Shown here: positions 1-64,000 of the stretch, one piece after another
How positions within the stretch are numbered: the first letter of the stretch is position 1
Layout of the letters: each line of letters starts with the position of its first letter
NCBI RefSeq assembly: GCF_056746865.1
Contig: NZ_CM163382.1
Direction: 5' to 3' (one strand)
Length of the DNA stretch: 64,000 bases
Translations under genes and position numbers: made by a program
The notes under the pieces: model-generated
Told to the model about the DNA's origin: nothing
Database searches by the model: none
What the model saw: only the letters and a program-made list of their open reading frames with translations

Positions 1-1050
1 ATCACTCTGCCACCGCATCTCGATACCGGAAGCAGCAACTTCGCACTGCACACCTTCCGCGGCGCGGCGTATTCCACGCCTGACGAGAAGTACGAGAAAT
101 ACAAGTTCGATACCATTGCCGATAACGAAAACCTGAACATCTCTTCGAAAGGTGGTTGGGTGGCAATGCTGCAACAGTATTTCGCGACGGCGTGGATCCC
201 GCATAACGACGGTACCAATAACTTCTATACCGCTAATCTGGGTAACGGCATCGCCGCTATCGGCTACAAGTCTCAGCCGGTACTGGTTCAGCCTGGTCAG
301 ACTGGCGCGATGAACAGCACCCTGTGGGTTGGCCCGGAAATCCAGGACAAAATGGCAGCTGTTGCTCCGCACCTGGATCTGACCGTTGATTACGGTTGGT
401 TGTGGTTCATCTCTCAGCCGCTGTTCAAACTGCTGAAATGGATCCATAGCTTTGTGGGTAACTGGGGCTTCTCCATTATCATCATCACCTTTATCGTTCG
501 TGGCATCATGTACCCGCTGACCAAAGCGCAGTACACCTCCATGGCGAAGATGCGTATGCTGCAGCCGAAGATTCAGGCAATGCGTGAGCGTCTGGGCGAT
601 GACAAACAGCGTATCAGTCAGGAAATGATGGCGCTGTACAAAGCTGAGAAGGTTAACCCGCTGGGCGGCTGCTTCCCACTGCTGATCCAGATGCCAATCT
701 TCCTGGCGTTGTACTACATGCTGATGGGTTCCGTTGAACTGCGTCAGGCACCGTTTGCACTGTGGATCCACGACCTGTCTGCACAGGACCCGTACTACAT
801 CCTGCCGATCCTGATGGGCGTAACGATGTTCTTCATTCAGAAGATGTCGCCGACCACCGTGACCGACCCGATGCAGCAGAAGATCATGACCTTTATGCCG
901 GTCATCTTCACCGTGTTCTTCCTGTGGTTCCCGTCAGGTCTGGTGCTGTACTATATCGTCAGCAACCTGGTAACCATTATTCAGCAGCAGCTGATTTACC
1001 GTGGTCTGGAAAAACGTGGCCTGCATAGCCGCGAGAAGAAAAAATCCTGA
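1..1050 (+). CDS. yidC: Membrane protein insertase YidC, C-terminal portion (5' end lies outside the window)
   Basis: Frame 1 is open from base 1 ([10 protein letters not shown]...) and continues into the listed ORF 160..1050. The translation matches the remembered YidC C-terminus ending ...[10 protein letters not shown]. Confidence 0.93.
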
Positions 1051-1074
1051 TTCGGTGAGTTTTCGCTAAAATAA

Positions 1075-1100
1075 GGGCGGTCAGTTGACCGCCTTTTTTC
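1075..1100 (+). terminator. Rho-independent terminator downstream of yidC
   Basis: GC-rich hairpin gggcggtcagttgaccgcc followed by a T-run (ttttttctttt), 25 bp after the yidC stop. Confidence 0.7.
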
Positions 1101-1155
1101 TTTTCGTAGGGCGGATAAGCACCGCGCATCCGCCACACAAAGCAACAGGAACATC

Positions 1156-2520
1156 ATGAGCGATAATGACACTATCGTAGCCCAGGCCACGCCTCCGGGA
1201 CGTGGCGGCGTTGGCATCCTGCGCATCTCCGGCCTCAAAGCCCGTGAAGTTGCCGAAACCGTGCTGGGTAAACTGCCTAAGCCGCGCTACGCCGATTATC
1301 TTCCGTTTAAAGACGCCGACGGCAGCGTGCTCGATCAGGGGATTGCGCTATGGTTCCCTGGCCCGAACTCGTTCACCGGCGAAGATGTGCTTGAACTGCA
1401 GGGTCATGGCGGTCCGGTGATCCTCGACCTGCTGTTAAAACGCATTCTGACCATTCCCGACCTGCGGATTGCCCGCCCTGGTGAGTTTTCCGAACGCGCG
1501 TTTCTTAACGATAAACTCGACTTAGCCCAGGCCGAGGCGATTGCGGATCTTATCGACGCCAGTTCGGAACAGGCGGCCCGTTCGGCACTTAACTCGCTGC
1601 AAGGCGCATTCTCCGCACGGGTCAACCATCTGGTGGAAGCCCTCACCCACTTGCGCATTTACGTCGAAGCGGCAATTGATTTCCCTGATGAAGAGATCGA
1701 TTTCCTCTCCGACGGCAAAATTGAAGCCCAGCTCAATGACGTGATTGCCGATCTTGATGCAGTGCGTGCTGAAGCACGTCAGGGTAGTTTGTTGCGCGAA
1801 GGGATGAAGGTGGTGATTGCCGGACGTCCTAACGCCGGTAAATCGAGCCTGTTAAACGCGCTGGCGGGCCGTGAAGCGGCAATCGTAACCGATATCGCCG
1901 GAACCACGCGTGACGTGCTGCGTGAGCATATCCACATTGACGGAATGCCGCTGCATATCATCGATACCGCCGGGCTACGTGAAGCCAGTGACGAAGTGGA
2001 ACGTATTGGTATCGAGCGCGCGTGGCAGGAAATTGAACAGGCCGACCGCGTGCTGTTTATGGTCGATGGCACCACGACAGACGCCGTTGATCCGGCAGAG
2101 ATCTGGCCGGAATTTATCGCCCGTCTGCCCGCCAAACTGCCGATCACCGTGGTACGCAATAAAGCCGATATAACCGGCGAAACGCTGGGAATGAGTGAAG
2201 TGAACGGCCATGCGTTGATTCGTCTCTCGGCAAGGACTGGCGAAGGCGTGGACGTGCTGCGTAACCATCTCAAACAGAGCATGGGCTTTGACACCAATAT
2301 GGAAGGCGGCTTCCTGGCGCGCCGTCGCCACTTACAGGCGCTGGAACAAGCGGCGGAACATCTACAACAGGGCAAAGCGCAACTGTTGGGAGCATGGGCG
2401 GGCGAACTGCTGGCGGAAGAGTTGCGCCTGGCGCAGCAGAACTTAAGCGAAATCACCGGGGAATTTACTTCAGACGACCTGCTTGGGCGGATTTTCTCCA
2501 GCTTCTGTATTGGTAAGTAA
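1156..2520 (+). CDS. mnmE: tRNA modification GTPase MnmE (TrmE)
   Basis: 454-aa ORF with G1 motif [20 protein letters not shown] and the C-terminal CIGK motif typical of MnmE. Position after yidC matches K-12 order. Confidence 0.95.
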
Positions 2521-2761
2521 CTGCGCTTACGAAGCCGTATTCTGACTGTCAGATGCGGCTTCGCTTCATTGTTAGCACTCCTGTTATGCCTCACCCCTTT
2601 TTTAAACATTAAAATTCTTACGTAATTTATAATCTTAAAAAAAAACATTTAATATTGCTCCCCGAACGATTGTGATTCGATTCACATTTAAACAATTTCA
2701 GAATAGACAAAAATTCTGAGTGTAATAATGTAGCCTCGTGTCTTTCGAGGATAAGTGCATT

Positions 2762-2836
2762 ATGAATATCTTACATATATGTGTGACCTCAAAATGGTTC
2801 AATATTGACAATAAGATTGTCGATCATCGCCCTTGA
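2762..2836 (+). CDS. tnaC: Tryptophanase operon leader peptide TnaC (24 aa; not in the ORF track)
   Basis: atgaatatcttacatatatgtgtgacctcaaaatggttcaatattgacaataagattgtcgatcatcgcccttga translates to MNILHICVTSKWFNIDNKIVDHRP*, the known TnaC sequence with Trp12 and the Pro24-stop stalling motif, about 220 bp upstream of tnaA. Confidence 0.9.
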   Translation: MNILHICVTSKWFNIDNKIVDHRP

Positions 2837-3041
2837 TTTGCCCTTCTGTAGCCATCACCAGAGCCAAACCGATTAGATTCAATGTGATCTATTTGTTTGC
2901 TATATCTTAATTTTGCCTTTTGCAAAGGCCATCTCTCGTTTATTTACTTGTTTTAGTAAATGATGGTACTTACATATATATCTGGCGAATTAATCGGTAT
3001 AGCAGATGTAATATTCACAGGGATCACTGTAATTAAAATAA
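2837..3041 (+). promoter_or_regulatory. tnaC-tnaA spacer: Rho-dependent attenuation region of the tna operon
   Basis: Untranslated spacer between the tnaC stop and tnaA start. In E. coli this spacer carries the Rho utilisation sites controlled by TnaC-mediated ribosome stalling (established knowledge). Individual rut/boxA elements were not mapped. Confidence 0.6.
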
Positions 3042-3056
3042 ATGAAGGATTATGTA

Positions 3057-4472
3057 ATGGAAAACTTTAAACATCTCCCTGAACCGTTCCGGATTCGTGT
3101 TATTGAGCCAGTAAAACGTACCACTCGCGCTTATCGTGAAGAGGCAATTATTAAATCCGGTATGAACCCGTTCCTGCTGGATAGCGAAGATGTGTTTATC
3201 GATTTACTGACCGACAGCGGCACCGGGGCGGTGACGCAGAGCATGCAGGCCGCGATGATGCGCGGCGACGAAGCTTACAGCGGCAGCCGCAGCTACTATG
3301 CGTTAGCCGAGTCAGTAAAAAATATCTTTGGTTATCAATACACTATTCCGACTCACCAGGGCCGTGGTGCAGAACAAATCTATATTCCGGTACTGATTAA
3401 AAAACGCGAGCAGGAAAAAGGCCTGGATCGCAGCAAAATGGTGGCGTTCTCAAACTATTTCTTTGATACCACGCAGGGCCATAGCCAGATTAACGGCTGT
3501 ACCGTGCGTAACGTCTATATCAAAGAAGCCTTCGATACGGGCGTGCGTTACGACTTTAAAGGCAACTTTGACCTCGAAGGATTAGAGCGCGGCATTGAAG
3601 AAGTTGGCCCGAATAACGTGCCGTATATCGTTGCAACCATCACCAGTAACTCCGCAGGCGGTCAGCCGGTTTCACTGGCAAACTTAAAAGCGATGTACAG
3701 CATCGCGAAGAAATACGATATTCCGGTGGTAATGGACTCCGCACGCTTTGCTGAAAACGCCTATTTCATCAAGCAGCGTGAAGCAGAATATAAAGACTGG
3801 ACCATCGAGCAGATCACCCGCGAAACCTACAAATATGCCGATATGCTGGCGATGTCCGCCAAGAAAGATGCGATGGTGCCGATGGGCGGCTTGCTGTGCA
3901 TGAAAGACGACAGCTTCTTTGATGTGTACACCGAATGCAGAACCCTTTGTGTGGTGCAGGAAGGCTTCCCGACATATGGTGGTCTGGAAGGCGGCGCGAT
4001 GGAGCGTCTGGCGGTAGGTCTGTATGACGGCATGAATCTGGACTGGCTGGCTTATCGTATCGCGCAGGTGCAGTATCTGGTCGATGGTCTGGAAGAGATT
4101 GGCGTTGTCTGCCAGCAGGCGGGCGGTCACGCGGCATTCGTTGATGCCGGTAAACTGCTGCCGCATATCCCGGCAGACCAGTTCCCGGCACAGGCGCTGG
4201 CCTGCGAGCTGTATAAAGTCGCCGGTATCCGTGCGGTAGAAATTGGCTCTTTCCTGTTAGGCCGCGATCCGAAAACCGGTAAACAACTGCCATGCCCGGC
4301 TGAACTGCTGCGTTTAACCATTCCGCGTGCAACATATACTCAAACACATATGGACTTCATTATTGAAGCCTTTAAACATGTGAAAGAGAACGCGGCGAAT
4401 ATTAAAGGGTTAACCTTTACCTACGAACCGAAAGTATTGCGTCACTTCACCGCAAAACTGAAAGAAGTTTAA
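3057..4472 (+). CDS. tnaA: Tryptophanase (tryptophan indole-lyase)
   Basis: Translation from the ATG at about 3057 ([26 protein letters not shown]...) matches remembered K-12 TnaA through ...FTAKLKEV. The track ORF starts 15 nt earlier at 3042 (MKDYV), which is probably not the native start. Confidence 0.95.
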
Positions 4473-4562
4473 TTAATACTACAGAGTGGCTATAAGGATG
4501 TTAGCCACTCTCTTACCCTACATCCTCAATAACAAAAATAGCCTTCCTCTAAAGGTGGCATC

Positions 4563-5810
4563 ATGACTGATCAAGCTGAAAAAAAACACTCTGCATTTTG
4601 GGGTGTTATGGTTATAGCAGGTACAGTAATTGGTGGAGGTATGTTTGCTTTACCTGTTGATCTTGCCGGTGCCTGGTTTTTCTGGGGTGCCTTTATCCTT
4701 ATCATTGCCTGGTTTTCAATGCTTCATTCCGGGTTGTTGTTATTAGAAGCAAATTTAAATTATCCCGTCGGCTCCAGTTTTAACACCATCACCAAAGATT
4801 TAATCGGTAACACCTGGAACATTATCAGCGGTATTACCGTTGCCTTCGTTCTCTATATCCTCACTTATGCCTATATCTCTGCTAATGGTGCGATCATTAG
4901 TGAAACGATATCAATGAATTTGGGTTATCACGCTAATCCACGTATTGTCGGGATCTGCACAGCCATTTTCGTTGCCAGCGTATTGTGGATAAGCTCGTTA
5001 GCCGCCAGTCGTATTACCTCGTTGTTCCTCGGGTTGAAGATTATCTCCTTTGTGATCGTGTTTGGTTCTTTCTTCTTCCAGGTCGATTATTCCATTCTGC
5101 GCGATGCCACCAGCACCACTGCGGGAACGTCTTACTCCCCGTATATCTTTATGGCTTTGCCGGTGTGTCTGGCGTCATTTGGTTTCCACGGCAATATTCC
5201 CAGCCTGATTATTTGCTATGGCAAACGCAAAGATAAGTTAATCAAAAGCGTGGTATTTGGTTCGCTGCTGGCGCTGGTGATTTATCTCTTCTGGCTCTAT
5301 TGCACGATGGGGAATATCCCGCGAGAAAGCTTTAAGGCGATAATCTCCTCAGGCGGCAACGTTGATTCGCTGGTCAAATCGTTCCTCGGCACCAAACAGC
5401 ACGGCATTATCGAGTTTTGCCTGCTGGTGTTCTCCAACTTAGCTGTTGCCAGTTCCTTCTTTGGTGTCACGCTGGGGTTGTTCGATTATCTGGCGGATCT
5501 GTTTAAGATTGATAACTCCCACGGCGGGCGTTTCAAAACCGTGCTGTTAACCTTCCTGCCACCTGCGTTGTTGTATCTGATCTTCCCGAACGGCTTCATT
5601 TACGGGATCGGCGGTGCCGGACTGTGTGCCACCATCTGGGCGGTCATTATCCCCGCGGTGCTGGCAATCAAAGCTCGCAAGAAGTTTCCCAATCAGATGT
5701 TCACGGTCTGGGGCGGCAATCTTATTCCGGCGATTGTCATTCTCTTTGGTATAACCGTAATTTTATGCTGGTTCGGTAACGTCTTTAACGTGTTACCTAA
5801 ATTTGGCTGA
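4563..5810 (+). CDS. tnaB: Low-affinity tryptophan permease
   Basis: 415-aa polytopic membrane protein (MTDQAEKKHSAFWGVMVIAGTVIGGGMFALP...) directly downstream of tnaA. Matches TnaB. Confidence 0.93.
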   Translation: MTDQAEKKHSAFWGVMVIAGTVIGGGMFALPVDLAGAWFFWGAFILIIAWFSMLHSGLLLLEANLNYPVGSSFNTITKDLIGNTWNIISGITVAFVLYILTYAYISANGAIISETISMNLGYHANPRIVGICTAIFVASVLWISSLAASRITSLFLGLKIISFVIVFGSFFFQVDYSILRDATSTTAGTSYSPYIFMALPVCLASFGFHGNIPSLIICYGKRKDKLIKSVVFGSLLALVIYLFWLYCTMGNIPRESFKAIISSGGNVDSLVKSFLGTKQHGIIEFCLLVFSNLAVASSFFGVTLGLFDYLADLFKIDNSHGGRFKTVLLTFLPPALLYLIFPNGFIYGIGGAGLCATIWAVIIPAVLAIKARKKFPNQMFTVWGGNLIPAIVILFGITVILCWFGNVFNVLPKFG

Positions 5811-5942
5811 TCCCTTCAAGAAGCCAGCCATTTCGCTGGCTTATTGCCTGTCAGGAAATCACTTATGTCCAAATGGCAACTCGCCTGATTCTCCTTCACC
5901 ACGTATGCTTTGCGTCACCTTACTATCAGGACGCTTTAGCCC

Positions 5943-7118
5943 ATGTCCCGCTTTTTGATTTGTAGTTTTGCCCTGGTTTTACTTTATCCCGCCGGGATTG
6001 ATATGTACCTCGTTGGTTTACCGCGCATCGCCGCCGATCTCAATGCCAGCGAAGCGCAGTTGCATATTGCGTTCTCCGTTTATCTGGCGGGCATGGCAGC
6101 TGCGATGTTATTTGCCGGTAAAGTGGCCGATCGTTCAGGGAGAAAGCCTGTCGCCATACCCGGCGCGGCGCTATTTATTATCGCCTCGGTGTTCTGTTCA
6201 CTGGCTGAAACCAGCACGTTATTTCTTGCAGGGCGCTTTCTACAGGGGCTGGGCGCGGGCTGTTGTTACGTGGTTGCGTTCGCCATTTTACGCGACACAC
6301 TGGATGATCGACGTCGGGCTAAAGTGCTGTCGTTACTCAACGGCATTACCTGCATCATTCCGGTGTTAGCGCCAGTGCTCGGACACCTGATTATGCTTAA
6401 ATTCCCGTGGCAGAGTCTGTTCTGGACGATGGCAACGATGGGCATCGCGGTACTGATGTTGTCTTTGTTTATTTTAAAAGAAACGCGCCCTGCGGCCCCC
6501 ACAAATTCGGACAAACCACGAGAAAATAGCGAGTCGCTGCTTAACCGGTTTTTCCTCAGCCGTGTTGTTATCACCACCCTCAGCGTTTCGGTGATCCTCA
6601 CCTTCGTCAACACGTCGCCGGTATTGCTGATGGAAATCATGGGTTTTGAGCGCGGAGAATACGCCACCATTATGGCGTTGACCGCTGGCGTCAGCATGAC
6701 CGTTTCATTCTCCACGCCATTTGCGCTGGGAATTTTTAAGCCACGTACGTTGATGATCACCTCGCAGGTATTATTCCTGGCGGCGGGCATCACCCTTGCC
6801 GTTTCACCTTCCCATGCGGTTTCTCTGTTTGGTATCACGCTGATTTGCGCCGGTTTCTCGGTAGGTTTTGGCGTAGCGATGAGTCAGGCGTTAGGGCCGT
6901 TTTCATTACGCGCGGGCGTAGCCAGCTCGACCTTAGGTATTGCGCAGGTTTGCGGTTCGTCACTGTGGATTTGGCTGGCAGCGGTGGTTGGTATCGGCGC
7001 ATGGAATATGCTGATCGGGATTCTGATTGCCTGTAGCATAGTGAGCCTGTTGCTGATTATGTTCGTCGCGCCTGGACGCCCGGTTGCCGCTCATGAAGAA
7101 ATCCATCACCACGCTTGA
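5943..7118 (+). CDS. mdtL: MFS multidrug efflux transporter MdtL
   Basis: 391-aa 12-TM MFS protein ([33 protein letters not shown]...). Position and sequence match K-12 MdtL. Confidence 0.9.
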
Positions 7119-8052
7119 TCTCAATCTGCTGCTCTGTCTGCAACTGCTGATGCAGGAGCGCAGCGTGACCAAAGCGGCGAAGCGGATGAACGTGACCCCT
7201 TCGGCGGTGAGTAAGTCGCTGGCAAAGTTAAGAGCGTGGTTTGACGACCCGCTCTTTGTGAACTCACCGCTGGGGCTGTCGCCCACACCGCTAATGGTCA
7301 GCATGGAGCAAAATCTGGCGGAGTGGATGCAAATGAGCAACCTGCTGCTGGATAAACCGCATCACCAAACACCGCGCGGCCTGAAGTTTGAGCTGGCGGC
7401 GGAATCGCCGCTGATGATGATCATGCTTAATGCGCTGTCGAAACGGATCTACCAACGTTACCCGCAGGCGACCATCAAATTACGTAACTGGGATTACGAT
7501 TCCTTAGATGCCATTACTCGTGGTGAAGTGGATATTGGTTTTTCCGGTCGCGAAAGTCATCCCCGTTCGCGGGAGCTGTTAAGCTCGCTACCGTTAGCCA
7601 TTGATTATGAAGTGCTGTTTAGTGATGTGCCCTGCGTCTGGTTACGCAAAGATCATCCGGCACTGCATGAAACGTGGAATCTGGACACCTTTTTACGTTA
7701 TCCGCATATCAGCATTTGCTGGGAACAGAGCGATACCTGGGCGCTGGACAATGTGTTACAGGAGCTGGGGCGCGAACGTACGATTGCAATGAGCCTGCCG
7801 GAATTCGAGCAGTCACTGTTTATGGCAGCACAGCCCGACAATCTGCTACTGGCGACCGCACCGCGCTACTGTCAGTACTACAATCAACTCCACCAACTGC
7901 CGTTGGTTGCTCTTCCTCTCCCGTTTGACGAAAGCCAGCAAAAAAAGCTGGAAGTCCCTTTTACCCTGCTGTGGCATAAACGGAACAGCCATAATCCGAA
8001 GATCGTCTGGTTACGGGAAACCATTAAACATCTTTACGCGTCGATGGCATAA
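7093..8052 (+). CDS. yidZ: LysR-family transcriptional regulator YidZ
   Basis: N-terminal helix-turn-helix ([43 protein letters not shown]) and LysR-like substrate domain. Start set at the MKKS methionine; the track ORF begins 9 nt earlier at 7084 and overlaps the mdtL 3' end. Confidence 0.85.
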
Positions 8053-8196
8053 CCGAATCGTATGAAACGCGACCCAATTTCACAATAAAATGTAAAAAAG
8101 TTGTAATAAGCTTGTCTGAATCGAACTTTTAGCCGCTTTAGTCTGTCCATCATTCCAGTAAATGATTACTCTTGTATTCATAATGGACCATTAAGC

Positions 8197-8958
8197 ATGG
8201 AGCGAAAAATGGCGACTCACTTTGCCCGAGGGATTTTAACGGAAGGACATCTGATTTCTGTTCGTCTCCCCTCCCATTGTCATCAAGAAGCCCGAAACAT
8301 TCCCCCTCATCGTCAAAGCCGTTTTCTGGCGTCCAGAGGTTTACTCGCAGAACTGATGTTCATGCTGTATGGCATTGGCGAATTGCCGGAAATCGTCACC
8401 CTGCCGAAAGGTAAACCGGTTTTCAGCGATAAAAATTTGCCTTCGTTTTCTATTTCCTATGCCGGGAATATGGTTGGCGTGGCGTTAACAACCGAAGGTG
8501 AATGTGGCCTCGATATGGAACTACAGCGTGCGACGCGCGGGTTTCATAGCCCACACGCGCCCGATAACCACACCTTTTCCAGCAATGAATCGCTATGGAT
8601 CAGTAAACAAAATGATCCAAACGAAGCGCGGGCGCAGCTCATCACGCTGCGCCGAAGCGTGCTAAAACTAACCGGTGATGTTTTGAATGACGATCCGCGC
8701 GATCTGCAGCTGCTGCCCATTGCCGGACGCCTGAAATGTGCTCATGTAAATCATGTAGAAGCGTTATGCGACGCGGAGGACGTGCTGGTGTGGTCCGTGG
8801 CGGTCACGCCCACGATTGAAAAGCTCAGTGTCTGGGAGTTAGATGGCAAACACGGCTGGAAAAGCCTGCCCGATATTCACAGCCGCGCCAACAATCCTAC
8901 CAGCCGGATGATGCGTTTTGCCCAGCTCTCTACCGTGAAGGCTTTTTCGCCAAATTGA
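8197..8958 (+). CDS. yieE: YieE, putative 4'-phosphopantetheinyl transferase family protein
   Basis: 253-aa ORF between yidZ and chrR, matching the remembered K-12 order. The function call rests on memory of the K-12 annotation, not on motifs I verified. Confidence 0.75.
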   Translation: MERKMATHFARGILTEGHLISVRLPSHCHQEARNIPPHRQSRFLASRGLLAELMFMLYGIGELPEIVTLPKGKPVFSDKNLPSFSISYAGNMVGVALTTEGECGLDMELQRATRGFHSPHAPDNHTFSSNESLWISKQNDPNEARAQLITLRRSVLKLTGDVLNDDPRDLQLLPIAGRLKCAHVNHVEALCDAEDVLVWSVAVTPTIEKLSVWELDGKHGWKSLPDIHSRANNPTSRMMRFAQLSTVKAFSPN

Positions 8959-8979
8959 TAGACAACCACAGGAGTCATC

Positions 8980-9546
8980 ATGTCTGAAAAATTGCAGGTG
9001 GTTACGTTACTGGGGAGCCTGCGCAAAGGCTCATTTAATGGCATGGTTGCACGTACCCTGCCGAAAATTGCTCCGGCGAGCATGGAAGTCAATGCGTTAC
9101 CTTCCATTGCCGACATTCCCTTGTATGACGCTGACGTACAGCAGGAAGAAGGTTTTCCAGCAACGGTTGAAGCTCTGGCGGAACAGATCCGTCAGGCTGA
9201 CGGTGTGGTGATCGTCACGCCGGAATATAACTACTCGGTACCGGGTGGGCTGAAAAATGCCATCGACTGGCTTTCCCGCCTGCCGGATCAACCTCTGGCC
9301 GGTAAACCGGTGTTGATTCAGACCAGCTCAATGGGCGTGATTGGCGGCGCGCGCTGTCAGTATCACCTGCGCCAGATTCTGGTTTTCCTCGATGCAATGG
9401 TGATGAACAAGCCGGAATTTATGGGCGGCGTGATTCAGAACAAAGTTGATCCGCAAACCGGAGAAGTGATTGATCAGGGTACGCTGGACCACCTGACCGG
9501 GCAATTAACCGCATTTGGTGAGTTTATTCAGCGAGTTAAGATCTAA
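8980..9546 (+). CDS. chrR: NAD(P)H-dependent FMN reductase / chromate reductase ChrR (YieF)
   Basis: 188-aa flavodoxin-like reductase (MSEKLQVVTLLGSLRKGSFNGMVARTL...). Sequence and position match K-12 YieF. Confidence 0.88.
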   Translation: MSEKLQVVTLLGSLRKGSFNGMVARTLPKIAPASMEVNALPSIADIPLYDADVQQEEGFPATVEALAEQIRQADGVVIVTPEYNYSVPGGLKNAIDWLSRLPDQPLAGKPVLIQTSSMGVIGGARCQYHLRQILVFLDAMVMNKPEFMGGVIQNKVDPQTGEVIDQGTLDHLTGQLTAFGEFIQRVKI

Positions 9547-9549
9547 ATA

Positions 9550-9584
9550 AAAAACCCGCCAGCAATCATGCATGGCGGGTTTTT
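9550..9584. terminator. Bidirectional rho-independent terminator between convergent chrR and adeP
   Basis: aaaaacccgccagcaatcatgcatggcgggttttt: GC stem flanked by an A-run and a T-run, lying between the chrR stop (9546) and adeP stop (9600). Confidence 0.75.
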
Positions 9585-9599
9585 AACGCGCTATCGATT

Positions 9600-10937
9600 T
9601 TAGTGAGCGTCGATAAACACAATCTTCAGGATAAACAGCAGCGCAACGATGATTACGCACGGGCTTAGATCACGCAGACGTCCGGTACCGATTTTCATCA
9701 CGCAGTAGGAGATAAAGCCCAGCGCAATACCTTCGGTAATCGAGAAGCTGAACGGCATCATCACAGCGGTAATAAACGCCGGAACAGATTCAGTAAGATC
9801 CTGCCAGTTCACGCGAGCAAGACTTGAGGTCATCAACACGCCAACGTAAATCAGCGCGCCAGCTGCGGCATATCCCGGCACCATTCCCGCCAGCGGCGAC
9901 AGGAAGATAACCAGCAGGAACAGCAGACCGACAACCACTGCCGTCAGACCGGTACGACCGCCAACGGAAACGCCGGAAGAGGACTCAATATACGCCGTAA
10001 CAGAAGAAGTCCCGATAAACGAACCGGTCACCGAAGAGATACTGTCGACATACAGCGCCTGCTTCATGCGCGGGAATTTACCTTTCTCATCCGCCAGACC
10101 TGCTTTATCGGTCACGCCAATCAGCGTACCGGAGGAGTCAAACAGGTTGACCAGCATGAAAGAGAAAATCACACCTGCCAGCCCGAGGTTAAACGACCCG
10201 GCTAAATCTACATGACCCACGACTGTCATTACGCTCGGCGGCGCAGAAACGATGCCATTGTAGTGGACATCACCCAACATCCAGCCCAGCAGCGTCGTCA
10301 CCACGATGGAAACCAGCACCGCCGCGTGAATGTTGCGCGAGGCCAGAATGGCGATGATGAAGAAGCCGAGGATCCCCAGCAGCACGCTGTGAGAAGTCAG
10401 ATTACCGATGCTCACCAGCGTTTCCGGGTTAGCGACAATCACACCTGCGTTTTTCAGCCCCATCATGCCAATAAACAGACCGATACCACTGGTGATGCCC
10501 ACACGTAGACTTACCGGAATGTTGGCTATCATCCAGTAGCGAACGCGGAATATCGTCAGTAACAGCAGACCAATCGCACCCCAGAAGATTGCGCCCATCC
10601 CGACTTGCCACGGCAAGCCCATCGCCTGTACAACGACAAAAGCGAAGAACGCATTCAGGCCCATTGCCGGTGCCAGCGCAACTGGCAGATTAGCAAACAG
10701 CCCCATCATAATACTGCCGAATGCAGCAATCAGACAGGTAGTAACGAAGACGGCGCTGGTATCCATGCCAGCAACGCCAAGAATTTGCGGGTTAACAAAA
10801 ACGATGTAAACCATCGTCAGGAAGGTGGTAAAACCGGCGATCACTTCGGTCCGTGCCGTCGTGCCATGTTCGCGCAGTTTAAACACGCGTTCCAGCATCC
10901 CCTGGCCAGAAGCCTGGGTTGTGTGTTGTTGACTCAT
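9600..10937 (-). CDS. adeP: Adenine permease AdeP (YieG), NCS2 family
   Basis: 445-aa polytopic transporter (MSQQHTTQASGQGMLERVFKLREHGTTARTEVIAGFTTFLTMVYIVFVNPQILG...) matching K-12 AdeP. Confidence 0.92.
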   Translation of the reverse strand: MSQQHTTQASGQGMLERVFKLREHGTTARTEVIAGFTTFLTMVYIVFVNPQILGVAGMDTSAVFVTTCLIAAFGSIMMGLFANLPVALAPAMGLNAFFAFVVVQAMGLPWQVGMGAIFWGAIGLLLLTIFRVRYWMIANIPVSLRVGITSGIGLFIGMMGLKNAGVIVANPETLVSIGNLTSHSVLLGILGFFIIAILASRNIHAAVLVSIVVTTLLGWMLGDVHYNGIVSAPPSVMTVVGHVDLAGSFNLGLAGVIFSFMLVNLFDSSGTLIGVTDKAGLADEKGKFPRMKQALYVDSISSVTGSFIGTSSVTAYIESSSGVSVGGRTGLTAVVVGLLFLLVIFLSPLAGMVPGYAAAGALIYVGVLMTSSLARVNWQDLTESVPAFITAVMMPFSFSITEGIALGFISYCVMKIGTGRLRDLSPCVIIVALLFILKIVFIDAH

Positions 10938-11103
10938 TATCTATTTCCGAACAAGGAGGGAAAATCCGTCGCTATCGTATACCAAAATGAGACAATATGG
11001 ACGGCTGAAGATAACTTTTTTTCATTGTATTTGCTTATACGGCAACGATTGCGTCATGCGATTTGGCATGACGAAAACGTTAAACTAACGATAAAGGAAA
11101 GAC

Positions 11104-11769
11104 ATGTCCCAGATAGAAGCGGTATTTTTCGACTGCGACGGTACGCTGGTCGATAGCGAGGTCATTTGCTCTCGCGCCTATGTCACGATGTTCAGGGAAT
11201 TTGGCATTCACGTTGAGCTGGAAGAGATTTTTACCCGTTTTAAAGGCGTAAAACTCTACGAAATCATCGACATCATCAGTAAAGAACAGGGCGTGACGAT
11301 GATCCAGGCCGATGCCGAGCACGTTTACCGCGCAGAAGTAGCTCGTCTGTTTGATACCGAACTTGAGGTCATCGCAGGAGCGAACGAATTGCTGGCGAGC
11401 ATTAACGTGCCGATGTGCGTTGTCTCTAATGGCCCGGTGAAAAAAATGCAGCATTCGCTCGGCAAACTCAACATGCTGCACTACTTCCCGGAAAAACTGT
11501 TCAGCGGTTACGACATTCAGCGTTGGAAGCCCGATCCGGCATTAATGTTCCATGCGGCAAAAGCGATGAATGTGAACGTTGAAAACTGCATTCTGGTCGA
11601 TGACTCCAGCGCCGGCGCGCAATCAGGGATAGATGCCGGAATGGAAGTGTTTTACTTCTGCGCTGACCCGCACAATAAACCGATCGTTCACCCGAAAGTC
11701 ACCACCTTTACCGAGCTGGCGCAGCTGCCTGCACTCTGGAAGGCACGCGGCTGGAAGATAACGCGATAA
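11104..11769 (+). CDS. yieH: HAD-superfamily phosphatase YieH
   Basis: 221-aa ORF with HAD motif I (FFDCDGTLVDSE) at the N-terminus. Matches K-12 YieH. Confidence 0.9.
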   Translation: MSQIEAVFFDCDGTLVDSEVICSRAYVTMFREFGIHVELEEIFTRFKGVKLYEIIDIISKEQGVTMIQADAEHVYRAEVARLFDTELEVIAGANELLASINVPMCVVSNGPVKKMQHSLGKLNMLHYFPEKLFSGYDIQRWKPDPALMFHAAKAMNVNVENCILVDDSSAGAQSGIDAGMEVFYFCADPHNKPIVHPKVTTFTELAQLPALWKARGWKITR

Positions 11770-19970: not shown

Positions 19971-20696
19971 TTACTCTTTCGGGTCTTTTCCGGCCAGCAG
20001 TTTATCCAGCTCATCACCGCCTACATGACGGAAATCCTGCCCCTTCACGTAGTAGAAGATAAACTCACAAATATTCTGGCAGCGGTCGCCGATACGTTCG
20101 ATTGAACGCGCACAGAATAGCGCGGTAAGTACGCTCGGAATGGTGCGCGAATCTTCCATCATGTAGGTCATCAGTTGACGAACAATACCTTCGTACTCCT
20201 GATCGACTTTTTTATCTTCACGATAAATACGTACCGCTTCGTCAATGTCCATCCGCGCGAACGCGTCCAGCACGTCGTGCAGCATCTGGATGGTATGACG
20301 GCCCAGCGACTCCAGACTTACCAGCAACGGCTGATGCTGCTGGGAGAATTTCTCCAGCGCAGTACGGCAGATTTTGTCCGCCACGTCGCCAATACGCTCC
20401 AGCTCGGCAATGGTTTTACTGATCACCATAACCAGACGCAGGTCGCTCGCCGTCGGCTGACGTTTGGCGATAATGCGCACGCAGGCTTCATCGATCGCCA
20501 CTTCCATCATGTTGACGTTCTTGTCGCCTTCGATGACGCGCTTCGCCAGATCGCTGTCCTGGTTATGCATCGCGGTGATTGCATCAGAAAGCTGCTGCTC
20601 CACCATGCCGCCCATGGTCATCACCTGCGTGCGGATGCTTTCCAGTTCGGCGTTGAACTGGCCGGAAATATGTTTATTAAGATTGAGACTGTCCAT
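19971..20696 (-). CDS. phoU: Phosphate signalling regulator PhoU
   Basis: Translation from [24 protein letters not shown]... matches K-12 PhoU (241 aa). The track ORF starts 6 codons earlier. Confidence 0.95.
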
Positions 20697-20710
20697 AACG
20701 CACTCCTGAA

Positions 20711-21523
<813 letters not shown>

Positions 21524-21574
21524 TCAGGCTTACCGTAGGCCGGATCAGGCGTTCACGCCGCATCCGGCGAAGTG

Positions 21575-23427
<1,853 letters not shown>

Positions 23428-23511
23428 TTACTCTTCAGTTAAACGCGTTTACAAAGTCATTTTGTAATGCCGGATGCGGCGTAAAAAATACCGTACCCGG
23501 CCTGAGTTTTA

Positions 23512-24570
<1,059 letters not shown>

Positions 24571-24629
24571 TCATAAAGCATTGTTTGTTGGCTACGAGAA
24601 GCAAAATAGGACAAACAGGTGACAGTTAT

Positions 24630-24660
24630 ATGTAAGGTTTATGACAGTTTTATGACAAAT
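24630..24660 (-). promoter_or_regulatory. PhoB-binding Pho box(es) of the pstS promoter
   Basis: The minus strand reads ctgtcataaaactgtcataaaccttacatataactgtcac, matching the Pho-box consensus CTGTCATA(A/T)A(A/T)CTGTCA(C/T) about 80-100 bp upstream of the pstS start. Confidence 0.8.
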
Positions 24661-24799
24661 CAGAATTATTAATTAACTTTTTGATTTTATTGACTAAGAA
24701 AAAGAAAAGTAGTGTCATCTTTTTGTCATGCAAAGTGAAAACTCGCGGACAAAAATGCGTAAGATGACAACGGTGTGAGGAACACCGCGGTCAGTTCGT

Positions 24800-25870
24800 T
24801 TAGCGTACAATCTCAATTGTTATCGTTGCAGTCGCGGTAAATGTTCCTGGCGCGGGGCGAGCCCCCGTGAGGCTTGCAGGAGCAGCAGAAAAAGTGACGC
24901 TACCGGCTTTTTCACCAAAGACGTTTGATTTACCCATATCTGTCGGTAGTTCACCACCGTTAACGTTGATTTCCTTATTATTTTTATCATAAATTTTTAT
25001 CCCAACGTTCGGGTTTGATGTCACGACCATTGAGTTGTCAGTACTGGGTTCGGTAGCATAAAAAGAGGTACTGATATCATCAGTATTTAGTATTCCTAAA
25101 TTTTCACACTCAATGGTGACGGTTTTGGTAATTTTATGCGTTGTCACGGTACTTCCAGCTACCGAAGAAAAATCTGCTGCAGGAATTTCTTTAAAATCAA
25201 AATTAATGGGTCTTAAACTGTTAATTTCACAGCTTTGCGGTGCAGTGATATCGCCACGAATATAAACATCGGCCATAGGTTGTGAGTAATCAACCGGAGT
25301 GTCACGGCTTATAGTTCCGTACAATTTTGCCACGAGAGTTTCAGGGACAATTAACTTTCCAGCAAAAGTCTTCTTAATATAAAAATAAATTATTGCTTTT
25401 GCACCACTGGAAATACTTAATGGGTCCGTGCGACTACATTTATATGAACCTCCAGTAGGCCTGTTAGCATGGTATTCAAAAGGTGCATTAATGTATCCTA
25501 CACCGAGAAGGTCTATCGATATTCCAACATCCAGATTAGGATTCAAATTAAAGTAGTTTACATTAGAACGAACACCCGCATAACTTAAGGCCTCGTTTAT
25601 TCTCGCTGTATAGTAAATATAAGGAAACTCCCCCACTTTCCCTGTATCACAATGGCAGTGAGCAGGATAAGAGTCCCCATTTGTCACGGTTTTATTAAAG
25701 GTCTCTCCCACTCTGTTCTCGTCTGCCGTAATCAGATAGCCGGAAAAATCAAGTGTGCTATGAAAGGCCCCATTATCTGAGGTGCAGATACCTTTTGGGG
25801 CCGCAAATGTTGCACCACTAAAGGAGAAGATAAAAACAGTCAAGCACCACTGTATAATATACTTGTTCAT
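24800..25870 (-). CDS. Fimbrial tip adhesin-like subunit of a chaperone-usher operon (LpfD-like)
   Basis: 356-aa secreted protein (signal peptide MNKYIIQWCLTVFIFSFSGATFA) and last gene of a subunit-chaperone-usher-adhesin cluster. The two-domain size is typical of tip adhesins. Confidence 0.7.
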   Translation of the reverse strand: MNKYIIQWCLTVFIFSFSGATFAAPKGICTSDNGAFHSTLDFSGYLITADENRVGETFNKTVTNGDSYPAHCHCDTGKVGEFPYIYYTARINEALSYAGVRSNVNYFNLNPNLDVGISIDLLGVGYINAPFEYHANRPTGGSYKCSRTDPLSISSGAKAIIYFYIKKTFAGKLIVPETLVAKLYGTISRDTPVDYSQPMADVYIRGDITAPQSCEINSLRPINFDFKEIPAADFSSVAGSTVTTHKITKTVTIECENLGILNTDDISTSFYATEPSTDNSMVVTSNPNVGIKIYDKNNKEINVNGGELPTDMGKSNVFGEKAGSVTFSAAPASLTGARPAPGTFTATATITIEIVR

Positions 25871-25880
25871 AAAAATCCTT

Positions 25881-28403
25881 TTAATGACATGTCACACCTT
25901 GTTCAATTAAGCCGCTTTCACTTTCTGGTATTGAAAGTGAATAATCGAAGGTGCATGTAGTGGCGGCATTTTCCCCCCAGGAGAGCATCACTTGCCCCTT
26001 TTCAGGAAGGCCGGAGAGATAAAGCTCCCCCAGGTCACCGACAATCCCTGAATCAGCAGAGCTTGTATTTTGTACGGCAGCAATAGCGCCAAAAGGTGCT
26101 GGCTTACCTTTTGCATTCACCACTTTGAAGAGTACGCGATAGCCCACGTGGGTAACAAATTCTGCTTTAACCACCGCGCCACGGGTGGGAACCATCGTAA
26201 CGACGGTATTATCAAGTTCTATATTCGACTTCGAGAAATAGTTATCGCTGATTGCTACCCGGTTTTCATCATAAGGGTTTAGCTGTGTCTTGACCGTATA
26301 ACCACGCCAGTCCGTCGCAGCACCACGCATATTGTCTATTTCTAACCCGGCAGCCCCTGGTGCTTTAACAAGAGCTATGGTTTCACCCAACTCCTGGCTT
26401 AACGTTACGCCTTCGCTGTGAGCCAGAATTCCCCCTCTGATACCATAATTCAGCCTCTGAGAATTTTGGCTGTAGTTATAGCTGCCGTTCACCGTGCCAT
26501 AAGTGCCATCATAGGTCAGGGACATATTACCGCCAACCTCATCATCATGGCTGTTATAGGACTGCATTAAATTCCAGGAAAGGTTATTTCTTTCCAGCGC
26601 CGTACCGCTGAGTCCAAGTTGATGTGAGCTACCGGAATTATCGTTTTGCGATACAGAATAGGTGGCGTAACTATTCCCCCACCAGCCCGATAAAGGAACA
26701 GATAAAGAGAGCATGTAGATCTGCTCACTGGTGTTATCACTGGCATTGTTGTTCCCCGTCCCCTGCCGGGCAGTATTGGAATAACTCCAGGAGACGTTCC
26801 ACGAGAGACGCTTCCAGCTACTGCTGTAGCCAAATTGCATTAATCGTTCAACATCATCGGTATGCCAGTACTGCTGGCGACTTAATGTCAGATATAAGTT
26901 GCCATAATCTCTGCCCAGTGATTGCGTTAACGTTCCTTCCACACGGCTGCGGCGGTTACCGGTTTCCCAGAAATCTTCAGGATTATTACGCCGGGACGCC
27001 CATTCATTGAGGGTATAATAACCTTCGGTGGAGTAACGATAGCCAACCAGGCGCAAGCTGGTATCCGTATCGTCAAAGCGTTTCGAGTACAGGAAGCGAT
27101 AAGACTGACCGGTTTCCGTATCATCATGGCTAAATTTCGCGCGAGCATGTGTCACATCGAAAGAAATTGCGCCCAATGCGCCAAGATCTTTACCGACACC
27201 CAAAGCGGCAGAACCATACTTTTCAGCAGCCTGCATACCTCCATATAAGGTGAAACCGTAGGGAAAACCATGAAGGATCTGAGCCTGAATAACGTCAGGG
27301 GTAAAGCCATCTTCATCGCGTAATTCTCCCACACTGACATCAACATCAGTTTGACCTTCACGTTTGAGGATGGCTAACGACGCATAAGGTTGAGTAAATC
27401 GTTGTTCGCTACCGTCTTCTTCTTTGATGGTTACGTCCAGATCACCACCTGTACTGGCGGTGTTGAGATCGGTAATTTCAAAAGCACCTTGTGGAACGGC
27501 TGACTGATAAATCACGTAGCCATTCTGGCGAATAATGACAGTGGCGTTAGACTTTGCAATCCCACGCACTACGGGGGCAAATCCGTTTTGGCTGGCAGGC
27601 AACATATCGTTATCGGTATACAAGCGTGCGCCACGAATTTGCGTACTGTCGAAGATATCGCTCGCCGTCCACGTATCACCTATCATAATCTGGCTTCTTA
27701 ACGCAGCTATATCACGTTGTATCCAGGTGCTTATAGAGTTGTATTCTGCACTGCCATCGGTCGTATTTAAGGTGCTGTAATTGCGTAATCGCCACGGCCC
27801 AATATTCAGTCCATTGCGCAGATTGAGATAACTGGTATCTGTCTCTTGTGAACCATAATCCGAACGTAGAGTATGTGAACCAGAAAAATCGTAGTTGATG
27901 GTGAGCGCGTTAATCCCCTCATCCCAACGCGAGGGGCTGATGTAATCATAAGCCATCGCATCCATATAGATTTGGGGAATGGAGATATTCAGTTGCAGTT
28001 TATCGCTGTCGAACTGCCATGATGAGCCTTCAATGCGTGGCCCAGGATCAATACAGACTGTTTCATCTACATCATTGAGCGATTTCAGCGCATCAACTTT
28101 TACGCCAAAGGTGGTTAGCGTTTTTTTAATAGCGACAAAGCAGGCGTGTAAATCAGCATCGGGATTATCCTGAACAAAGGTCACATCCTGACGTTCAAAC
28201 ATTTTACCGTTGATAAAAATATCAACGCTATAAACACCTGGGGGCATCAGGTTTGCCCGATTAAACTGGCGAATATCGACTCCGGATTGATGGTCGATTT
28301 CCAGAAGCGCCGGATTGAATACACTGACCTCGGCCATCAGGCTTTGCGAGAAAATCAGACACGTCCCTGCCGTGAGGCCAACCTTTATTCTGGTCGTCAT
28401 CAT
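25881..28403 (-). CDS. Fimbrial outer-membrane usher (LpfC/FimD-like)
   Basis: 840-aa ORF with N-terminal signal sequence and the FNPALLEID motif. Size and position match a chaperone-usher-pathway usher. Confidence 0.88.
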   Translation of the reverse strand: MMTTRIKVGLTAGTCLIFSQSLMAEVSVFNPALLEIDHQSGVDIRQFNRANLMPPGVYSVDIFINGKMFERQDVTFVQDNPDADLHACFVAIKKTLTTFGVKVDALKSLNDVDETVCIDPGPRIEGSSWQFDSDKLQLNISIPQIYMDAMAYDYISPSRWDEGINALTINYDFSGSHTLRSDYGSQETDTSYLNLRNGLNIGPWRLRNYSTLNTTDGSAEYNSISTWIQRDIAALRSQIMIGDTWTASDIFDSTQIRGARLYTDNDMLPASQNGFAPVVRGIAKSNATVIIRQNGYVIYQSAVPQGAFEITDLNTASTGGDLDVTIKEEDGSEQRFTQPYASLAILKREGQTDVDVSVGELRDEDGFTPDVIQAQILHGFPYGFTLYGGMQAAEKYGSAALGVGKDLGALGAISFDVTHARAKFSHDDTETGQSYRFLYSKRFDDTDTSLRLVGYRYSTEGYYTLNEWASRRNNPEDFWETGNRRSRVEGTLTQSLGRDYGNLYLTLSRQQYWHTDDVERLMQFGYSSSWKRLSWNVSWSYSNTARQGTGNNNASDNTSEQIYMLSLSVPLSGWWGNSYATYSVSQNDNSGSSHQLGLSGTALERNNLSWNLMQSYNSHDDEVGGNMSLTYDGTYGTVNGSYNYSQNSQRLNYGIRGGILAHSEGVTLSQELGETIALVKAPGAAGLEIDNMRGAATDWRGYTVKTQLNPYDENRVAISDNYFSKSNIELDNTVVTMVPTRGAVVKAEFVTHVGYRVLFKVVNAKGKPAPFGAIAAVQNTSSADSGIVGDLGELYLSGLPEKGQVMLSWGENAATTCTFDYSLSIPESESGLIEQGVTCH

Positions 28404-28427
28404 AATACGCCTATCCTTTTCCCTTGC

Positions 28428-29159
28428 TTACAGCGTCATTTTTATCGGGTCACTGACTGCGCCGTAATCATTAATAAATCGCCAGATCATTTGGCCTCCC
28501 GCAGAATTAGCAGGTAAAGGTAACGTGAGCGTTTCAAAAGGACGGATCATGTTGAGGGGCACATCATGACCATCAACGATGACATCCATCACACTGATAT
28601 GAATCGGGTTGGGATTCTCTACAATCAGGTTTCGCCCTTCCCGGTGCCACTTCACCTTCGGTGCAGCATCTTCGGGAATCAGGCGAATGCTTGCCGGTCG
28701 CCAGAACAGCTTGATACGCGTTTTAACTGCGATTTCCAGTGAGTTCGCCGCTTTGTTGCTCGCAGAGGGCGGAATATTTTTAATATTCAGCCAGAAGACT
28801 GACTCGCGATCATCAGGCAATGACACACCTTTGGTATGAATAATGCGTAATACTTTTTCTTGCGCGGGTTCTAATCGTGATACCGGAGGAATAACGGTAA
28901 ACGGTGCTTTGCTTTTATCCTCTTTATTAAACGGATCTACCCATGCCTGGATGAGATAAGGAATTTTTTCTTCCTTGCTAAATACAGAAATAGATTTATC
29001 TGGGTTATTACTTAAGTAAACTACCCGTGTACCACCAATGACAACGCCTGCATAGGTTAATGCTGGTTGGACTAAAAAAACACTGAGTATAATCGCGGTA
29101 AATAACTTACATGAAACGGTTGTTTTAAAGAGCCTGATTAAACAACTTTTTCTGGACAT
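28428..29159 (-). CDS. Periplasmic fimbrial chaperone (PapD/FimC-like)
   Basis: 243-aa ORF with signal peptide and chaperone-like motifs (VVIGGTRVVY; NPxxxP-like region). It sits between the major subunit and the usher. Confidence 0.85.
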   Translation of the reverse strand: MSRKSCLIRLFKTTVSCKLFTAIILSVFLVQPALTYAGVVIGGTRVVYLSNNPDKSISVFSKEEKIPYLIQAWVDPFNKEDKSKAPFTVIPPVSRLEPAQEKVLRIIHTKGVSLPDDRESVFWLNIKNIPPSASNKAANSLEIAVKTRIKLFWRPASIRLIPEDAAPKVKWHREGRNLIVENPNPIHISVMDVIVDGHDVPLNMIRPFETLTLPLPANSAGGQMIWRFINDYGAVSDPIKMTL

Positions 29160-29206
29160 AACGACTCCCTGGCCAAAGCCAACTGAATAAAAAGGCCCTT
29201 GATAAA

Positions 29207-29779
29207 TTATTTCTTATATTCGACAGTAAATTGTGAATCGGCGTTCGCCGTACCCGCCGTTACAGTTGCATTGGTTGCCACATAGCGTGCAATAAACTTC
29301 ATTTCAGCCTTGCCTTCAGCGTCGATAGCGGTATAGGCAGAATCGTTATAAAGTTTAACCTGCGAGTTATCTGACTGGTTAAAAATACGAATACCGACAC
29401 CCGTTGCCGCAATCGCTTGTCCTGTACCGGTAAAATCGCCAGGGTTGCCCGCTGTAAGCGGCGTACCCACTTTCAGGTCGCCGTCGCCGCCAGGCGCTTC
29501 TGTACCATCAAAACGAACGGCTGCCTGAGTGTAGGTTGCCGGGCACTTTTCAAGTTTAATACTGAACTGCTGTGGTGACGCCAGACTACCTACACCTGAA
29601 AAAGCATTTTTACTGACTTTACCCAGTGGTACGGTTTGATCGGCTGTATCGGAGGTAACTTCACAAGTAGTGTCGACAATTTCACCGACGAAGTGAACAA
29701 CACCATCTTCTGCCAGTGCATGTCCGGCCAGCATTAAAGATGCCAGAGTGAATGCACCGCCTATAATATTACGCTTCAT
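29207..29779 (-). CDS. Major fimbrial subunit (type 1 / Lpf-like pilin)
   Basis: 190-aa ORF with signal peptide (MKRNIIGGAFTLASLMLAGHALA), a conserved Cys pair and a C-terminal beta-strand motif (FTVEYKK) typical of chaperone-usher pilins. First gene of the cluster, with an AT-rich region upstream. Confidence 0.85.
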   Translation of the reverse strand: MKRNIIGGAFTLASLMLAGHALAEDGVVHFVGEIVDTTCEVTSDTADQTVPLGKVSKNAFSGVGSLASPQQFSIKLEKCPATYTQAAVRFDGTEAPGGDGDLKVGTPLTAGNPGDFTGTGQAIAATGVGIRIFNQSDNSQVKLYNDSAYTAIDAEGKAEMKFIARYVATNATVTAGTANADSQFTVEYKK

Positions 29780-29999
29780 AAAAACTCCATTGATATAATA
29801 TATCCTTTACCATGAATCATCACTTATATTAATAAGTGTATTTTTGATCCAAAGGAATAGTACACCAAAGAGACAACTTTATCTAAAAATAATATTAATT
29901 ACTCAATCTTAAATATAAATTTATTATTTAAATATTATTAAAACAGCAAGAAATCAAGTTTATTATCAGACATTAGCAATAATTCAGAATATATTTATA

Positions 30000-30750
30000 T
30001 CAATGGGCATATGAATAATGGAATTATTGATATCACTTATAATAAATATCCTCCGGCATAGCCGGAGGTTTTTCAAATGCGCCTATAAGGCTCTCTTACC
30101 AGCCGCGCCCTAACAGGCGCACACGATCTGACATTTGCATCCAACTTCGTTACTTACGGCCCGTAAACGGGCTGCCCGGATAGGGAATCGATAACTGCTC
30201 TCCCATTTTATCCTCTTCAAGCTGGTGCTTTATGTAATCCTGTATCTTCGCCGTGTTCTTACCCACTGTATCGACGTAGTACCCTCTGCACCAGAACTCC
30301 CTGTTCCTGTATTTGAATTTCAAATCACCAAACTGCTCGTAAAGCATCAGACTGCTTTTCCCTTTCAGATATCCCATAAACCCGGATACGCTCATTTTAG
30401 GCGGGATCTCCACAAGCATATGGATATGATCTGCACAGCATTCAGCTTCCAGAATCCGTACGCTTTTCCACTCACACAGCTTTCTCAAAATACTGCCTAT
30501 TGCTCTACGCTTCTCTCTGTAGAACACCTGTCTTCGGTATTTTGGCGCAAAAACTATGTGATATTTACAGTTCCATCGGGTGTGCGCTAAGCTCTTTTCG
30601 TTCCCCATTGGGACCCCCTTTTGATTTCTTGTTTGACACTTGCAGTTGCCAGACCGCAAGGTGTTTTAACAAATCAAAAGGGGTTTTAATAACTGGCTCA
30701 AAGCTGAAAGCTTTCCGGAACCCCCAGCCTAGCTGGGGGTTTTCTGTGCA
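30000..30750 (-). mobile_element. IS200/IS605-family insertion element (single tnpA); boundaries approximate
   Basis: Contains an IS200-type HUH transposase ORF flanked by sub-terminal hairpins (cctccggcatagccggagg at about 30050; cccccagcctagctggggg at about 30722). Exact ends were not determined. Confidence 0.6.
30150..30608 (-). CDS. tnpA: IS200-type transposase TnpA (HUH, Y1 family)
   Basis: MGNEKSLAHTRWNCKYHIVFAPKYRRQVFY...ADHIHMLVEIPPK... carries the HUH motif (HIH) and the conserved IS200 TnpA N-terminus. The track ORF starts 17 codons earlier at 30659. Confidence 0.88.
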   Translation of the reverse strand: MGNEKSLAHTRWNCKYHIVFAPKYRRQVFYREKRRAIGSILRKLCEWKSVRILEAECCADHIHMLVEIPPKMSVSGFMGYLKGKSSLMLYEQFGDLKFKYRNREFWCRGYYVDTVGKNTAKIQDYIKHQLEEDKMGEQLSIPYPGSPFTGRK

Positions 30751-30759
30751 CAAAAAAGG

Positions 30760-30792
30760 GCCGCCGGTCGGCAGCCCTTTTCTATCAACGAG
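30760..30792 (-). terminator. glmS rho-independent terminator
   Basis: Minus strand reads aaaagggctgccgaccggcggccctttttt immediately after the glmS stop. Confidence 0.75.
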
Positions 30793-30797
30793 AGATA

Positions 30798-32627
30798 TTA
30801 CTCAACCGTAACCGATTTCGCCAGGTTACGCGGCTGGTCAACGTCGGTGCCTTTGATCAGCGCAACGTGGTAAGCCAGCAGTTGCAGCGGAACGGTGTAG
30901 AAGATCGGTGCAATAACCTCTTCCACATGCGGCATCTCGATGATGTGCATGTTATCGCTACTTACAAAACCCGCATCCTGATCGGCGAAGACATACAACT
31001 GACCGCCACGCGCGCGAACTTCTTCAATGTTGGATTTCAGTTTTTCCAGCAATTCGTTGTTCGGTGCAACGACGATAACCGGCATATCGGCATCAATCAG
31101 CGCCAGCGGACCGTGTTTCAGTTCGCCTGCAGCGTAGGCTTCAGCGTGAATGTAAGAGATCTCTTTCAGCTTCAATGCGCCTTCCAGCGCGATTGGGTAC
31201 TGATCGCCACGGCCCAGGAACAGCGCGTGATGTTTGTCAGAGAAATCTTCTGCCAGTGCTTCAATGCGTTTGTCCTGAGACAGCATCTGCTCAATACGGC
31301 TCGGCAGCGCCTGCAGACCATGCACGATGTCATGTTCAATGGAGGCATCCAGACCTTTCAGGCGAGACAGCTTCGCCACCAGCATCAACAGCACAGTTAA
31401 CTGAGTGGTGAATGCTTTAGTGGACGCCACGCCAATTTCCGTACCGGCATTGGTCATCAGCGCCAGATCGGATTCGCGCACCAGAGAAGAACCCGGAACG
31501 TTACAGATTGCCAGCGAACCAAGGTAACCCAGCTCTTTCGACAGACGCAGGCCCGCCAGGGTATCCGCGGTTTCGCCAGACTGTGACAAGGTGATCATCA
31601 GGCTGTTACGGCGCACGGCAGATTTGCGATAGCGGAATTCAGAGGCGATTTCGACGTCGCACGGAATACCTGCCAGCGATTCAAACCAGTAGCGGGAAAC
31701 CATACCGGAGTTATAAGAAGTACCACAGGCGAGGATCTGAATATGCTCAACCTTCGACAGCAGTTCGTCGGCGTTCGGTCCCAGCTCGCTTAAATCAACC
31801 TGACCGTGGCTGATGCGCCCGGTAAGGGTGTTTTTGATCGCGTTCGGTTGTTCGTAGATCTCTTTCTGCATGTAGTGGCGGTAAATACCTTTATCACCCG
31901 CGTCATATTGCAGATTGGATTCGATATCCTGACGTTTTACTTCCGCGCCAGTTTTATCGAAGATGTTTACCGAACGGCGAGTGATTTCCGCAATATCGCC
32001 CTCTTCAAGGAAGATAAAGCGACGAGTCACTGGCAACAGCGCCAGCTGGTCAGAAGCGATAAAGTTTTCGCCCATGCCCAGGCCAATCACCAGCGGGCTA
32101 CCAGAACGTGCCGCCAGCAGGGTATCCGGGTGACGGGAGTCCATGATCACTGTACCGTACGCACCACGCAGTTGCGGGATAGCACGCAGAACAGCCTCAC
32201 GCAGAGTACCGCCTTGTTTCAGCTCCCAGTTCACCAGATGGGCAATCACTTCGGTGTCGGTTTCAGAAACGAAGGTATAGCCACGCGCTTTTAACTCTTC
32301 ACGCAGCGGTTCATGGTTTTCGATGATGCCGTTATGCACCACCACAATGTGTTCAGAAACATGCGGATGCGCGTTAGCTTCTGAAGGTTCACCGTGGGTC
32401 GCCCAGCGAGTATGAGCAATACCGGTGCCGCCATGCAGAGGATGTTCTTCCGCTGCCTGAGCCAGCATCTGGACTTTACCGAGGCGACGCAGGCGGGTCA
32501 TATGACCTTCTGCATCAACAACGGCCAGACCGGCAGAGTCATATCCGCGGTATTCAAGACGACGTAAACCTTCAAGAAGGATTTCTGCTACATCACGTTG
32601 CGCGATCGCGCCAACAATTCCACACAT
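30798..32627 (-). CDS. glmS: Glutamine--fructose-6-phosphate aminotransferase GlmS
   Basis: 609 aa with N-terminal MCGIVGA (catalytic Cys2) and C-terminal ...LAKSVTVE. Confidence 0.96.
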
Positions 32628-32788
32628 AGTTTTTGATTCCGATTTATATCGTTGTCGGTCAACCTGTATGCCCGTTTTTTCGGGCGCCCCGAGCCTTGTA
32701 GAGAGTGGGGTTATTTTTATAGTTACTGCTTGTGGGCGGGAGATTATGTTATCTCCTCATCCCATATGACCGGATTTCCCAGCCAGAA

Positions 32789-34159
32789 TTACTTTTTCTT
32801 TACCGGACGACGCCAGCCTTCTTTTTGAGTCTGCGGCACACGGCTGATCGCCAGGGCGTTTTCGCCGACATTACGCGTCACAGTTGTACCCGCAGCAATG
32901 GTCGCGCCTTTGCCTACTGTTACCGGGGCCACCAGCTGAGTGTCGGAACCGACAAACACATCGTCACCGATAATGGTCTTAAATTTATTCGCACCATCGT
33001 AGTTGCAGGTAATGGTTCCCGCGCCGATGTTAACGTTATCGCCAATTTCCGCATCGCCCAGGTAAGTCAGATGACCAGCTTTCGAGCCTTTACCCAGACG
33101 CGCTTTTTTCATCTCAACGAAGTTACCGACGTGTGCACCTTCCAGCAACTCAGCACCAGGACGCAGACGGGCAAACGGGCCAATGGTACAGGCCGCCGCC
33201 AGATTCGCATCTTCCACAACGGTATACGGACTGATTTCGCAATCATCGCCAATCACGCTGTTTTTAATCACGCAACCGGTGCCGATTTTCACGCGATGAC
33301 CGAGAGTCACGTTGCCCTCGATGATAACGTTAGTATCAATTTCAACATCGCGCCCGTGAGTAAGCGTACCGCGCAGATCAAAACGCGCCGGATCGCGCAG
33401 CATAACGCCTGCTAACAGCAGTTTTTCAGCCTGTTCGGACTGGTAAACGCGCTCCAGTCGGGAGAGTTGCAGGCGGTTATTCACGCCTTCTACTTCGCTT
33501 AAACGTTGCGGATGAACGGCGACGATTTCACGCCCTTCCTGATACGCCAGCGCAATAATGTCGGTGATGTAGTATTCACCCTGAGCGTTATTGTTGGTCA
33601 GCTTCGCCAGCCAGCGTTTCATATCTGCGCCGTTGGCAATCAGAATGCCGGTGTTGATCTCCTGAATCTGACGCTGCTCGTCGGTGGCGTCTTTGTGCTC
33701 AACAATGCCGGTAACTTTGCCGTTTTCACGGGTGATACGTCCATAACCGGTCGGATCATCCAGTTTTACCGTCAGCAGACCAATGCCACCCTGCGGTTTA
33801 GCATCACGCAGGCGCTGGAGTGTTTCGACAGAGATCAGCGGCACGTCGCCGTAGAGCATTAAAATGTCTTCATCATCGGCAAAGAAAGGTGCGGCCTGCT
33901 GCATCGCATGACCTGTACCCAGCTGTTCTGCCTGAAGCACCCAGTTCAGGTTGTCATCTTTCAGCGCCTGTTTAAGCAGATCGCCGCCGTGACCGTACAC
34001 CAGGTGAACGTGCGCCGCGCCTAATTCATTCGCAGCATCAATGACATGCTGAACCATCGCTTTCCCGGCAAGGGTATGCAGCACTTTCGGAAGATCGGAA
34101 TACATGCGCGTGCCTTTGCCTGCGGCAAGGATCACTACGCTCATAGCATTATTCAACAT
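32789..34159 (-). CDS. glmU: Bifunctional GlcNAc-1-P uridyltransferase / GlcN-1-P acetyltransferase GlmU
   Basis: 456 aa; N-terminus [28 protein letters not shown] and C-terminal hexapeptide-repeat domain. Confidence 0.95.
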
Positions 34160-34509
34160 ACGCGTCCTGACTGTAATTTGAGAACGAATTTAAACCGCTT
34201 CACCTTGAAAAAACTACATTTTTTTCATCGTGAAATGGACAGAGGATAAATTGTTCAATAACGGATTATCCCCGCTGACGAAAGCGCCATTTTCGACCAT
34301 CGTCACGCCTTTTGTCTGCAGAAAATTAAGGCAATACCTTCATTTAAGCGTCAGGTGGATGTTTTTGCTCTTATTTCGATCAATGAATAAACGGGAAAAC
34401 AGGGGGTTTTATATCAGCAGGATCTATGTGAACGCTCTTCAGGACGGGGCAACGCGTAAAAAAAAGCCAGCCTGTTTCCAGACTGGCTTTTGTGCTTTTC
34501 AAGCCGGTG

Positions 34510-34929
34510 TTACATCGCTTTTTTGGTCAACTCGATAACGCGCAGCTGCGCGATCGCTTTGGCCAGTTCCGCAGACGCCTGAGCGTAATCTACGTCGCCG
34601 TGAGAGCTGCTAATGTGCTCTTCAGCCTTACGTTTCGCTTCCATGGCTCGCGCTTCGTCGAGATCCTGGCCGCGAATTGCGGTGTCGGCCAGAACGGTCA
34701 CGTTGCCAGGCTGCACTTCAAGAATGCCGCCAGACAGATAGATAAACTCTTCGTGACCGTGCTGTTTCACGATGCGAATCATACCAGGCTTAATGGCGGT
34801 GAGCAGCGGTGCGTGGCCAGGGTAGATCCCCAGTTCACCTTCGCTACCCGTTACCTGGATTTTCTCGACCAGACCAGAGAACATTTGTTGCTCTGCACTG
34901 ACGACGTCCAGGTGGTAAGTCATTGCCAT
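34510..34929 (-). CDS. atpC: ATP synthase F1 epsilon subunit
   Basis: 139 aa ([43 protein letters not shown]...). First ORF of the atp cluster in this orientation. Confidence 0.95.
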
Positions 34930-34949
34930 ATCACCCTCCGATTAAGGCG

Positions 34950-37222
<2,273 letters not shown>

Positions 37223-37272
37223 GAGCTTCTCCTCAATGCCTTGCGGCCTGCCCTAAGGCAAGCCGCCAGACG

Positions 37273-38814
37273 TTACCAGGATTGGGTTGCTTTGAAGGAA
37301 TCGAGGATGCCTTTCAGCTTGCCTTCGATTTCGTCGTTGTAGCCACCGGTCTGGTTGATCTCTTGCATCAACGGAGCGTGATCACGGTCGACGTAAGCCA
37401 GCAGAGCGGCTTCGAAGCTGCCGATTTTCGACAGTTCAACATCCGCCAGGTAACCACGTTCTGCTGCGAACAGAACCAGAGACTGTTGCGCTACGGACAT
37501 CGGCGCATACTGTTTCTGTTTCAGCAGTTCGGTCACTTTCTGACCGTGGTCAAGCTGCTTACGTGTTGCATCGTCAAGGTCGGATGCAAACTGAGAGAAC
37601 GCTGCCAGTTCACGATACTGTGCCAGAGCGGTACGGATACCACCGGACAGTTTTTTCATGATCTTGGTCTGTGCTGCACCACCAACACGGGATACGGAAA
37701 TACCCGGGTTAACCGCAGGACGAATACCGGCGTTGAACAGGTTGGTTTCCAGGAAGATCTGACCATCGGTAATGGAGATTACGTTGGTTGGAACGAACGC
37801 AGAAACGTCACCCGCCTGAGTTTCGATAATCGGCAGCGCAGTCAGAGAACCGGTTTTCCCTTTCACTTCACCTTTGGTGAAGGCTTCAACGTATTCGGCG
37901 TTAACACGCGCAGCACGCTCCAGCAGACGAGAGTGGAGGTAGAATACGTCGCCCGGGAATGCTTCACGTCCTGGCGGACGACGGAGCAGCAGGGAGATCT
38001 GACGGTAAGCAACAGCCTGTTTAGACAGGTCATCGTAAATGATCAGCGCATCTTCACCGCGGTCACGGAAGTATTCGCCCATTGCGCAACCAGCGTACGG
38101 TGCCAGGTATTGCAGTGCAGCGGATTCAGACGCGGTTGCTACCACAACGATGGTGTTAGCCAGTGCGCCGTGCTCTTCCAGTTTACGTACCACGTTAGAA
38201 ATGGTGGACGCTTTCTGGCCGATAGCGACATAGATACATTTGATACCGGAATCGCGCTGGTTGATGATGGCATCGATAGCCAGTGCGGTTTTACCGGTCT
38301 GACGGTCACCGATGATCAATTCACGCTGACCACGACCGATTGGGATCATGGAGTCAACGGCTTTATAACCGGTCTGTACCGGCTGATCTACGGACTGACG
38401 TTCGATAACGCCCGGAGCGATTGCTTCTACAGCAGAGAAGCCGTCGTGATCCAGCGGACCTTTACCGTCGATTGGTGCACCCAGAGTGTTAACCACACGG
38501 CCCAGCAGGCCACGGCCAACCGGAACTTCCAGGATACGGCCAGTACACTTAACTTTCATGCCTTCGGCAAGGTCAGCGTACGGACCCATAACAACCGCAC
38601 CTACAGAGTCGCGCTCGAGGTTCAGTGCGATAGCGTAACGGTTACCCGGCAGGGAGATCATTTCACCCTGCATACAATCGGCCAGGCCGTGAATGCGGAT
38701 AACACCGTCACTTACAGAAACAATAGTACCTTCGTTGTGAGCTTCACTCACAACATTGAACTGAGCAATGCGCTGCTTGATCAGTTCGCTGATTTCGGTG
38801 GAATTCAGTTGCAT
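37273..38814 (-). CDS. atpA: ATP synthase F1 alpha subunit
   Basis: 513 aa; Walker A GDRQTGKT. Confidence 0.97.
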
Positions 38815-38826
38815 GCTCCAGTCCCC

Positions 38827-39360
38827 TTAAGACTGCAAGACGTCTGCAAGGCGCTCAAGACGACCGCGTACGCTGCCATCAATGACCATATCACCCGCTC
38901 GGATGATAACGCCTGCCATTACAGACTTATCGATTTTGCAATTCAGCTTAACTTTGCGTGACAGACGTTTTTCCATCGCAGCAGAAATTTTCGCGAGCTG
39001 TTGTTCACTCAGTGCGGCAGCGGAAATGACGTCTACCTCAGCGGTAGCCTCACTCACGGCACGCAGGTGAATAAACTGCTCCAGAACATCCGGGAGCGCG
39101 TTAAGACGACCATTTTCAGCCATTACCCGAATCAGGTTCTGACCGTTTTCGTCCAGTTGCTCACCACAAACTGCGATAAACGACTCGGCGAGCGTTTCTG
39201 GCGCAAGCGCGCCAGAGAGAAGCTCTGCCATTTGTTCGTTTTTGGTTACCTCGGCGGCAAACGCCAGCATGTCCTGCCAGCGTTCTACACTTTGGTGTTC
39301 GACGGCAAAGTCAAAAGCTGCTTTGGCGTAGGGGCGAGCTACCGTAATAAATTCAGACAT
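38827..39360 (-). CDS. atpH: ATP synthase F1 delta subunit
   Basis: 177 aa; [22 protein letters not shown]. Confidence 0.95.
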
Positions 39361-39374
39361 CAGCCCCTCCCTCC

Positions 39375-39845
39375 TTACAGTTCAGCGACAAGTTTATCCA
39401 CGATGTCGCTGTTAGCAGCTTCATCCACGGAACGTTCGATGATCTTCTCGGCGCCAGCAACAGCCAGGATAGCAACTTGCTTACGCAGCTCTTCACGGGC
39501 ACGTTTACGCTCGGCTTCAATTTCCGCCTGCGCCTGGGCCACGATTTTAGTACGTTCCTGTTCTGCCTCAGCTTTCGCTTCGTCCAGAATCTGCGAGCGG
39601 CGTTTGTTAGCCTGCTCGATGATTACCTGGGCTTCCGCTTTCGCTTTTTTCAGCTGGTCGGTCGCGCTGGCCTTTGCAAGGTCAAGGTCCTTATGTGCTC
39701 GTTCTGCGGAAGCAAGACCGTCAGCAATTTCTTTTTGACGTTTTTCGATGGCTGCCATTAATGGCGGCCATACGTACTTCATGCAGAACAGAACGAACAG
39801 GACAAACGCGATGGCCTGGCCGAGGATTGTTGCGTTAAGATTCAC
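39375..39845 (-). CDS. atpF: ATP synthase Fo subunit b
   Basis: 156 aa; N-terminal TM helix followed by a long charged helix. Confidence 0.95.
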
Positions 39846-39889
39846 AGCACAATGCCTCTATTTAGTTAACGTTCTGATATTGCTCTTTA

Positions 39890-40164
<275 letters not shown>

Positions 40165-40192
40165 TCAGTTAAAACGTAGTAGTGTTGGTAAA

Positions 40193-41397
<1,205 letters not shown>

Positions 41398-42013
41398 CAC
41401 GTTTTTCACTCCTGCTCCCTTCGAGGTATGCCGCGTGTCGTATAAAACTTTCTTTAAGGCTTAGAGTCAAGCATCAAAAAGCGGTCAAATTATACGGTGC
41501 GCCCCCGTGATTTCAAACAATAAGTAGCCAAAAGGTGAATAAATGTTTAAATATTTTTCCAGTGCATACAATTGCGACTTTTCTGCAAACCCTGTTCGAT
41601 CATGAAAAACTGTAAATAACGCGTAAACACTGGTGATAAAGCGTGCTTCAGATCACATATTGAGCATGTTCGCGCACAGCATATTTATTTACTTGGCAAA
41701 TGATGCCTTTGCAAGTTTATGATATTTCAGTCTAAAAACAGATACTGTTTTAATAAATGACATTTACACAACAAAAACCACCCATTGACATTTTTAATAA
41801 TGTTTTAACAGCCAATGATGATTCTTAGCGCCGATTTTTAGCAGACTGATATTTTCACTTATGACTTATTTTCTGCTTACCAAAAAAAGCCACGTTACTT
41901 TGTTGATGCAAAAGAGTGAACGTGGCGTTAAATGTAACCAGTTATATCAGTAGAAAACCTGGTTGTTGTTAACAGTCTAACCGGTCAATTTTTTATGATT
42001 TTTTTGATAAAAA

Positions 42014-42637
42014 TTAAATTTTATTTGCTTTAATCACCACCAGATGACGTTCGCCATCCAGGGCTGGAACCTGAAGTTTAACCACTGATTCGACCTGATA
42101 TTCTTCGGGCAACAAAGCGATTTCATCTTCCGGCATTTGCCCTTTCAGCGCGTAGAAACGGCCTTGCTCACCAGGAAGATGGTGGCACCAGCTCACCATA
42201 TCGTTCAGAGAGGCAAAAGCGCGGCTAATTACGCCATCAAATGGCGGCTCAGATGGAAACTCTTCTACCCTGCTCTGTACTGGCTCAATATTCTCCAGTT
42301 TAAGCTCATGTTGCACCTGACGAAGGAAACGCACGCGTTTACCAAGGCTATCCAACAACGTGAAGTGGGCTTCAGGACGCACGATAGAGAGTGGAATGCC
42401 AGGCAGTCCTGGTCCGGTGCCGACATCGATAAACCGTTCACCTTGCAGATACGGTGCCACCACAATGCTATCGAGAATATGGCGTACCAGCATCTCATTA
42501 GGATCGCGGACCGAAGTCAGGTTGTACGCTTTATTCCATTTATGCAGCATATTCACGTAGGCAATTAGCTGGTTTTTCTGGTGATCGGTAAGCGAAATTC
42601 CTGCGTCTTTCAGCAGAGAGGTGAGTTTGTTTAGCAC
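42014..42637 (-). CDS. rsmG: 16S rRNA m7G527 methyltransferase RsmG (GidB)
   Basis: 207 aa; SAM-binding motif ([13 protein letters not shown]). Confidence 0.94.
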
Positions 42638-42700
42638 GGTGATTACCTGTTCTTGATGCGTTGCCCGGTAAGCGGGTGCTTACCAGGCATTTTTAATGCG

Positions 42701-44590
42701 TTATGCGCTACGACGCAGCATACCCTGTTTTTTCAGCCACACCAGCAGAATGGAGATGGCCGCAGGCGTGACGCCAGAAATACGCGAAGCCTGACCGATA
42801 GAGGCCGGTTTGTGATCGTTAAGTTTGGCGATCACTTCGTTAGAAAGACCGGATACCTGGCGGTAATCCAGCGTCGCTGGTAGCAGGGTGTTCTCGTTAC
42901 GCAGCTGCTTTTCGATCTCATCTTGCTGGCGCGCGATATAACCTTCGTATTTAACCTGAATCTCAACCTGTTCCGCCGCCTGTTCGTCTGTCAACGCAGG
43001 GGCAAACGGCGTCAGCGTGGTTAATTTTTCATAAGTCATTTCCGGACGACGCAGCAGATCTTCACCACTGGCTTCACGGGAAAGTGGCGCAGTCAGGTGA
43101 GCATTCACTTCGGCTGCAGCTTCCGCCGACGGGGTTACCCAGGTCGATTTCAGACGCTGACGCTCACGCTCGATATTCTCAAGTTTCTCGTTAAAGCGCG
43201 CCCAACGTTCGTCATCCACCAGGCCCAGTTCACGACCGATTTCAGTCAAACGCAGATCCGCATTATCTTCGCGCAGCATCAGACGATATTCTGCGCGCGA
43301 AGTAAACATACGATACGGTTCTTTGGTTCCTAAAGTGCACAGGTCATCAACCAGTACGCCGAGATACGCCTGAGAACGCGCCGGAGCCCAACCTTCTTTG
43401 TCAGCAGACAGACGGGCAGCGTTAAGACCAGCCAGCAAACCTTGCGCAGCGGCTTCTTCGTAACCGGTAGTGCCGTTAATCTGACCAGCAAAGAACAGCC
43501 CCTGGATAAACTTGCTCTCCAGCGTCGGTTTCAGGTCGCGTGGATCGAAGAAGTCATACTCAATGGCATAACCCGGACGCACGATCTTCGCGTTTTCCAT
43601 CCCCTGCATGGAGCGGACGATTTGCATCTGCACATCGAACGGCAGGCTGGTGGAGATACCGTTCGGATAAATTTCGTTTGAGGTCAGCCCTTCCGGTTCA
43701 AGGAAGATCTGATGCTGATTTCTGTCGGCGAAGCGCATGACTTTGTCTTCGATCGACGGGCAGTAGCGTGGGCCGACACCTTCGATCACCCCTGCATACA
43801 TTGGGCTACGATCGAGGTTACTGCGGATCACATCATGGGTTTTCTCGTTGGTATGGGTGATATAACACGGCACCTGCTGTGGATGCTGGGACGCATTACC
43901 CATAAACGAGAATACCGGCATTGGGTTATCGCCATGCTGTTGCGCCAGCACGCTGAAGTCGATAGTACGCGCATCAATACGCGGCGGTGTCCCGGTTTTC
44001 AGACGACCAACGCGCAGCGGCAGTTCACGCAAACGGCGAGAGAGCGGAATGGACGGCGGATCACCAGCACGACCACCGCTGTAGTTATCCAGACCGATAT
44101 GAATTTTACCGTCGAGGAACGTCCCAACGGTGAGCACGACGGCTTTGGCACGGAACTTCAGTCCCATTTGGGTAACAGCACCAACCACGCGATCGTTTTC
44201 GACAATAAGATCTTCAACCGCCTGCTGGAAGATCATCAGGTTCGGTTGGTTCTCCAGCGCCGTACGTACCGCCTGCCGGTAGAGCACACGATCCGCCTGA
44301 GCACGGGTAGCGCGAACCGCTGGTCCCTTGCTTGCGTTTAGTATCCTAAACTGGATACCCGCCTGATCGATCGCTTTCGCCATCAGACCGCCGAGTGCAT
44401 CCACTTCTTTTACCAGATGTCCCTTCCCAATACCGCCGATCGCCGGGTTGCAGCTCATCTGCCCCAGAGTGTCGATATTGTGTGTCAAAAGCAGAGTCTG
44501 TTGACCCATACGCGCCGCGGCCATCGCGGCCTCGGTGCCTGCATGACCCCCGCCAATGATGATGACGTCAAAAGGATCCGGATAAAACAT
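42701..44590 (-). CDS. mnmG: tRNA uridine-5-carboxymethylaminomethyl modification enzyme MnmG (GidA)
   Basis: 629 aa; N-terminal FAD-binding motif ([15 protein letters not shown]). Confidence 0.96.
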
Positions 44591-44678
44591 GGTGATTGCC
44601 TCGCATAACGCGGTATGAAAATGGATTGAAGCCCGGGCCGTGGATTCTACTCAACTTTGTCGGCTTGAGAAAGACCTG

Positions 44679-44950
44679 GGATCCTGGGTATTAAAAAGAA
44701 GATCTATTTATTTAGAGATCTGTTCTATTGTGATCTCTTATTAGGATCGCACTACCCTGTGGATAACAAGGATCCAGCTTTTAAGATCAACAACCTGGAA
44801 AGGATCATTAACTGTGAATGATCGGTGATCCTGGACCGTATAAGCTGGGATCAGAATGAGGGGTTATACACAACTCAAAAACTGAACAACGGTTGTTCTT
44901 TGGATAACTACCGGTTGATCCAAGCTTCCTGACAGAGTTATCCACAGTGG
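44679..44950. other. Chromosomal replication origin oriC (DnaA boxes R1-R4, three AT-rich 13-mers, GATC cluster)
   Basis: 13-mers gatctatttattt (44701-44713), gatctgttctatt (44717-44729) and gatctcttattag (44732-44744); DnaA box R1 tgtggataa (44758-44766) and R4 ttatccaca (44938-44946); dense GATC sites. Near-identical to my memory of the K-12 minimal oriC, located between mnmG and mioC. Confidence 0.95.
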
Positions 44951-44968
44951 ATCGCACGATCTGTATAC

Positions 44969-45412
44969 TTATTTGAGTAAATTAATCCACGATCCCAGCC
45001 ATTCTTCTGCCGGATCTTCCGGAATGTCGTGATCAAGAATGTTGATCTTCAGTGTTTCGCCTGTCTGTTTTGCACCGGAATTTTTGAGTTCTGCCTCGAG
45101 TTTATCGATAGCCCCACAAAAGGTGTCATATTCACGACTACCAATACCGATTGCGCCAAAGCGGACCGCAGAAAGATCGGGCTTCTGTTCCTGCAATGCT
45201 TCATAGAAAGGAGAAAGGTTGTCCGGAATATCTCCGGCACCGTGGGTTGAGCTGATAACCAGCCAGATCCCCGAGGCAGATAAATCTTCCAACAGCGGAC
45301 CGTGCAGCGTTTCGGTGGTAAAACCCGCCTCTTCCAGCTTTTCAGCCAGGTGTTCTGCCACATATTCGGCACCGCCGAGGGTGCTGCCGCTGATAAGAGT
45401 GATATCTGCCAT
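44969..45412 (-). CDS. mioC: Flavodoxin-like FMN-binding protein MioC
   Basis: 147 aa (MADITLISGSTLGGAEYVAEHLAEKLEEAGF...), adjacent to oriC. Confidence 0.94.
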   Translation of the reverse strand: MADITLISGSTLGGAEYVAEHLAEKLEEAGFTTETLHGPLLEDLSASGIWLVISSTHGAGDIPDNLSPFYEALQEQKPDLSAVRFGAIGIGSREYDTFCGAIDKLEAELKNSGAKQTGETLKINILDHDIPEDPAEEWLGSWINLLK

Positions 45413-45501
45413 AAACCGCCACCTTTATTAAGAGTGGCGTATTGTACGCTGTGAACGCGTTGGGATCTACCTGTGGAAAAGTATGGGATTAAAAAAGCCG
45501 A

Positions 45502-45960
45502 TCAGGGCTTAATGGTACGCATGATCGGGTTCTGCAGGACGATCAGTGTCTCGGTGGACTGAATTTCATCAATTGTTTGGATCTTGTTGATAAGTACATG
45601 CTGGAGAGCATCGATCGAACGGCACATCACTTTGATAAAGATGCTGTAGTGGCCAGTTGTGTAATAGGCTTCAGTGACTTCATCGAGGCTTTCCAGCTTT
45701 GCCAGCGCGGAAGGATAGTCTTTGGCGCTCTTTAATATAATGCCGATAAAGCAGCCTACGTCATAACCGAGCTGCTTCGGGCTGACATCAATACGCGCCC
45801 CGGTAATGATCCCCGCCTGCTTCATTTTCTCTACTCGAACGTGAATTGTCCCCGGACTGACGCCAAATTGTTTCGCCAGTTCGGCGTAAGCGGTGCGCGC
45901 ATTGCCCATTAATGCTTCCAGGATGCCACGGTCCAGATTGTCGATCAGATAATTTTCCAT
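45502..45960 (-). CDS. asnC: Lrp-family transcriptional regulator AsnC
   Basis: 152 aa with an Lrp/AsnC-type HTH; divergent from asnA. Confidence 0.94.
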   Translation of the reverse strand: MENYLIDNLDRGILEALMGNARTAYAELAKQFGVSPGTIHVRVEKMKQAGIITGARIDVSPKQLGYDVGCFIGIILKSAKDYPSALAKLESLDEVTEAYYTTGHYSIFIKVMCRSIDALQHVLINKIQTIDEIQSTETLIVLQNPIMRTIKP

Positions 45961-46111
45961 AGGATTTTCTTATGAGGATTGATGATTCATTCTATTTTAG
46001 CCCTATTTTTTAATGAATCAAAAGTTCATGAGGCTTTTTATTGAATGATTATTGCATGCGTGTCGGTTTTTGTTGCTTAATCATAAGCAACAGGACGCAG
46101 GAGTATAAAAA

Positions 46112-47104
46112 ATGAAAACCGCTTACATTGCCAAACAACGTCAAATTAGCTTCGTGAAATCTCACTTTTCTCGTCAACTGGAAGAACGTCTGGGGCTGAT
46201 CGAAGTCCAGGCGCCGATTCTTAGCCGTGTGGGGGATGGCACGCAGGATAACTTGTCGGGCTGTGAAAAAGCGGTGCAGGTAAAAGTGAAAGCTCTGCCT
46301 GATGCCCAGTTCGAAGTGGTTCATTCACTGGCGAAGTGGAAACGTCAGACCTTAGGGCAACACGACTTCAGCGCGGGCGAAGGGCTGTACACGCACATGA
46401 AAGCCCTTCGCCCCGATGAAGACCGTCTTTCCCCGTTGCACTCGGTCTATGTTGACCAGTGGGATTGGGAACGCGTAATGGGCGACGGCGAGCGTCAATT
46501 CTCGACTCTGAAAAGCACGGTAGAGGCGATCTGGGAGGGAATTAAAGCAACCGAAGCTGCGGTTAGCGAAGAGTTTGGCCTGGCACCGTTCCTGCCGGAT
46601 CAGATCCACTTCGTACACAGCCAGGAGTTACTGTCTCGTTATCCGGATCTCGATGCCAAAGGGCGTGAGCGGGCGATTGCGAAAGATCTTGGCGCGGTAT
46701 TCCTCGTCGGGATTGGCGGCAAGTTGAGTGATGGTCATCGTCACGACGTGCGCGCACCGGATTATGATGACTGGAGCACCCCGTCAGAGCTGGGCCATGC
46801 GGGTCTGAACGGCGATATTCTGGTATGGAACCCGGTACTGGAAGATGCGTTTGAGCTTTCTTCCATGGGGATCCGCGTGGATGCCGATACGTTGAAGCAT
46901 CAGCTGGCGCTGACCGGTGATGAAGATCGTCTGCAGCTGGAGTGGCATCAGGCGCTACTGCGCGGTGAAATGCCGCAGACCATCGGCGGCGGTATCGGGC
47001 AGTCTCGTTTGACCATGCTGCTGCTGCAACTGCCACATATCGGCCAGGTTCAGTGTGGTGTATGGCCGGCAGCTGTTCGCGAGAGCGTCCCTTCTCTGCT
47101 GTAA
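46112..47104 (+). CDS. asnA: Aspartate--ammonia ligase (asparagine synthetase A)
   Basis: 330 aa; [50 protein letters not shown]. Confidence 0.96.
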
Positions 47105-47108
47105 TAAT

Positions 47109-48560
47109 TTATCGCCGCCAGCGTCTGAGCAGGCGGCTTCGCATCCCGGTATCAAAGCGCCAGATATGATCGAAAATGCGCATGATGCCGGGTTTGCCAT
47201 GTGCCGACATCGCCACGGCATGAAAGCGATGCTGATGTACCCGCTGTAGCTCTTTCACTTTACTCGTCACGTCGTCAGGCAACCGCTGGGCGATAAAATC
47301 AGAAATCACCACCGCATCGGCATCAAACCATTCCCTGCTTTGCAAGCGTTCCATAATGGCGCGAAAACAACTGGCAAGATCGGTGCCGCCACGAAACTGC
47401 TGGCTTAAAAAACGGATTGCTTGTTCGATGCCTTGTGGGCCTGAAAGCTCATAACGGACGATCTCGGTGGAAAATAGCATAATATAGCAGCGCCGGTTTT
47501 CAGCGAGAGCAATGCGCATCAAGGCCAGGCAGAACGCTTTCGCACATTGTTCATTAAAGCCGCCCATTGAGCCGGAAGTATCCACGCAGACAATAAACGG
47601 TCCGCGCGGCTGTTCGTCGTAATCTTTATGCACCACCGGGCGTTCGATCACTTTTTCACGCCACGACTCACCGTGCAGGCGATAGGTGAGCAACTGTTTT
47701 TCCACCAGCCGACGGTAAAACTCATACTCCAGTTCCGTTATCCCCAGTGTCGCCAGTTCTGGCGGCAGGAGACGTAAAATATCATCGCTTTGTTGCAGAC
47801 CATCAACCTGCTCAGGAACCGTCGCCGGTTCGCGCACCAGGGTGCGGAAGGTTTCCATCTGCGCATCGTTGCGCGGTATTGATTTGGCTTCCCGGGAACG
47901 CCCCAGCTGTTCTGCCAGGCGTTTCAGTTCCGGCTGTTCGTTAAGAAATTCACCGTATTTCACAATCAACTGATAGTCGCCACGTTTAAGCTGACCGGCG
48001 CTCATATCCCACAGACGACCAGCTGCGGTATTGTTATCTGCGAGAATCGGTTCAAGTTGTCCGCTCAGCGTCATGCGTTCCTGAACTTCACTCAACAGTT
48101 GTTCGCGTTCTTCTTCTAATAGCTGTTGATTTAACGTCGTTGCTTGCACGATCAGACTTAAACGCCAACGCTGGAGAAAAAGCGTGTGTAACGCTGAAGT
48201 GATCGTGCTGTTAGCATCAACCAACTGTCGGGCTTGTTCTGCCCATGGGGAATTCAGACGATGCAGTAAGTCCAGGATCTGTGGTAGCTGCACAATAAAC
48301 TGCGGCGTGGAGAGGAGCTGGCTTTGCTGATAGCACATCACCTCTTCGGTGAGTTCCGGCGGGACTCGGGCATCTTTCAGCCGACTGCGCAGCGCCTCAC
48401 GCCAGCGGGGAACATCATCAGTGATTGCCGCCTTCAGTCGTGGGAATTTTTCAAAGAAGACTGCCAGCTGCGGTGAGGCCAGCAGCGCGATGATCATCTC
48501 TTCGATCAATCCCTCTTCGCTGACGGCCAGCATCACATTAAGCGTATCCAGCGTTAGCAT
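47109..48560 (-). CDS. viaA: VWA-domain protein ViaA, partner of RavA
   Basis: 483 aa; C-terminal VWA domain (DTSGSM MIDAS-like motif). Its start overlaps the ravA stop. Confidence 0.92.
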
Positions 48561-50050
48561 TGTTGTGCCTGGCGAATCTGTGCGCCGACATCCTGTAGGC
48601 TGGCTTCAATGCGACCTAACCAGTCGCCAGGGATAAACAGACATTTTTGCTGTTCGCTGAATAAAGCGTGTTGCTTGCGCCAGTCGCTTTCAAGCTCTTC
48701 CAGTTGTTGTTTTATTTCACCTGGCAGACCTTCAGCCGATGAACCGGGAAGTGCCAGCGTACTGCCTTGTAAACTTACATCGCGTACAACAAGATGTTGG
48801 GCGCTATCCACTTCCAGATTCAGTTTCTGGGCAAAGCCGATACCGTTCAGTTTGCCGCGAATCTCACCACCTTTACTCAGCCACTGTTCCAGCGCGCTAC
48901 GCTCAAAGGAGATATGAACCACTTCCATATCATGCAATTTTAACGGTTTTTGCAGCAGCAGAGTCAGAGTGGAAGCAGTAACGTTAACAGGAAGTTGATA
49001 CTGCTGACGACGGCTGAAAATGCCGCCCAGACGAATTACCGTTAAGGCTGTTTTATCGCTTTGTTGCTGCTGGAGTTGCAGGTGACGTTGCACAATCGCG
49101 CCCAGGCGGGTCAACATCCCTTGCTGTTGCCAGGCATGACCGGTCATCAATACATCAATTTGTTGTTGTATCAAATTCAGGCTTTGCGCGTCATACCACA
49201 GGCAATCTTTCAGCAAAATGAGATCAACCGGGGCAACAGCACTGCGACCGCTAAAAAAGGCGCTGGCCTGCAATAATCGAATCGCTTTTTTCCAGCGACG
49301 ATCCGAGACATAAGGCGCATCCGGTAATTTATCCAGTTGCTGGCGCAGCATAAAAATCAGCTCAAATACATGATCGGGCAGCGTAATTTCACCAATCTCT
49401 TTCTGCCAGCGTTCATATTCTTCATCTGTGACCTGCAAGGAGGCAGGAACCGGATTGTCGTTTTCATCCTGTTGACTGGTCAGCATGGAGCGGAAATTCG
49501 CTTTATCCTGCACTTTATCTAACCACAGACGAATCAGCATGCGGTCATATAACGCTTCCAGACTGCTGTCTGCTTCCGGCAGCTCGTTGGAGGCCGCCAC
49601 CAGCAGACGCATCGGGATTTTTTCTACGTGTGCACCGTTGCGGAACTGGCGCTCGTTAATGGCGGTGAGCAGGGTATTAAGAATTGCCGGACCCGCTTTC
49701 CAGATCTCATCCAGAAAGACGATTTCTGCTTCCGGCAGGTAACCGCTGGTTAAACGTTCATAGCGCCCTTCATCTTTTAGCGCCTGAATAGAAAGGGGAC
49801 CAAAAACCTCTTCCGGCGTGGAGAAGCGAGTCATCAGATATTCAAACGCGCGGGCATTCTGAAAGGCGAATTTTAAGCGCCGGGCGATCAAACTTTTGGC
49901 AATACCTGGCGGGCCAAGGAGGAACACACTTTCACCACTTAATGCCGCTAATAAACACAAGCGGATGGCGTGGCTACGTTCATAAAGCCCCTTTTCCAAC
50001 GAACTGCTCAGGCGGGAAATTCTTTCCGCTAATAAATGAGGGTGAGCCAT
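48554..50050 (-). CDS. ravA: MoxR-family AAA+ ATPase RavA
   Basis: Translation from [53 protein letters not shown] (Walker A) matches RavA (about 498 aa). The track ORF starts 8 codons earlier at 50074. Confidence 0.93.
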
Positions 50051-50272
50051 AATGAAGTGGCGTCCTTTCGTCAAAAGTTCTGCGTAAATTGCGAGTATAG
50101 ACGTTTCTTGCTGGTGGCTAAAATAGTCTCAAAGGGGGGGTATTTTTCTTTGAGCCAGGTTAATGTGGCCGCATTTAGGAGTACGATTTTGCCGTTAATC
50201 GTGCATACTGTGCGCTTTTTTGTGGGCCAAGGGACTAAGCACACATTTCATATTTCAACGAAAGACTAGTCT

Positions 50273-64000: not shown

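Follow-up and report, generated by a model that had tools for sequence, protein, structure and literature searches.

The tnaCAB operon in an oriC-proximal segment of an Escherichia coli chromosome is complete and predicted to be functional

A tryptophanase (tna) locus raises the question of whether the operon is complete and whether the strain that carries it would be indole-positive. We examined this for positions 2762-5810, on the plus strand, of the window, by which we mean the whole 64,000-nucleotide stretch of DNA that was analysed. This interval contains three genes, tnaC, tnaA, and tnaB, with 0 frameshifts and 0 internal stops upon translation and alignment with Escherichia coli K-12 (Table 1). 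The original prediction, that all three genes lie intact in this interval, was exact in its coordinates, and the reading frames are unbroken on translation. The operon is preceded by mnmE and followed by mdtL, which is the gene order of K-12. Every sequence element of the operon is present and intact, and the sequence contains no evidence against this identity, only minor caveats. The feature is almost certainly the canonical tnaCAB operon of E. coli in complete form, and it is predicted to function.

Table 1. Positions of the tna genes, their regulatory DNA, and the IS1 element in the window.
Feature	Position	Strand	Description
CAP (cAMP receptor protein) site of the tna promoter	2671-2686	+	TGTGATTCGATTCACA, perfect TGTGA-N6-TCACA palindrome
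tnaC	2762-2836	+	Leader peptide gene; 24 codons and TGA
boxA-like sequence and downstream rut region	2828-2900	+	Extent approximate
tnaC-tnaA spacer	2837-3056	+	220 nt, length as in K-12
tnaA	3057-4472	+	Tryptophanase, PLP-dependent beta-eliminating lyase; 471 aa
Stem-loop between tnaA and tnaB	4483-4511	+	10-bp stem; RNA fold -15.9 kcal/mol, z = -3.2
tnaB	4563-5810	+	Low-affinity tryptophan:H+ symporter; 415 aa
GC-rich hairpin just 3' of tnaB	5817-5846	+	RNA fold -14.6 kcal/mol, z = -4.1
IS1	14273-15040		768 bp, full length; termini GGTAATGACTCC... and GGTGATGCTGCC...

A chance pattern is excluded because, of 5426 complete E. coli genomes, 5424 have a match to the 3451-bp region that includes the operon (2500-5950), at 95-100% identity and with annotated tnaC, tnaA, and tnaB. 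Using this region as the query against the same set, we found at least 80% of it as one colinear piece in 5395 of the 5426 genomes (99.4%), which is an upper estimate of intactness since colinearity leaves point frameshifts possible. An intact tna operon is clearly the default in E. coli. The original prediction had also held the intact operon to be worth noting; the intactness stands, but with this many colinear genomes the noteworthiness was generous. Many genomes, among them CFSAN061770, WP8-S17-ESBL-12, EC1, and SCU-313, are 100% identical to the query region at the nucleotide level and are annotated with all three genes between mnmE and mdtL, and the identical allele recurs across many isolates of independent origin (human, poultry, and water). 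An identity of 99% or more to this allele was seen in only 124 of the 5425 matching records; the others are at 95-99%. Judged by these comparisons, the window is from a minority E. coli lineage, and its allele marks phylogeny rather than a difference in function.

The leader peptide gene translates to MNILHICVTSKWFNIDNKIVDHRP followed by a stop. It has been determined that Trp12, Asp16, Ile19, and Pro24 are the critical residues of TnaC, that a change of any of them abolishes stalling, and that RF2 reads the UGA stop of tnaC (PMC8429421). All four residues are present here. Trp12 and the Pro24-stop pair, which were expected to be retained, are encoded by TGG at codon 12 and CCT at codon 24, with TGA as codon 25 (2834-2836) directly after Pro24; Asp16 (GAC) and Ile19 (ATT) are also kept. 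The peptide is 100% identical to that of K-12 MG1655. Both genes are 75 nt long, and codon-by-codon comparison showed 3 nucleotide differences, all synonymous (N17, K18, and H22). TnaC scored 71.1 bits against Pfam PF08053 (Tna_leader; cut-off 25) and 44.3 bits against the NCBIfam equivalog TIGR02616 (cut-off 23.55), and it matches over its full length the 24-residue TnaC chain in the stalled-ribosome structure 6i0y.

Few nascent-peptide sensors are as well characterised as the tna leader, whose mechanism is also known from work of the Yanofsky laboratory. Transcription would initiate at a promoter that depends on CAP-cAMP, so that glucose would repress it, and a ribosome would translate the 24 codons of tnaC. 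Without free L-tryptophan, RF2 would free TnaC at the UGA codon, and the ribosome would depart and leave rut exposed for Rho, which would load and terminate the paused polymerase inside the 220-nt spacer. With L-tryptophan, one molecule would occupy a pocket in the exit tunnel formed by the 23S rRNA together with Trp12, Ile15, and Asp16 of TnaC, where it would be held between the A752:U2609 base pair of the rRNA and the TnaC residues. [quoted passage not shown] The stalled ribosome would mask rut and Rho would not load, so that tnaA and tnaB would be transcribed; TnaA would convert tryptophan to indole, pyruvate, and ammonia, and TnaB would act as the tryptophan permease (mechanism, including the masking of rut, from PMC8429421). 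Read from the DNA, this operon has what each of these steps would require.

The regulatory DNA is largely that of K-12. In the alignment of the mnmE-tnaC intergenic region the CAP palindrome is identical to K-12, and the part of this site in catabolite repression is established. The -10 element and the transcription start presumably lie at about 2720-2740, going by the published 319-nt leader. At 2828-2836, overlapping the tnaC stop, is CGCCCTTGA, which is unchanged from K-12 and which we take to be the boxA-like element of Konan and Yanofsky 2000. The first 92 nt past the tnaC stop are 100% identical to K-12 and contain the putative rut site, whose known position is immediately downstream of tnaC (PMC8429421). 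The spacer carries three substitutions relative to K-12 (C for T at 2929, A for G at 2968, and A for G at 2972) and no indels. Termination by Rho does not call for a particular RNA fold in such a spacer. Upstream of tnaC, position 2715 in the promoter and position 2746, which would fall in the 5' leader given the presumed transcription start, are also substituted.

In total, the non-coding regulatory DNA near the start of the operon differs from K-12 by five single bases and one 1-nt indel. These differences, in an allele found at 99% identity or more in a minority of the records, would be the basis for a reading in which the operon is intact and the substitutions at 2715, 2746, 2929, 2968, and 2972 shift basal read-through or inducibility relative to K-12. 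We regard this as extremely improbable: the elements with a defined role (CAP palindrome, tnaC peptide, boxA-like sequence, 92 nt past the stop, and spacer length) are all unchanged, and the spread of the same allele over independent human, poultry, and water isolates is as for a neutral lineage marker.

A sigma-70 consensus scan gave no plus-strand promoter upstream of tnaC and one hit overall, compared with 5.8 expected by chance; the scan is uninformative, and a miss of the tna promoter is expected, because this promoter is CAP-dependent with a weak -35 element. Rfam has no family for the tna leader and gave no match within 2500-6000. The 90-nt region between tnaA and tnaB, which contains a stem-loop, is identical to K-12. 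The hairpin just 3' of tnaB, which none of 200 shuffled sequences (0/200) matched in folding, is probably the terminator of the operon. A simple terminator scan, with 5 hits compared with 4.0 in shuffles, did not flag this hairpin because its T-run is short.

The tryptophanase itself is unchanged from K-12. Reading is uninterrupted across 3042-4472 in the tnaA frame, and a mechanical list of open reading frames placed the start at the ATG at 3042 (476 aa). We rejected this in favour of the ATG at 3057: annotation in both K-12 MG1655 and CFSAN061770 begins the gene there, and AAGGA precedes this ATG by 8 nt. From this start, the gene is 1416 nt long in both this strain and K-12, with 33 nucleotide differences that are all synonymous and 100% amino acid identity. 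TnaA scored 1010.2 bits against the NCBIfam equivalog TIGR02617 (cut-off 825.8), covering residues 5-471, but reached only 486 against the tyrosine phenol-lyase model, below its cut-off of 720.7. It also matches Pfam PF01212 (Beta_elim_lyase) and, over residues 1-471, PDB 2c44, the E. coli tryptophanase. The PLP lysine, K270, is present in the context MSAKKD.

The permease gene is an unbroken ORF of 415 codons that starts 90 nt past the tnaA stop. It is 1248 nt long in both this strain and K-12, with 29 nucleotide differences (26 synonymous and 3 non-synonymous codons), and the protein is 99.3% identical, with the three substitutions L143I, S185T, and F192S. TnaB scored 923.9 bits against the NCBIfam equivalog NF007235 (cut-off 497) over residues 1-415 and matches Pfam PF03222 (Trp_Tyr_perm). 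It scored 511.1 against the Mtr-type model NF007789, just below the cut-off of 515, and was likewise below the cut-off of the TyrP model. At the DNA level, tnaB has 100% identity to a stretch of CFSAN061770 annotated as an intact tnaB (WP_000131919.1).

Tryptophan also enters E. coli through the permeases Mtr and AroP, so that loss of TnaB alone would leave indole production in place. That a cryptic defect makes the strain indole-negative, for example hampered tryptophan uptake through F192S, which is non-conservative and lies in a membrane protein, or a defect acting in trans, is barely credible: organisms that have tnaA and are still indole-negative have been published (PMC8537960), but the indole-making enzyme here is 100% identical to that of K-12, TnaB scores far above its equivalog cut-off, and other genomes have its allele annotated as intact. 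We also consider it very unlikely that the five non-coding substitutions or F192S would measurably shift basal or induced indole relative to K-12. For the canonical tnaCAB operon, the predicted phenotype is indole-positive, tryptophan-inducible, and glucose-repressible. We infer that the elements of the operon work and that the strain is hence indole-positive; as a prediction from sequence, the indole-positive phenotype is sound.

We compared the operon gene by gene with tnaCAB (b3707-b3709) of K-12 MG1655 (NC_000913.3, 3886000-3893500). A frameshift or premature stop in tnaA or tnaB was the point on which the prediction of an intact operon could have failed; exact alignment showed none, with equal gene lengths and no indels. 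The two operons share the order mnmE-tnaC-tnaA-tnaB-mdtL, the amino acid sequences of TnaC and TnaA, the CAP site, the boxA-like sequence, the 92 nt past the tnaC stop, the 220-nt length of the spacer, and the tnaA-tnaB intergenic region. They differ by approximately 2.3-4% at synonymous and non-coding nucleotides, by the three substitutions in TnaB and three in the spacer, and by a single 1-nt indel in the intergenic DNA on each side of the operon. TnaC and TnaA together have 36 differing codons, all synonymous, and the whole operon has 62 synonymous compared with 3 non-synonymous codon differences. This ratio indicates the signature of purifying selection on what would be a working operon.

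Disrupted operons provide a second comparison. Among the rare disrupted E. coli, SK1144 has an IS5 transposase annotated inside the matched tna region, whereas there is none here, and CUWW06 retains 6% of the query, whereas the operon here is complete. Insertion sequences have reportedly damaged tna in Shigella (Rezwan, Lan and Reeves 2004). These damaged operons share the chromosomal locus and the ancestral operon with the one here but are interrupted or deleted; in this strain there is no insertion, deletion, or frameshift.

The feature is already known and is a textbook tnaCAB operon. It holds no new biology because, among complete E. coli genomes, approximately 99% have tnaCAB unbroken, and because the mechanism is well characterised. 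Its value is in annotation and quality control: it predicts a standard diagnostic phenotype, indole-positive, and the window is confirmed as oriC-proximal E. coli chromosome.

The wider window differs from CFSAN061770, whose operon shows no difference, in that this strain has an IS1 in espY4 and CFSAN061770 lacks it. The original prediction took an IS1 in the window as a sign that insertion sequences are active in this genome, and the details of the element bear this out: it is full length, lies between the copies of a perfect 9-bp target duplication (TAAAAAAGG at 14264-14272 and 15041-15049), and is absent from relatives with identical flanks. It contains an InsB-sized ORF (167 aa) at 14288-14791 and an inverted repeat match at 15018-15040 on the minus strand. 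With the uninterrupted gene of CFSAN061770 as reference, the insertion point is 42 nt in from the 5' end of espY4. Those relatives that match its flanks at 100% and lack this IS1 gave 91% coverage in two pieces, and the exact IS1/espY4 junction was found as one contiguous match in no complete genome. The only full-coverage match to the junction, in EFF60, was set aside, as it consisted of two pieces over 513 bp, a different arrangement. The element looks recently inserted, which the sequence at its borders and in the relatives supports. It leaves the tna operon untouched and has no bearing on it. In the window, GATC density and DnaA boxes were noted as pointers to oriC.

A full-length IS1 interrupts the type III secretion system effector gene espY4 in this chromosome, 42 nt in from the gene's 5' end. 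The element is flanked by perfect 9-bp copies of TAAAAAAGG at 14264-14272 and 15041-15049. What remains of espY4 after the insertion is an N-terminally truncated open reading frame of 783 aa (11906-14257, minus strand). Relatives with 100% identical flanks have no IS1 at this site, and a search of 5426 complete E. coli genomes for the IS1/espY4 junction as a contiguous match found none.

The disrupted gene lies between yieH and phoU, an interval that holds the cbr, yieKL and bgl genes in the comparison strain K-12. On this basis, the interval would be a known polymorphic locus. The coordinates of these and other features are collected below.

Features of the window outside the tna operon
Feature	Position	Strand	Remarks
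yieH-phoU interval	11906-19573		Contains espY4, a pentapeptide-repeat protein gene and an 839-aa ORF
IS1	14273-15040	-	Full length, 768 bp; perfect 9-bp target-site duplication
Pentapeptide-repeat protein gene	15397-16584	+	
839-aa ORF	17054-19573	-	Annotated in relatives as type III effector or hypothetical protein
Chaperone-usher fimbrial operon	24800-29779	-	Four genes; between pstS and glmS
Second insertion sequence	about 30150-30741	-	Between glmS and the fimbrial operon
STnc410 sRNA match	34243-34400		Between glmU and atpC
rRNA operon	60765-64000	+	Start only
16S rRNA	60765-62306	+	
tRNA	62392-62464		In the rRNA operon
StyR-44 match	62545-62653		In the rRNA operon
23S rRNA	from 62661	+	Continues past the window end

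The tna allele (2500-5950) is shared at 99% identity or more by just 124 of the 5425 matching records, the remainder having 95-99%. The window thus comes from a minority lineage of E. coli. An in-frame ATG is present 15 nt upstream (3042-3056) of the annotated start of the tryptophanase gene tnaA, and because of this additional codon mechanical ORF callers give a product of 476 aa. K-12 has the same sequence with the same upstream ATG, and there the annotated start is the one that yields 471 aa.

At about 44700-44950, between mnmG (42701-44590) and mioC, the window seems to include oriC, the origin of chromosome replication. GATC sites number 18 in 470 nt here, compared with about 1.8 expected. 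DnaA boxes were found at 44938 (TTATCCACA), 44864 (TTATACACA) and 44758 (TGTGGATAA).

In the closest genome, the fimbrial operon is annotated as the long polar fimbriae genes lpfA/B/C-O113 together with one fimbrial protein. The ORF of the neighboring second insertion sequence matches the IS200C tnpA of CFSAN061770, an E. coli genome identical to the window across the tna region. This element also contains a 146-bit Rfam match (30618-30741) to STnc490, an RNA associated with the 5' end of IS200.

Follow-up and report, generated by a model that had tools for sequence, protein, structure and literature searches.

Positions 24800-29779 of the window, the whole 64-kb stretch of DNA that was analysed, contain four intact minus-strand open reading frames in the same orientation (ORF list). 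They encode a pilin, a chaperone, an usher and an adhesin, and are flanked by pstS and glmS as follows.

30798-32627, minus strand: glmS, flanking gene
29207-29779, minus strand: lpfA (lpfA-O113 / lpfA2-1 / stgA type), major fimbrial subunit with signal peptide, 190 aa
28428-29159, minus strand: lpfB, PapD-like periplasmic chaperone, 243 aa
25881-28403, minus strand: lpfC, outer-membrane usher, 840 aa
24800-25870, minus strand: lpfD, two-domain tip adhesin of a minority allele class, 356 aa
23512-24552, minus strand: pstS, flanking gene

The exact gene limits and the Pfam domains agree with the initial annotation, which had described a co-oriented four-gene operon between pstS and glmS. The distance from the lpfD stop codon (24800-24802) to the pstS ATG (24552) was measured as 247 bp, matching the earlier estimate of about 250 bp, and the stop codon is 141 bp away from the first Pho box (distal edge at 24658). 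No ORF of at least 60 aa was found in the 247-bp gap, so that the gene set is lpfABCD only, with a single-copy lpfD and no lpfE; the ORF list contains no regulator gene within the fimbrial locus. The pstS-glmS interval of K-12 MG1655 is a gene-free spacer of 313 bp, which bears out the statement that K-12 lacks fimbrial genes at this junction. In an alignment to the window, K-12 homology breaks off at 24657 and 30796.

Protein domains and proposed assembly

Searches against Pfam assigned LpfA to the Fimbrial family (PF00419, E 2.6e-24), and a signal-like N-terminus was read from its translation. LpfB contains PapD_N (PF00345, E 4.5e-38) and PapD_C (PF02753, E 1.2e-10), while LpfC carries PapC_N (PF13954), Usher (PF00577, E 7.8e-187) and PapC_C (PF13953). 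In LpfD, a Pfam Fimbrial domain covers residues 203-353 and the N-terminal half has no Pfam assignment. Residues 35-354 of LpfD nevertheless align along the full length, both domains included, of the solved structure PDB 5AFO (E 2.9e-25), which we take to be the lpf1-type LpfD of strain LF82.

By this domain content the operon is a chaperone-usher system resembling type 1 fimbriae, and surface fimbriae are its predicted product. The closest solved structures to the window pilin are FimA proteins, the FimA, FimC, FimD and FimH models of NCBIfam are clear secondary matches, and the assembly mechanism is presumably common to both systems. Unlike type 1 fimbriae, the window operon has neither FimF/FimG-type adaptors nor the fimB/fimE recombinases of the invertible switch, and the 5AFO protein, not FimH, is the relative of its adhesin. 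By analogy with the Fim/Pap paradigm, LpfA and LpfD would be exported through Sec and captured by the PapD-like chaperone LpfB, and the usher LpfC would polymerise them by donor-strand exchange. LpfA would then form the shaft with LpfD at the tip, where the N-terminal domain of LpfD is expected to bind a host receptor and thereby confer adhesion.

Identity of the operon among known fimbriae

The segment is almost certainly an intact lpfO113 / lpf2 (allele lpfA2-1) / stg operon at its usual glmS-pstS site. Strain EC31 has 100% DNA identity to the window over positions 24500-30800, and its genes are named lpfA-O113, lpfB-O113 and lpfC-O113 by RefSeq/PGAP; the adhesin is called only 'fimbrial protein' there. 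These names uphold the earlier designation as lpf-like, in a sense other than orthology with Salmonella Lpf or lpf1. LpfO113 is the product of lpfABCD of LEE-negative STEC O113:H21, and shares with the window operon the glmS-pstS site and the four genes. The PGAP-named locus of strain MB7671 encodes LpfA, LpfB and LpfC with 98.4%, 96.3% and 95.7% aa identity to the window proteins, respectively.

The same operon has a second name. Stg fimbriae (stgABCD) are reportedly found in Salmonella Typhi and in APEC O78, the APEC work being attributed to Lymberopoulos et al. in 2006. The glmS-pstS junction is presumably the site of the stg locus in Salmonella enterica. On a contig of this species, genes for a pilin, a chaperone, an usher and an adhesin form a homologous operon at that junction, their products having 64, 64, 68 and 44% aa identity, respectively, to the window proteins. 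Among NCBIfam models, LpfA scored 390 bits against PRK15289 (cutoff 203) and LpfB 534 bits against PRK15290 (cutoff 317). The best adhesin model for LpfD was StgD (PRK15291), with a score of 228 and a cutoff of 493; LpfC fell below every NCBIfam equivalog cutoff, and no Stg usher model was among its NCBIfam matches. A match to a different, well-characterised fimbrial type had been named beforehand as the outcome that would speak against an lpf-like operon. The closest models are indeed the Stg models PRK15289-15291, but since the same locus has been published as Stg, the objection is merely one of synonymy. The E. coli locus has been catalogued among adhesins as stgA-D (PMC11184843), and the name lpfA2-1 follows an lpfA allele nomenclature to which PMC4636846 refers.

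The family name Lpf, which is applied to operons of this type, raises the question of orthology with the classical long polar fimbriae (Salmonella lpfABCDE or O157 lpf1). The Salmonella LpfA, LpfB, LpfC and LpfD models of NCBIfam do match significantly as secondary hits (E 5.7e-26, 4.4e-40, 1.4e-223 and 2.6e-39), and the alignment of LpfD to 5AFO points in the same direction. All four equivalog cutoffs were, however, missed by wide margins (score/cutoff 91/221 for LpfA, 137/360 for LpfB, 745/1271 for LpfC and 135/412 for LpfD), the Stg models score better, the glmS-pstS junction differs from the lpf1 site, and the locus lacks the fifth gene, lpfE. With the cutoffs missed and lpfE missing, Salmonella-type orthology was ruled out, and we regard this reading as extremely improbable.

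In O157:H7, lpf2 is OI-154 and lpf1 is OI-141. Identity with O157-type lpf2 would account for the hotspot, the chaperone-usher architecture and the gene order, all of which are common to the window and an O157-type locus, L007. Between the two, however, aa identity is merely 39-64% (55% for LpfA, 64% for LpfC and 39-42% for LpfD), and L007 has a duplicated lpfD (two adhesin-like genes) and a broken, split chaperone, unlike the window. An identity of only 34-63% has likewise been published between the SE11-type lpf and that of O157 Sakai (PMC2608844). On sequence identity and gene content this alternative was ruled out as well and retains hardly any credibility; the window operon and O157 lpf2 share a hotspot as distinct allelic operons. 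The glmS-pstS junction clearly exemplifies a recombination hotspot at which one fimbrial operon occurs in several allelic forms.

The lpfO113/stg operon is ordinary, as roughly one in three E. coli genomes carries it: the segment occurs in 1960 of 5426 complete genomes (36%), commensals included, a genome being counted as a carrier if at least 80% of the segment was present. In SE11, E24377A, SMS-3-5 and O157 Sakai, lpf has been reported at glmS-pstS (PMC2608844). The earlier statement that some pathogenic E. coli host an lpf operon at this junction therefore stands as published, while any restriction to pathogens does not. Both the literature and routine RefSeq annotation already cover the operon and its site, the lack of it in K-12, and its allelic diversity. 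The main practical value of the comparison is the correct name, lpfO113/lpf2-1/stg, as opposed to Salmonella-type Lpf or O157 lpf2.

A diverged adhesin cassette

The adhesin departs from the close agreement of the other three proteins with LpfO113. The window lpfD is of another allele class than the LpfD-O113 type, with 83% aa and 78.7% nt identity, and the lpfD-pstS spacer is about 67-72% identical. Differences from LpfD-O113 cluster in residues 24-182, and the receptor-binding domain has about 70% aa identity (counted from the alignment). The mismatch is an allelic difference within the same gene and no ground to exclude the locus from LpfO113/Stg. Across the genomes, the window allele is found at 95% nt identity or more in 452, and lpfD is about 78.6% identical in 1486. 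The diverged cassette comprises the 3' end of lpfC (about 25881-26200), lpfD and the lpfD-pstS spacer, and one locus, L003, is a mosaic that changes type near 26200.

Synonymous differences amount to 0.57-0.76 in lpfD, compared with 0.08-0.16 in glmS, pstS and lpfA. The dN/dS ratio is 0.04-0.07 for lpfA, lpfB and lpfC and is low in lpfD. Positive selection on the adhesin was considered and rejected, given a dN/dS well under 1 and saturation at synonymous sites. Old alleles combined with recombination suit this pattern better than recent diversifying selection does, and we hold with great confidence, as part of the explanation as a whole, that this minority cassette class diverged anciently and has been shuffled among strains by homologous recombination. 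Since LpfD scores below the StgD cutoff and is without a PGAP LpfD-O113 name, its receptor specificity may differ from that of the studied alleles. As its receptor-binding domain is only about 70% identical to the studied one, adhesion results from O113/O104-type strains may not transfer, and the less common LpfD allele of the strain deserves flagging.

Flanking sequences and expression

The sequences on either side of the operon hold the following features.

30752-30783, minus strand: glmS intrinsic terminator, variant of lpf-bearing strains (hairpin of -27.7 kcal/mol, then T6; z = -5.4)
30040-30751, minus strand: IS200C insertion (tnpA 30150-30608), outside the fimbrial operon (Pfam Y1_Tnp, NCBIfam transpos_IS200, PGAP name)
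29780-30039, minus strand: AT-rich lpfA upstream (regulatory) region, 21% GC, including a ribosome-binding site (GGAG) located 7 nt upstream of the ATG
24765-24793, minus strand: conserved stem-loop, candidate operon terminator or 3' stabiliser, beginning 7 nt past the lpfD stop
24712-24729, plus strand: inverted Pho-box-like direct repeat (CATGACAAAAAGATGACA on the minus strand, TGTCATCTTTTTGTCA on the plus strand)
24619-24658, minus strand: pair of tandem Pho boxes in the pstS promoter (pattern match 24642-24657)

The extreme AT-richness noted earlier upstream of lpfA was confirmed, with a GC content of 19.9% at 29780-30000 and 21.1% at 29780-30040, compared with 48.5% in the window as a whole. 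H-NS silencing of this region, as judged from its AT-richness, is plausible. The region is 92-99% identical to O113-type loci until about 29955 and falls to 82% near the IS200C junction. Matches to sigma-70-like hexamers (30015-29988 and 29941-29912) are no commoner than in shuffled sequences, so no promoter was assigned; transcription of lpf would start somewhere within this region. A Pap-like control by Dam at GATC was also considered and dropped because the lone upstream GATC is not conserved, reading GAATC in locus L002.

IS200C, at about 30040-30751 between the AT-rich region and glmS, had been overlooked in the initial annotation. It is missing from loci L002 and L003, and its junction just past the glmS terminator is rare (3 of 5426 genomes). 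A terminator-like hairpin is found at 30068-30050, at the lpfA-proximal end of the element. The glmS terminator sequence of the window differs from its K-12 counterpart.

An operon with intact genes could still be cryptic: H-NS acting on the 21%-GC promoter, for instance, might keep it silent for good, so that it contributes nothing in this strain, a state that the upstream IS200C may reinforce. The extreme AT-richness upstream of lpfA and the lack of a regulator gene at the locus are compatible with such silencing, as are the IS200C hairpins, one of them terminator-like, which would block read-through from glmS, and the weak effect of lpfA2 mutants in O104:H4 (PMC4636846). Phenotypes of lpf2/lpfO113 mutants are in general modest and model-dependent (PMC4636846). 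However, all four genes are under purifying selection and about 36% of genomes carry intact ORFs, which speaks for a use in some niche; apart from the IS, the 255 bp preceding lpfA are as in IS-free loci, and published lpf2/stg mutants have adhesion or colonisation defects (PMC4636846, PMC5357955). Permanent silencing is thus considered unlikely, although it deserves to be kept in mind.

At the other end of the operon, the post-lpfD stem-loop has an 11-bp stem with compensatory changes (RNAalifold). In ten loci, including the O157-type and Salmonella loci, 96.7% of cells are paired and three pairs are double-changed. A consensus scan for canonical intrinsic terminators found none in the lpfD-pstS interval, and the stem-loop is without a canonical U-run. 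Transcription of lpf would probably end, at least partly, at this stem-loop before the PhoB-dependent pstS promoter, and the conserved structure probably limits read-through into pstS. The fimbrial read-through into the pst promoter suggested earlier is weakened accordingly, while its proviso of no terminator stands for a canonical one. A second long hairpin, formed by TGTCAT repeats, reached z = -4.0 in the window but z = -1.8 in the O113-type allele; it is missing from the consensus structure and is therefore not claimed.

The distal edge of the Pho boxes at pstS is exactly where K-12 homology begins. About 70 bp upstream of these boxes lies the 18-nt CATGACAAAAAGATGACA block, which makes a good Pho box when read on the opposite strand. 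The pattern TGTCA-N6-TGTCA has two matches in the 64-kb window, where 0.15 are expected, namely this block and the pstS Pho box. The block is kept in six of eight Escherichia stg-type loci amid diverged flanks (spacer about 67-75% identical). It is lost in the two most divergent stg-type loci, degenerate in the O157 type and absent in Salmonella. A literature search found no published link between Pho boxes and lpf. There is a slim chance that CATGACAAAAAGATGACA is a real PhoB site replacing the K-12 sequence displaced by the island. In that role it might strengthen the activation of pstS, stop whatever lpf read-through is left, or promote an antisense transcript into lpfD on Pi starvation; if true, this would tie fimbrial expression to phosphate status.

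Gene content and distribution of the operon

Four co-oriented genes were described between pstS and glmS in the initial annotation, and the ORF table agrees exactly with their limits and places all four on the minus strand. The roles proposed there (pilin, periplasmic chaperone, usher and tip adhesin) are correct, as judged from the Pfam domains listed below and from the alignment of LpfD residues 35-354 to both domains of PDB 5AFO (E 2.9e-25). This entry is labelled just 'FIMBRIAE'; we take it to be LpfD from the adherent-invasive E. coli strain LF82. The N-terminal half of the LpfD protein has no Pfam assignment.

Features of the pstS-glmS region
23512-24552, minus strand: pstS, flanking gene, same strand as the operon
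24800-25870, minus strand: lpfD, tip adhesin, 356 aa; intact ORF; Pfam Fimbrial at C-terminal residues 203-353
25881-28403, minus strand: lpfC, usher, 840 aa; intact ORF; Pfam PapC_N, Usher and PapC_C
28428-29159, minus strand: lpfB, chaperone, 243 aa; intact ORF; Pfam PapD_N and PapD_C
29207-29779, minus strand: lpfA, pilin, 190 aa; intact ORF; Pfam Fimbrial
~30040-30751, minus strand: IS200C (tnpA 30150-30608), directly follows the glmS terminator T-run
30798-32627, minus strand: glmS, flanking gene, same strand as the operon

No adaptor subunits, recombinase or regulator gene were found in the operon, and the closest solved pilin structures are FimA proteins. By homology to the Fim/Pap chaperone-usher paradigm, LpfB would serve as the periplasmic chaperone of LpfA and LpfD, and LpfC would join the subunits through donor-strand exchange, placing LpfD at the tip.

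The operon is already known, common and annotated. Window 24500-30800 was compared by megablast with 5426 complete E. coli genomes; with coverage of at least 80% taken as presence, 1960 of them carry the segment. Strain EC31 is 100% identical over the whole query, and PGAP, the RefSeq annotation, names its genes lpfA-O113, lpfB-O113 and lpfC-O113, the fourth (lpfD) being labelled just 'fimbrial protein'. The junction had initially been described as free of fimbrial genes in K-12, and the pstS-glmS spacer of MG1655 indeed measures just 313 bp. Homology between K-12 and the window breaks off at the distal edge of the first Pho box (24657) and is regained at the glmS stop (30796); 6138 bp in the window stands in place of ~207 bp of K-12 spacer. 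MG1655 has been reported to lack the lpf operon, which sits between glmS and pstS in SE11, E24377A, SMS-3-5 and O157 Sakai (Oshima et al. 2008, PMC2608844).

Comparison with named fimbrial systems

The lpf-like designation given initially is supported by the EC31 gene names, with the refinement that the operon is not Salmonella-type Lpf: the NCBIfam equivalog cutoffs for LpfA, LpfB, LpfC and LpfD of that type were all missed widely, and lpfE is absent. The pilin and the chaperone exceeded the equivalog cutoffs for PRK15289 (390 vs 203) and PRK15290 (534 vs 317), while the top NCBIfam model for the adhesin, StgD (PRK15291), was matched below cutoff (228 vs 493). Stg in APEC is reportedly the subject of a paper by Lymberopoulos et al. 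from 2006. In one Salmonella enterica contig the same site is occupied by a homologous operon for pilin, chaperone, usher and adhesin (glmU-glmS-[operon]-pstSCAB-phoU); its proteins share 64/64/68/44% identity with those of the window.

The O157:H7-type lpf2 locus (L007) occupies the same site, but is much more distant (LpfA 55%, LpfC 64%, LpfD 39-42%) and has a duplicated adhesin gene. Its chaperone gene (L007 14013-14641) is broken into two short reading frames, which are annotated as fragments of LpfB (49 aa) and of a chaperone (108 aa), and for this reason the operon may not be functional in this form. In the literature, lpf2 comprises four to five genes, with the O113-like major subunit classed as lpfA2-1 (PMC4636846); lpfA-O113 is a third variant, found mostly outside HUS isolates (PMC5357955), and the same locus is entered as stgA-D in adhesin catalogues (PMC11184843). 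Amino acid identities of lpf to SE11 were given as 83-98% for SMS-3-5 and 34-63% for O157 (PMC2608844), and the 83% lower figure equals the LpfD difference measured here.

Allele classes of the adhesin

Relative to an O113-type locus, no gene of the operon has diverged nearly as much as lpfD (78.7% nucleotide and 83% amino acid identity), whereas lpfA and lpfB are 94-96% identical at the nucleotide level. The window-type lpfD allele was found at 95% or more in 452 genomes and the LpfD-O113 allele (~78.6%) in 1486. In a sliding-window comparison, the diverged block spans the lpfD-pstS spacer (67-72%), lpfD and the 3' end of lpfC, to ~26200, and within lpfD the divergence peaks in the N-terminal, receptor-binding half (71-75%). 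The comparison locus of strain 19SZHZ713Rt (L003) is a mosaic, 100% O113-type from lpfA to ~26200 and carrying the window-type cassette beyond, which indicates movement of the cassette by homologous recombination. The adhesin cassette (24660-26200: lpfC 3' end, lpfD and lpfD-pstS spacer) undergoes recombination separately from lpfA, lpfB and the greater part of lpfC.

Synonymous differences in lpfD are saturated: pS reaches 0.76 for the N-terminal and 0.57 for the C-terminal domain, whereas glmS, pstS and lpfA show values of 0.08-0.16. Recent positive selection on lpfD was considered as an explanation; both the saturated synonymous sites and a dN/dS far below 1 argue against it. The lpfD classes thus appear to be old, deeply diverged alleles. 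A protein search returned a graded LpfD series across Escherichia (96, 88, 85, 83, 81, 79, 78, 76, 70 and 53%), and all four alleles whose contigs were inspected (81, 79, 70 and 53%) adjoin pstS. IS1-linked decay of the locus was seen in some strains: in D3 (L006 7001-7986), the last 231 bp of lpfD remain beside IS1 and the rest of the operon is deleted, and in WP7-S17-ESBL-01 (hit H31) lpfD is interrupted by IS1A.

Flanking regulatory sequence

The gap between lpfD and pstS, put at about 250 bp in the initial annotation, measures 247 bp from stop to ATG. Read-through from the operon into the Pho-regulated pstS promoter had been proposed unless transcription is terminated, and a consensus scan of this spacer found no canonical terminator. 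However, RNAalifold predicts a stem-loop with compensatory changes at 24765-24793, beginning 7 nt past the lpfD stop. Across ten loci, including the O157 type and Salmonella, 96.7% of cells pair and three pairs are changed on both sides; shuffles and slid registers all fall well short of this. Given this conserved 3' hairpin, unrestricted read-through is unlikely, although its termination efficiency cannot be judged in silico for want of a clean U-run.

Further along the spacer, the block CATGACAAAAAGATGACA (24712-24729) forms an inverted Pho-box-like repeat ~70 bp from the pstS Pho boxes, on their upstream side. Its plus-strand reading, TGTCATCTTTTTGTCA, holds two TGTCA tracts 11 bp apart, a spacing that corresponds to PhoB repeat geometry (PMC4447250). 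TGTCA-N6-TGTCA has only two matches in the 64-kb window, this block being one, vs 0.15 expected. Of eight Escherichia stg-type loci, six retain the block although the sequence around it has diverged, and the two most divergent alleles have lost it; the O157 type carries a degenerate version and Salmonella has none. The block is possibly a PhoB-related element.

At the other end, the AT-richness noted initially is borne out, with 19.9% GC at 29780-30000 vs 48.5% for the whole window. The 260 bp upstream of lpfA has 21% GC, from which we infer only compatibility with H-NS silencing; sigma-70-like matches there show no excess over chance. IS200C is inserted ~47 bp beyond the glmS stop, upstream of the lpfA regulatory region, and the 255 bp preceding lpfA are undisturbed. 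The lpfA-proximal end of the element holds a terminator-like hairpin, which should insulate lpf from upstream-derived transcription. The glmS terminator of lpf-bearing strains (window 30752-30783), hairpin GGGCTGCCGACCGGCGGCCC followed by T6, differs from the K-12 hairpin (L004 3800-3838). Since K-12 homology also stops exactly at the glmS stop codon, the Tn7 insertion point (attTn7), just beyond which we take IS200C to sit, lies in non-homologous sequence; the 3' end of the glmS coding sequence, presumably the TnsD recognition region, is conserved with K-12. Among the 5426 complete E. coli genomes, the exact IS200C junction is shared by only 3, those of EC31, CFSAN061770 and EF5-18-41, which ties the window to a narrow, mostly poultry-associated lineage.

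Follow-up and report, generated by a model that had tools for sequence, protein, structure and literature searches.

Organization of the glmS-lpf locus

The DNA analyzed here, called the window below, is a stretch of 64,000 nucleotides of contig NZ_CM163382.1 (NCBI RefSeq assembly GCF_056746865.1). Between the intrinsic terminator of glmS and a fimbrial operon, it carries an insertion sequence (IS) of the IS200 group. The genes and features of the locus are as follows (window coordinates):

30798-30836, minus strand: 3' end of glmS with the TnsD recognition sequence of attTn7, intact (...CGTAACCTGGCGAAATCGGTTACGGTTGAGTAA); the stop codon is at 30798-30800
30752-30781, minus strand: intrinsic terminator of glmS, the insertion target, AAAAGGGCTGCCG-accg-GCGGCCCTTTT and the rest of T6 (ssDNA fold; intact in the empty allele)
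30041-30751, minus strand: IS200C, complete, 711 bp (empty-allele comparison; copies elsewhere)
24658-30795, minus strand: lpf-O113 fimbrial island, including the glmS terminator and the IS (homology breaks against the K-12-type locus)
29207-29779, minus strand: lpfA (RefSeq annotation)
28428-29159, minus strand: lpfB (RefSeq annotation)
25881-28403, minus strand: lpfC (RefSeq annotation)
further on than lpfC, minus strand: lpfD (RefSeq annotation)

The glmS terminator reads GGGCTGCCGaccgGCGGCCC followed by T6 on the minus strand, with the hairpin at 30758-30777 (30752-30777 with the T run). Folded as single-stranded DNA, it reaches -12.1 kcal/mol (z = -4.73), and its 40-nt MFE of -22.5 lies below all 150 background windows. 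The IS has the same orientation as glmS, and its left end starts right after the sixth T of the terminator.

The fimbrial operon is lpfABCD-O113 (RefSeq names; Pfam Fimbrial and PapD matches). With strain 200088 and its K-12-type pstS-glmS locus as the island-free reference, the homology stops at window 24657 and resumes at 30796, at the stop codon of glmS; from there on (window 30796-30850), the identity to K-12 is 98.2%. Terminator and IS therefore both belong to the lpf-O113 island. The first-pass annotation of this DNA had raised the possibility that the element separates glmS from an ancestral island boundary; it does not, since the island begins at the stop codon itself. The K-12 record NZ_CP032679.1 lacks the pst-phoU region beside glmS.

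Structure and ends of the element

The features recognized within the element are the following:

30150-30608, minus strand: tnpA, encoding a 152-aa Y1 HUH transposase, ATG start (Pfam, motifs, RefSeq WP_000526135.1)
30719-30741, minus strand: subterminal hairpin of the left end (LE), AACCCCCAGC-tag-GCTGGGGGTT, IS nt 11-33, with AGAAAA before it (ssDNA fold)
30618-30741, minus strand: IS200 tnpA leader RNA motif, Rfam STnc490 (RF01405) (cmscan)
30615-30683, minus strand: SD-sequestering stem-loop of the 5'UTR, IS nt 69-137 (RNA fold)
30041-30073, minus strand: right end (RE), made of AAAAA, the hairpin CCTCCGGC-tat-GCCGGAGG (30050-30068) and the 9-nt tail ATATTTATT up to the right cleavage site (ssDNA fold)

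TnpA matches Pfam Y1_Tnp (PF01797) with E = 3.8e-38 over profile positions 2-121 of 121. The catalytic motifs are H61-I-H63 and Y125...Q129, and the segments DHIHM and YIKHQ align with DHIHI and YIENQ of the IS608 transposase. Relatives of known structure are found in the PDB entries 2ec2, 2f4f, 2a6m (IS608 TnpA) and 2xm3 (ISDra2), and an index of the collection lists exactly this TnpA sequence in 21,686 blocks. tnpA is the sole Pfam-supported ORF in the 711-bp insert; tnpB and iscB are absent from it. The first-pass annotation had described a single-ORF HUH transposase of the IS200/IS605 family, lying between the glmS terminator and the fimbrial operon, and both the family and the position are borne out. 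The alternative it had considered, an ORF fragment without element ends or a member of another family, fails with a full-length ORF that carries the HUH and Tyr motifs and with two ends defined by an empty site.

The exact ends, which that annotation had left unclear, are set within 2 nt by a genome lacking the element, as it had suggested they might be. In the empty allele of CB209, the flanks are 100% identical to those of the window; the match runs through 30042 and starts again from 30752, with a 2-nt overlap and an insert of 711 bp. Nucleotide 1 of IS200C (LE) is window 30751 and nucleotide 711 (RE) is window 30041, the position at which the other copies also begin aligning. A shared TT/AA allows the placement to shift by at most 2 nt, to 30043-30753. 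Alignment ambiguity, and not a duplication, accounts for these two shared nucleotides, since the empty allele has an A run of 6 nt and the occupied one has 2 + 6 nt on the two sides of the IS. The 711-bp insert is the whole difference between the two alleles, and a target-site duplication is absent. The termini (GTGCAC... and ...ATATTTATT) do not form inverted repeats; subterminal hairpins are present at both ends, both on the minus (top) strand.

The name IS200C, the ISfinder name used by RefSeq/PGAP for this E. coli element, is taken from the annotation of the protein WP_000526135.1, which is identical to that of the window. In strain CFSAN061770, the identical sequence is labelled by RefSeq "IS200/IS605-like element IS200C family transposase", and the element at this site is an already known and catalogued E. 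coli IS. CFSAN061770 also has an extra IS4, on either side of which BLAST gives 99.99% identity to the window. We are confident in reading the insert at 30041-30751 (minus strand) as a complete and apparently functional, tnpA-only IS200C of the IS200 group (IS200/IS605 family), inserted without duplication immediately 3' of the T6 of the glmS terminator, within the glmS-proximal end of the lpf-O113 island.

Terminal hairpins and leader RNA

Two strong hairpins had been said to flank tnpA, and both are present where they were placed: cccccagcctagctggggg at 30722-30740 lies within the LE hairpin, and cctccggcatagccggagg at 30050-30068, with ttttt after it, is the RE hairpin. Their part as neighbors of the insertion did not stand, as they are the LE and RE of the element itself and the target is the hairpin of the glmS terminator. 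As single-stranded DNA, the LE hairpin folds with -11.7 kcal/mol (z = -4.01 vs. shuffled sequence) and the RE hairpin with -10 kcal/mol (z = -3.65 vs. shuffled sequence). RE is conserved in copies from eight genera and is scored as terminator-like on both strands. Weak matches to Rfam PsrR1 and BjrC1505, and a second one to STnc490 at RE (E = 0.3-0.6), are below the gathering score and are attributed to a generic hairpin or terminator resemblance.

The leader matches STnc490 over the full model (1-124) with 146.4 bits (gathering score 56) and E = 3e-31, and the first helix of the match is the LE hairpin. In Salmonella IS200, the equivalent hairpin (nt 12-34) is a bidirectional terminator that blocks incoming transcription (PMC4513863, PMC5435999). 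The second stem-loop, at 30615-30683, folds as RNA with -40.4 kcal/mol (z = -4.1), and its 3' arm holds AAAAGGGG just upstream of the AUG. Its extent agrees with that of the SD-sequestering stem-loop in the Salmonella IS200 5'UTR, at nt 69-138 (PMC4513863).

Target sites in the IS200 group

The insertion beside a terminator recurs at other sites. The set compared consists of 24 independent full-length sites: the window, 9 from E. coli and 14 from Kosakonia, Phytobacter, Citrobacter, Edwardsiella, Superficieibacter, Tatumella, Xenorhabdus and Vibrio. In all 24, a GC-rich hairpin and its T tail immediately precede LE; the first-pass annotation had remarked that IS200-type elements insert next to hairpins. 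The junction falls exactly where the T tail ends on its 3' side. The GC-rich portion of the stem is 6-9 nt away, and the orientation never varies. T is found at -1, -2 and -5 in 24/24 sites and at -6 in 22/24, with the consensus TTT[T/A]TT immediately before the junction.

Hairpins were assessed at the 24 sites by the MFE against the local background, because a perfect-stem detector missed five of them, including the glmS terminator with its G-T pair. The 40-nt MFE upstream of LE ranges from -13 to -26 kcal/mol, vs. background means of -4 to -10. Among the T-rich candidate sites of the window, such a hairpin occurs at 12/343 (3.5%), and two of the 12 are the glmS terminator and the RE of the IS, which itself fits the rule of a hairpin with a T tail. 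Of the ten places listed for E. coli-type assemblies, nine have a co-oriented gene that ends ~40-60 bp before LE. An exception to the TT rule is a 207-bp mini-element of Erwinia, which has C at -2 (CT before the junction). A scan of contigs with a CCADHIHM-encoding pattern gave 31 loci, none of them from Salmonella, Yersinia or E. coli.

The link with terminators could, in principle, result from purifying selection alone, with IS200C inserting at any T-rich single-stranded DNA and the harmless copies surviving behind terminators, where positions are neutral. Insertions within genes do occur, and the inv gene of Yersinia is interrupted by IS1541. Another case is hisD984::IS200 in Salmonella (PMC4513863). 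According to a bioRxiv survey (2025-26), sequences resembling terminators are enriched upstream of ISs, above all in the case of IS200/IS605; the survey reads upstream terminators as favoring the persistence of the IS. On the other hand, the junction is nucleotide-precise with respect to tail, stem and orientation, and a hairpin accompanies only the 3.5% of T-rich candidates in the window noted above. If selection acted alone, copies should also persist at T runs in other harmless intergenic places, and the 24 sites include no such case. Selection as the whole explanation is therefore unlikely, although selection against insertions elsewhere could contribute to the association.

A possible mechanism of target choice

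A mechanistic choice may also be at work, though the odds are somewhat below even. Transposases of the IS200 group would then select intrinsic terminators, inserting where the T tail ends, 6-9 nt from the GC-rich portion of the stem and with T at -1, -2 and -5; a conserved AAAA guide would read the tail exposed by the stem, in the same geometry as at the element's own RE. Following the paradigm of IS608 and ISDra2, TnpA would excise the top strand as a single-stranded circle, and the circle would insert into the lagging-strand template where this is single-stranded. Base interactions with the AAAA just 5' of the foot of the LE hairpin might then serve to read the T-rich target. AAAAA likewise precedes the hairpin at RE, which ends in the same motif (ATATTTATT at the cleavage site) and could be read in the same way. 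In the target, the hairpin stem would keep the T tail exposed and single-stranded, protruding as a 3' overhang.

The putative AAAA guide is invariant in all copies examined and so shows no covariation with the target. Two observations are consistent with these steps. In IS608, the target TTAC is read by the guide AAAG 5' of the LE hairpin, and a target with a duplex on its 5' side is tolerated and is partly protected from SSB (PMC5027513). In the window, oriC is at 44590-44968; the fork therefore heads to lower coordinates and the top strand of the IS (window minus) is the lagging-strand template, at this single site. It is less likely that TnpA binds the target terminators as true mimics of RE than that it uses an exposed 3' tail, because the stems and loops of the targets vary freely in sequence and length.

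If such a choice operates, terminators would constitute a built-in "safe harbour" common to the sampled enterobacterial genera and Vibrio. The T-tail rule itself explains both the harmlessness and the persistence of the IS200-group elements, and it suggests a testable model of target reading. The association with terminators had been reported before, for IS1541 and in the bioRxiv survey; to our knowledge, the proposed mechanism and the exact rule go beyond those reports.

Comparison with known systems

With Salmonella IS200, the element of the window shares the single 152-aa Y1 gene, the LE hairpin, the SD-sequestering stem-loop, the full STnc490 motif and the absence of inverted repeats and of duplication. 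The difference is in length (707-709 bp quoted, vs. 711 bp here by the empty site), and nothing else of substance separates the two.

IS1541 comes from a different host and shows about 85% identity, the likeness being drawn from literature descriptions. Odaert and colleagues reportedly found, in 1998, many IS1541 copies just downstream of genes at stem-loops resembling rho-independent terminators, and proposed these as hot spots. This element of Yersinia pestis and Y. pseudotuberculosis is a closely related, tnpA-only member of the IS200 group (PMC4513863). One copy lies between pheL and pheA (PMC3082878), where, we infer, the pheA attenuator terminator would be expected.

The transposases of IS608 (Helicobacter pylori) and ISDra2 (Deinococcus) are homologous, with the HUH and Tyr/Gln residues aligned. 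These elements also have in common with IS200C the subterminal hairpins, an insertion 3' of a short conserved sequence at LE without duplication and a guide 5' of the hairpin foot (AAAG in IS608; probably AAAA here). The orientation of the window copy, a single site, would fit their preference for the lagging-strand template. They differ in that both also carry tnpB and use the plain targets TTAC and TTGAT, whereas the target here is T-rich and, at all 24 full-length sites examined, adjoins a hairpin. In IS200C, ~10 nt separate the LE cleavage site from the hairpin, vs. 19 nt in IS608.

Rarity and mobility of the insertion

The insertion at this site is present in only 3/5426 complete E. coli genomes, while the lpfA-O113 flank is present in 1940. 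IS200C has roughly 16,000 places in the 5426 genomes. Elsewhere in E. coli, nine copies have a length of 711 bp and 0-6 mismatches; copies at four other loci, in other assemblies, are identical over 711/711 positions, and up to 36 matching places occur in some genomes. Judged from these comparisons, the insertion appears as a recent, lineage-specific transposition, because the site is polymorphic, the copies at other loci are 100% identical and the matching places reach 36. Being so rare among complete genomes, it could serve as a marker for strain typing. Strains with the site occupied include CFSAN061770, EC31 and EF5-18-41.

Transposition of IS200 in the laboratory is notoriously inactive (PMC4513863), and in Salmonella it is almost undetectable (PMC5435999, PMC4513863). 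There, processing of the IS200 5'UTR yields sRNAs that control invF and >70 other genes (PMC5435999, PMC4513863), and the leader (STnc490) is fully conserved in the IS200C of the window. The copy could accordingly be viewed as a dormant or domesticated relic, kept for regulatory RNAs (the 5'tnpA-derived sRNA and the art200 antisense RNA), and not as an active transposon. The presence/absence polymorphism with a perfect empty allele, the identical copies at several other loci and their number in some genomes make this improbable; moreover, an RNA role and transposition are not mutually exclusive.

Position relative to attTn7

Tn7 has its classic site in the DNA that follows glmS: TnsD binds the end of the glmS coding sequence and the insertion occurs ~20-25 bp past the stop codon (PMC2918618). 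In the window, Tn7 would be expected to insert at about 30773-30778, within the stem of the terminator, and nothing occupies this point. The IS200C junction is 46 bp beyond the stop codon and ~20-25 bp beyond that point, leaving attTn7 empty and the TnsD site undisturbed. The first-pass annotation had put the element in the attTn7 neighborhood, which it called a common landing site, and had raised the integrity of attTn7 as a check; the integrity is confirmed, and attTn7 is not what explains the location. Tn7 insertion makes a 5-bp duplication, and none is present here; the annotation from pstS to glmS contains no tns genes.

Tn7 and IS200C thus have in common the neighborhood, just downstream of glmS and in or beside its terminator, and they differ in the means (TnsD for Tn7, a Y1 transposase for IS200C), in the distance from the stop codon and in the duplication. 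The lpf-O113 island occupies the same spacer, and a Tn7-like or island-integration targeting of the hotspot, in place of the specificity of the IS, could be imagined on that ground. It is very improbable, given the distance of the junction, the lack of annotated tns genes, the presence of the IS in only 3 of the 1940 genomes with the lpfA-O113 flank, and the other 23 full-length IS200-group sites, which are at unrelated terminators (e.g., neighbors of guaA, glyS and fabF). The insertion of IS200C is unrelated to Tn7 and is explained by the terminator habit of the IS200 group itself.

There is practically no chance that the T run belongs to the element (~717 bp), or that the hairpins flanking tnpA are pre-existing target hairpins, since, although BLAST alignments of other copies extend 6-15 nt beyond the left end into A/T runs (to query 808-817) and insertion beside hairpins had been noted for such elements, the T6 run is kept in the empty allele, no placement beyond the 2-nt ambiguity reconstructs that allele (which rules out a 717-bp element), the bases upstream of -2 vary by site (TTTTTT, ATTATT, TTTGTT, TTCATT), and the LE and RE hairpins are found in every copy at every locus.

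The insertion probably has no consequences for the host. It leaves the coding sequence of glmS, the terminator behind it and the TnsD site intact; the IS brings insulating hairpins of its own, and tnpA would be tightly repressed, by homology to Salmonella IS200. On the side of the fimbrial operon, the 262-bp region upstream of lpfA is unchanged.

The element and its ends

Between glmS and the genes for long polar fimbriae lies IS200C, an insertion sequence (IS) on the minus strand with a right end (RE) facing lpfA and a left end (LE) facing glmS. The features of the locus are as follows.

Features of the glmS–lpfA region
30050–30068: RE hairpin cctccggcatagccggagg, then ttttt (ssDNA fold, z = −3.65 vs. 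shuffled controls)
30150–30608, minus strand: tnpA ORF, 152 aa (ORF call)
30722–30740: LE hairpin cccccagcctagctggggg (ssDNA fold, z = −4.01 vs. shuffled controls)
30752–30777, minus strand: glmS terminator, GGGCTGCCG-accg-GCGGCCC then T6 (ssDNA fold, z = −4.73)
30798–30800, minus strand: 3′ end of glmS (609 aa)
downstream of glmS, minus strand: lpfA, lpfB, lpfC, lpfD (O113-type long polar fimbriae), then pstS (Pfam and RefSeq annotation)

The first-pass annotation had placed an IS200/IS605-family tnpA element between the glmS terminator and the fimbrial operon, and this assignment stands. The ORF covers the whole Pfam profile Y1_Tnp ("Transposase IS200 like," E = 3.8e-38); in alignment with the solved transposases (IS608, ISDra2, Sulfolobus), the HUH motif corresponds to H61-I-H63 and the catalytic Tyr/Gln to Y125/Q129. 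E. coli CFSAN061770, EC31, and EF5-18-41 are 100% identical to the window over 29700–30900, and RefSeq labels their ORF "IS200/IS605-like element IS200C family transposase" (WP_000526135.1), from which the name IS200C is taken.

Strain CB209 has the same lpfA-O113/glmS arrangement without the element. Its sequence equals that of the window exactly up to 30042 and then from 30752 on, with two nucleotides (AA) common to both matches; the insert is therefore 711 bp long, without target duplication. This comparison fixes the ends within 2 nt (30041–30751, 30042–30752, or 30043–30753), and the first placement is adopted because other IS200C copies align from 30041. In element orientation (minus strand), the left junction reads ...GGGCTGCCGACCGGCGGCCCTTTTTT | GTGCACAGAAAACCCCCAGCTAGGCTGGGGGTTCC... 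and the right junction ...GAAAAACCTCCGGCTATGCCGGAGGATATTTATT | ATAAGTGATATC....

The two strong hairpins noticed earlier at 30050 and ~30722 are present, and they are the element's own subterminal hairpins, found again in every copy at every locus examined. They are alike, both fitting AACCnCCnGC-TAn-GCnGGnGG with a run of A before each. Rfam STnc490 matches 30618–30741 on the minus strand (146 bits, full model), and the resemblance between the hairpins explains a weak second match at RE. The internal anatomy matches that of published IS200: the LE hairpin occupies IS nt 11–33, and the long 5′ UTR stem–loop nt 69–137, with the Shine–Dalgarno sequence buried in the fold; the published positions are nt 12–34, for a bidirectional terminator shielding tnpA, and nt 69–138 (PMC4513863, PMC5435999). 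With tnpA full length, free of stop or frameshift, and both ends present, an ORF fragment lacking ends is ruled out. Judged from its sequence, this copy has all the parts required for function, and it agrees with the IS200 group in transposase type, gene content, end structure, leader, LE flank, and lack of target duplication.

In Xenorhabdus griffiniae (L030, ~6330–6347), an IS200-like copy has its RE hairpin broken by sequence beginning CTGTCTCTTGATCA, a start that we take to resemble an IS50/IS4-type terminal repeat; a second element may have inserted there into the IS200 right end.

Insertion after terminators

The places listed for the exact TnpA number 10, or nine distinct sites, in E. 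coli-type assemblies. In all 10, LE comes after a GC-rich hairpin with a T-rich tail, and in 9/10 a co-oriented gene ends ~40–60 bp upstream of LE. Further IS200-group copies were sought by a scan with one genome per species, which yielded 14 full-length copies with readable flanks, 80%–94% identical, in Kosakonia, Phytobacter, Citrobacter, Edwardsiella, Superficieibacter, Tatumella, Xenorhabdus, and Vibrio; the hairpin and T tail are upstream of LE in 14/14. Over the 24 independent full-length sites (the window, nine E. coli sites, and these 14), T occurs at −1, −2, and −5 in every case, at −6 in 22, at −4 in 21, and at −3 in 17. The 40 nt upstream of LE fold at −13 to −26 kcal/mol vs. local background means of −4 to −10, and no site has more than 7% of its background windows folding equally well. 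In the 64-kb window, such a hairpin is carried by only 12 of 343 comparable T-rich sites; the glmS terminator is one of these and RE of the IS another.

The glmS terminator was thus hit as a terminator and not for its position beside glmS. The first-pass proposal of an insertion beside a hairpin holds for the glmS terminator hairpin as target; the two hairpins flanking tnpA, on the other hand, are the IS ends. The unoccupied sites at 9545–9549 (−), 34458 (−), and 1099 (+) fit the rule of a strong hairpin and T tail and are predicted landing sites for IS200C.

Earlier work has already linked IS200-type elements to terminators. IS1541 in Y. pestis was reportedly associated with terminators by Odaert et al. 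in 1998. A recent survey found an excess of terminator-like sequences directly upstream of ISs, with IS200/IS605 showing it most strongly (bioRxiv 10.1101/2025.07.22.666184). In Yersinia, IS1541 lies between pheL and pheA (PMC3082878), a copy that would fit this habit if placed after the attenuator terminator. With this record and the IS200-group features, the element is an ordinary, already annotated IS, correctly identified.

In Erwinia mallotivora (L020, 6476–6682), a 207-bp mini-IS200 without tnpA, with LE nt 1–118 fused to RE nt 613–711, resembles a nonautonomous derivative. It directly follows a terminator-like hairpin and T run, with the junction CT| and not TT.

attTn7 and the lpf-O113 island

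The first pass had placed the element in the neighborhood of attTn7, a common landing site for accessory DNA. All that Tn7 requires is the sequence bound by TnsD, within the last ~36 bp of glmS; it inserts ~20–25 bp farther on, some 20 bp after the stop codon (PMC2918618). The window keeps this sequence (...CGTAACCTGGCGAAATCGGTTACGGTTGAGTAA) intact, and the expected Tn7 point (~30773–30778), inside the terminator stem, is empty. The distance from the glmS stop to the IS junction is 46 bp, and with all 24 sites at a hairpin and T tail, terminator targeting replaces attTn7 as the explanation.

Homology to the K-12-type pstS–glmS locus ends at 24657 and restarts at 30796; the lpf-O113 island is therefore 24658–30795, with its edge directly at the glmS stop codon. 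The 206 bp of K-12-type spacer that it replaces include the K-12 terminator of glmS and the bases at the Tn7 insertion point; a different glmS terminator, brought by the island, directly follows the stop codon. The first pass had left unclear whether the IS separates glmS from an island boundary; it does not, the island edge (30795) being on the glmS side of the IS, and the IS lies inside the glmS-side end of the island. In a K-12 substrain record (NZ_CP032679.1), bglG adjoins glmS, and the pstSCAB-phoU region is therefore missing there.

Mobility and effects on neighbors

Of 5426 complete E. coli genomes, only three have the element at this site, while 1940 carry the lpfA-O113 flank. A TnpA identical to this one is found in 21,686 index blocks of the protein collection, and as many as 36 places match in some E. 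coli genomes. In E. coli-type assemblies, nine copies elsewhere on the chromosome have the same length of 711 bp with 0–6 mismatches, and four of these are identical to the window copy. The IS is in current circulation, and its transposition to this site is recent and lineage-specific. No effects on neighboring genes are expected, since the insertion leaves the glmS terminator whole and does not alter the 262 bp from RE to the start codon of lpfA, and each end of the IS has a terminator-like hairpin.

Proposed mechanism

In IS608, TnpA excises a circle of the top strand and joins it to ssDNA 3′ of the tetranucleotide TTAC, which is recognized by a guide (AAAG) immediately 5′ of the foot of the LE hairpin; the lagging-strand template is favored, and a target with a duplex on its 5′ side is still active and partly protected from SSB inhibition (PMC5027513). 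In IS200C, AGAAAA precedes the LE hairpin and GAAAAA the RE hairpin, and the LE flank (TTTTTT|) has a T-rich motif in common with the end of RE (ATATTTATT|). By analogy, an AAAA guide would read a TTTT target, which the common motif fits; the guide is invariant across all copies examined and thus gives no covariation signal for the pairing. With oriC at 44590–44968, the fork passing the IS should move toward lower coordinates, and the minus strand (the IS top strand, with hairpin and T tail) would therefore be the lagging-strand template. The folded terminator stem would present its T tail like the 5′-duplex target of IS608. Guide reading, lagging-strand template, and stem-exposed tail are all steps that we infer.

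Other observations in the window

The chromosomal replication origin, ~14 kb from the IS, lies between mioC and mnmG and contains DnaA boxes as well as 13-mers of the GATCTATTTATTT type. The window is 99.99% identical to CFSAN061770 apart from an IS4 copy between kup and ravA in that strain, absent from the window (~50128–50139); the DNA therefore belongs to a sister strain of CFSAN061770, not to that strain. The last ~1.4 kb (62563–64000) has no match in the CFSAN061770 stretch compared. By correspondence with the annotation of that record, a 16S rRNA gene is expected at ~60.8–62.3 kb and tRNA-Glu at ~62.4–62.5 kb, as predicted parts of an rRNA operon near the high-coordinate end, not at 62.5–64 kb.

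Follow-up and report, generated by a model that had tools for sequence, protein, structure and literature searches.

The strong hairpin at positions 30050-30068 of the 64-kb stretch of DNA analysed here (the window) is most probably the subterminal right-end (RE) hairpin of an intact IS200C element of the IS200/IS605 family and, by homology with IS608 and ISDra2, the presumed binding site of the transposase TnpA (probability about 0.9). The hairpin lies inside the insertion sequence, is absent from the corresponding empty site and is invariant among copies of the element; its structure, flanking sequences and distances are conserved throughout the family, and the TnpA of the window copy is intact. 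These observations directly support the identification.

The RE hairpin is in this sense an already known feature of a known element. This status rests in part on the descriptions in ISfinder and TnPedia, which we take to include the RE hairpin of IS200. It rests further on statements at the level of the family (PMC6006769, PMC7290912). A full-text literature search on the IS200 RE hairpin returned only the biochemistry of IS608 and ISDra2 together with work on the left end (LE) of IS200, and data on IS200 TnpA binding or cleavage at the RE hairpin were not found in the literature searched. With this identification, an apparent orphan terminator becomes a standard part of a mobile element, to be annotated neither as a host terminator nor as the 3′ end of a small RNA or as a fimbrial site.

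The hairpin, the insertion site and the IS200C element

The sequence at 30050-30068, CCTCCGGCATAGCCGGAGG, forms eight perfect pairs, seven of which are G-C, closed by a 3-nt loop. TTTTT follows directly 3′ on the plus strand at 30069-30073, so that the strong hairpin with a T-run reported in the preliminary description is confirmed. On the tnpA-sense (top) strand, the minus strand of the window, the hairpin reads CCTCCGGC-TAT-GCCGGAGG. Folded as RNA in a 61-nt context it reached −16.6 kcal/mol (z = −3.1; 2/200 shuffles were as good), and by itself as RNA −14.8 kcal/mol. As single-stranded DNA, the fold of either strand gave −9.9 to −10.0 kcal/mol with z = −4.5 to −4.8, a value reached by 0/200 shuffles. 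The 19-mer is single in the window, the chance expectation being 0.01 matches at two or fewer mismatches. A scan of 27-33 kb for terminator-like patterns detected 4 against 5.8 expected; the class as such is not enriched, so that it is the strength and the conservation of this particular stem that are significant and not the class of pattern to which it belongs. Read on the minus strand, the same palindrome was likewise scored as terminator-like in the pattern scan, its tail there being ATATTTATTA. An Rfam scan of 28-33 kb returned over the hairpin only a sub-threshold match to the cyanobacterial PsrR1 (22.9 bits against a gathering threshold of 42, E = 0.51), which we consider a chance match driven by the terminator-like stem.

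The locus is part of an E. coli chromosome with the order pstS-lpfDCBA(O113)-IS200C-glmS, followed by glmU and the atp genes, all on the minus strand. The immediate neighbours of the hairpin, lpfA (29207-29779), tnpA (30150-30608) and glmS (30798-32627), are thus all on the minus strand, in agreement with what had been noted from the sequence at the outset. The IS is inserted between the glmS terminator and the upstream region of lpfA-O113. The lpfA start codon is 271 nt away from the hairpin, which lies upstream of it in an AT-rich region of regulatory appearance. When positions 29780-30800 were used as a 1,021-bp query, 100% identity to E. coli strain CFSAN061770 was found. Of 5426 complete E. 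coli genomes, no more than 3 had the IS at the lpfA-glmS position, a rarity which points to a recent insertion between glmS and lpfA.

Strain NT1N25 displayed the same lpfA-glmS arrangement without the IS, and the hairpin is absent from its spacer. The empty site of this strain reads ..cagttat|aaaaaagggccaccgg.. (gttat, then aaaaaagggcc, directly around the insertion point), while the filled site of the window reads ..cacttat, then the element from AATAAATATCCTCCGG to CTGTGCAC, then aaaaaagggccgccgg.. on its other side. The comparison of the two sites revealed a clean 711-bp insertion at that exact point, without target duplication. The limits of the element are uncertain by at most 2 nt, TT being common to the right tip and the target. 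The features of the element and of the host sequence adjoining its left end are the following, all on the minus strand of the window:

30041-30751, minus strand: complete IS200C, 711 bp, delimited by IS200C copies, the empty site and end alignments
30041-30049, minus strand: RE tail ATATTTATT (top strand), which ends the element; its terminal TATT at 30041-30044 is the presumed CR; based on copies, the empty site and conservation in 64 elements
30050-30068, minus strand: RE subterminal hairpin of IS200C, presumed TnpA site, equivalent to the IPR of IS608; based on sequence, fold and conservation
30069-30073, minus strand: A5 run (top strand), the plus-strand T5, abutting the hairpin foot on its 5′ side; the GR position of IS608 corresponds to 30069-30072, with a putative guide function
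30081-30091, minus strand: second small conserved RE hairpin, GCCT-TAT-AGGC (top strand), detected by RNAalifold in 23 diverse right ends, with compensatory changes at 3/4 pairs
30150-30608, minus strand: tnpA, intact, encoding a 152-aa Y1 HUH transposase, annotated as WP_000526135.1 of the IS200C family
30618-30741, minus strand: structured region of the IS200 left end and tnpA 5′UTR, matching Rfam STnc490 over its full length (146.4 bits, E = 4.9e-31)
30719-30741, minus strand: LE hairpin, sister of the RE hairpin, with the core CCCCCAGC-TAG-GCTGGGGG at 30721-30739, lengthened by AA/TT
30752-30757, minus strand: host T6 run (top strand) abutting the LE, U-tract of the glmS terminator and presumed target and left cleavage site (TTTT); present in the empty site, with TnTT in most of 65 elements
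30758-30777, minus strand: stem-loop of the glmS intrinsic terminator, host sequence outside the IS, −16.3 kcal/mol, then UUUUUU

The element showed 98-100% identity to hundreds of annotated IS200C copies (spanning about 717 bp), and full-length plasmid copies were 100% and 98.6% identical to it. With tnpA encoded on the minus strand, the RE is the end with the lower coordinates, and the hairpin is located inside the element at 9 nt from the right tip. Alignment of the IS200 ends, which the preliminary description had recommended, placed the hairpin within 30041-30751 and not outside. Its suggestion of a subterminal hairpin of an IS200-like element was therefore borne out, as regards the position inside the element close to the tip, the invariance among copies and the compensatory changes described below; recognition by TnpA, which it also named, is probable by analogy with related elements. 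There are no terminal inverted repeats in IS200C, the tips GTGCAC... and ...ATATTTATT being unrelated. The transposase matched the Pfam family Y1_Tnp (PF01797) with E = 3.8e-38 and is homologous to the solved TnpA proteins of IS608 (E = 4e-19) and ISDra2 (E = 2e-16). In the TnpA alignment, the HIH motif and the catalytic tyrosine of YI[KR]xQ were invariant.

Both subterminal hairpins are present in IS200C, the RE hairpin at 30050-30068 and the LE hairpin at 30721-30739, and the position of the latter matches that published for the terminator at nts 12-34 of IS200 (PMC4513863, PMC5435999). On the top strand, the LE reads GAAAA-CCCCCAGC-TAG-GCTGGGGG and the RE GAAAAA-CCTCCGGC-TAT-GCCGGAGG. The two hairpins share the geometry of an 8-bp stem with a 3-nt loop, the foot CCnC...GnGG and the A-run on the 5′ side. 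They differ in two stem pairs, both by compensatory changes (C-G to T-A and A-T to G-C), and in one loop base. The LE stem extends to 10 bp through AA/TT, whereas the RE stem is not lengthened. A mini-IS200 containing RE bp 566-707 was previously shown to transpose (PMC4513863).

Conservation in IS200C copies and in relatives of the IS200 group

Seven IS200C copies from six other loci were compared with the window copy. They are located in or next to a prophage tail-fibre gene/lom, sugE/ecnB, adeD/uhpT (two strains), caiF/carB, hypT and sbcB/plaP, and homology was confined to the stretch from AA(T/C)AAATAT-CCTCCGG to CTGTGCAC. The hairpin and the T5 run were invariant in 7/7 of these copies. 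The elements IS200F of Salmonella and IS1541A of Yersinia, with 92.5% and 87.4% nucleotide identity to the window copy, respectively, carry an RE hairpin identical to that of the window copy together with the same A-run and ATATTTATT tail. IS200, IS200C, IS200F and IS1541A follow a common plan consisting of an LE hairpin, a stem-loop sequestering the ribosome-binding site, a single tnpA and a structured RE. Salmonella IS200 is quoted as 707 bp long (PMC4513863) against the 711 bp obtained here from the empty-site comparison, which is no substantive difference. In relatives from C. perfringens, S. aureus and E. faecium, the sequence is different and an equivalent hairpin is found in the same place.

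By scanning one genome per species with the TnpA alignment, 80 further loci were retrieved, ranging from Proteobacteria to Firmicutes and Tenericutes. Among the 85 scanned elements of the IS200 group, 71 had hairpins with an 8-bp stem and a 3-nt loop at the LE as well as at the RE, separated by 646-706 nt. Relative to the reading frame, the usual position was about 130 nt before the start codon for the LE hairpin and about 80 nt past the stop codon for the RE hairpin.

An alignment of 64 distinct RE sequences, which are phylogenetically related to one another, had 99.2% of its cells paired. This value is inflated, since the scan demanded at least 7/8 pairs, and it is therefore partly circular; the variety of compensatory changes and the fixed position are unaffected by the filter. 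Double-sided changes were detected at 4/8 stem pairs in a total of 70 cells. The pair types recorded included A-T, C-G, T-A and G-C for one stem position, and for a second one G-C, C-G, A-T and T-A. Covariation scored 0.389 compared to 0.077 in shuffled alignments (0/500 reached the observed value) and at most 0.059 in slid registers. RNAalifold applied to 23 whole right ends found the same helix unaided. The stem arms of LE and RE were identical at 5.82/8 positions within an element and at 5.39/8 between elements, a difference for which 3/5000 permutations were as high; such likeness within elements is what would be expected if one protein reads both hairpins. A tnpA-less RE remnant adjoining ehxC, on an E. 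coli plasmid in which an IS3-family transposase is also encoded, had 4/8 pairs left. From this decay it follows that the structure is maintained only while the element is active.

The conservation extended to the flanks of the hairpin. In the 64 elements, the pattern GAAAAA-[hairpin]-ATATTTATT was conserved on the top strand, and conservation collapsed 9 nt past the foot. At least four A were found in the 5 nt 5′ of the foot in 58/64 distinct elements, 34 of which had AAAAA. The right tip is accordingly placed 9 nt from the foot across the IS200 group, with TATT as the terminal 4-mer. At the LE, the first two nucleotides of the element are GT, which usually precede the core hairpin by 12 nt.

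Transcription termination and other explanations

The same hairpin could have been selected mainly as an intrinsic terminator of the IS acting on both strands, an explanation which we consider possible and clearly short of even chances. On the plus strand, where the tail is U5, it would block outside transcription running antisense to tnpA. On the minus strand, where the tail is AUAUUUAUU, it would end the tnpA mRNA and shield the host genes downstream, in this case lpfA. The hairpin passed the terminator-like scan in both orientations, and five of the eight nucleotides that follow its stem of −14.8 kcal/mol are U on either strand (plus, UUUUUCAA; minus, AUAUUUAU). Beside the stem, the minus-strand tail AUAUUUAUU is weaker than the UUUUU of the plus strand. 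The RE tail is better than the sense tail of the LE, in which 0/8 positions after the 10-bp stem are U. Termination is nonetheless experimentally supported for the LE hairpin, a bidirectional Rho-independent terminator which reportedly stops about 85% of upstream transcripts (PMC5435999, PMC4513863); a counterpart of this evidence for the RE hairpin was not found in the literature searched. On the minus strand, the tnpA stop codon is followed after 81 nt by the hairpin, which could therefore end the tnpA mRNA. Of the 64 elements, 45 had five or more T among the 8 nt that follow the stem on the sense strand, and 38 had TTT directly beside the stem on the antisense strand.

The plus-strand side of this explanation requires transcripts that reach the hairpin, and neither a plus-strand gene nor a convincing promoter feeding it was detected. 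No plus-strand ORF of at least 40 aa ended upstream of the hairpin, in line with the lack of an upstream plus-strand gene noted in the preliminary description. The only plus-strand ORFs upstream were one of 22 aa at 29844-29912 and one of 31 aa spanning the IS boundary. The plus-strand promoter scan returned just two weak 9/12 matches in AT-rich DNA, below the shuffle count. Furthermore, a terminator needs neither the 8-bp/3-nt geometry nor the CCnC...GnGG foot, nor a tip ending in TATT at a distance of 9 nt; all of these are predicted for an element of the IS608 type. Because a fixed geometry, an LE-like foot, the 9-nt spacing and TATT are unneeded for termination, we do not regard termination as the main explanation. 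Early speculation took the terminal hairpins of the family for terminators, and a mechanistic role in transposition was shown afterwards (PMC7290912). The look of a plus-strand terminator, to which attention had first been drawn, holds as a description of the sequence; as an explanation of the T-run it gives way to the conserved A-run at the guide position, of which the T-run is the complement. The T5 run would thus represent the complement of the right guide rather than a U-tract selected for termination. A secondary terminator activity of the RE hairpin is plausible from its sequence, if somewhat under an even chance, and a terminator role could also contribute to the conservation of the hairpin.

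In practice, terminator predictors will call both end hairpins in every IS200 copy, and masking of the element avoids systematic false positives. E. coli genomes contained up to 35 matches each to the query, mostly copies and fragments of IS200.

An origin of the hairpin in the lpf/glmS spacer itself is very improbable. The preliminary description had considered it as the relic terminator of a deleted gene or as an insulator of the fimbrial promoter region, and both proposals fail on the empty lpfA-glmS site, from which the hairpin is missing and to which it came with the IS. Its position upstream of lpfA in AT-rich DNA is what a native origin has in its favour, but the hairpin moves with IS200C to unrelated loci and is found in IS200 relatives of other phyla, and lpfA transcription on the minus strand runs away from it. 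That the hairpin is a functionless chance palindrome is just as improbable, for although terminator-like patterns are not enriched in the 6-kb region, the DNA fold stands far outside the shuffled sequences (z = −4.5 to −4.8), compensatory changes have kept the structure at its place in dozens of divergent elements and decay was seen only in the dead remnant.

Presumed role in transposition and target choice

The role of the hairpin as a TnpA site may be depicted from what is established for IS608, in which TnpA binds top-strand subterminal hairpins and a guide tetranucleotide pairs with the cleavage tetranucleotide (PMC3201880, PMC6006769). In IS608, each hairpin foot has its guide 4 nt to the 5′ side; the right cleavage site is internal to the element, at a distance of 10 nt 3′ from the foot, and the host target serves as the left cleavage site (PMC3201880). 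By analogy with this system we infer TnpA binding, the assignment of guide and cleavage sequences and the strand specificity for IS200C. By homology with IS608 and ISDra2, the hairpin would function as single-stranded DNA, formed by the tnpA-sense strand (the minus strand of the window). A TnpA dimer would hold the RE hairpin with one monomer and the sister hairpin of the LE with the other. The four A on the 5′ side of the foot would serve as the guide, bringing the TATT that ends the element 9 nt beyond the foot into position for cleavage. The corresponding arrangement at the LE would select a TnTT target, here in the T-run of the glmS terminator.

Like the IPR of IS608, the RE hairpin of IS200 is a top-strand subterminal hairpin by the right tip with a guide position 5′ of its foot and a sister hairpin at the LE. 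In both systems the target tetranucleotide abuts the LE and the transposases are homologous, and the distance to the tip is 9 nt in IS200 compared to 10 nt in IS608. The IS200 stem differs in being a perfect 8-bp palindrome without a bulge, whereas the IS608 hairpins are imperfect, and a perfect palindrome offers no evident basis for the choice of strand. The presumed guide of IS200 is AAAA with the cleavage sequences TATT and TnTT, in contrast to GAAT/TCAA and AAAG/TTAC in IS608. The distance from the LE tip to the hairpin is 12 nt in IS200, counted to the core hairpin, compared to 19 nt in IS608. At the LE of IS200, the guide registers AAAA and nGAA are indistinguishable, and the two A beside the core stem can pair with TT.

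Likeness is also apparent to the REP sequences and their TnpA-REP (RAYT) proteins, in which a GC-rich extragenic hairpin with a 5′ guide tetranucleotide is recognised by a Y1 HUH protein (PMC6006769). REP hairpins can, in addition, affect transcription termination and mRNA stability (PMC6006769). The IS200 hairpin occurs once per end of an autonomous IS; REP sequences, in contrast, are repeated in the host in high copy number, have GTAG as their guide and are served by a domesticated transposase.

The host 4-mer outside the LE tip was of the form TnTT, with TTTT in 35, TGTT in 9, TCTT in 6 and TATT in 4 of 65 elements. Counted by position, T was present at −4 in 59/65, at −2 in 62/65 and at −1 in 63/65. 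The host 4-mer at the window copy is TTTT and derives from the glmS terminator. The habit of the IS200 group to land just after host terminators was statistically reported before (bioRxiv 10.1101/2025.07.22.666184). Our strict terminator-detection script gave 40/68, which is a lower bound since imperfect stems were missed, among them the glmS terminator of the window itself. The A-run at the guide position (AAAA), the TnTT flank, the TATT tip and the insertion after terminators together provide a simple, testable rule for the target choice of IS200.

It is further conceivable, at odds slightly below even, that the RE hairpin, in the same way as the LE hairpin, terminates transcription in both directions. 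Each IS200 copy would then form a two-sided insulator, here between glmS/tnpA read-through and the lpfA promoter region, and the AAAA guide with its TnTT target would explain the landing after T-tracts of host terminators across phyla.

DnaA boxes at 44758 and 44938 and a change of sign in the GC skew at about 44-48 kb marked an oriC-like site in the window at about 44.8 kb. The IS is found about 14.7 kb to the left of this site, in a region whose lagging-strand template is the minus strand. The top strand of IS200C is thus on the lagging-strand template, a single observation with a prior of 50%; this orientation has been reported to be the preferred one in the IS200/IS605 family (PMC5027513).

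Host terminators at the left-end junction

A GC-rich host hairpin with a T-run, that is, an intrinsic terminator, directly precedes the left end of IS200-group elements among the compared loci (L003-L095). With a strict script, a terminator was detected in 40/68 left-end flanks compared with 5/68 and 3/68 right-end flanks; the left-end count is a lower bound, as the script missed several more terminators because their stems are imperfect. The junction 4-mer on the host side of the left-end flanks is TnTT. Terminator enrichment at insertion sites has been reported statistically in a 2025-26 preprint (bioRxiv 10.1101/2025.07.22.666184). We infer that the AAAA run in the guide position of IS200 is linked to insertion after host terminators. 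In the window, the junction and the adjoining left end comprise:

30752-30777, left-end flank of IS200: glmS terminator, with its full T6 tract kept
30618-30741, minus (tnpA-sense) strand: match to Rfam STnc490, with the left-end hairpin at one end and the RBS stem-loop at the other

STnc490/art200 was described as antisense to the tnpA 5'UTR (Ellis et al. 2015); the Rfam STnc490 family may differ from art200 in strand or extent.

Covariation and small hairpins at the right end

In the covariation alignment of right-end hairpins from 64 distinct elements, column 8, the third base 5′ of the hairpin foot, and column 30, the first base 3′ of it (window equivalents 30071 and 30049), were found to co-vary, G occurring with G in 7/7 elements and A with A in 52/55. 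The 3′ tail changes as well, from ATATTTATT to GTT(A/C)CT(T/A)TT. The column 8/30 covariation in the IS200 group resembles the base triples of IS608, where the guide tetranucleotide 5′ of the hairpin foot interacts with bases 3′ of the foot, and may be the effect of one clade alone. The 81-nt spacer between the tnpA stop and the right-end hairpin holds more conserved small hairpins on the minus strand:

30081-30091, minus strand: GCCT-TAT-AGGC hairpin, 3/4 pairs co-varying across 23 elements
30100-30125, minus strand: upstream GCGCC...GGCGC stem, recognised by eye and poorly aligned

Surroundings of the element and a plasmid remnant

The lpfA upstream region is overall about 93% identical to that of the empty-site strain NT1N25, and the BLAST alignment ends at 30000. 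Its last approximately 40 nt before the IS (30000-30040) differ from positions 3222-3255 of the empty-site locus by substitutions and a small indel, which looks like ordinary strain divergence and not an effect of the insertion. A weak promoter-like site (29967-29995, plus strand) and a match to the cyanobacterial Rfam family PsrR1 (29988-30073, plus strand) could together be misread as a 70-nt sRNA in which DNA upstream of lpf is joined to the IS hairpin; at 22.9 bits and E = 0.51 the PsrR1 match is below threshold and was treated as chance.

The chromosomal oriC appears to lie within the window at about 44600-45000, a placement based on DnaA boxes and a switch in the sign of the GC skew between about 44 and 48 kb.

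44758 and 44938: DnaA boxes

A 629-aa ORF on the minus strand (42701-44590), which we provisionally take to be mnmG/gidA, adjoins this oriC-like region. The IS200 is located about 14.7 kb to the left of the oriC-like region, and the lagging-strand template carries the top, tnpA-sense strand of the element.

An IS200 right-end remnant of 141 bp with about 92% identity was found upstream of ehxC on the E. coli plasmid pTA144 (NZ_CP028606.1; locus L096, 401-541), immediately preceded by an IS3-family transposase gene. Other plasmids with this 141-bp match likewise have the remnant behind an IS3-family transposase gene. The right-end hairpin of the pTA144 remnant has decayed, with 4/8 pairs left.

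Follow-up and report, generated by a model that had tools for sequence, protein, structure and literature searches.

The oriC of an Escherichia coli chromosome differs from that of K-12 by four substitutions at variable positions

[quoted passage not shown] The supplement to that work prints the MG1655 sequences of 13-mer R (GATCTCTTATTAG), of the DnaA boxes I1 (TTATACGGT), I2 (CTGATCCCA), C3 (TTGTTCTTT), R3 (TTATCCAAA) and R4 (TTATCCACA) and of the IHF site (GATCAACAACCTG). Within each array the low-affinity sites are exactly 2 bp apart, and C1 stands 3 bp from R4 (Leonard and Grimwade, 2015; PMC4451416). Fis sites have been reported in the interval from R2 to C3, and one of these extends into C3. 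Many deletions of whole boxes from oriC are viable. In oriC131 Fis site I is wholly scrambled; initiation timing is normal and a slight asynchrony is seen in fast growth only (PMC3865182). In oriC160 the 77 bp to the right of R4 (275–352) are removed, leaving the origin without the right-hand Fis site, and the origin concentration is about 10% lower (PMC3865182; Weigel 2001, cited in PMC4585315). In competition with the wild type, mutant origins reportedly lose (Weigel 2001). For tau1, Sakiyama et al. (2017; PMC5716108) state that this 9-bp box contains a GATC, that all but two of its base pairs are covered by the 33-bp IHF footprint, and that a tau1-null substitution leaves unwinding, complex formation and the in vivo control of initiation unaffected.

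The window, by which we mean the whole stretch of 64,000 nucleotides analysed here (GCF_056746865.1, NZ_CM163382.1), contains an E. coli replication origin that can be recognized by direct reading in 44400–45200. It occupies 44679–44960 and, as in other E. coli-type origins, lies in the interval between mnmG (gidA) and mioC. A megablast search with 44500–45100 gave matches in 5,424 of 5,426 complete E. coli genomes, all of them chromosomal and flanked by annotated mnmG and mioC. The ungapped alignment to MG1655 (NC_000913.3) sets the window coordinate equal to the K-12 coordinate minus 3,881,043; the window is collinear with K-12 at oriC, and the annotated MG1655 oriC (3925744..3925975) corresponds to 44701..44932. 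The left BamHI site (GGATCC) starts at 44679, and we take its first G to be position 1 of the classic oriC numbering, which is used for all oriC positions given here.

The site map (Table 1) was made from the sequence and then checked against the MG1655 elements printed in the supplement of PMC4585315 and against the spacing rules of PMC4451416. The 13-mers L, M and R are identical to those of K-12 and all three begin with GATCT. The high-affinity boxes R1, R2 and R4 each match TTWTNCACA at 8/8 positions. The two opposed arrays, R5M-tau2-I1-I2 and C3-C2-I3-C1, keep their 2-bp spacing, with 3 bp between C1 and R4. An IHF site is present between R1 and R5M, and a predicted Fis site matching the consensus is present between R2 and C3 in both the window and K-12. 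There are eleven GATC sites in the minimal origin (44701–44945) and 13 in 44679–44960, at the same positions as in K-12. By every sequence criterion tested, the window oriC is the E. coli oriC.

Table 1. Coordinates of the origin elements, the differences from K-12, the flanking genes and a fimbrial operon in the window.
Feature	Coordinates	Strand	Remarks
mnmG (gidA) CDS	42701..44590	-	Left neighbour of oriC; K-12 b3741, 3923744-3925633, via the offset
AT-rich cluster left of 13-mer L	44689..44700		Identical to K-12; given as conserved in PMC4585315
DUE 13-mer L GATCTATTTATTT	44701..44713	+	Read directly; identical to K-12
DUE 13-mer M GATCTGTTCTATT	44717..44729	+	Identical to K-12
DUE 13-mer R GATCTCTTATTAG	44732..44744	+	Identical to K-12; equals the MG1655 R 13-mer in the PMC4585315 supplement
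SNP 1	44754 (oriC position 76)		Window A, K-12 G (gcactAccctgtggataa); in the 13-bp spacer from 13-mer R to R1, 4 bp from R1
DnaA box R1	44758..44766	-	TTATCCACA on the minus strand, reads TGTGGATAA; intact; 8/8 consensus in window and K-12
Low-affinity box tau1 (approximate)	44769..44777	-	Putative; placed from the GATC at 44771-44774
SNP 2	44776 (oriC position 98)		Window A, K-12 G; at or in tau1, outer flank of the IHF footprint
Primary IHF site core GATCAACAACCTG	44785..44797	+	Intact; equals the MG1655 IBS, PMC4585315 Supplementary Figure S7
DnaA box R5M TCATTCACA	44813..44821	-	Identical to K-12
DnaA box tau2	44824..44832	-	From the 2-bp spacing rule (PMC4451416); identical to K-12
DnaA box I1 TTATACGGT	44835..44843	-	PMC4585315 Supplementary Figure S3; identical to K-12
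DnaA box I2 CTGATCCCA	44846..44854	-	PMC4585315 Supplementary Figure S4; identical to K-12
DnaA box R2 TTATACACA	44864..44872	+	8/8 consensus match
Palindrome matching the Fis consensus GNNYANNNNNTRNNC	44884..44898		GAACAAC-G-GTTGTTC; between R2 and C3, overlaps C3
SNP 3	44891 (oriC position 213)		Window G, K-12 A; centre of the Fis consensus, 2 bp left of C3
DnaA box C3 TTGTTCTTT	44893..44901	+	PMC4585315 Supplementary Figure S5; identical to K-12
DnaA box R3 TTATCCAAA	44899..44907	-	Overlaps C3 and C2; 7/8 consensus; PMC4585315 Supplementary Figure S5
DnaA box C2	44904..44912	+	From the 2-bp spacing rule; identical to K-12
DnaA box I3	44915..44923	+	From the 2-bp spacing rule; identical to K-12
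DnaA box C1 TTCCTGACA	44926..44934	+	3 bp from R4 (PMC4451416); identical to K-12
DnaA box R4 TTATCCACA	44938..44946	+	Intact; 8/8 consensus; PMC4585315 Supplementary Figure S6
SNP 4	44949 (oriC position 271)		Window G, K-12 A (cacagtGgatcgc); 3 bp right of R4
mioC CDS	44969..45412	-	Right neighbour of oriC; K-12 b3742, 3926012-3926455, via the offset
Fimbrial operon, StgD/LpfD-like tip	24800-25870	-	
Fimbrial operon, usher	25881-28403	-	
Fimbrial operon, chaperone	28428-29159	-	
Fimbrial operon, major subunit	29207-29779	-	

Exact alignment with MG1655 over the 378-bp mnmG–mioC intergenic region gave exactly four substitutions and no indels (1.06%). The substitutions at oriC positions 76, 98, 213 and 271 are the only respect in which the window origin differs from that of MG1655; the location, length, spacing, 13-mers, all mapped boxes, IHF core and GATC sites are the same. 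An earlier note on this DNA had described oriC as conserved with a few point differences from K-12 and with the 13-mers and boxes R1 and R4 intact, and the alignment bears this out. The two differences that it quoted, beside R1 and R4, are real (44754 and 44949) and the K-12 sequence that it gave was accurate, but it left the other two (44776 and 44891) unnamed. All four lie outside the 13-mers, the eleven mapped DnaA boxes, the 13-bp IHF core and the GATC sites, and there is no SNP or indel relative to K-12 in 44813–44854 or 44893–44946. Positions 76, 98 and 213 are within the minimal origin. Position 271 is three bases past R4 and thus 3 bp beyond the 245-bp minimal oriC, which ends just to the right of that box; it also lies to the left of the 275–352 segment deleted in oriC160. 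The earlier note had further held that such differences would matter only if they fell in low-affinity DnaA, IHF or Fis sites. The mapping puts none in the mapped boxes or the IHF core; positions 98 (9 bp upstream of that core, in the outer flank of the protected region) and 213 touch softer elements, and these two are polymorphic in E. coli and unconstrained across the Enterobacterales.

The mapped elements cover ∼54% of 44679–44960, and the chance that four random substitutions would miss all of them is ∼0.05, which is compatible with, and weakly suggestive of, purifying selection on the elements. The origin is, if anything, slightly less diverged from K-12 than its surroundings, with 1.22% divergence in the minimal origin and the intergenic value given above against 1.75% in mnmG, 1.80% in mioC and 1.96% in asnC. 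Two further ways in which the origin might have been altered were considered and ruled out: a hidden indel that changes site spacing, by the gap-free MG1655 alignment, and the gain or loss of a DnaA box or GATC through one of the SNPs, as only trivial 5/8 matches change.

Allele frequencies were counted among the 5,426 complete E. coli genomes by megablast with 55-mers centred on each SNP; the counts are allele-specific because every 28-nt seed must include the variant base. A76 is present in 368 genomes, 167 of which also have A98, and A98 is present in 169 (∼3%), 168 of them with A76. G271 occurs in 550 genomes, including CE10 and IAI39. Position 213 is tri-allelic: 1,317 genomes have G (∼24%), 1,313 have the K-12 allele A (∼24%), which is thus in the minority, and at least 2,249 have C (at least 41%). 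The count for C is a lower bound because ∼545 genomes were seeded by none of the three position-213 queries; these probably have variants close by on both sides, as in a sampled ST131 genome. An exact 97-mer with A76 and A98 was found in 156 genomes. In the 601-bp search (44500–45100), sampled at even spacing down the ranking, row ∼140 was still 100% identical to the window and the next sampled row was not. From the 97-mer count and this ranking, the complete 601-bp haplotype is carried by ∼140–156 genomes (2.6–2.9%), among them E. coli 118UI (NZ_CP032515.1).

When 15 representative E. coli origins are aligned, the four alleles appear in varied combinations. In the same alignment other natural variants hit functional elements: 13-mer R in O157:H7, box I1 in UTI89 and C3/R3 in O103:H2. 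The O157:H7, UTI89 I1 and C3/R3 T>C variants are already tabulated in PMC4585315. In O157:H7-type origins (PV15-279, our L128, and L126) 13-mer R starts with T instead of G (TATCTCTTATTAG; TATC rather than GATC), which destroys one GATC/SeqA site in the unwinding element and is documented in Supplementary Figures S1–S2 of PMC4585315; this variant is more intrusive than any SNP in the window.

Variability between species was assessed with a pattern extending from 13-mer R to R1, which was searched against species-representative genomes and gave at least 120 loci; 113 were aligned over the whole origin with MAFFT. The set includes E. albertii, E. whittamii, Salmonella, Citrobacter, Klebsiella, Enterobacter, Serratia and Yersinia; it covers the matches listed and favours origins in which the R 13-mer and R1 are conserved, and the spacer columns of distant species depend on the alignment. 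Column entropies over these 113 Enterobacterales species, among the matches listed, agree with the known architecture, showing the boxes, GATC sites and IHF core bases to be near-invariant and the spacers free. The four SNP columns are among the most variable ones, with entropies, among the matches listed, of 1.82 bits at 44754 (95th percentile), 1.87 bits at 44776 (97th), 1.55 bits at 44891 (85th) and 1.58 bits at 44949 (87th). Their mean is 1.71 bits against 0.73 bits for all columns, and among the matches listed only 0.05% of random four-column sets (∼0.0005) are this variable when the columns fixed by the search pattern are excluded.

The alleles themselves recur beyond E. coli to different degrees. 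A76 is also found in E. albertii, S. enterica arizonae and C. sedlakii. At position 213, 59 of the 113 species among the matches listed have G, 32 have A, 20 have C and two have T, the majority G including Salmonella, Citrobacter, Klebsiella and Enterobacter. Position 271 in the same set, again among the matches listed, is A in 39 species, C in 34 and T in 40; G271 was seen in none of the 113 other species. Chance at an unconstrained column is the sole explanation that we can offer for the restriction of G271 to E. coli in this set. The suggestion of the earlier note that the differences may be ordinary strain polymorphisms is well supported by these data, every allele being common to many E. 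coli genomes and the positions being variable across the Enterobacterales.

Position 98 touches tau1 and the flank of the IHF site. Between R1 and the IHF core there is a single GATC, at 44771–44774, which places tau1 at ∼44769–44777 and the SNP at 44776 in it or at its edge. Text searches of PMC5716108, PMC3287180 and PMC5742627 returned properties of tau1 and not its register; we infer both this placement of tau1 and that of Fis site I described below. When oriC was scanned with the 33-mer initiation-stage IHF consensus quoted in a 2023 review (PMC10380432), the best match was 44762–44794 on the minus strand, partly overlapping R1. Its score, 15/18 in K-12, is 14/18 in the window, where the SNP alters consensus position C19. 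The match is probably the proposed secondary IHF site IBS2, which is described as partly overlapping R1 and was put forward from a consensus match rather than demonstrated as a site. The tau1 box was reported as fully conserved in the 59 genomes of PMC4585315, whereas about 3% of the genomes counted here carry a variant base at position 98, which is at or in this box.

A 15-bp palindrome (GAACAAC-N-GTTGTTC, 44884–44898) is centred on position 213; it is the only perfect (6/6) match in oriC, in the window as in K-12, to the Fis consensus GNNYANNNNNTRNNC taken from PMC10380432 and PMC4585315. The palindrome fits the location reported for Fis sites and is likely to be Fis site I. The consensus match is unchanged by the SNP because the base sits at an unspecified consensus position. 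G213 does change the central 5 bp from ACAGT to ACGGT, raising the number of G/C pairs from two to three. According to PMC3711457 and PMC4784862, Fis reads a narrow, A/T-rich minor groove at the centre of its site and G/C pairs there lower the affinity. A modest weakening of Fis binding relative to K-12 is thus conceivable, since G213 adds a third G/C pair to the centre; PMC4784862 also reports that one G/C pair in the centre of a site does not prevent high-affinity binding. The Fis site was reported as fully conserved in the 59 genomes of PMC4585315, yet the centre of the Fis consensus is tri-allelic here, so the bar marking the Fis site in that work evidently leaves out the central base.

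The reading that we favour, with a probability of roughly 0.9, is that this is a standard functional E. coli oriC in which the four differences are ordinary neutral polymorphism forming a natural lineage haplotype. To judge from the comparisons above, the SNP positions are under little or no constraint: two are plain spacer, one is in or beside the dispensable tau1, and one is the unspecified centre of a Fis site. The identity of the mapped elements and the presence of the haplotype in about 150 viable isolates argue that the window oriC would support DnaA-dependent initiation, and the element identity, allele frequencies and cross-species variability that initiation should be the same as in K-12. 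[quoted passage not shown] The known mutants tau1non, oriC131 and oriC160 perturb the neighbourhoods of the SNPs at 98, 213 and 271, respectively, but they destroy whole elements, whereas the single-base changes in the window keep every consensus match except one position of a hypothetical site. Since mutants that destroy an element are mild, little or no effect is expected of single substitutions at unspecified or unconstrained positions.

The differences are not noise in the data: sequencing or assembly error is a general possibility with nothing further in its favour, and it is refuted by the identical 601 bp of at least about 140 complete genomes that were sequenced independently, 118UI among them, and by the occurrence of each allele in 169–1,317 genomes. 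A functional alternative is that the haplotype tunes the regulation of the origin, G213 weakening Fis site I and A98 altering tau1 or IBS2 so as to shift the Fis-to-IHF switch and with it timing or synchrony in fast growth. What speaks for this is the position of the SNP at 44891 in the centre of the only perfect Fis consensus of oriC, where G/C pairs reduce binding, the drop in the 33-mer IHF match at a position that its authors call core (PMC10380432), and the near-complete linkage of A98 to A76 (168/169 genomes). We nevertheless consider it quite improbable. A position that is tri-allelic at high frequency, with G the majority among other Enterobacterales in the matches listed, does not have the pattern of a tuned site; a Fis site with one central G/C pair retains high affinity (PMC4784862) and K-12 already has two; and even the scrambling of Fis site I in oriC131 yields slight asynchrony only. 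On the IHF side, tau1 is dispensable according to PMC5716108, its region is poorly conserved between species among the matches listed, and IBS2 is a hypothesis from a consensus match. The more specific proposal that E. coli has three common natural alleles of Fis site I, of which the K-12 A should bind best, with different set-points of the Fis-to-IHF switch in the G213 and A98 lineage, is a similarly long shot. Set against neutrality are the third central G/C pair of G213, the loss of the C19 match with A98, the rarity of A76 with A98 (∼3%) and the absence of G271 from the other species surveyed; subtle quantitative effects on the timing or synchrony of initiation may exist.

A separate question is the origin of the haplotype rather than its function. 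A76 and A98 might have entered the lineage together by recombination from a divergent Escherichia lineage instead of arising as two local mutations. The E. coli-labelled species representative SCPM-O-B-8794 (our L029), 97.7% identical to the window in oriC, shares A76 and A98 but agrees with K-12 at 213 and 271; A76 is also present in E. albertii; and the occurrence of A76 in 368 genomes and of A76 with A98 in about 167 suggests a nested history. The window, though, has none of the other differences specific to SCPM-O-B-8794 (44661, 44677, 44751, 44811 and 44931–44932), so any imported tract would be shorter than about 60 bp, and the variability of both columns between species makes recurrent mutation equally plausible. 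We regard such an import as rather unlikely. SCPM-O-B-8794 itself has six private differences, two of them in box C1 (44931–44932) and common to E. albertii and E. whittamii, and is probably a divergent or cryptic Escherichia lineage. As for the window strain, its haplotype or a neighbouring island is shared with strains 118UI, NMBU-W13E19, SCU-313 and LR-58-2; in PMC7952442, ST69 isolates have the first three as their closest matches in the database. By this indirect route, the strain is probably ST69-related, as the strains that share its haplotype or island match ST69 isolates.

The remainder of the window is less uniform in its relation to K-12. Positions 1–11754 (yidC to yieH, including tnaAB and mdtL) are 96.4% identical to K-12 with 26 gap openings, and 30796–64000 (glmS to rrlC, including oriC) are 98.7% identical with six; this uneven divergence may reflect the history of recombination around variable islands. 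Between yieH and phoU, an 8.2-kb segment (11755–19983) stands in place of K-12 cbrB, cbrC, yieK, yieL and bglHBFG. Its large open reading frames (11906–14257 on the minus strand, 15397–16584 on the plus strand and 17054–19573 on the minus strand) have weak pentapeptide-repeat matches only; the three proteins have no NCBIfam family and a PADLOC scan of them found nothing. RefSeq names for the matching genes are 'T3SS effector EspY4', 'type III effector protein' and 'pentapeptide repeat-containing protein'. An IS1 transposase fragment (14288–14791) is present as well; the segment as a whole is covered to at least 80% in 683 genomes, and most close relatives are without the IS1 piece (91% coverage, 100% identity). 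A second region that is not in K-12 is a 6.1-kb insertion between pstS and glmS (24658–30795), which holds a chaperone–usher fimbrial operon (Table 1) and, adjoining glmS, an IS200/IS605-family transposase (30150–30659). Stg/Lpf2-type fimbriae at the glmS–pstS site are a known island.

The window differences avoid the binding sites, the same conclusion as that of the catalogue in PMC4585315. The finding is therefore already known in kind, and its small addition concerns two positions that the catalogue took to be conserved or spacer: the variation at position 98 and the three alleles at position 213, with that of K-12 in the minority. The window holds a normal origin, and it illustrates the published pattern in which variation in oriC spares the protein-binding elements and gathers in the spacers. 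The polymorphism at the central base of the Fis consensus is relevant to anyone extending the biochemistry of Fis at oriC from K-12 to other strains. Were the improbable difference in set-points real, the lineage of the window would run the Fis-to-IHF initiation switch in a way measurably unlike that of the textbook K-12 origin.
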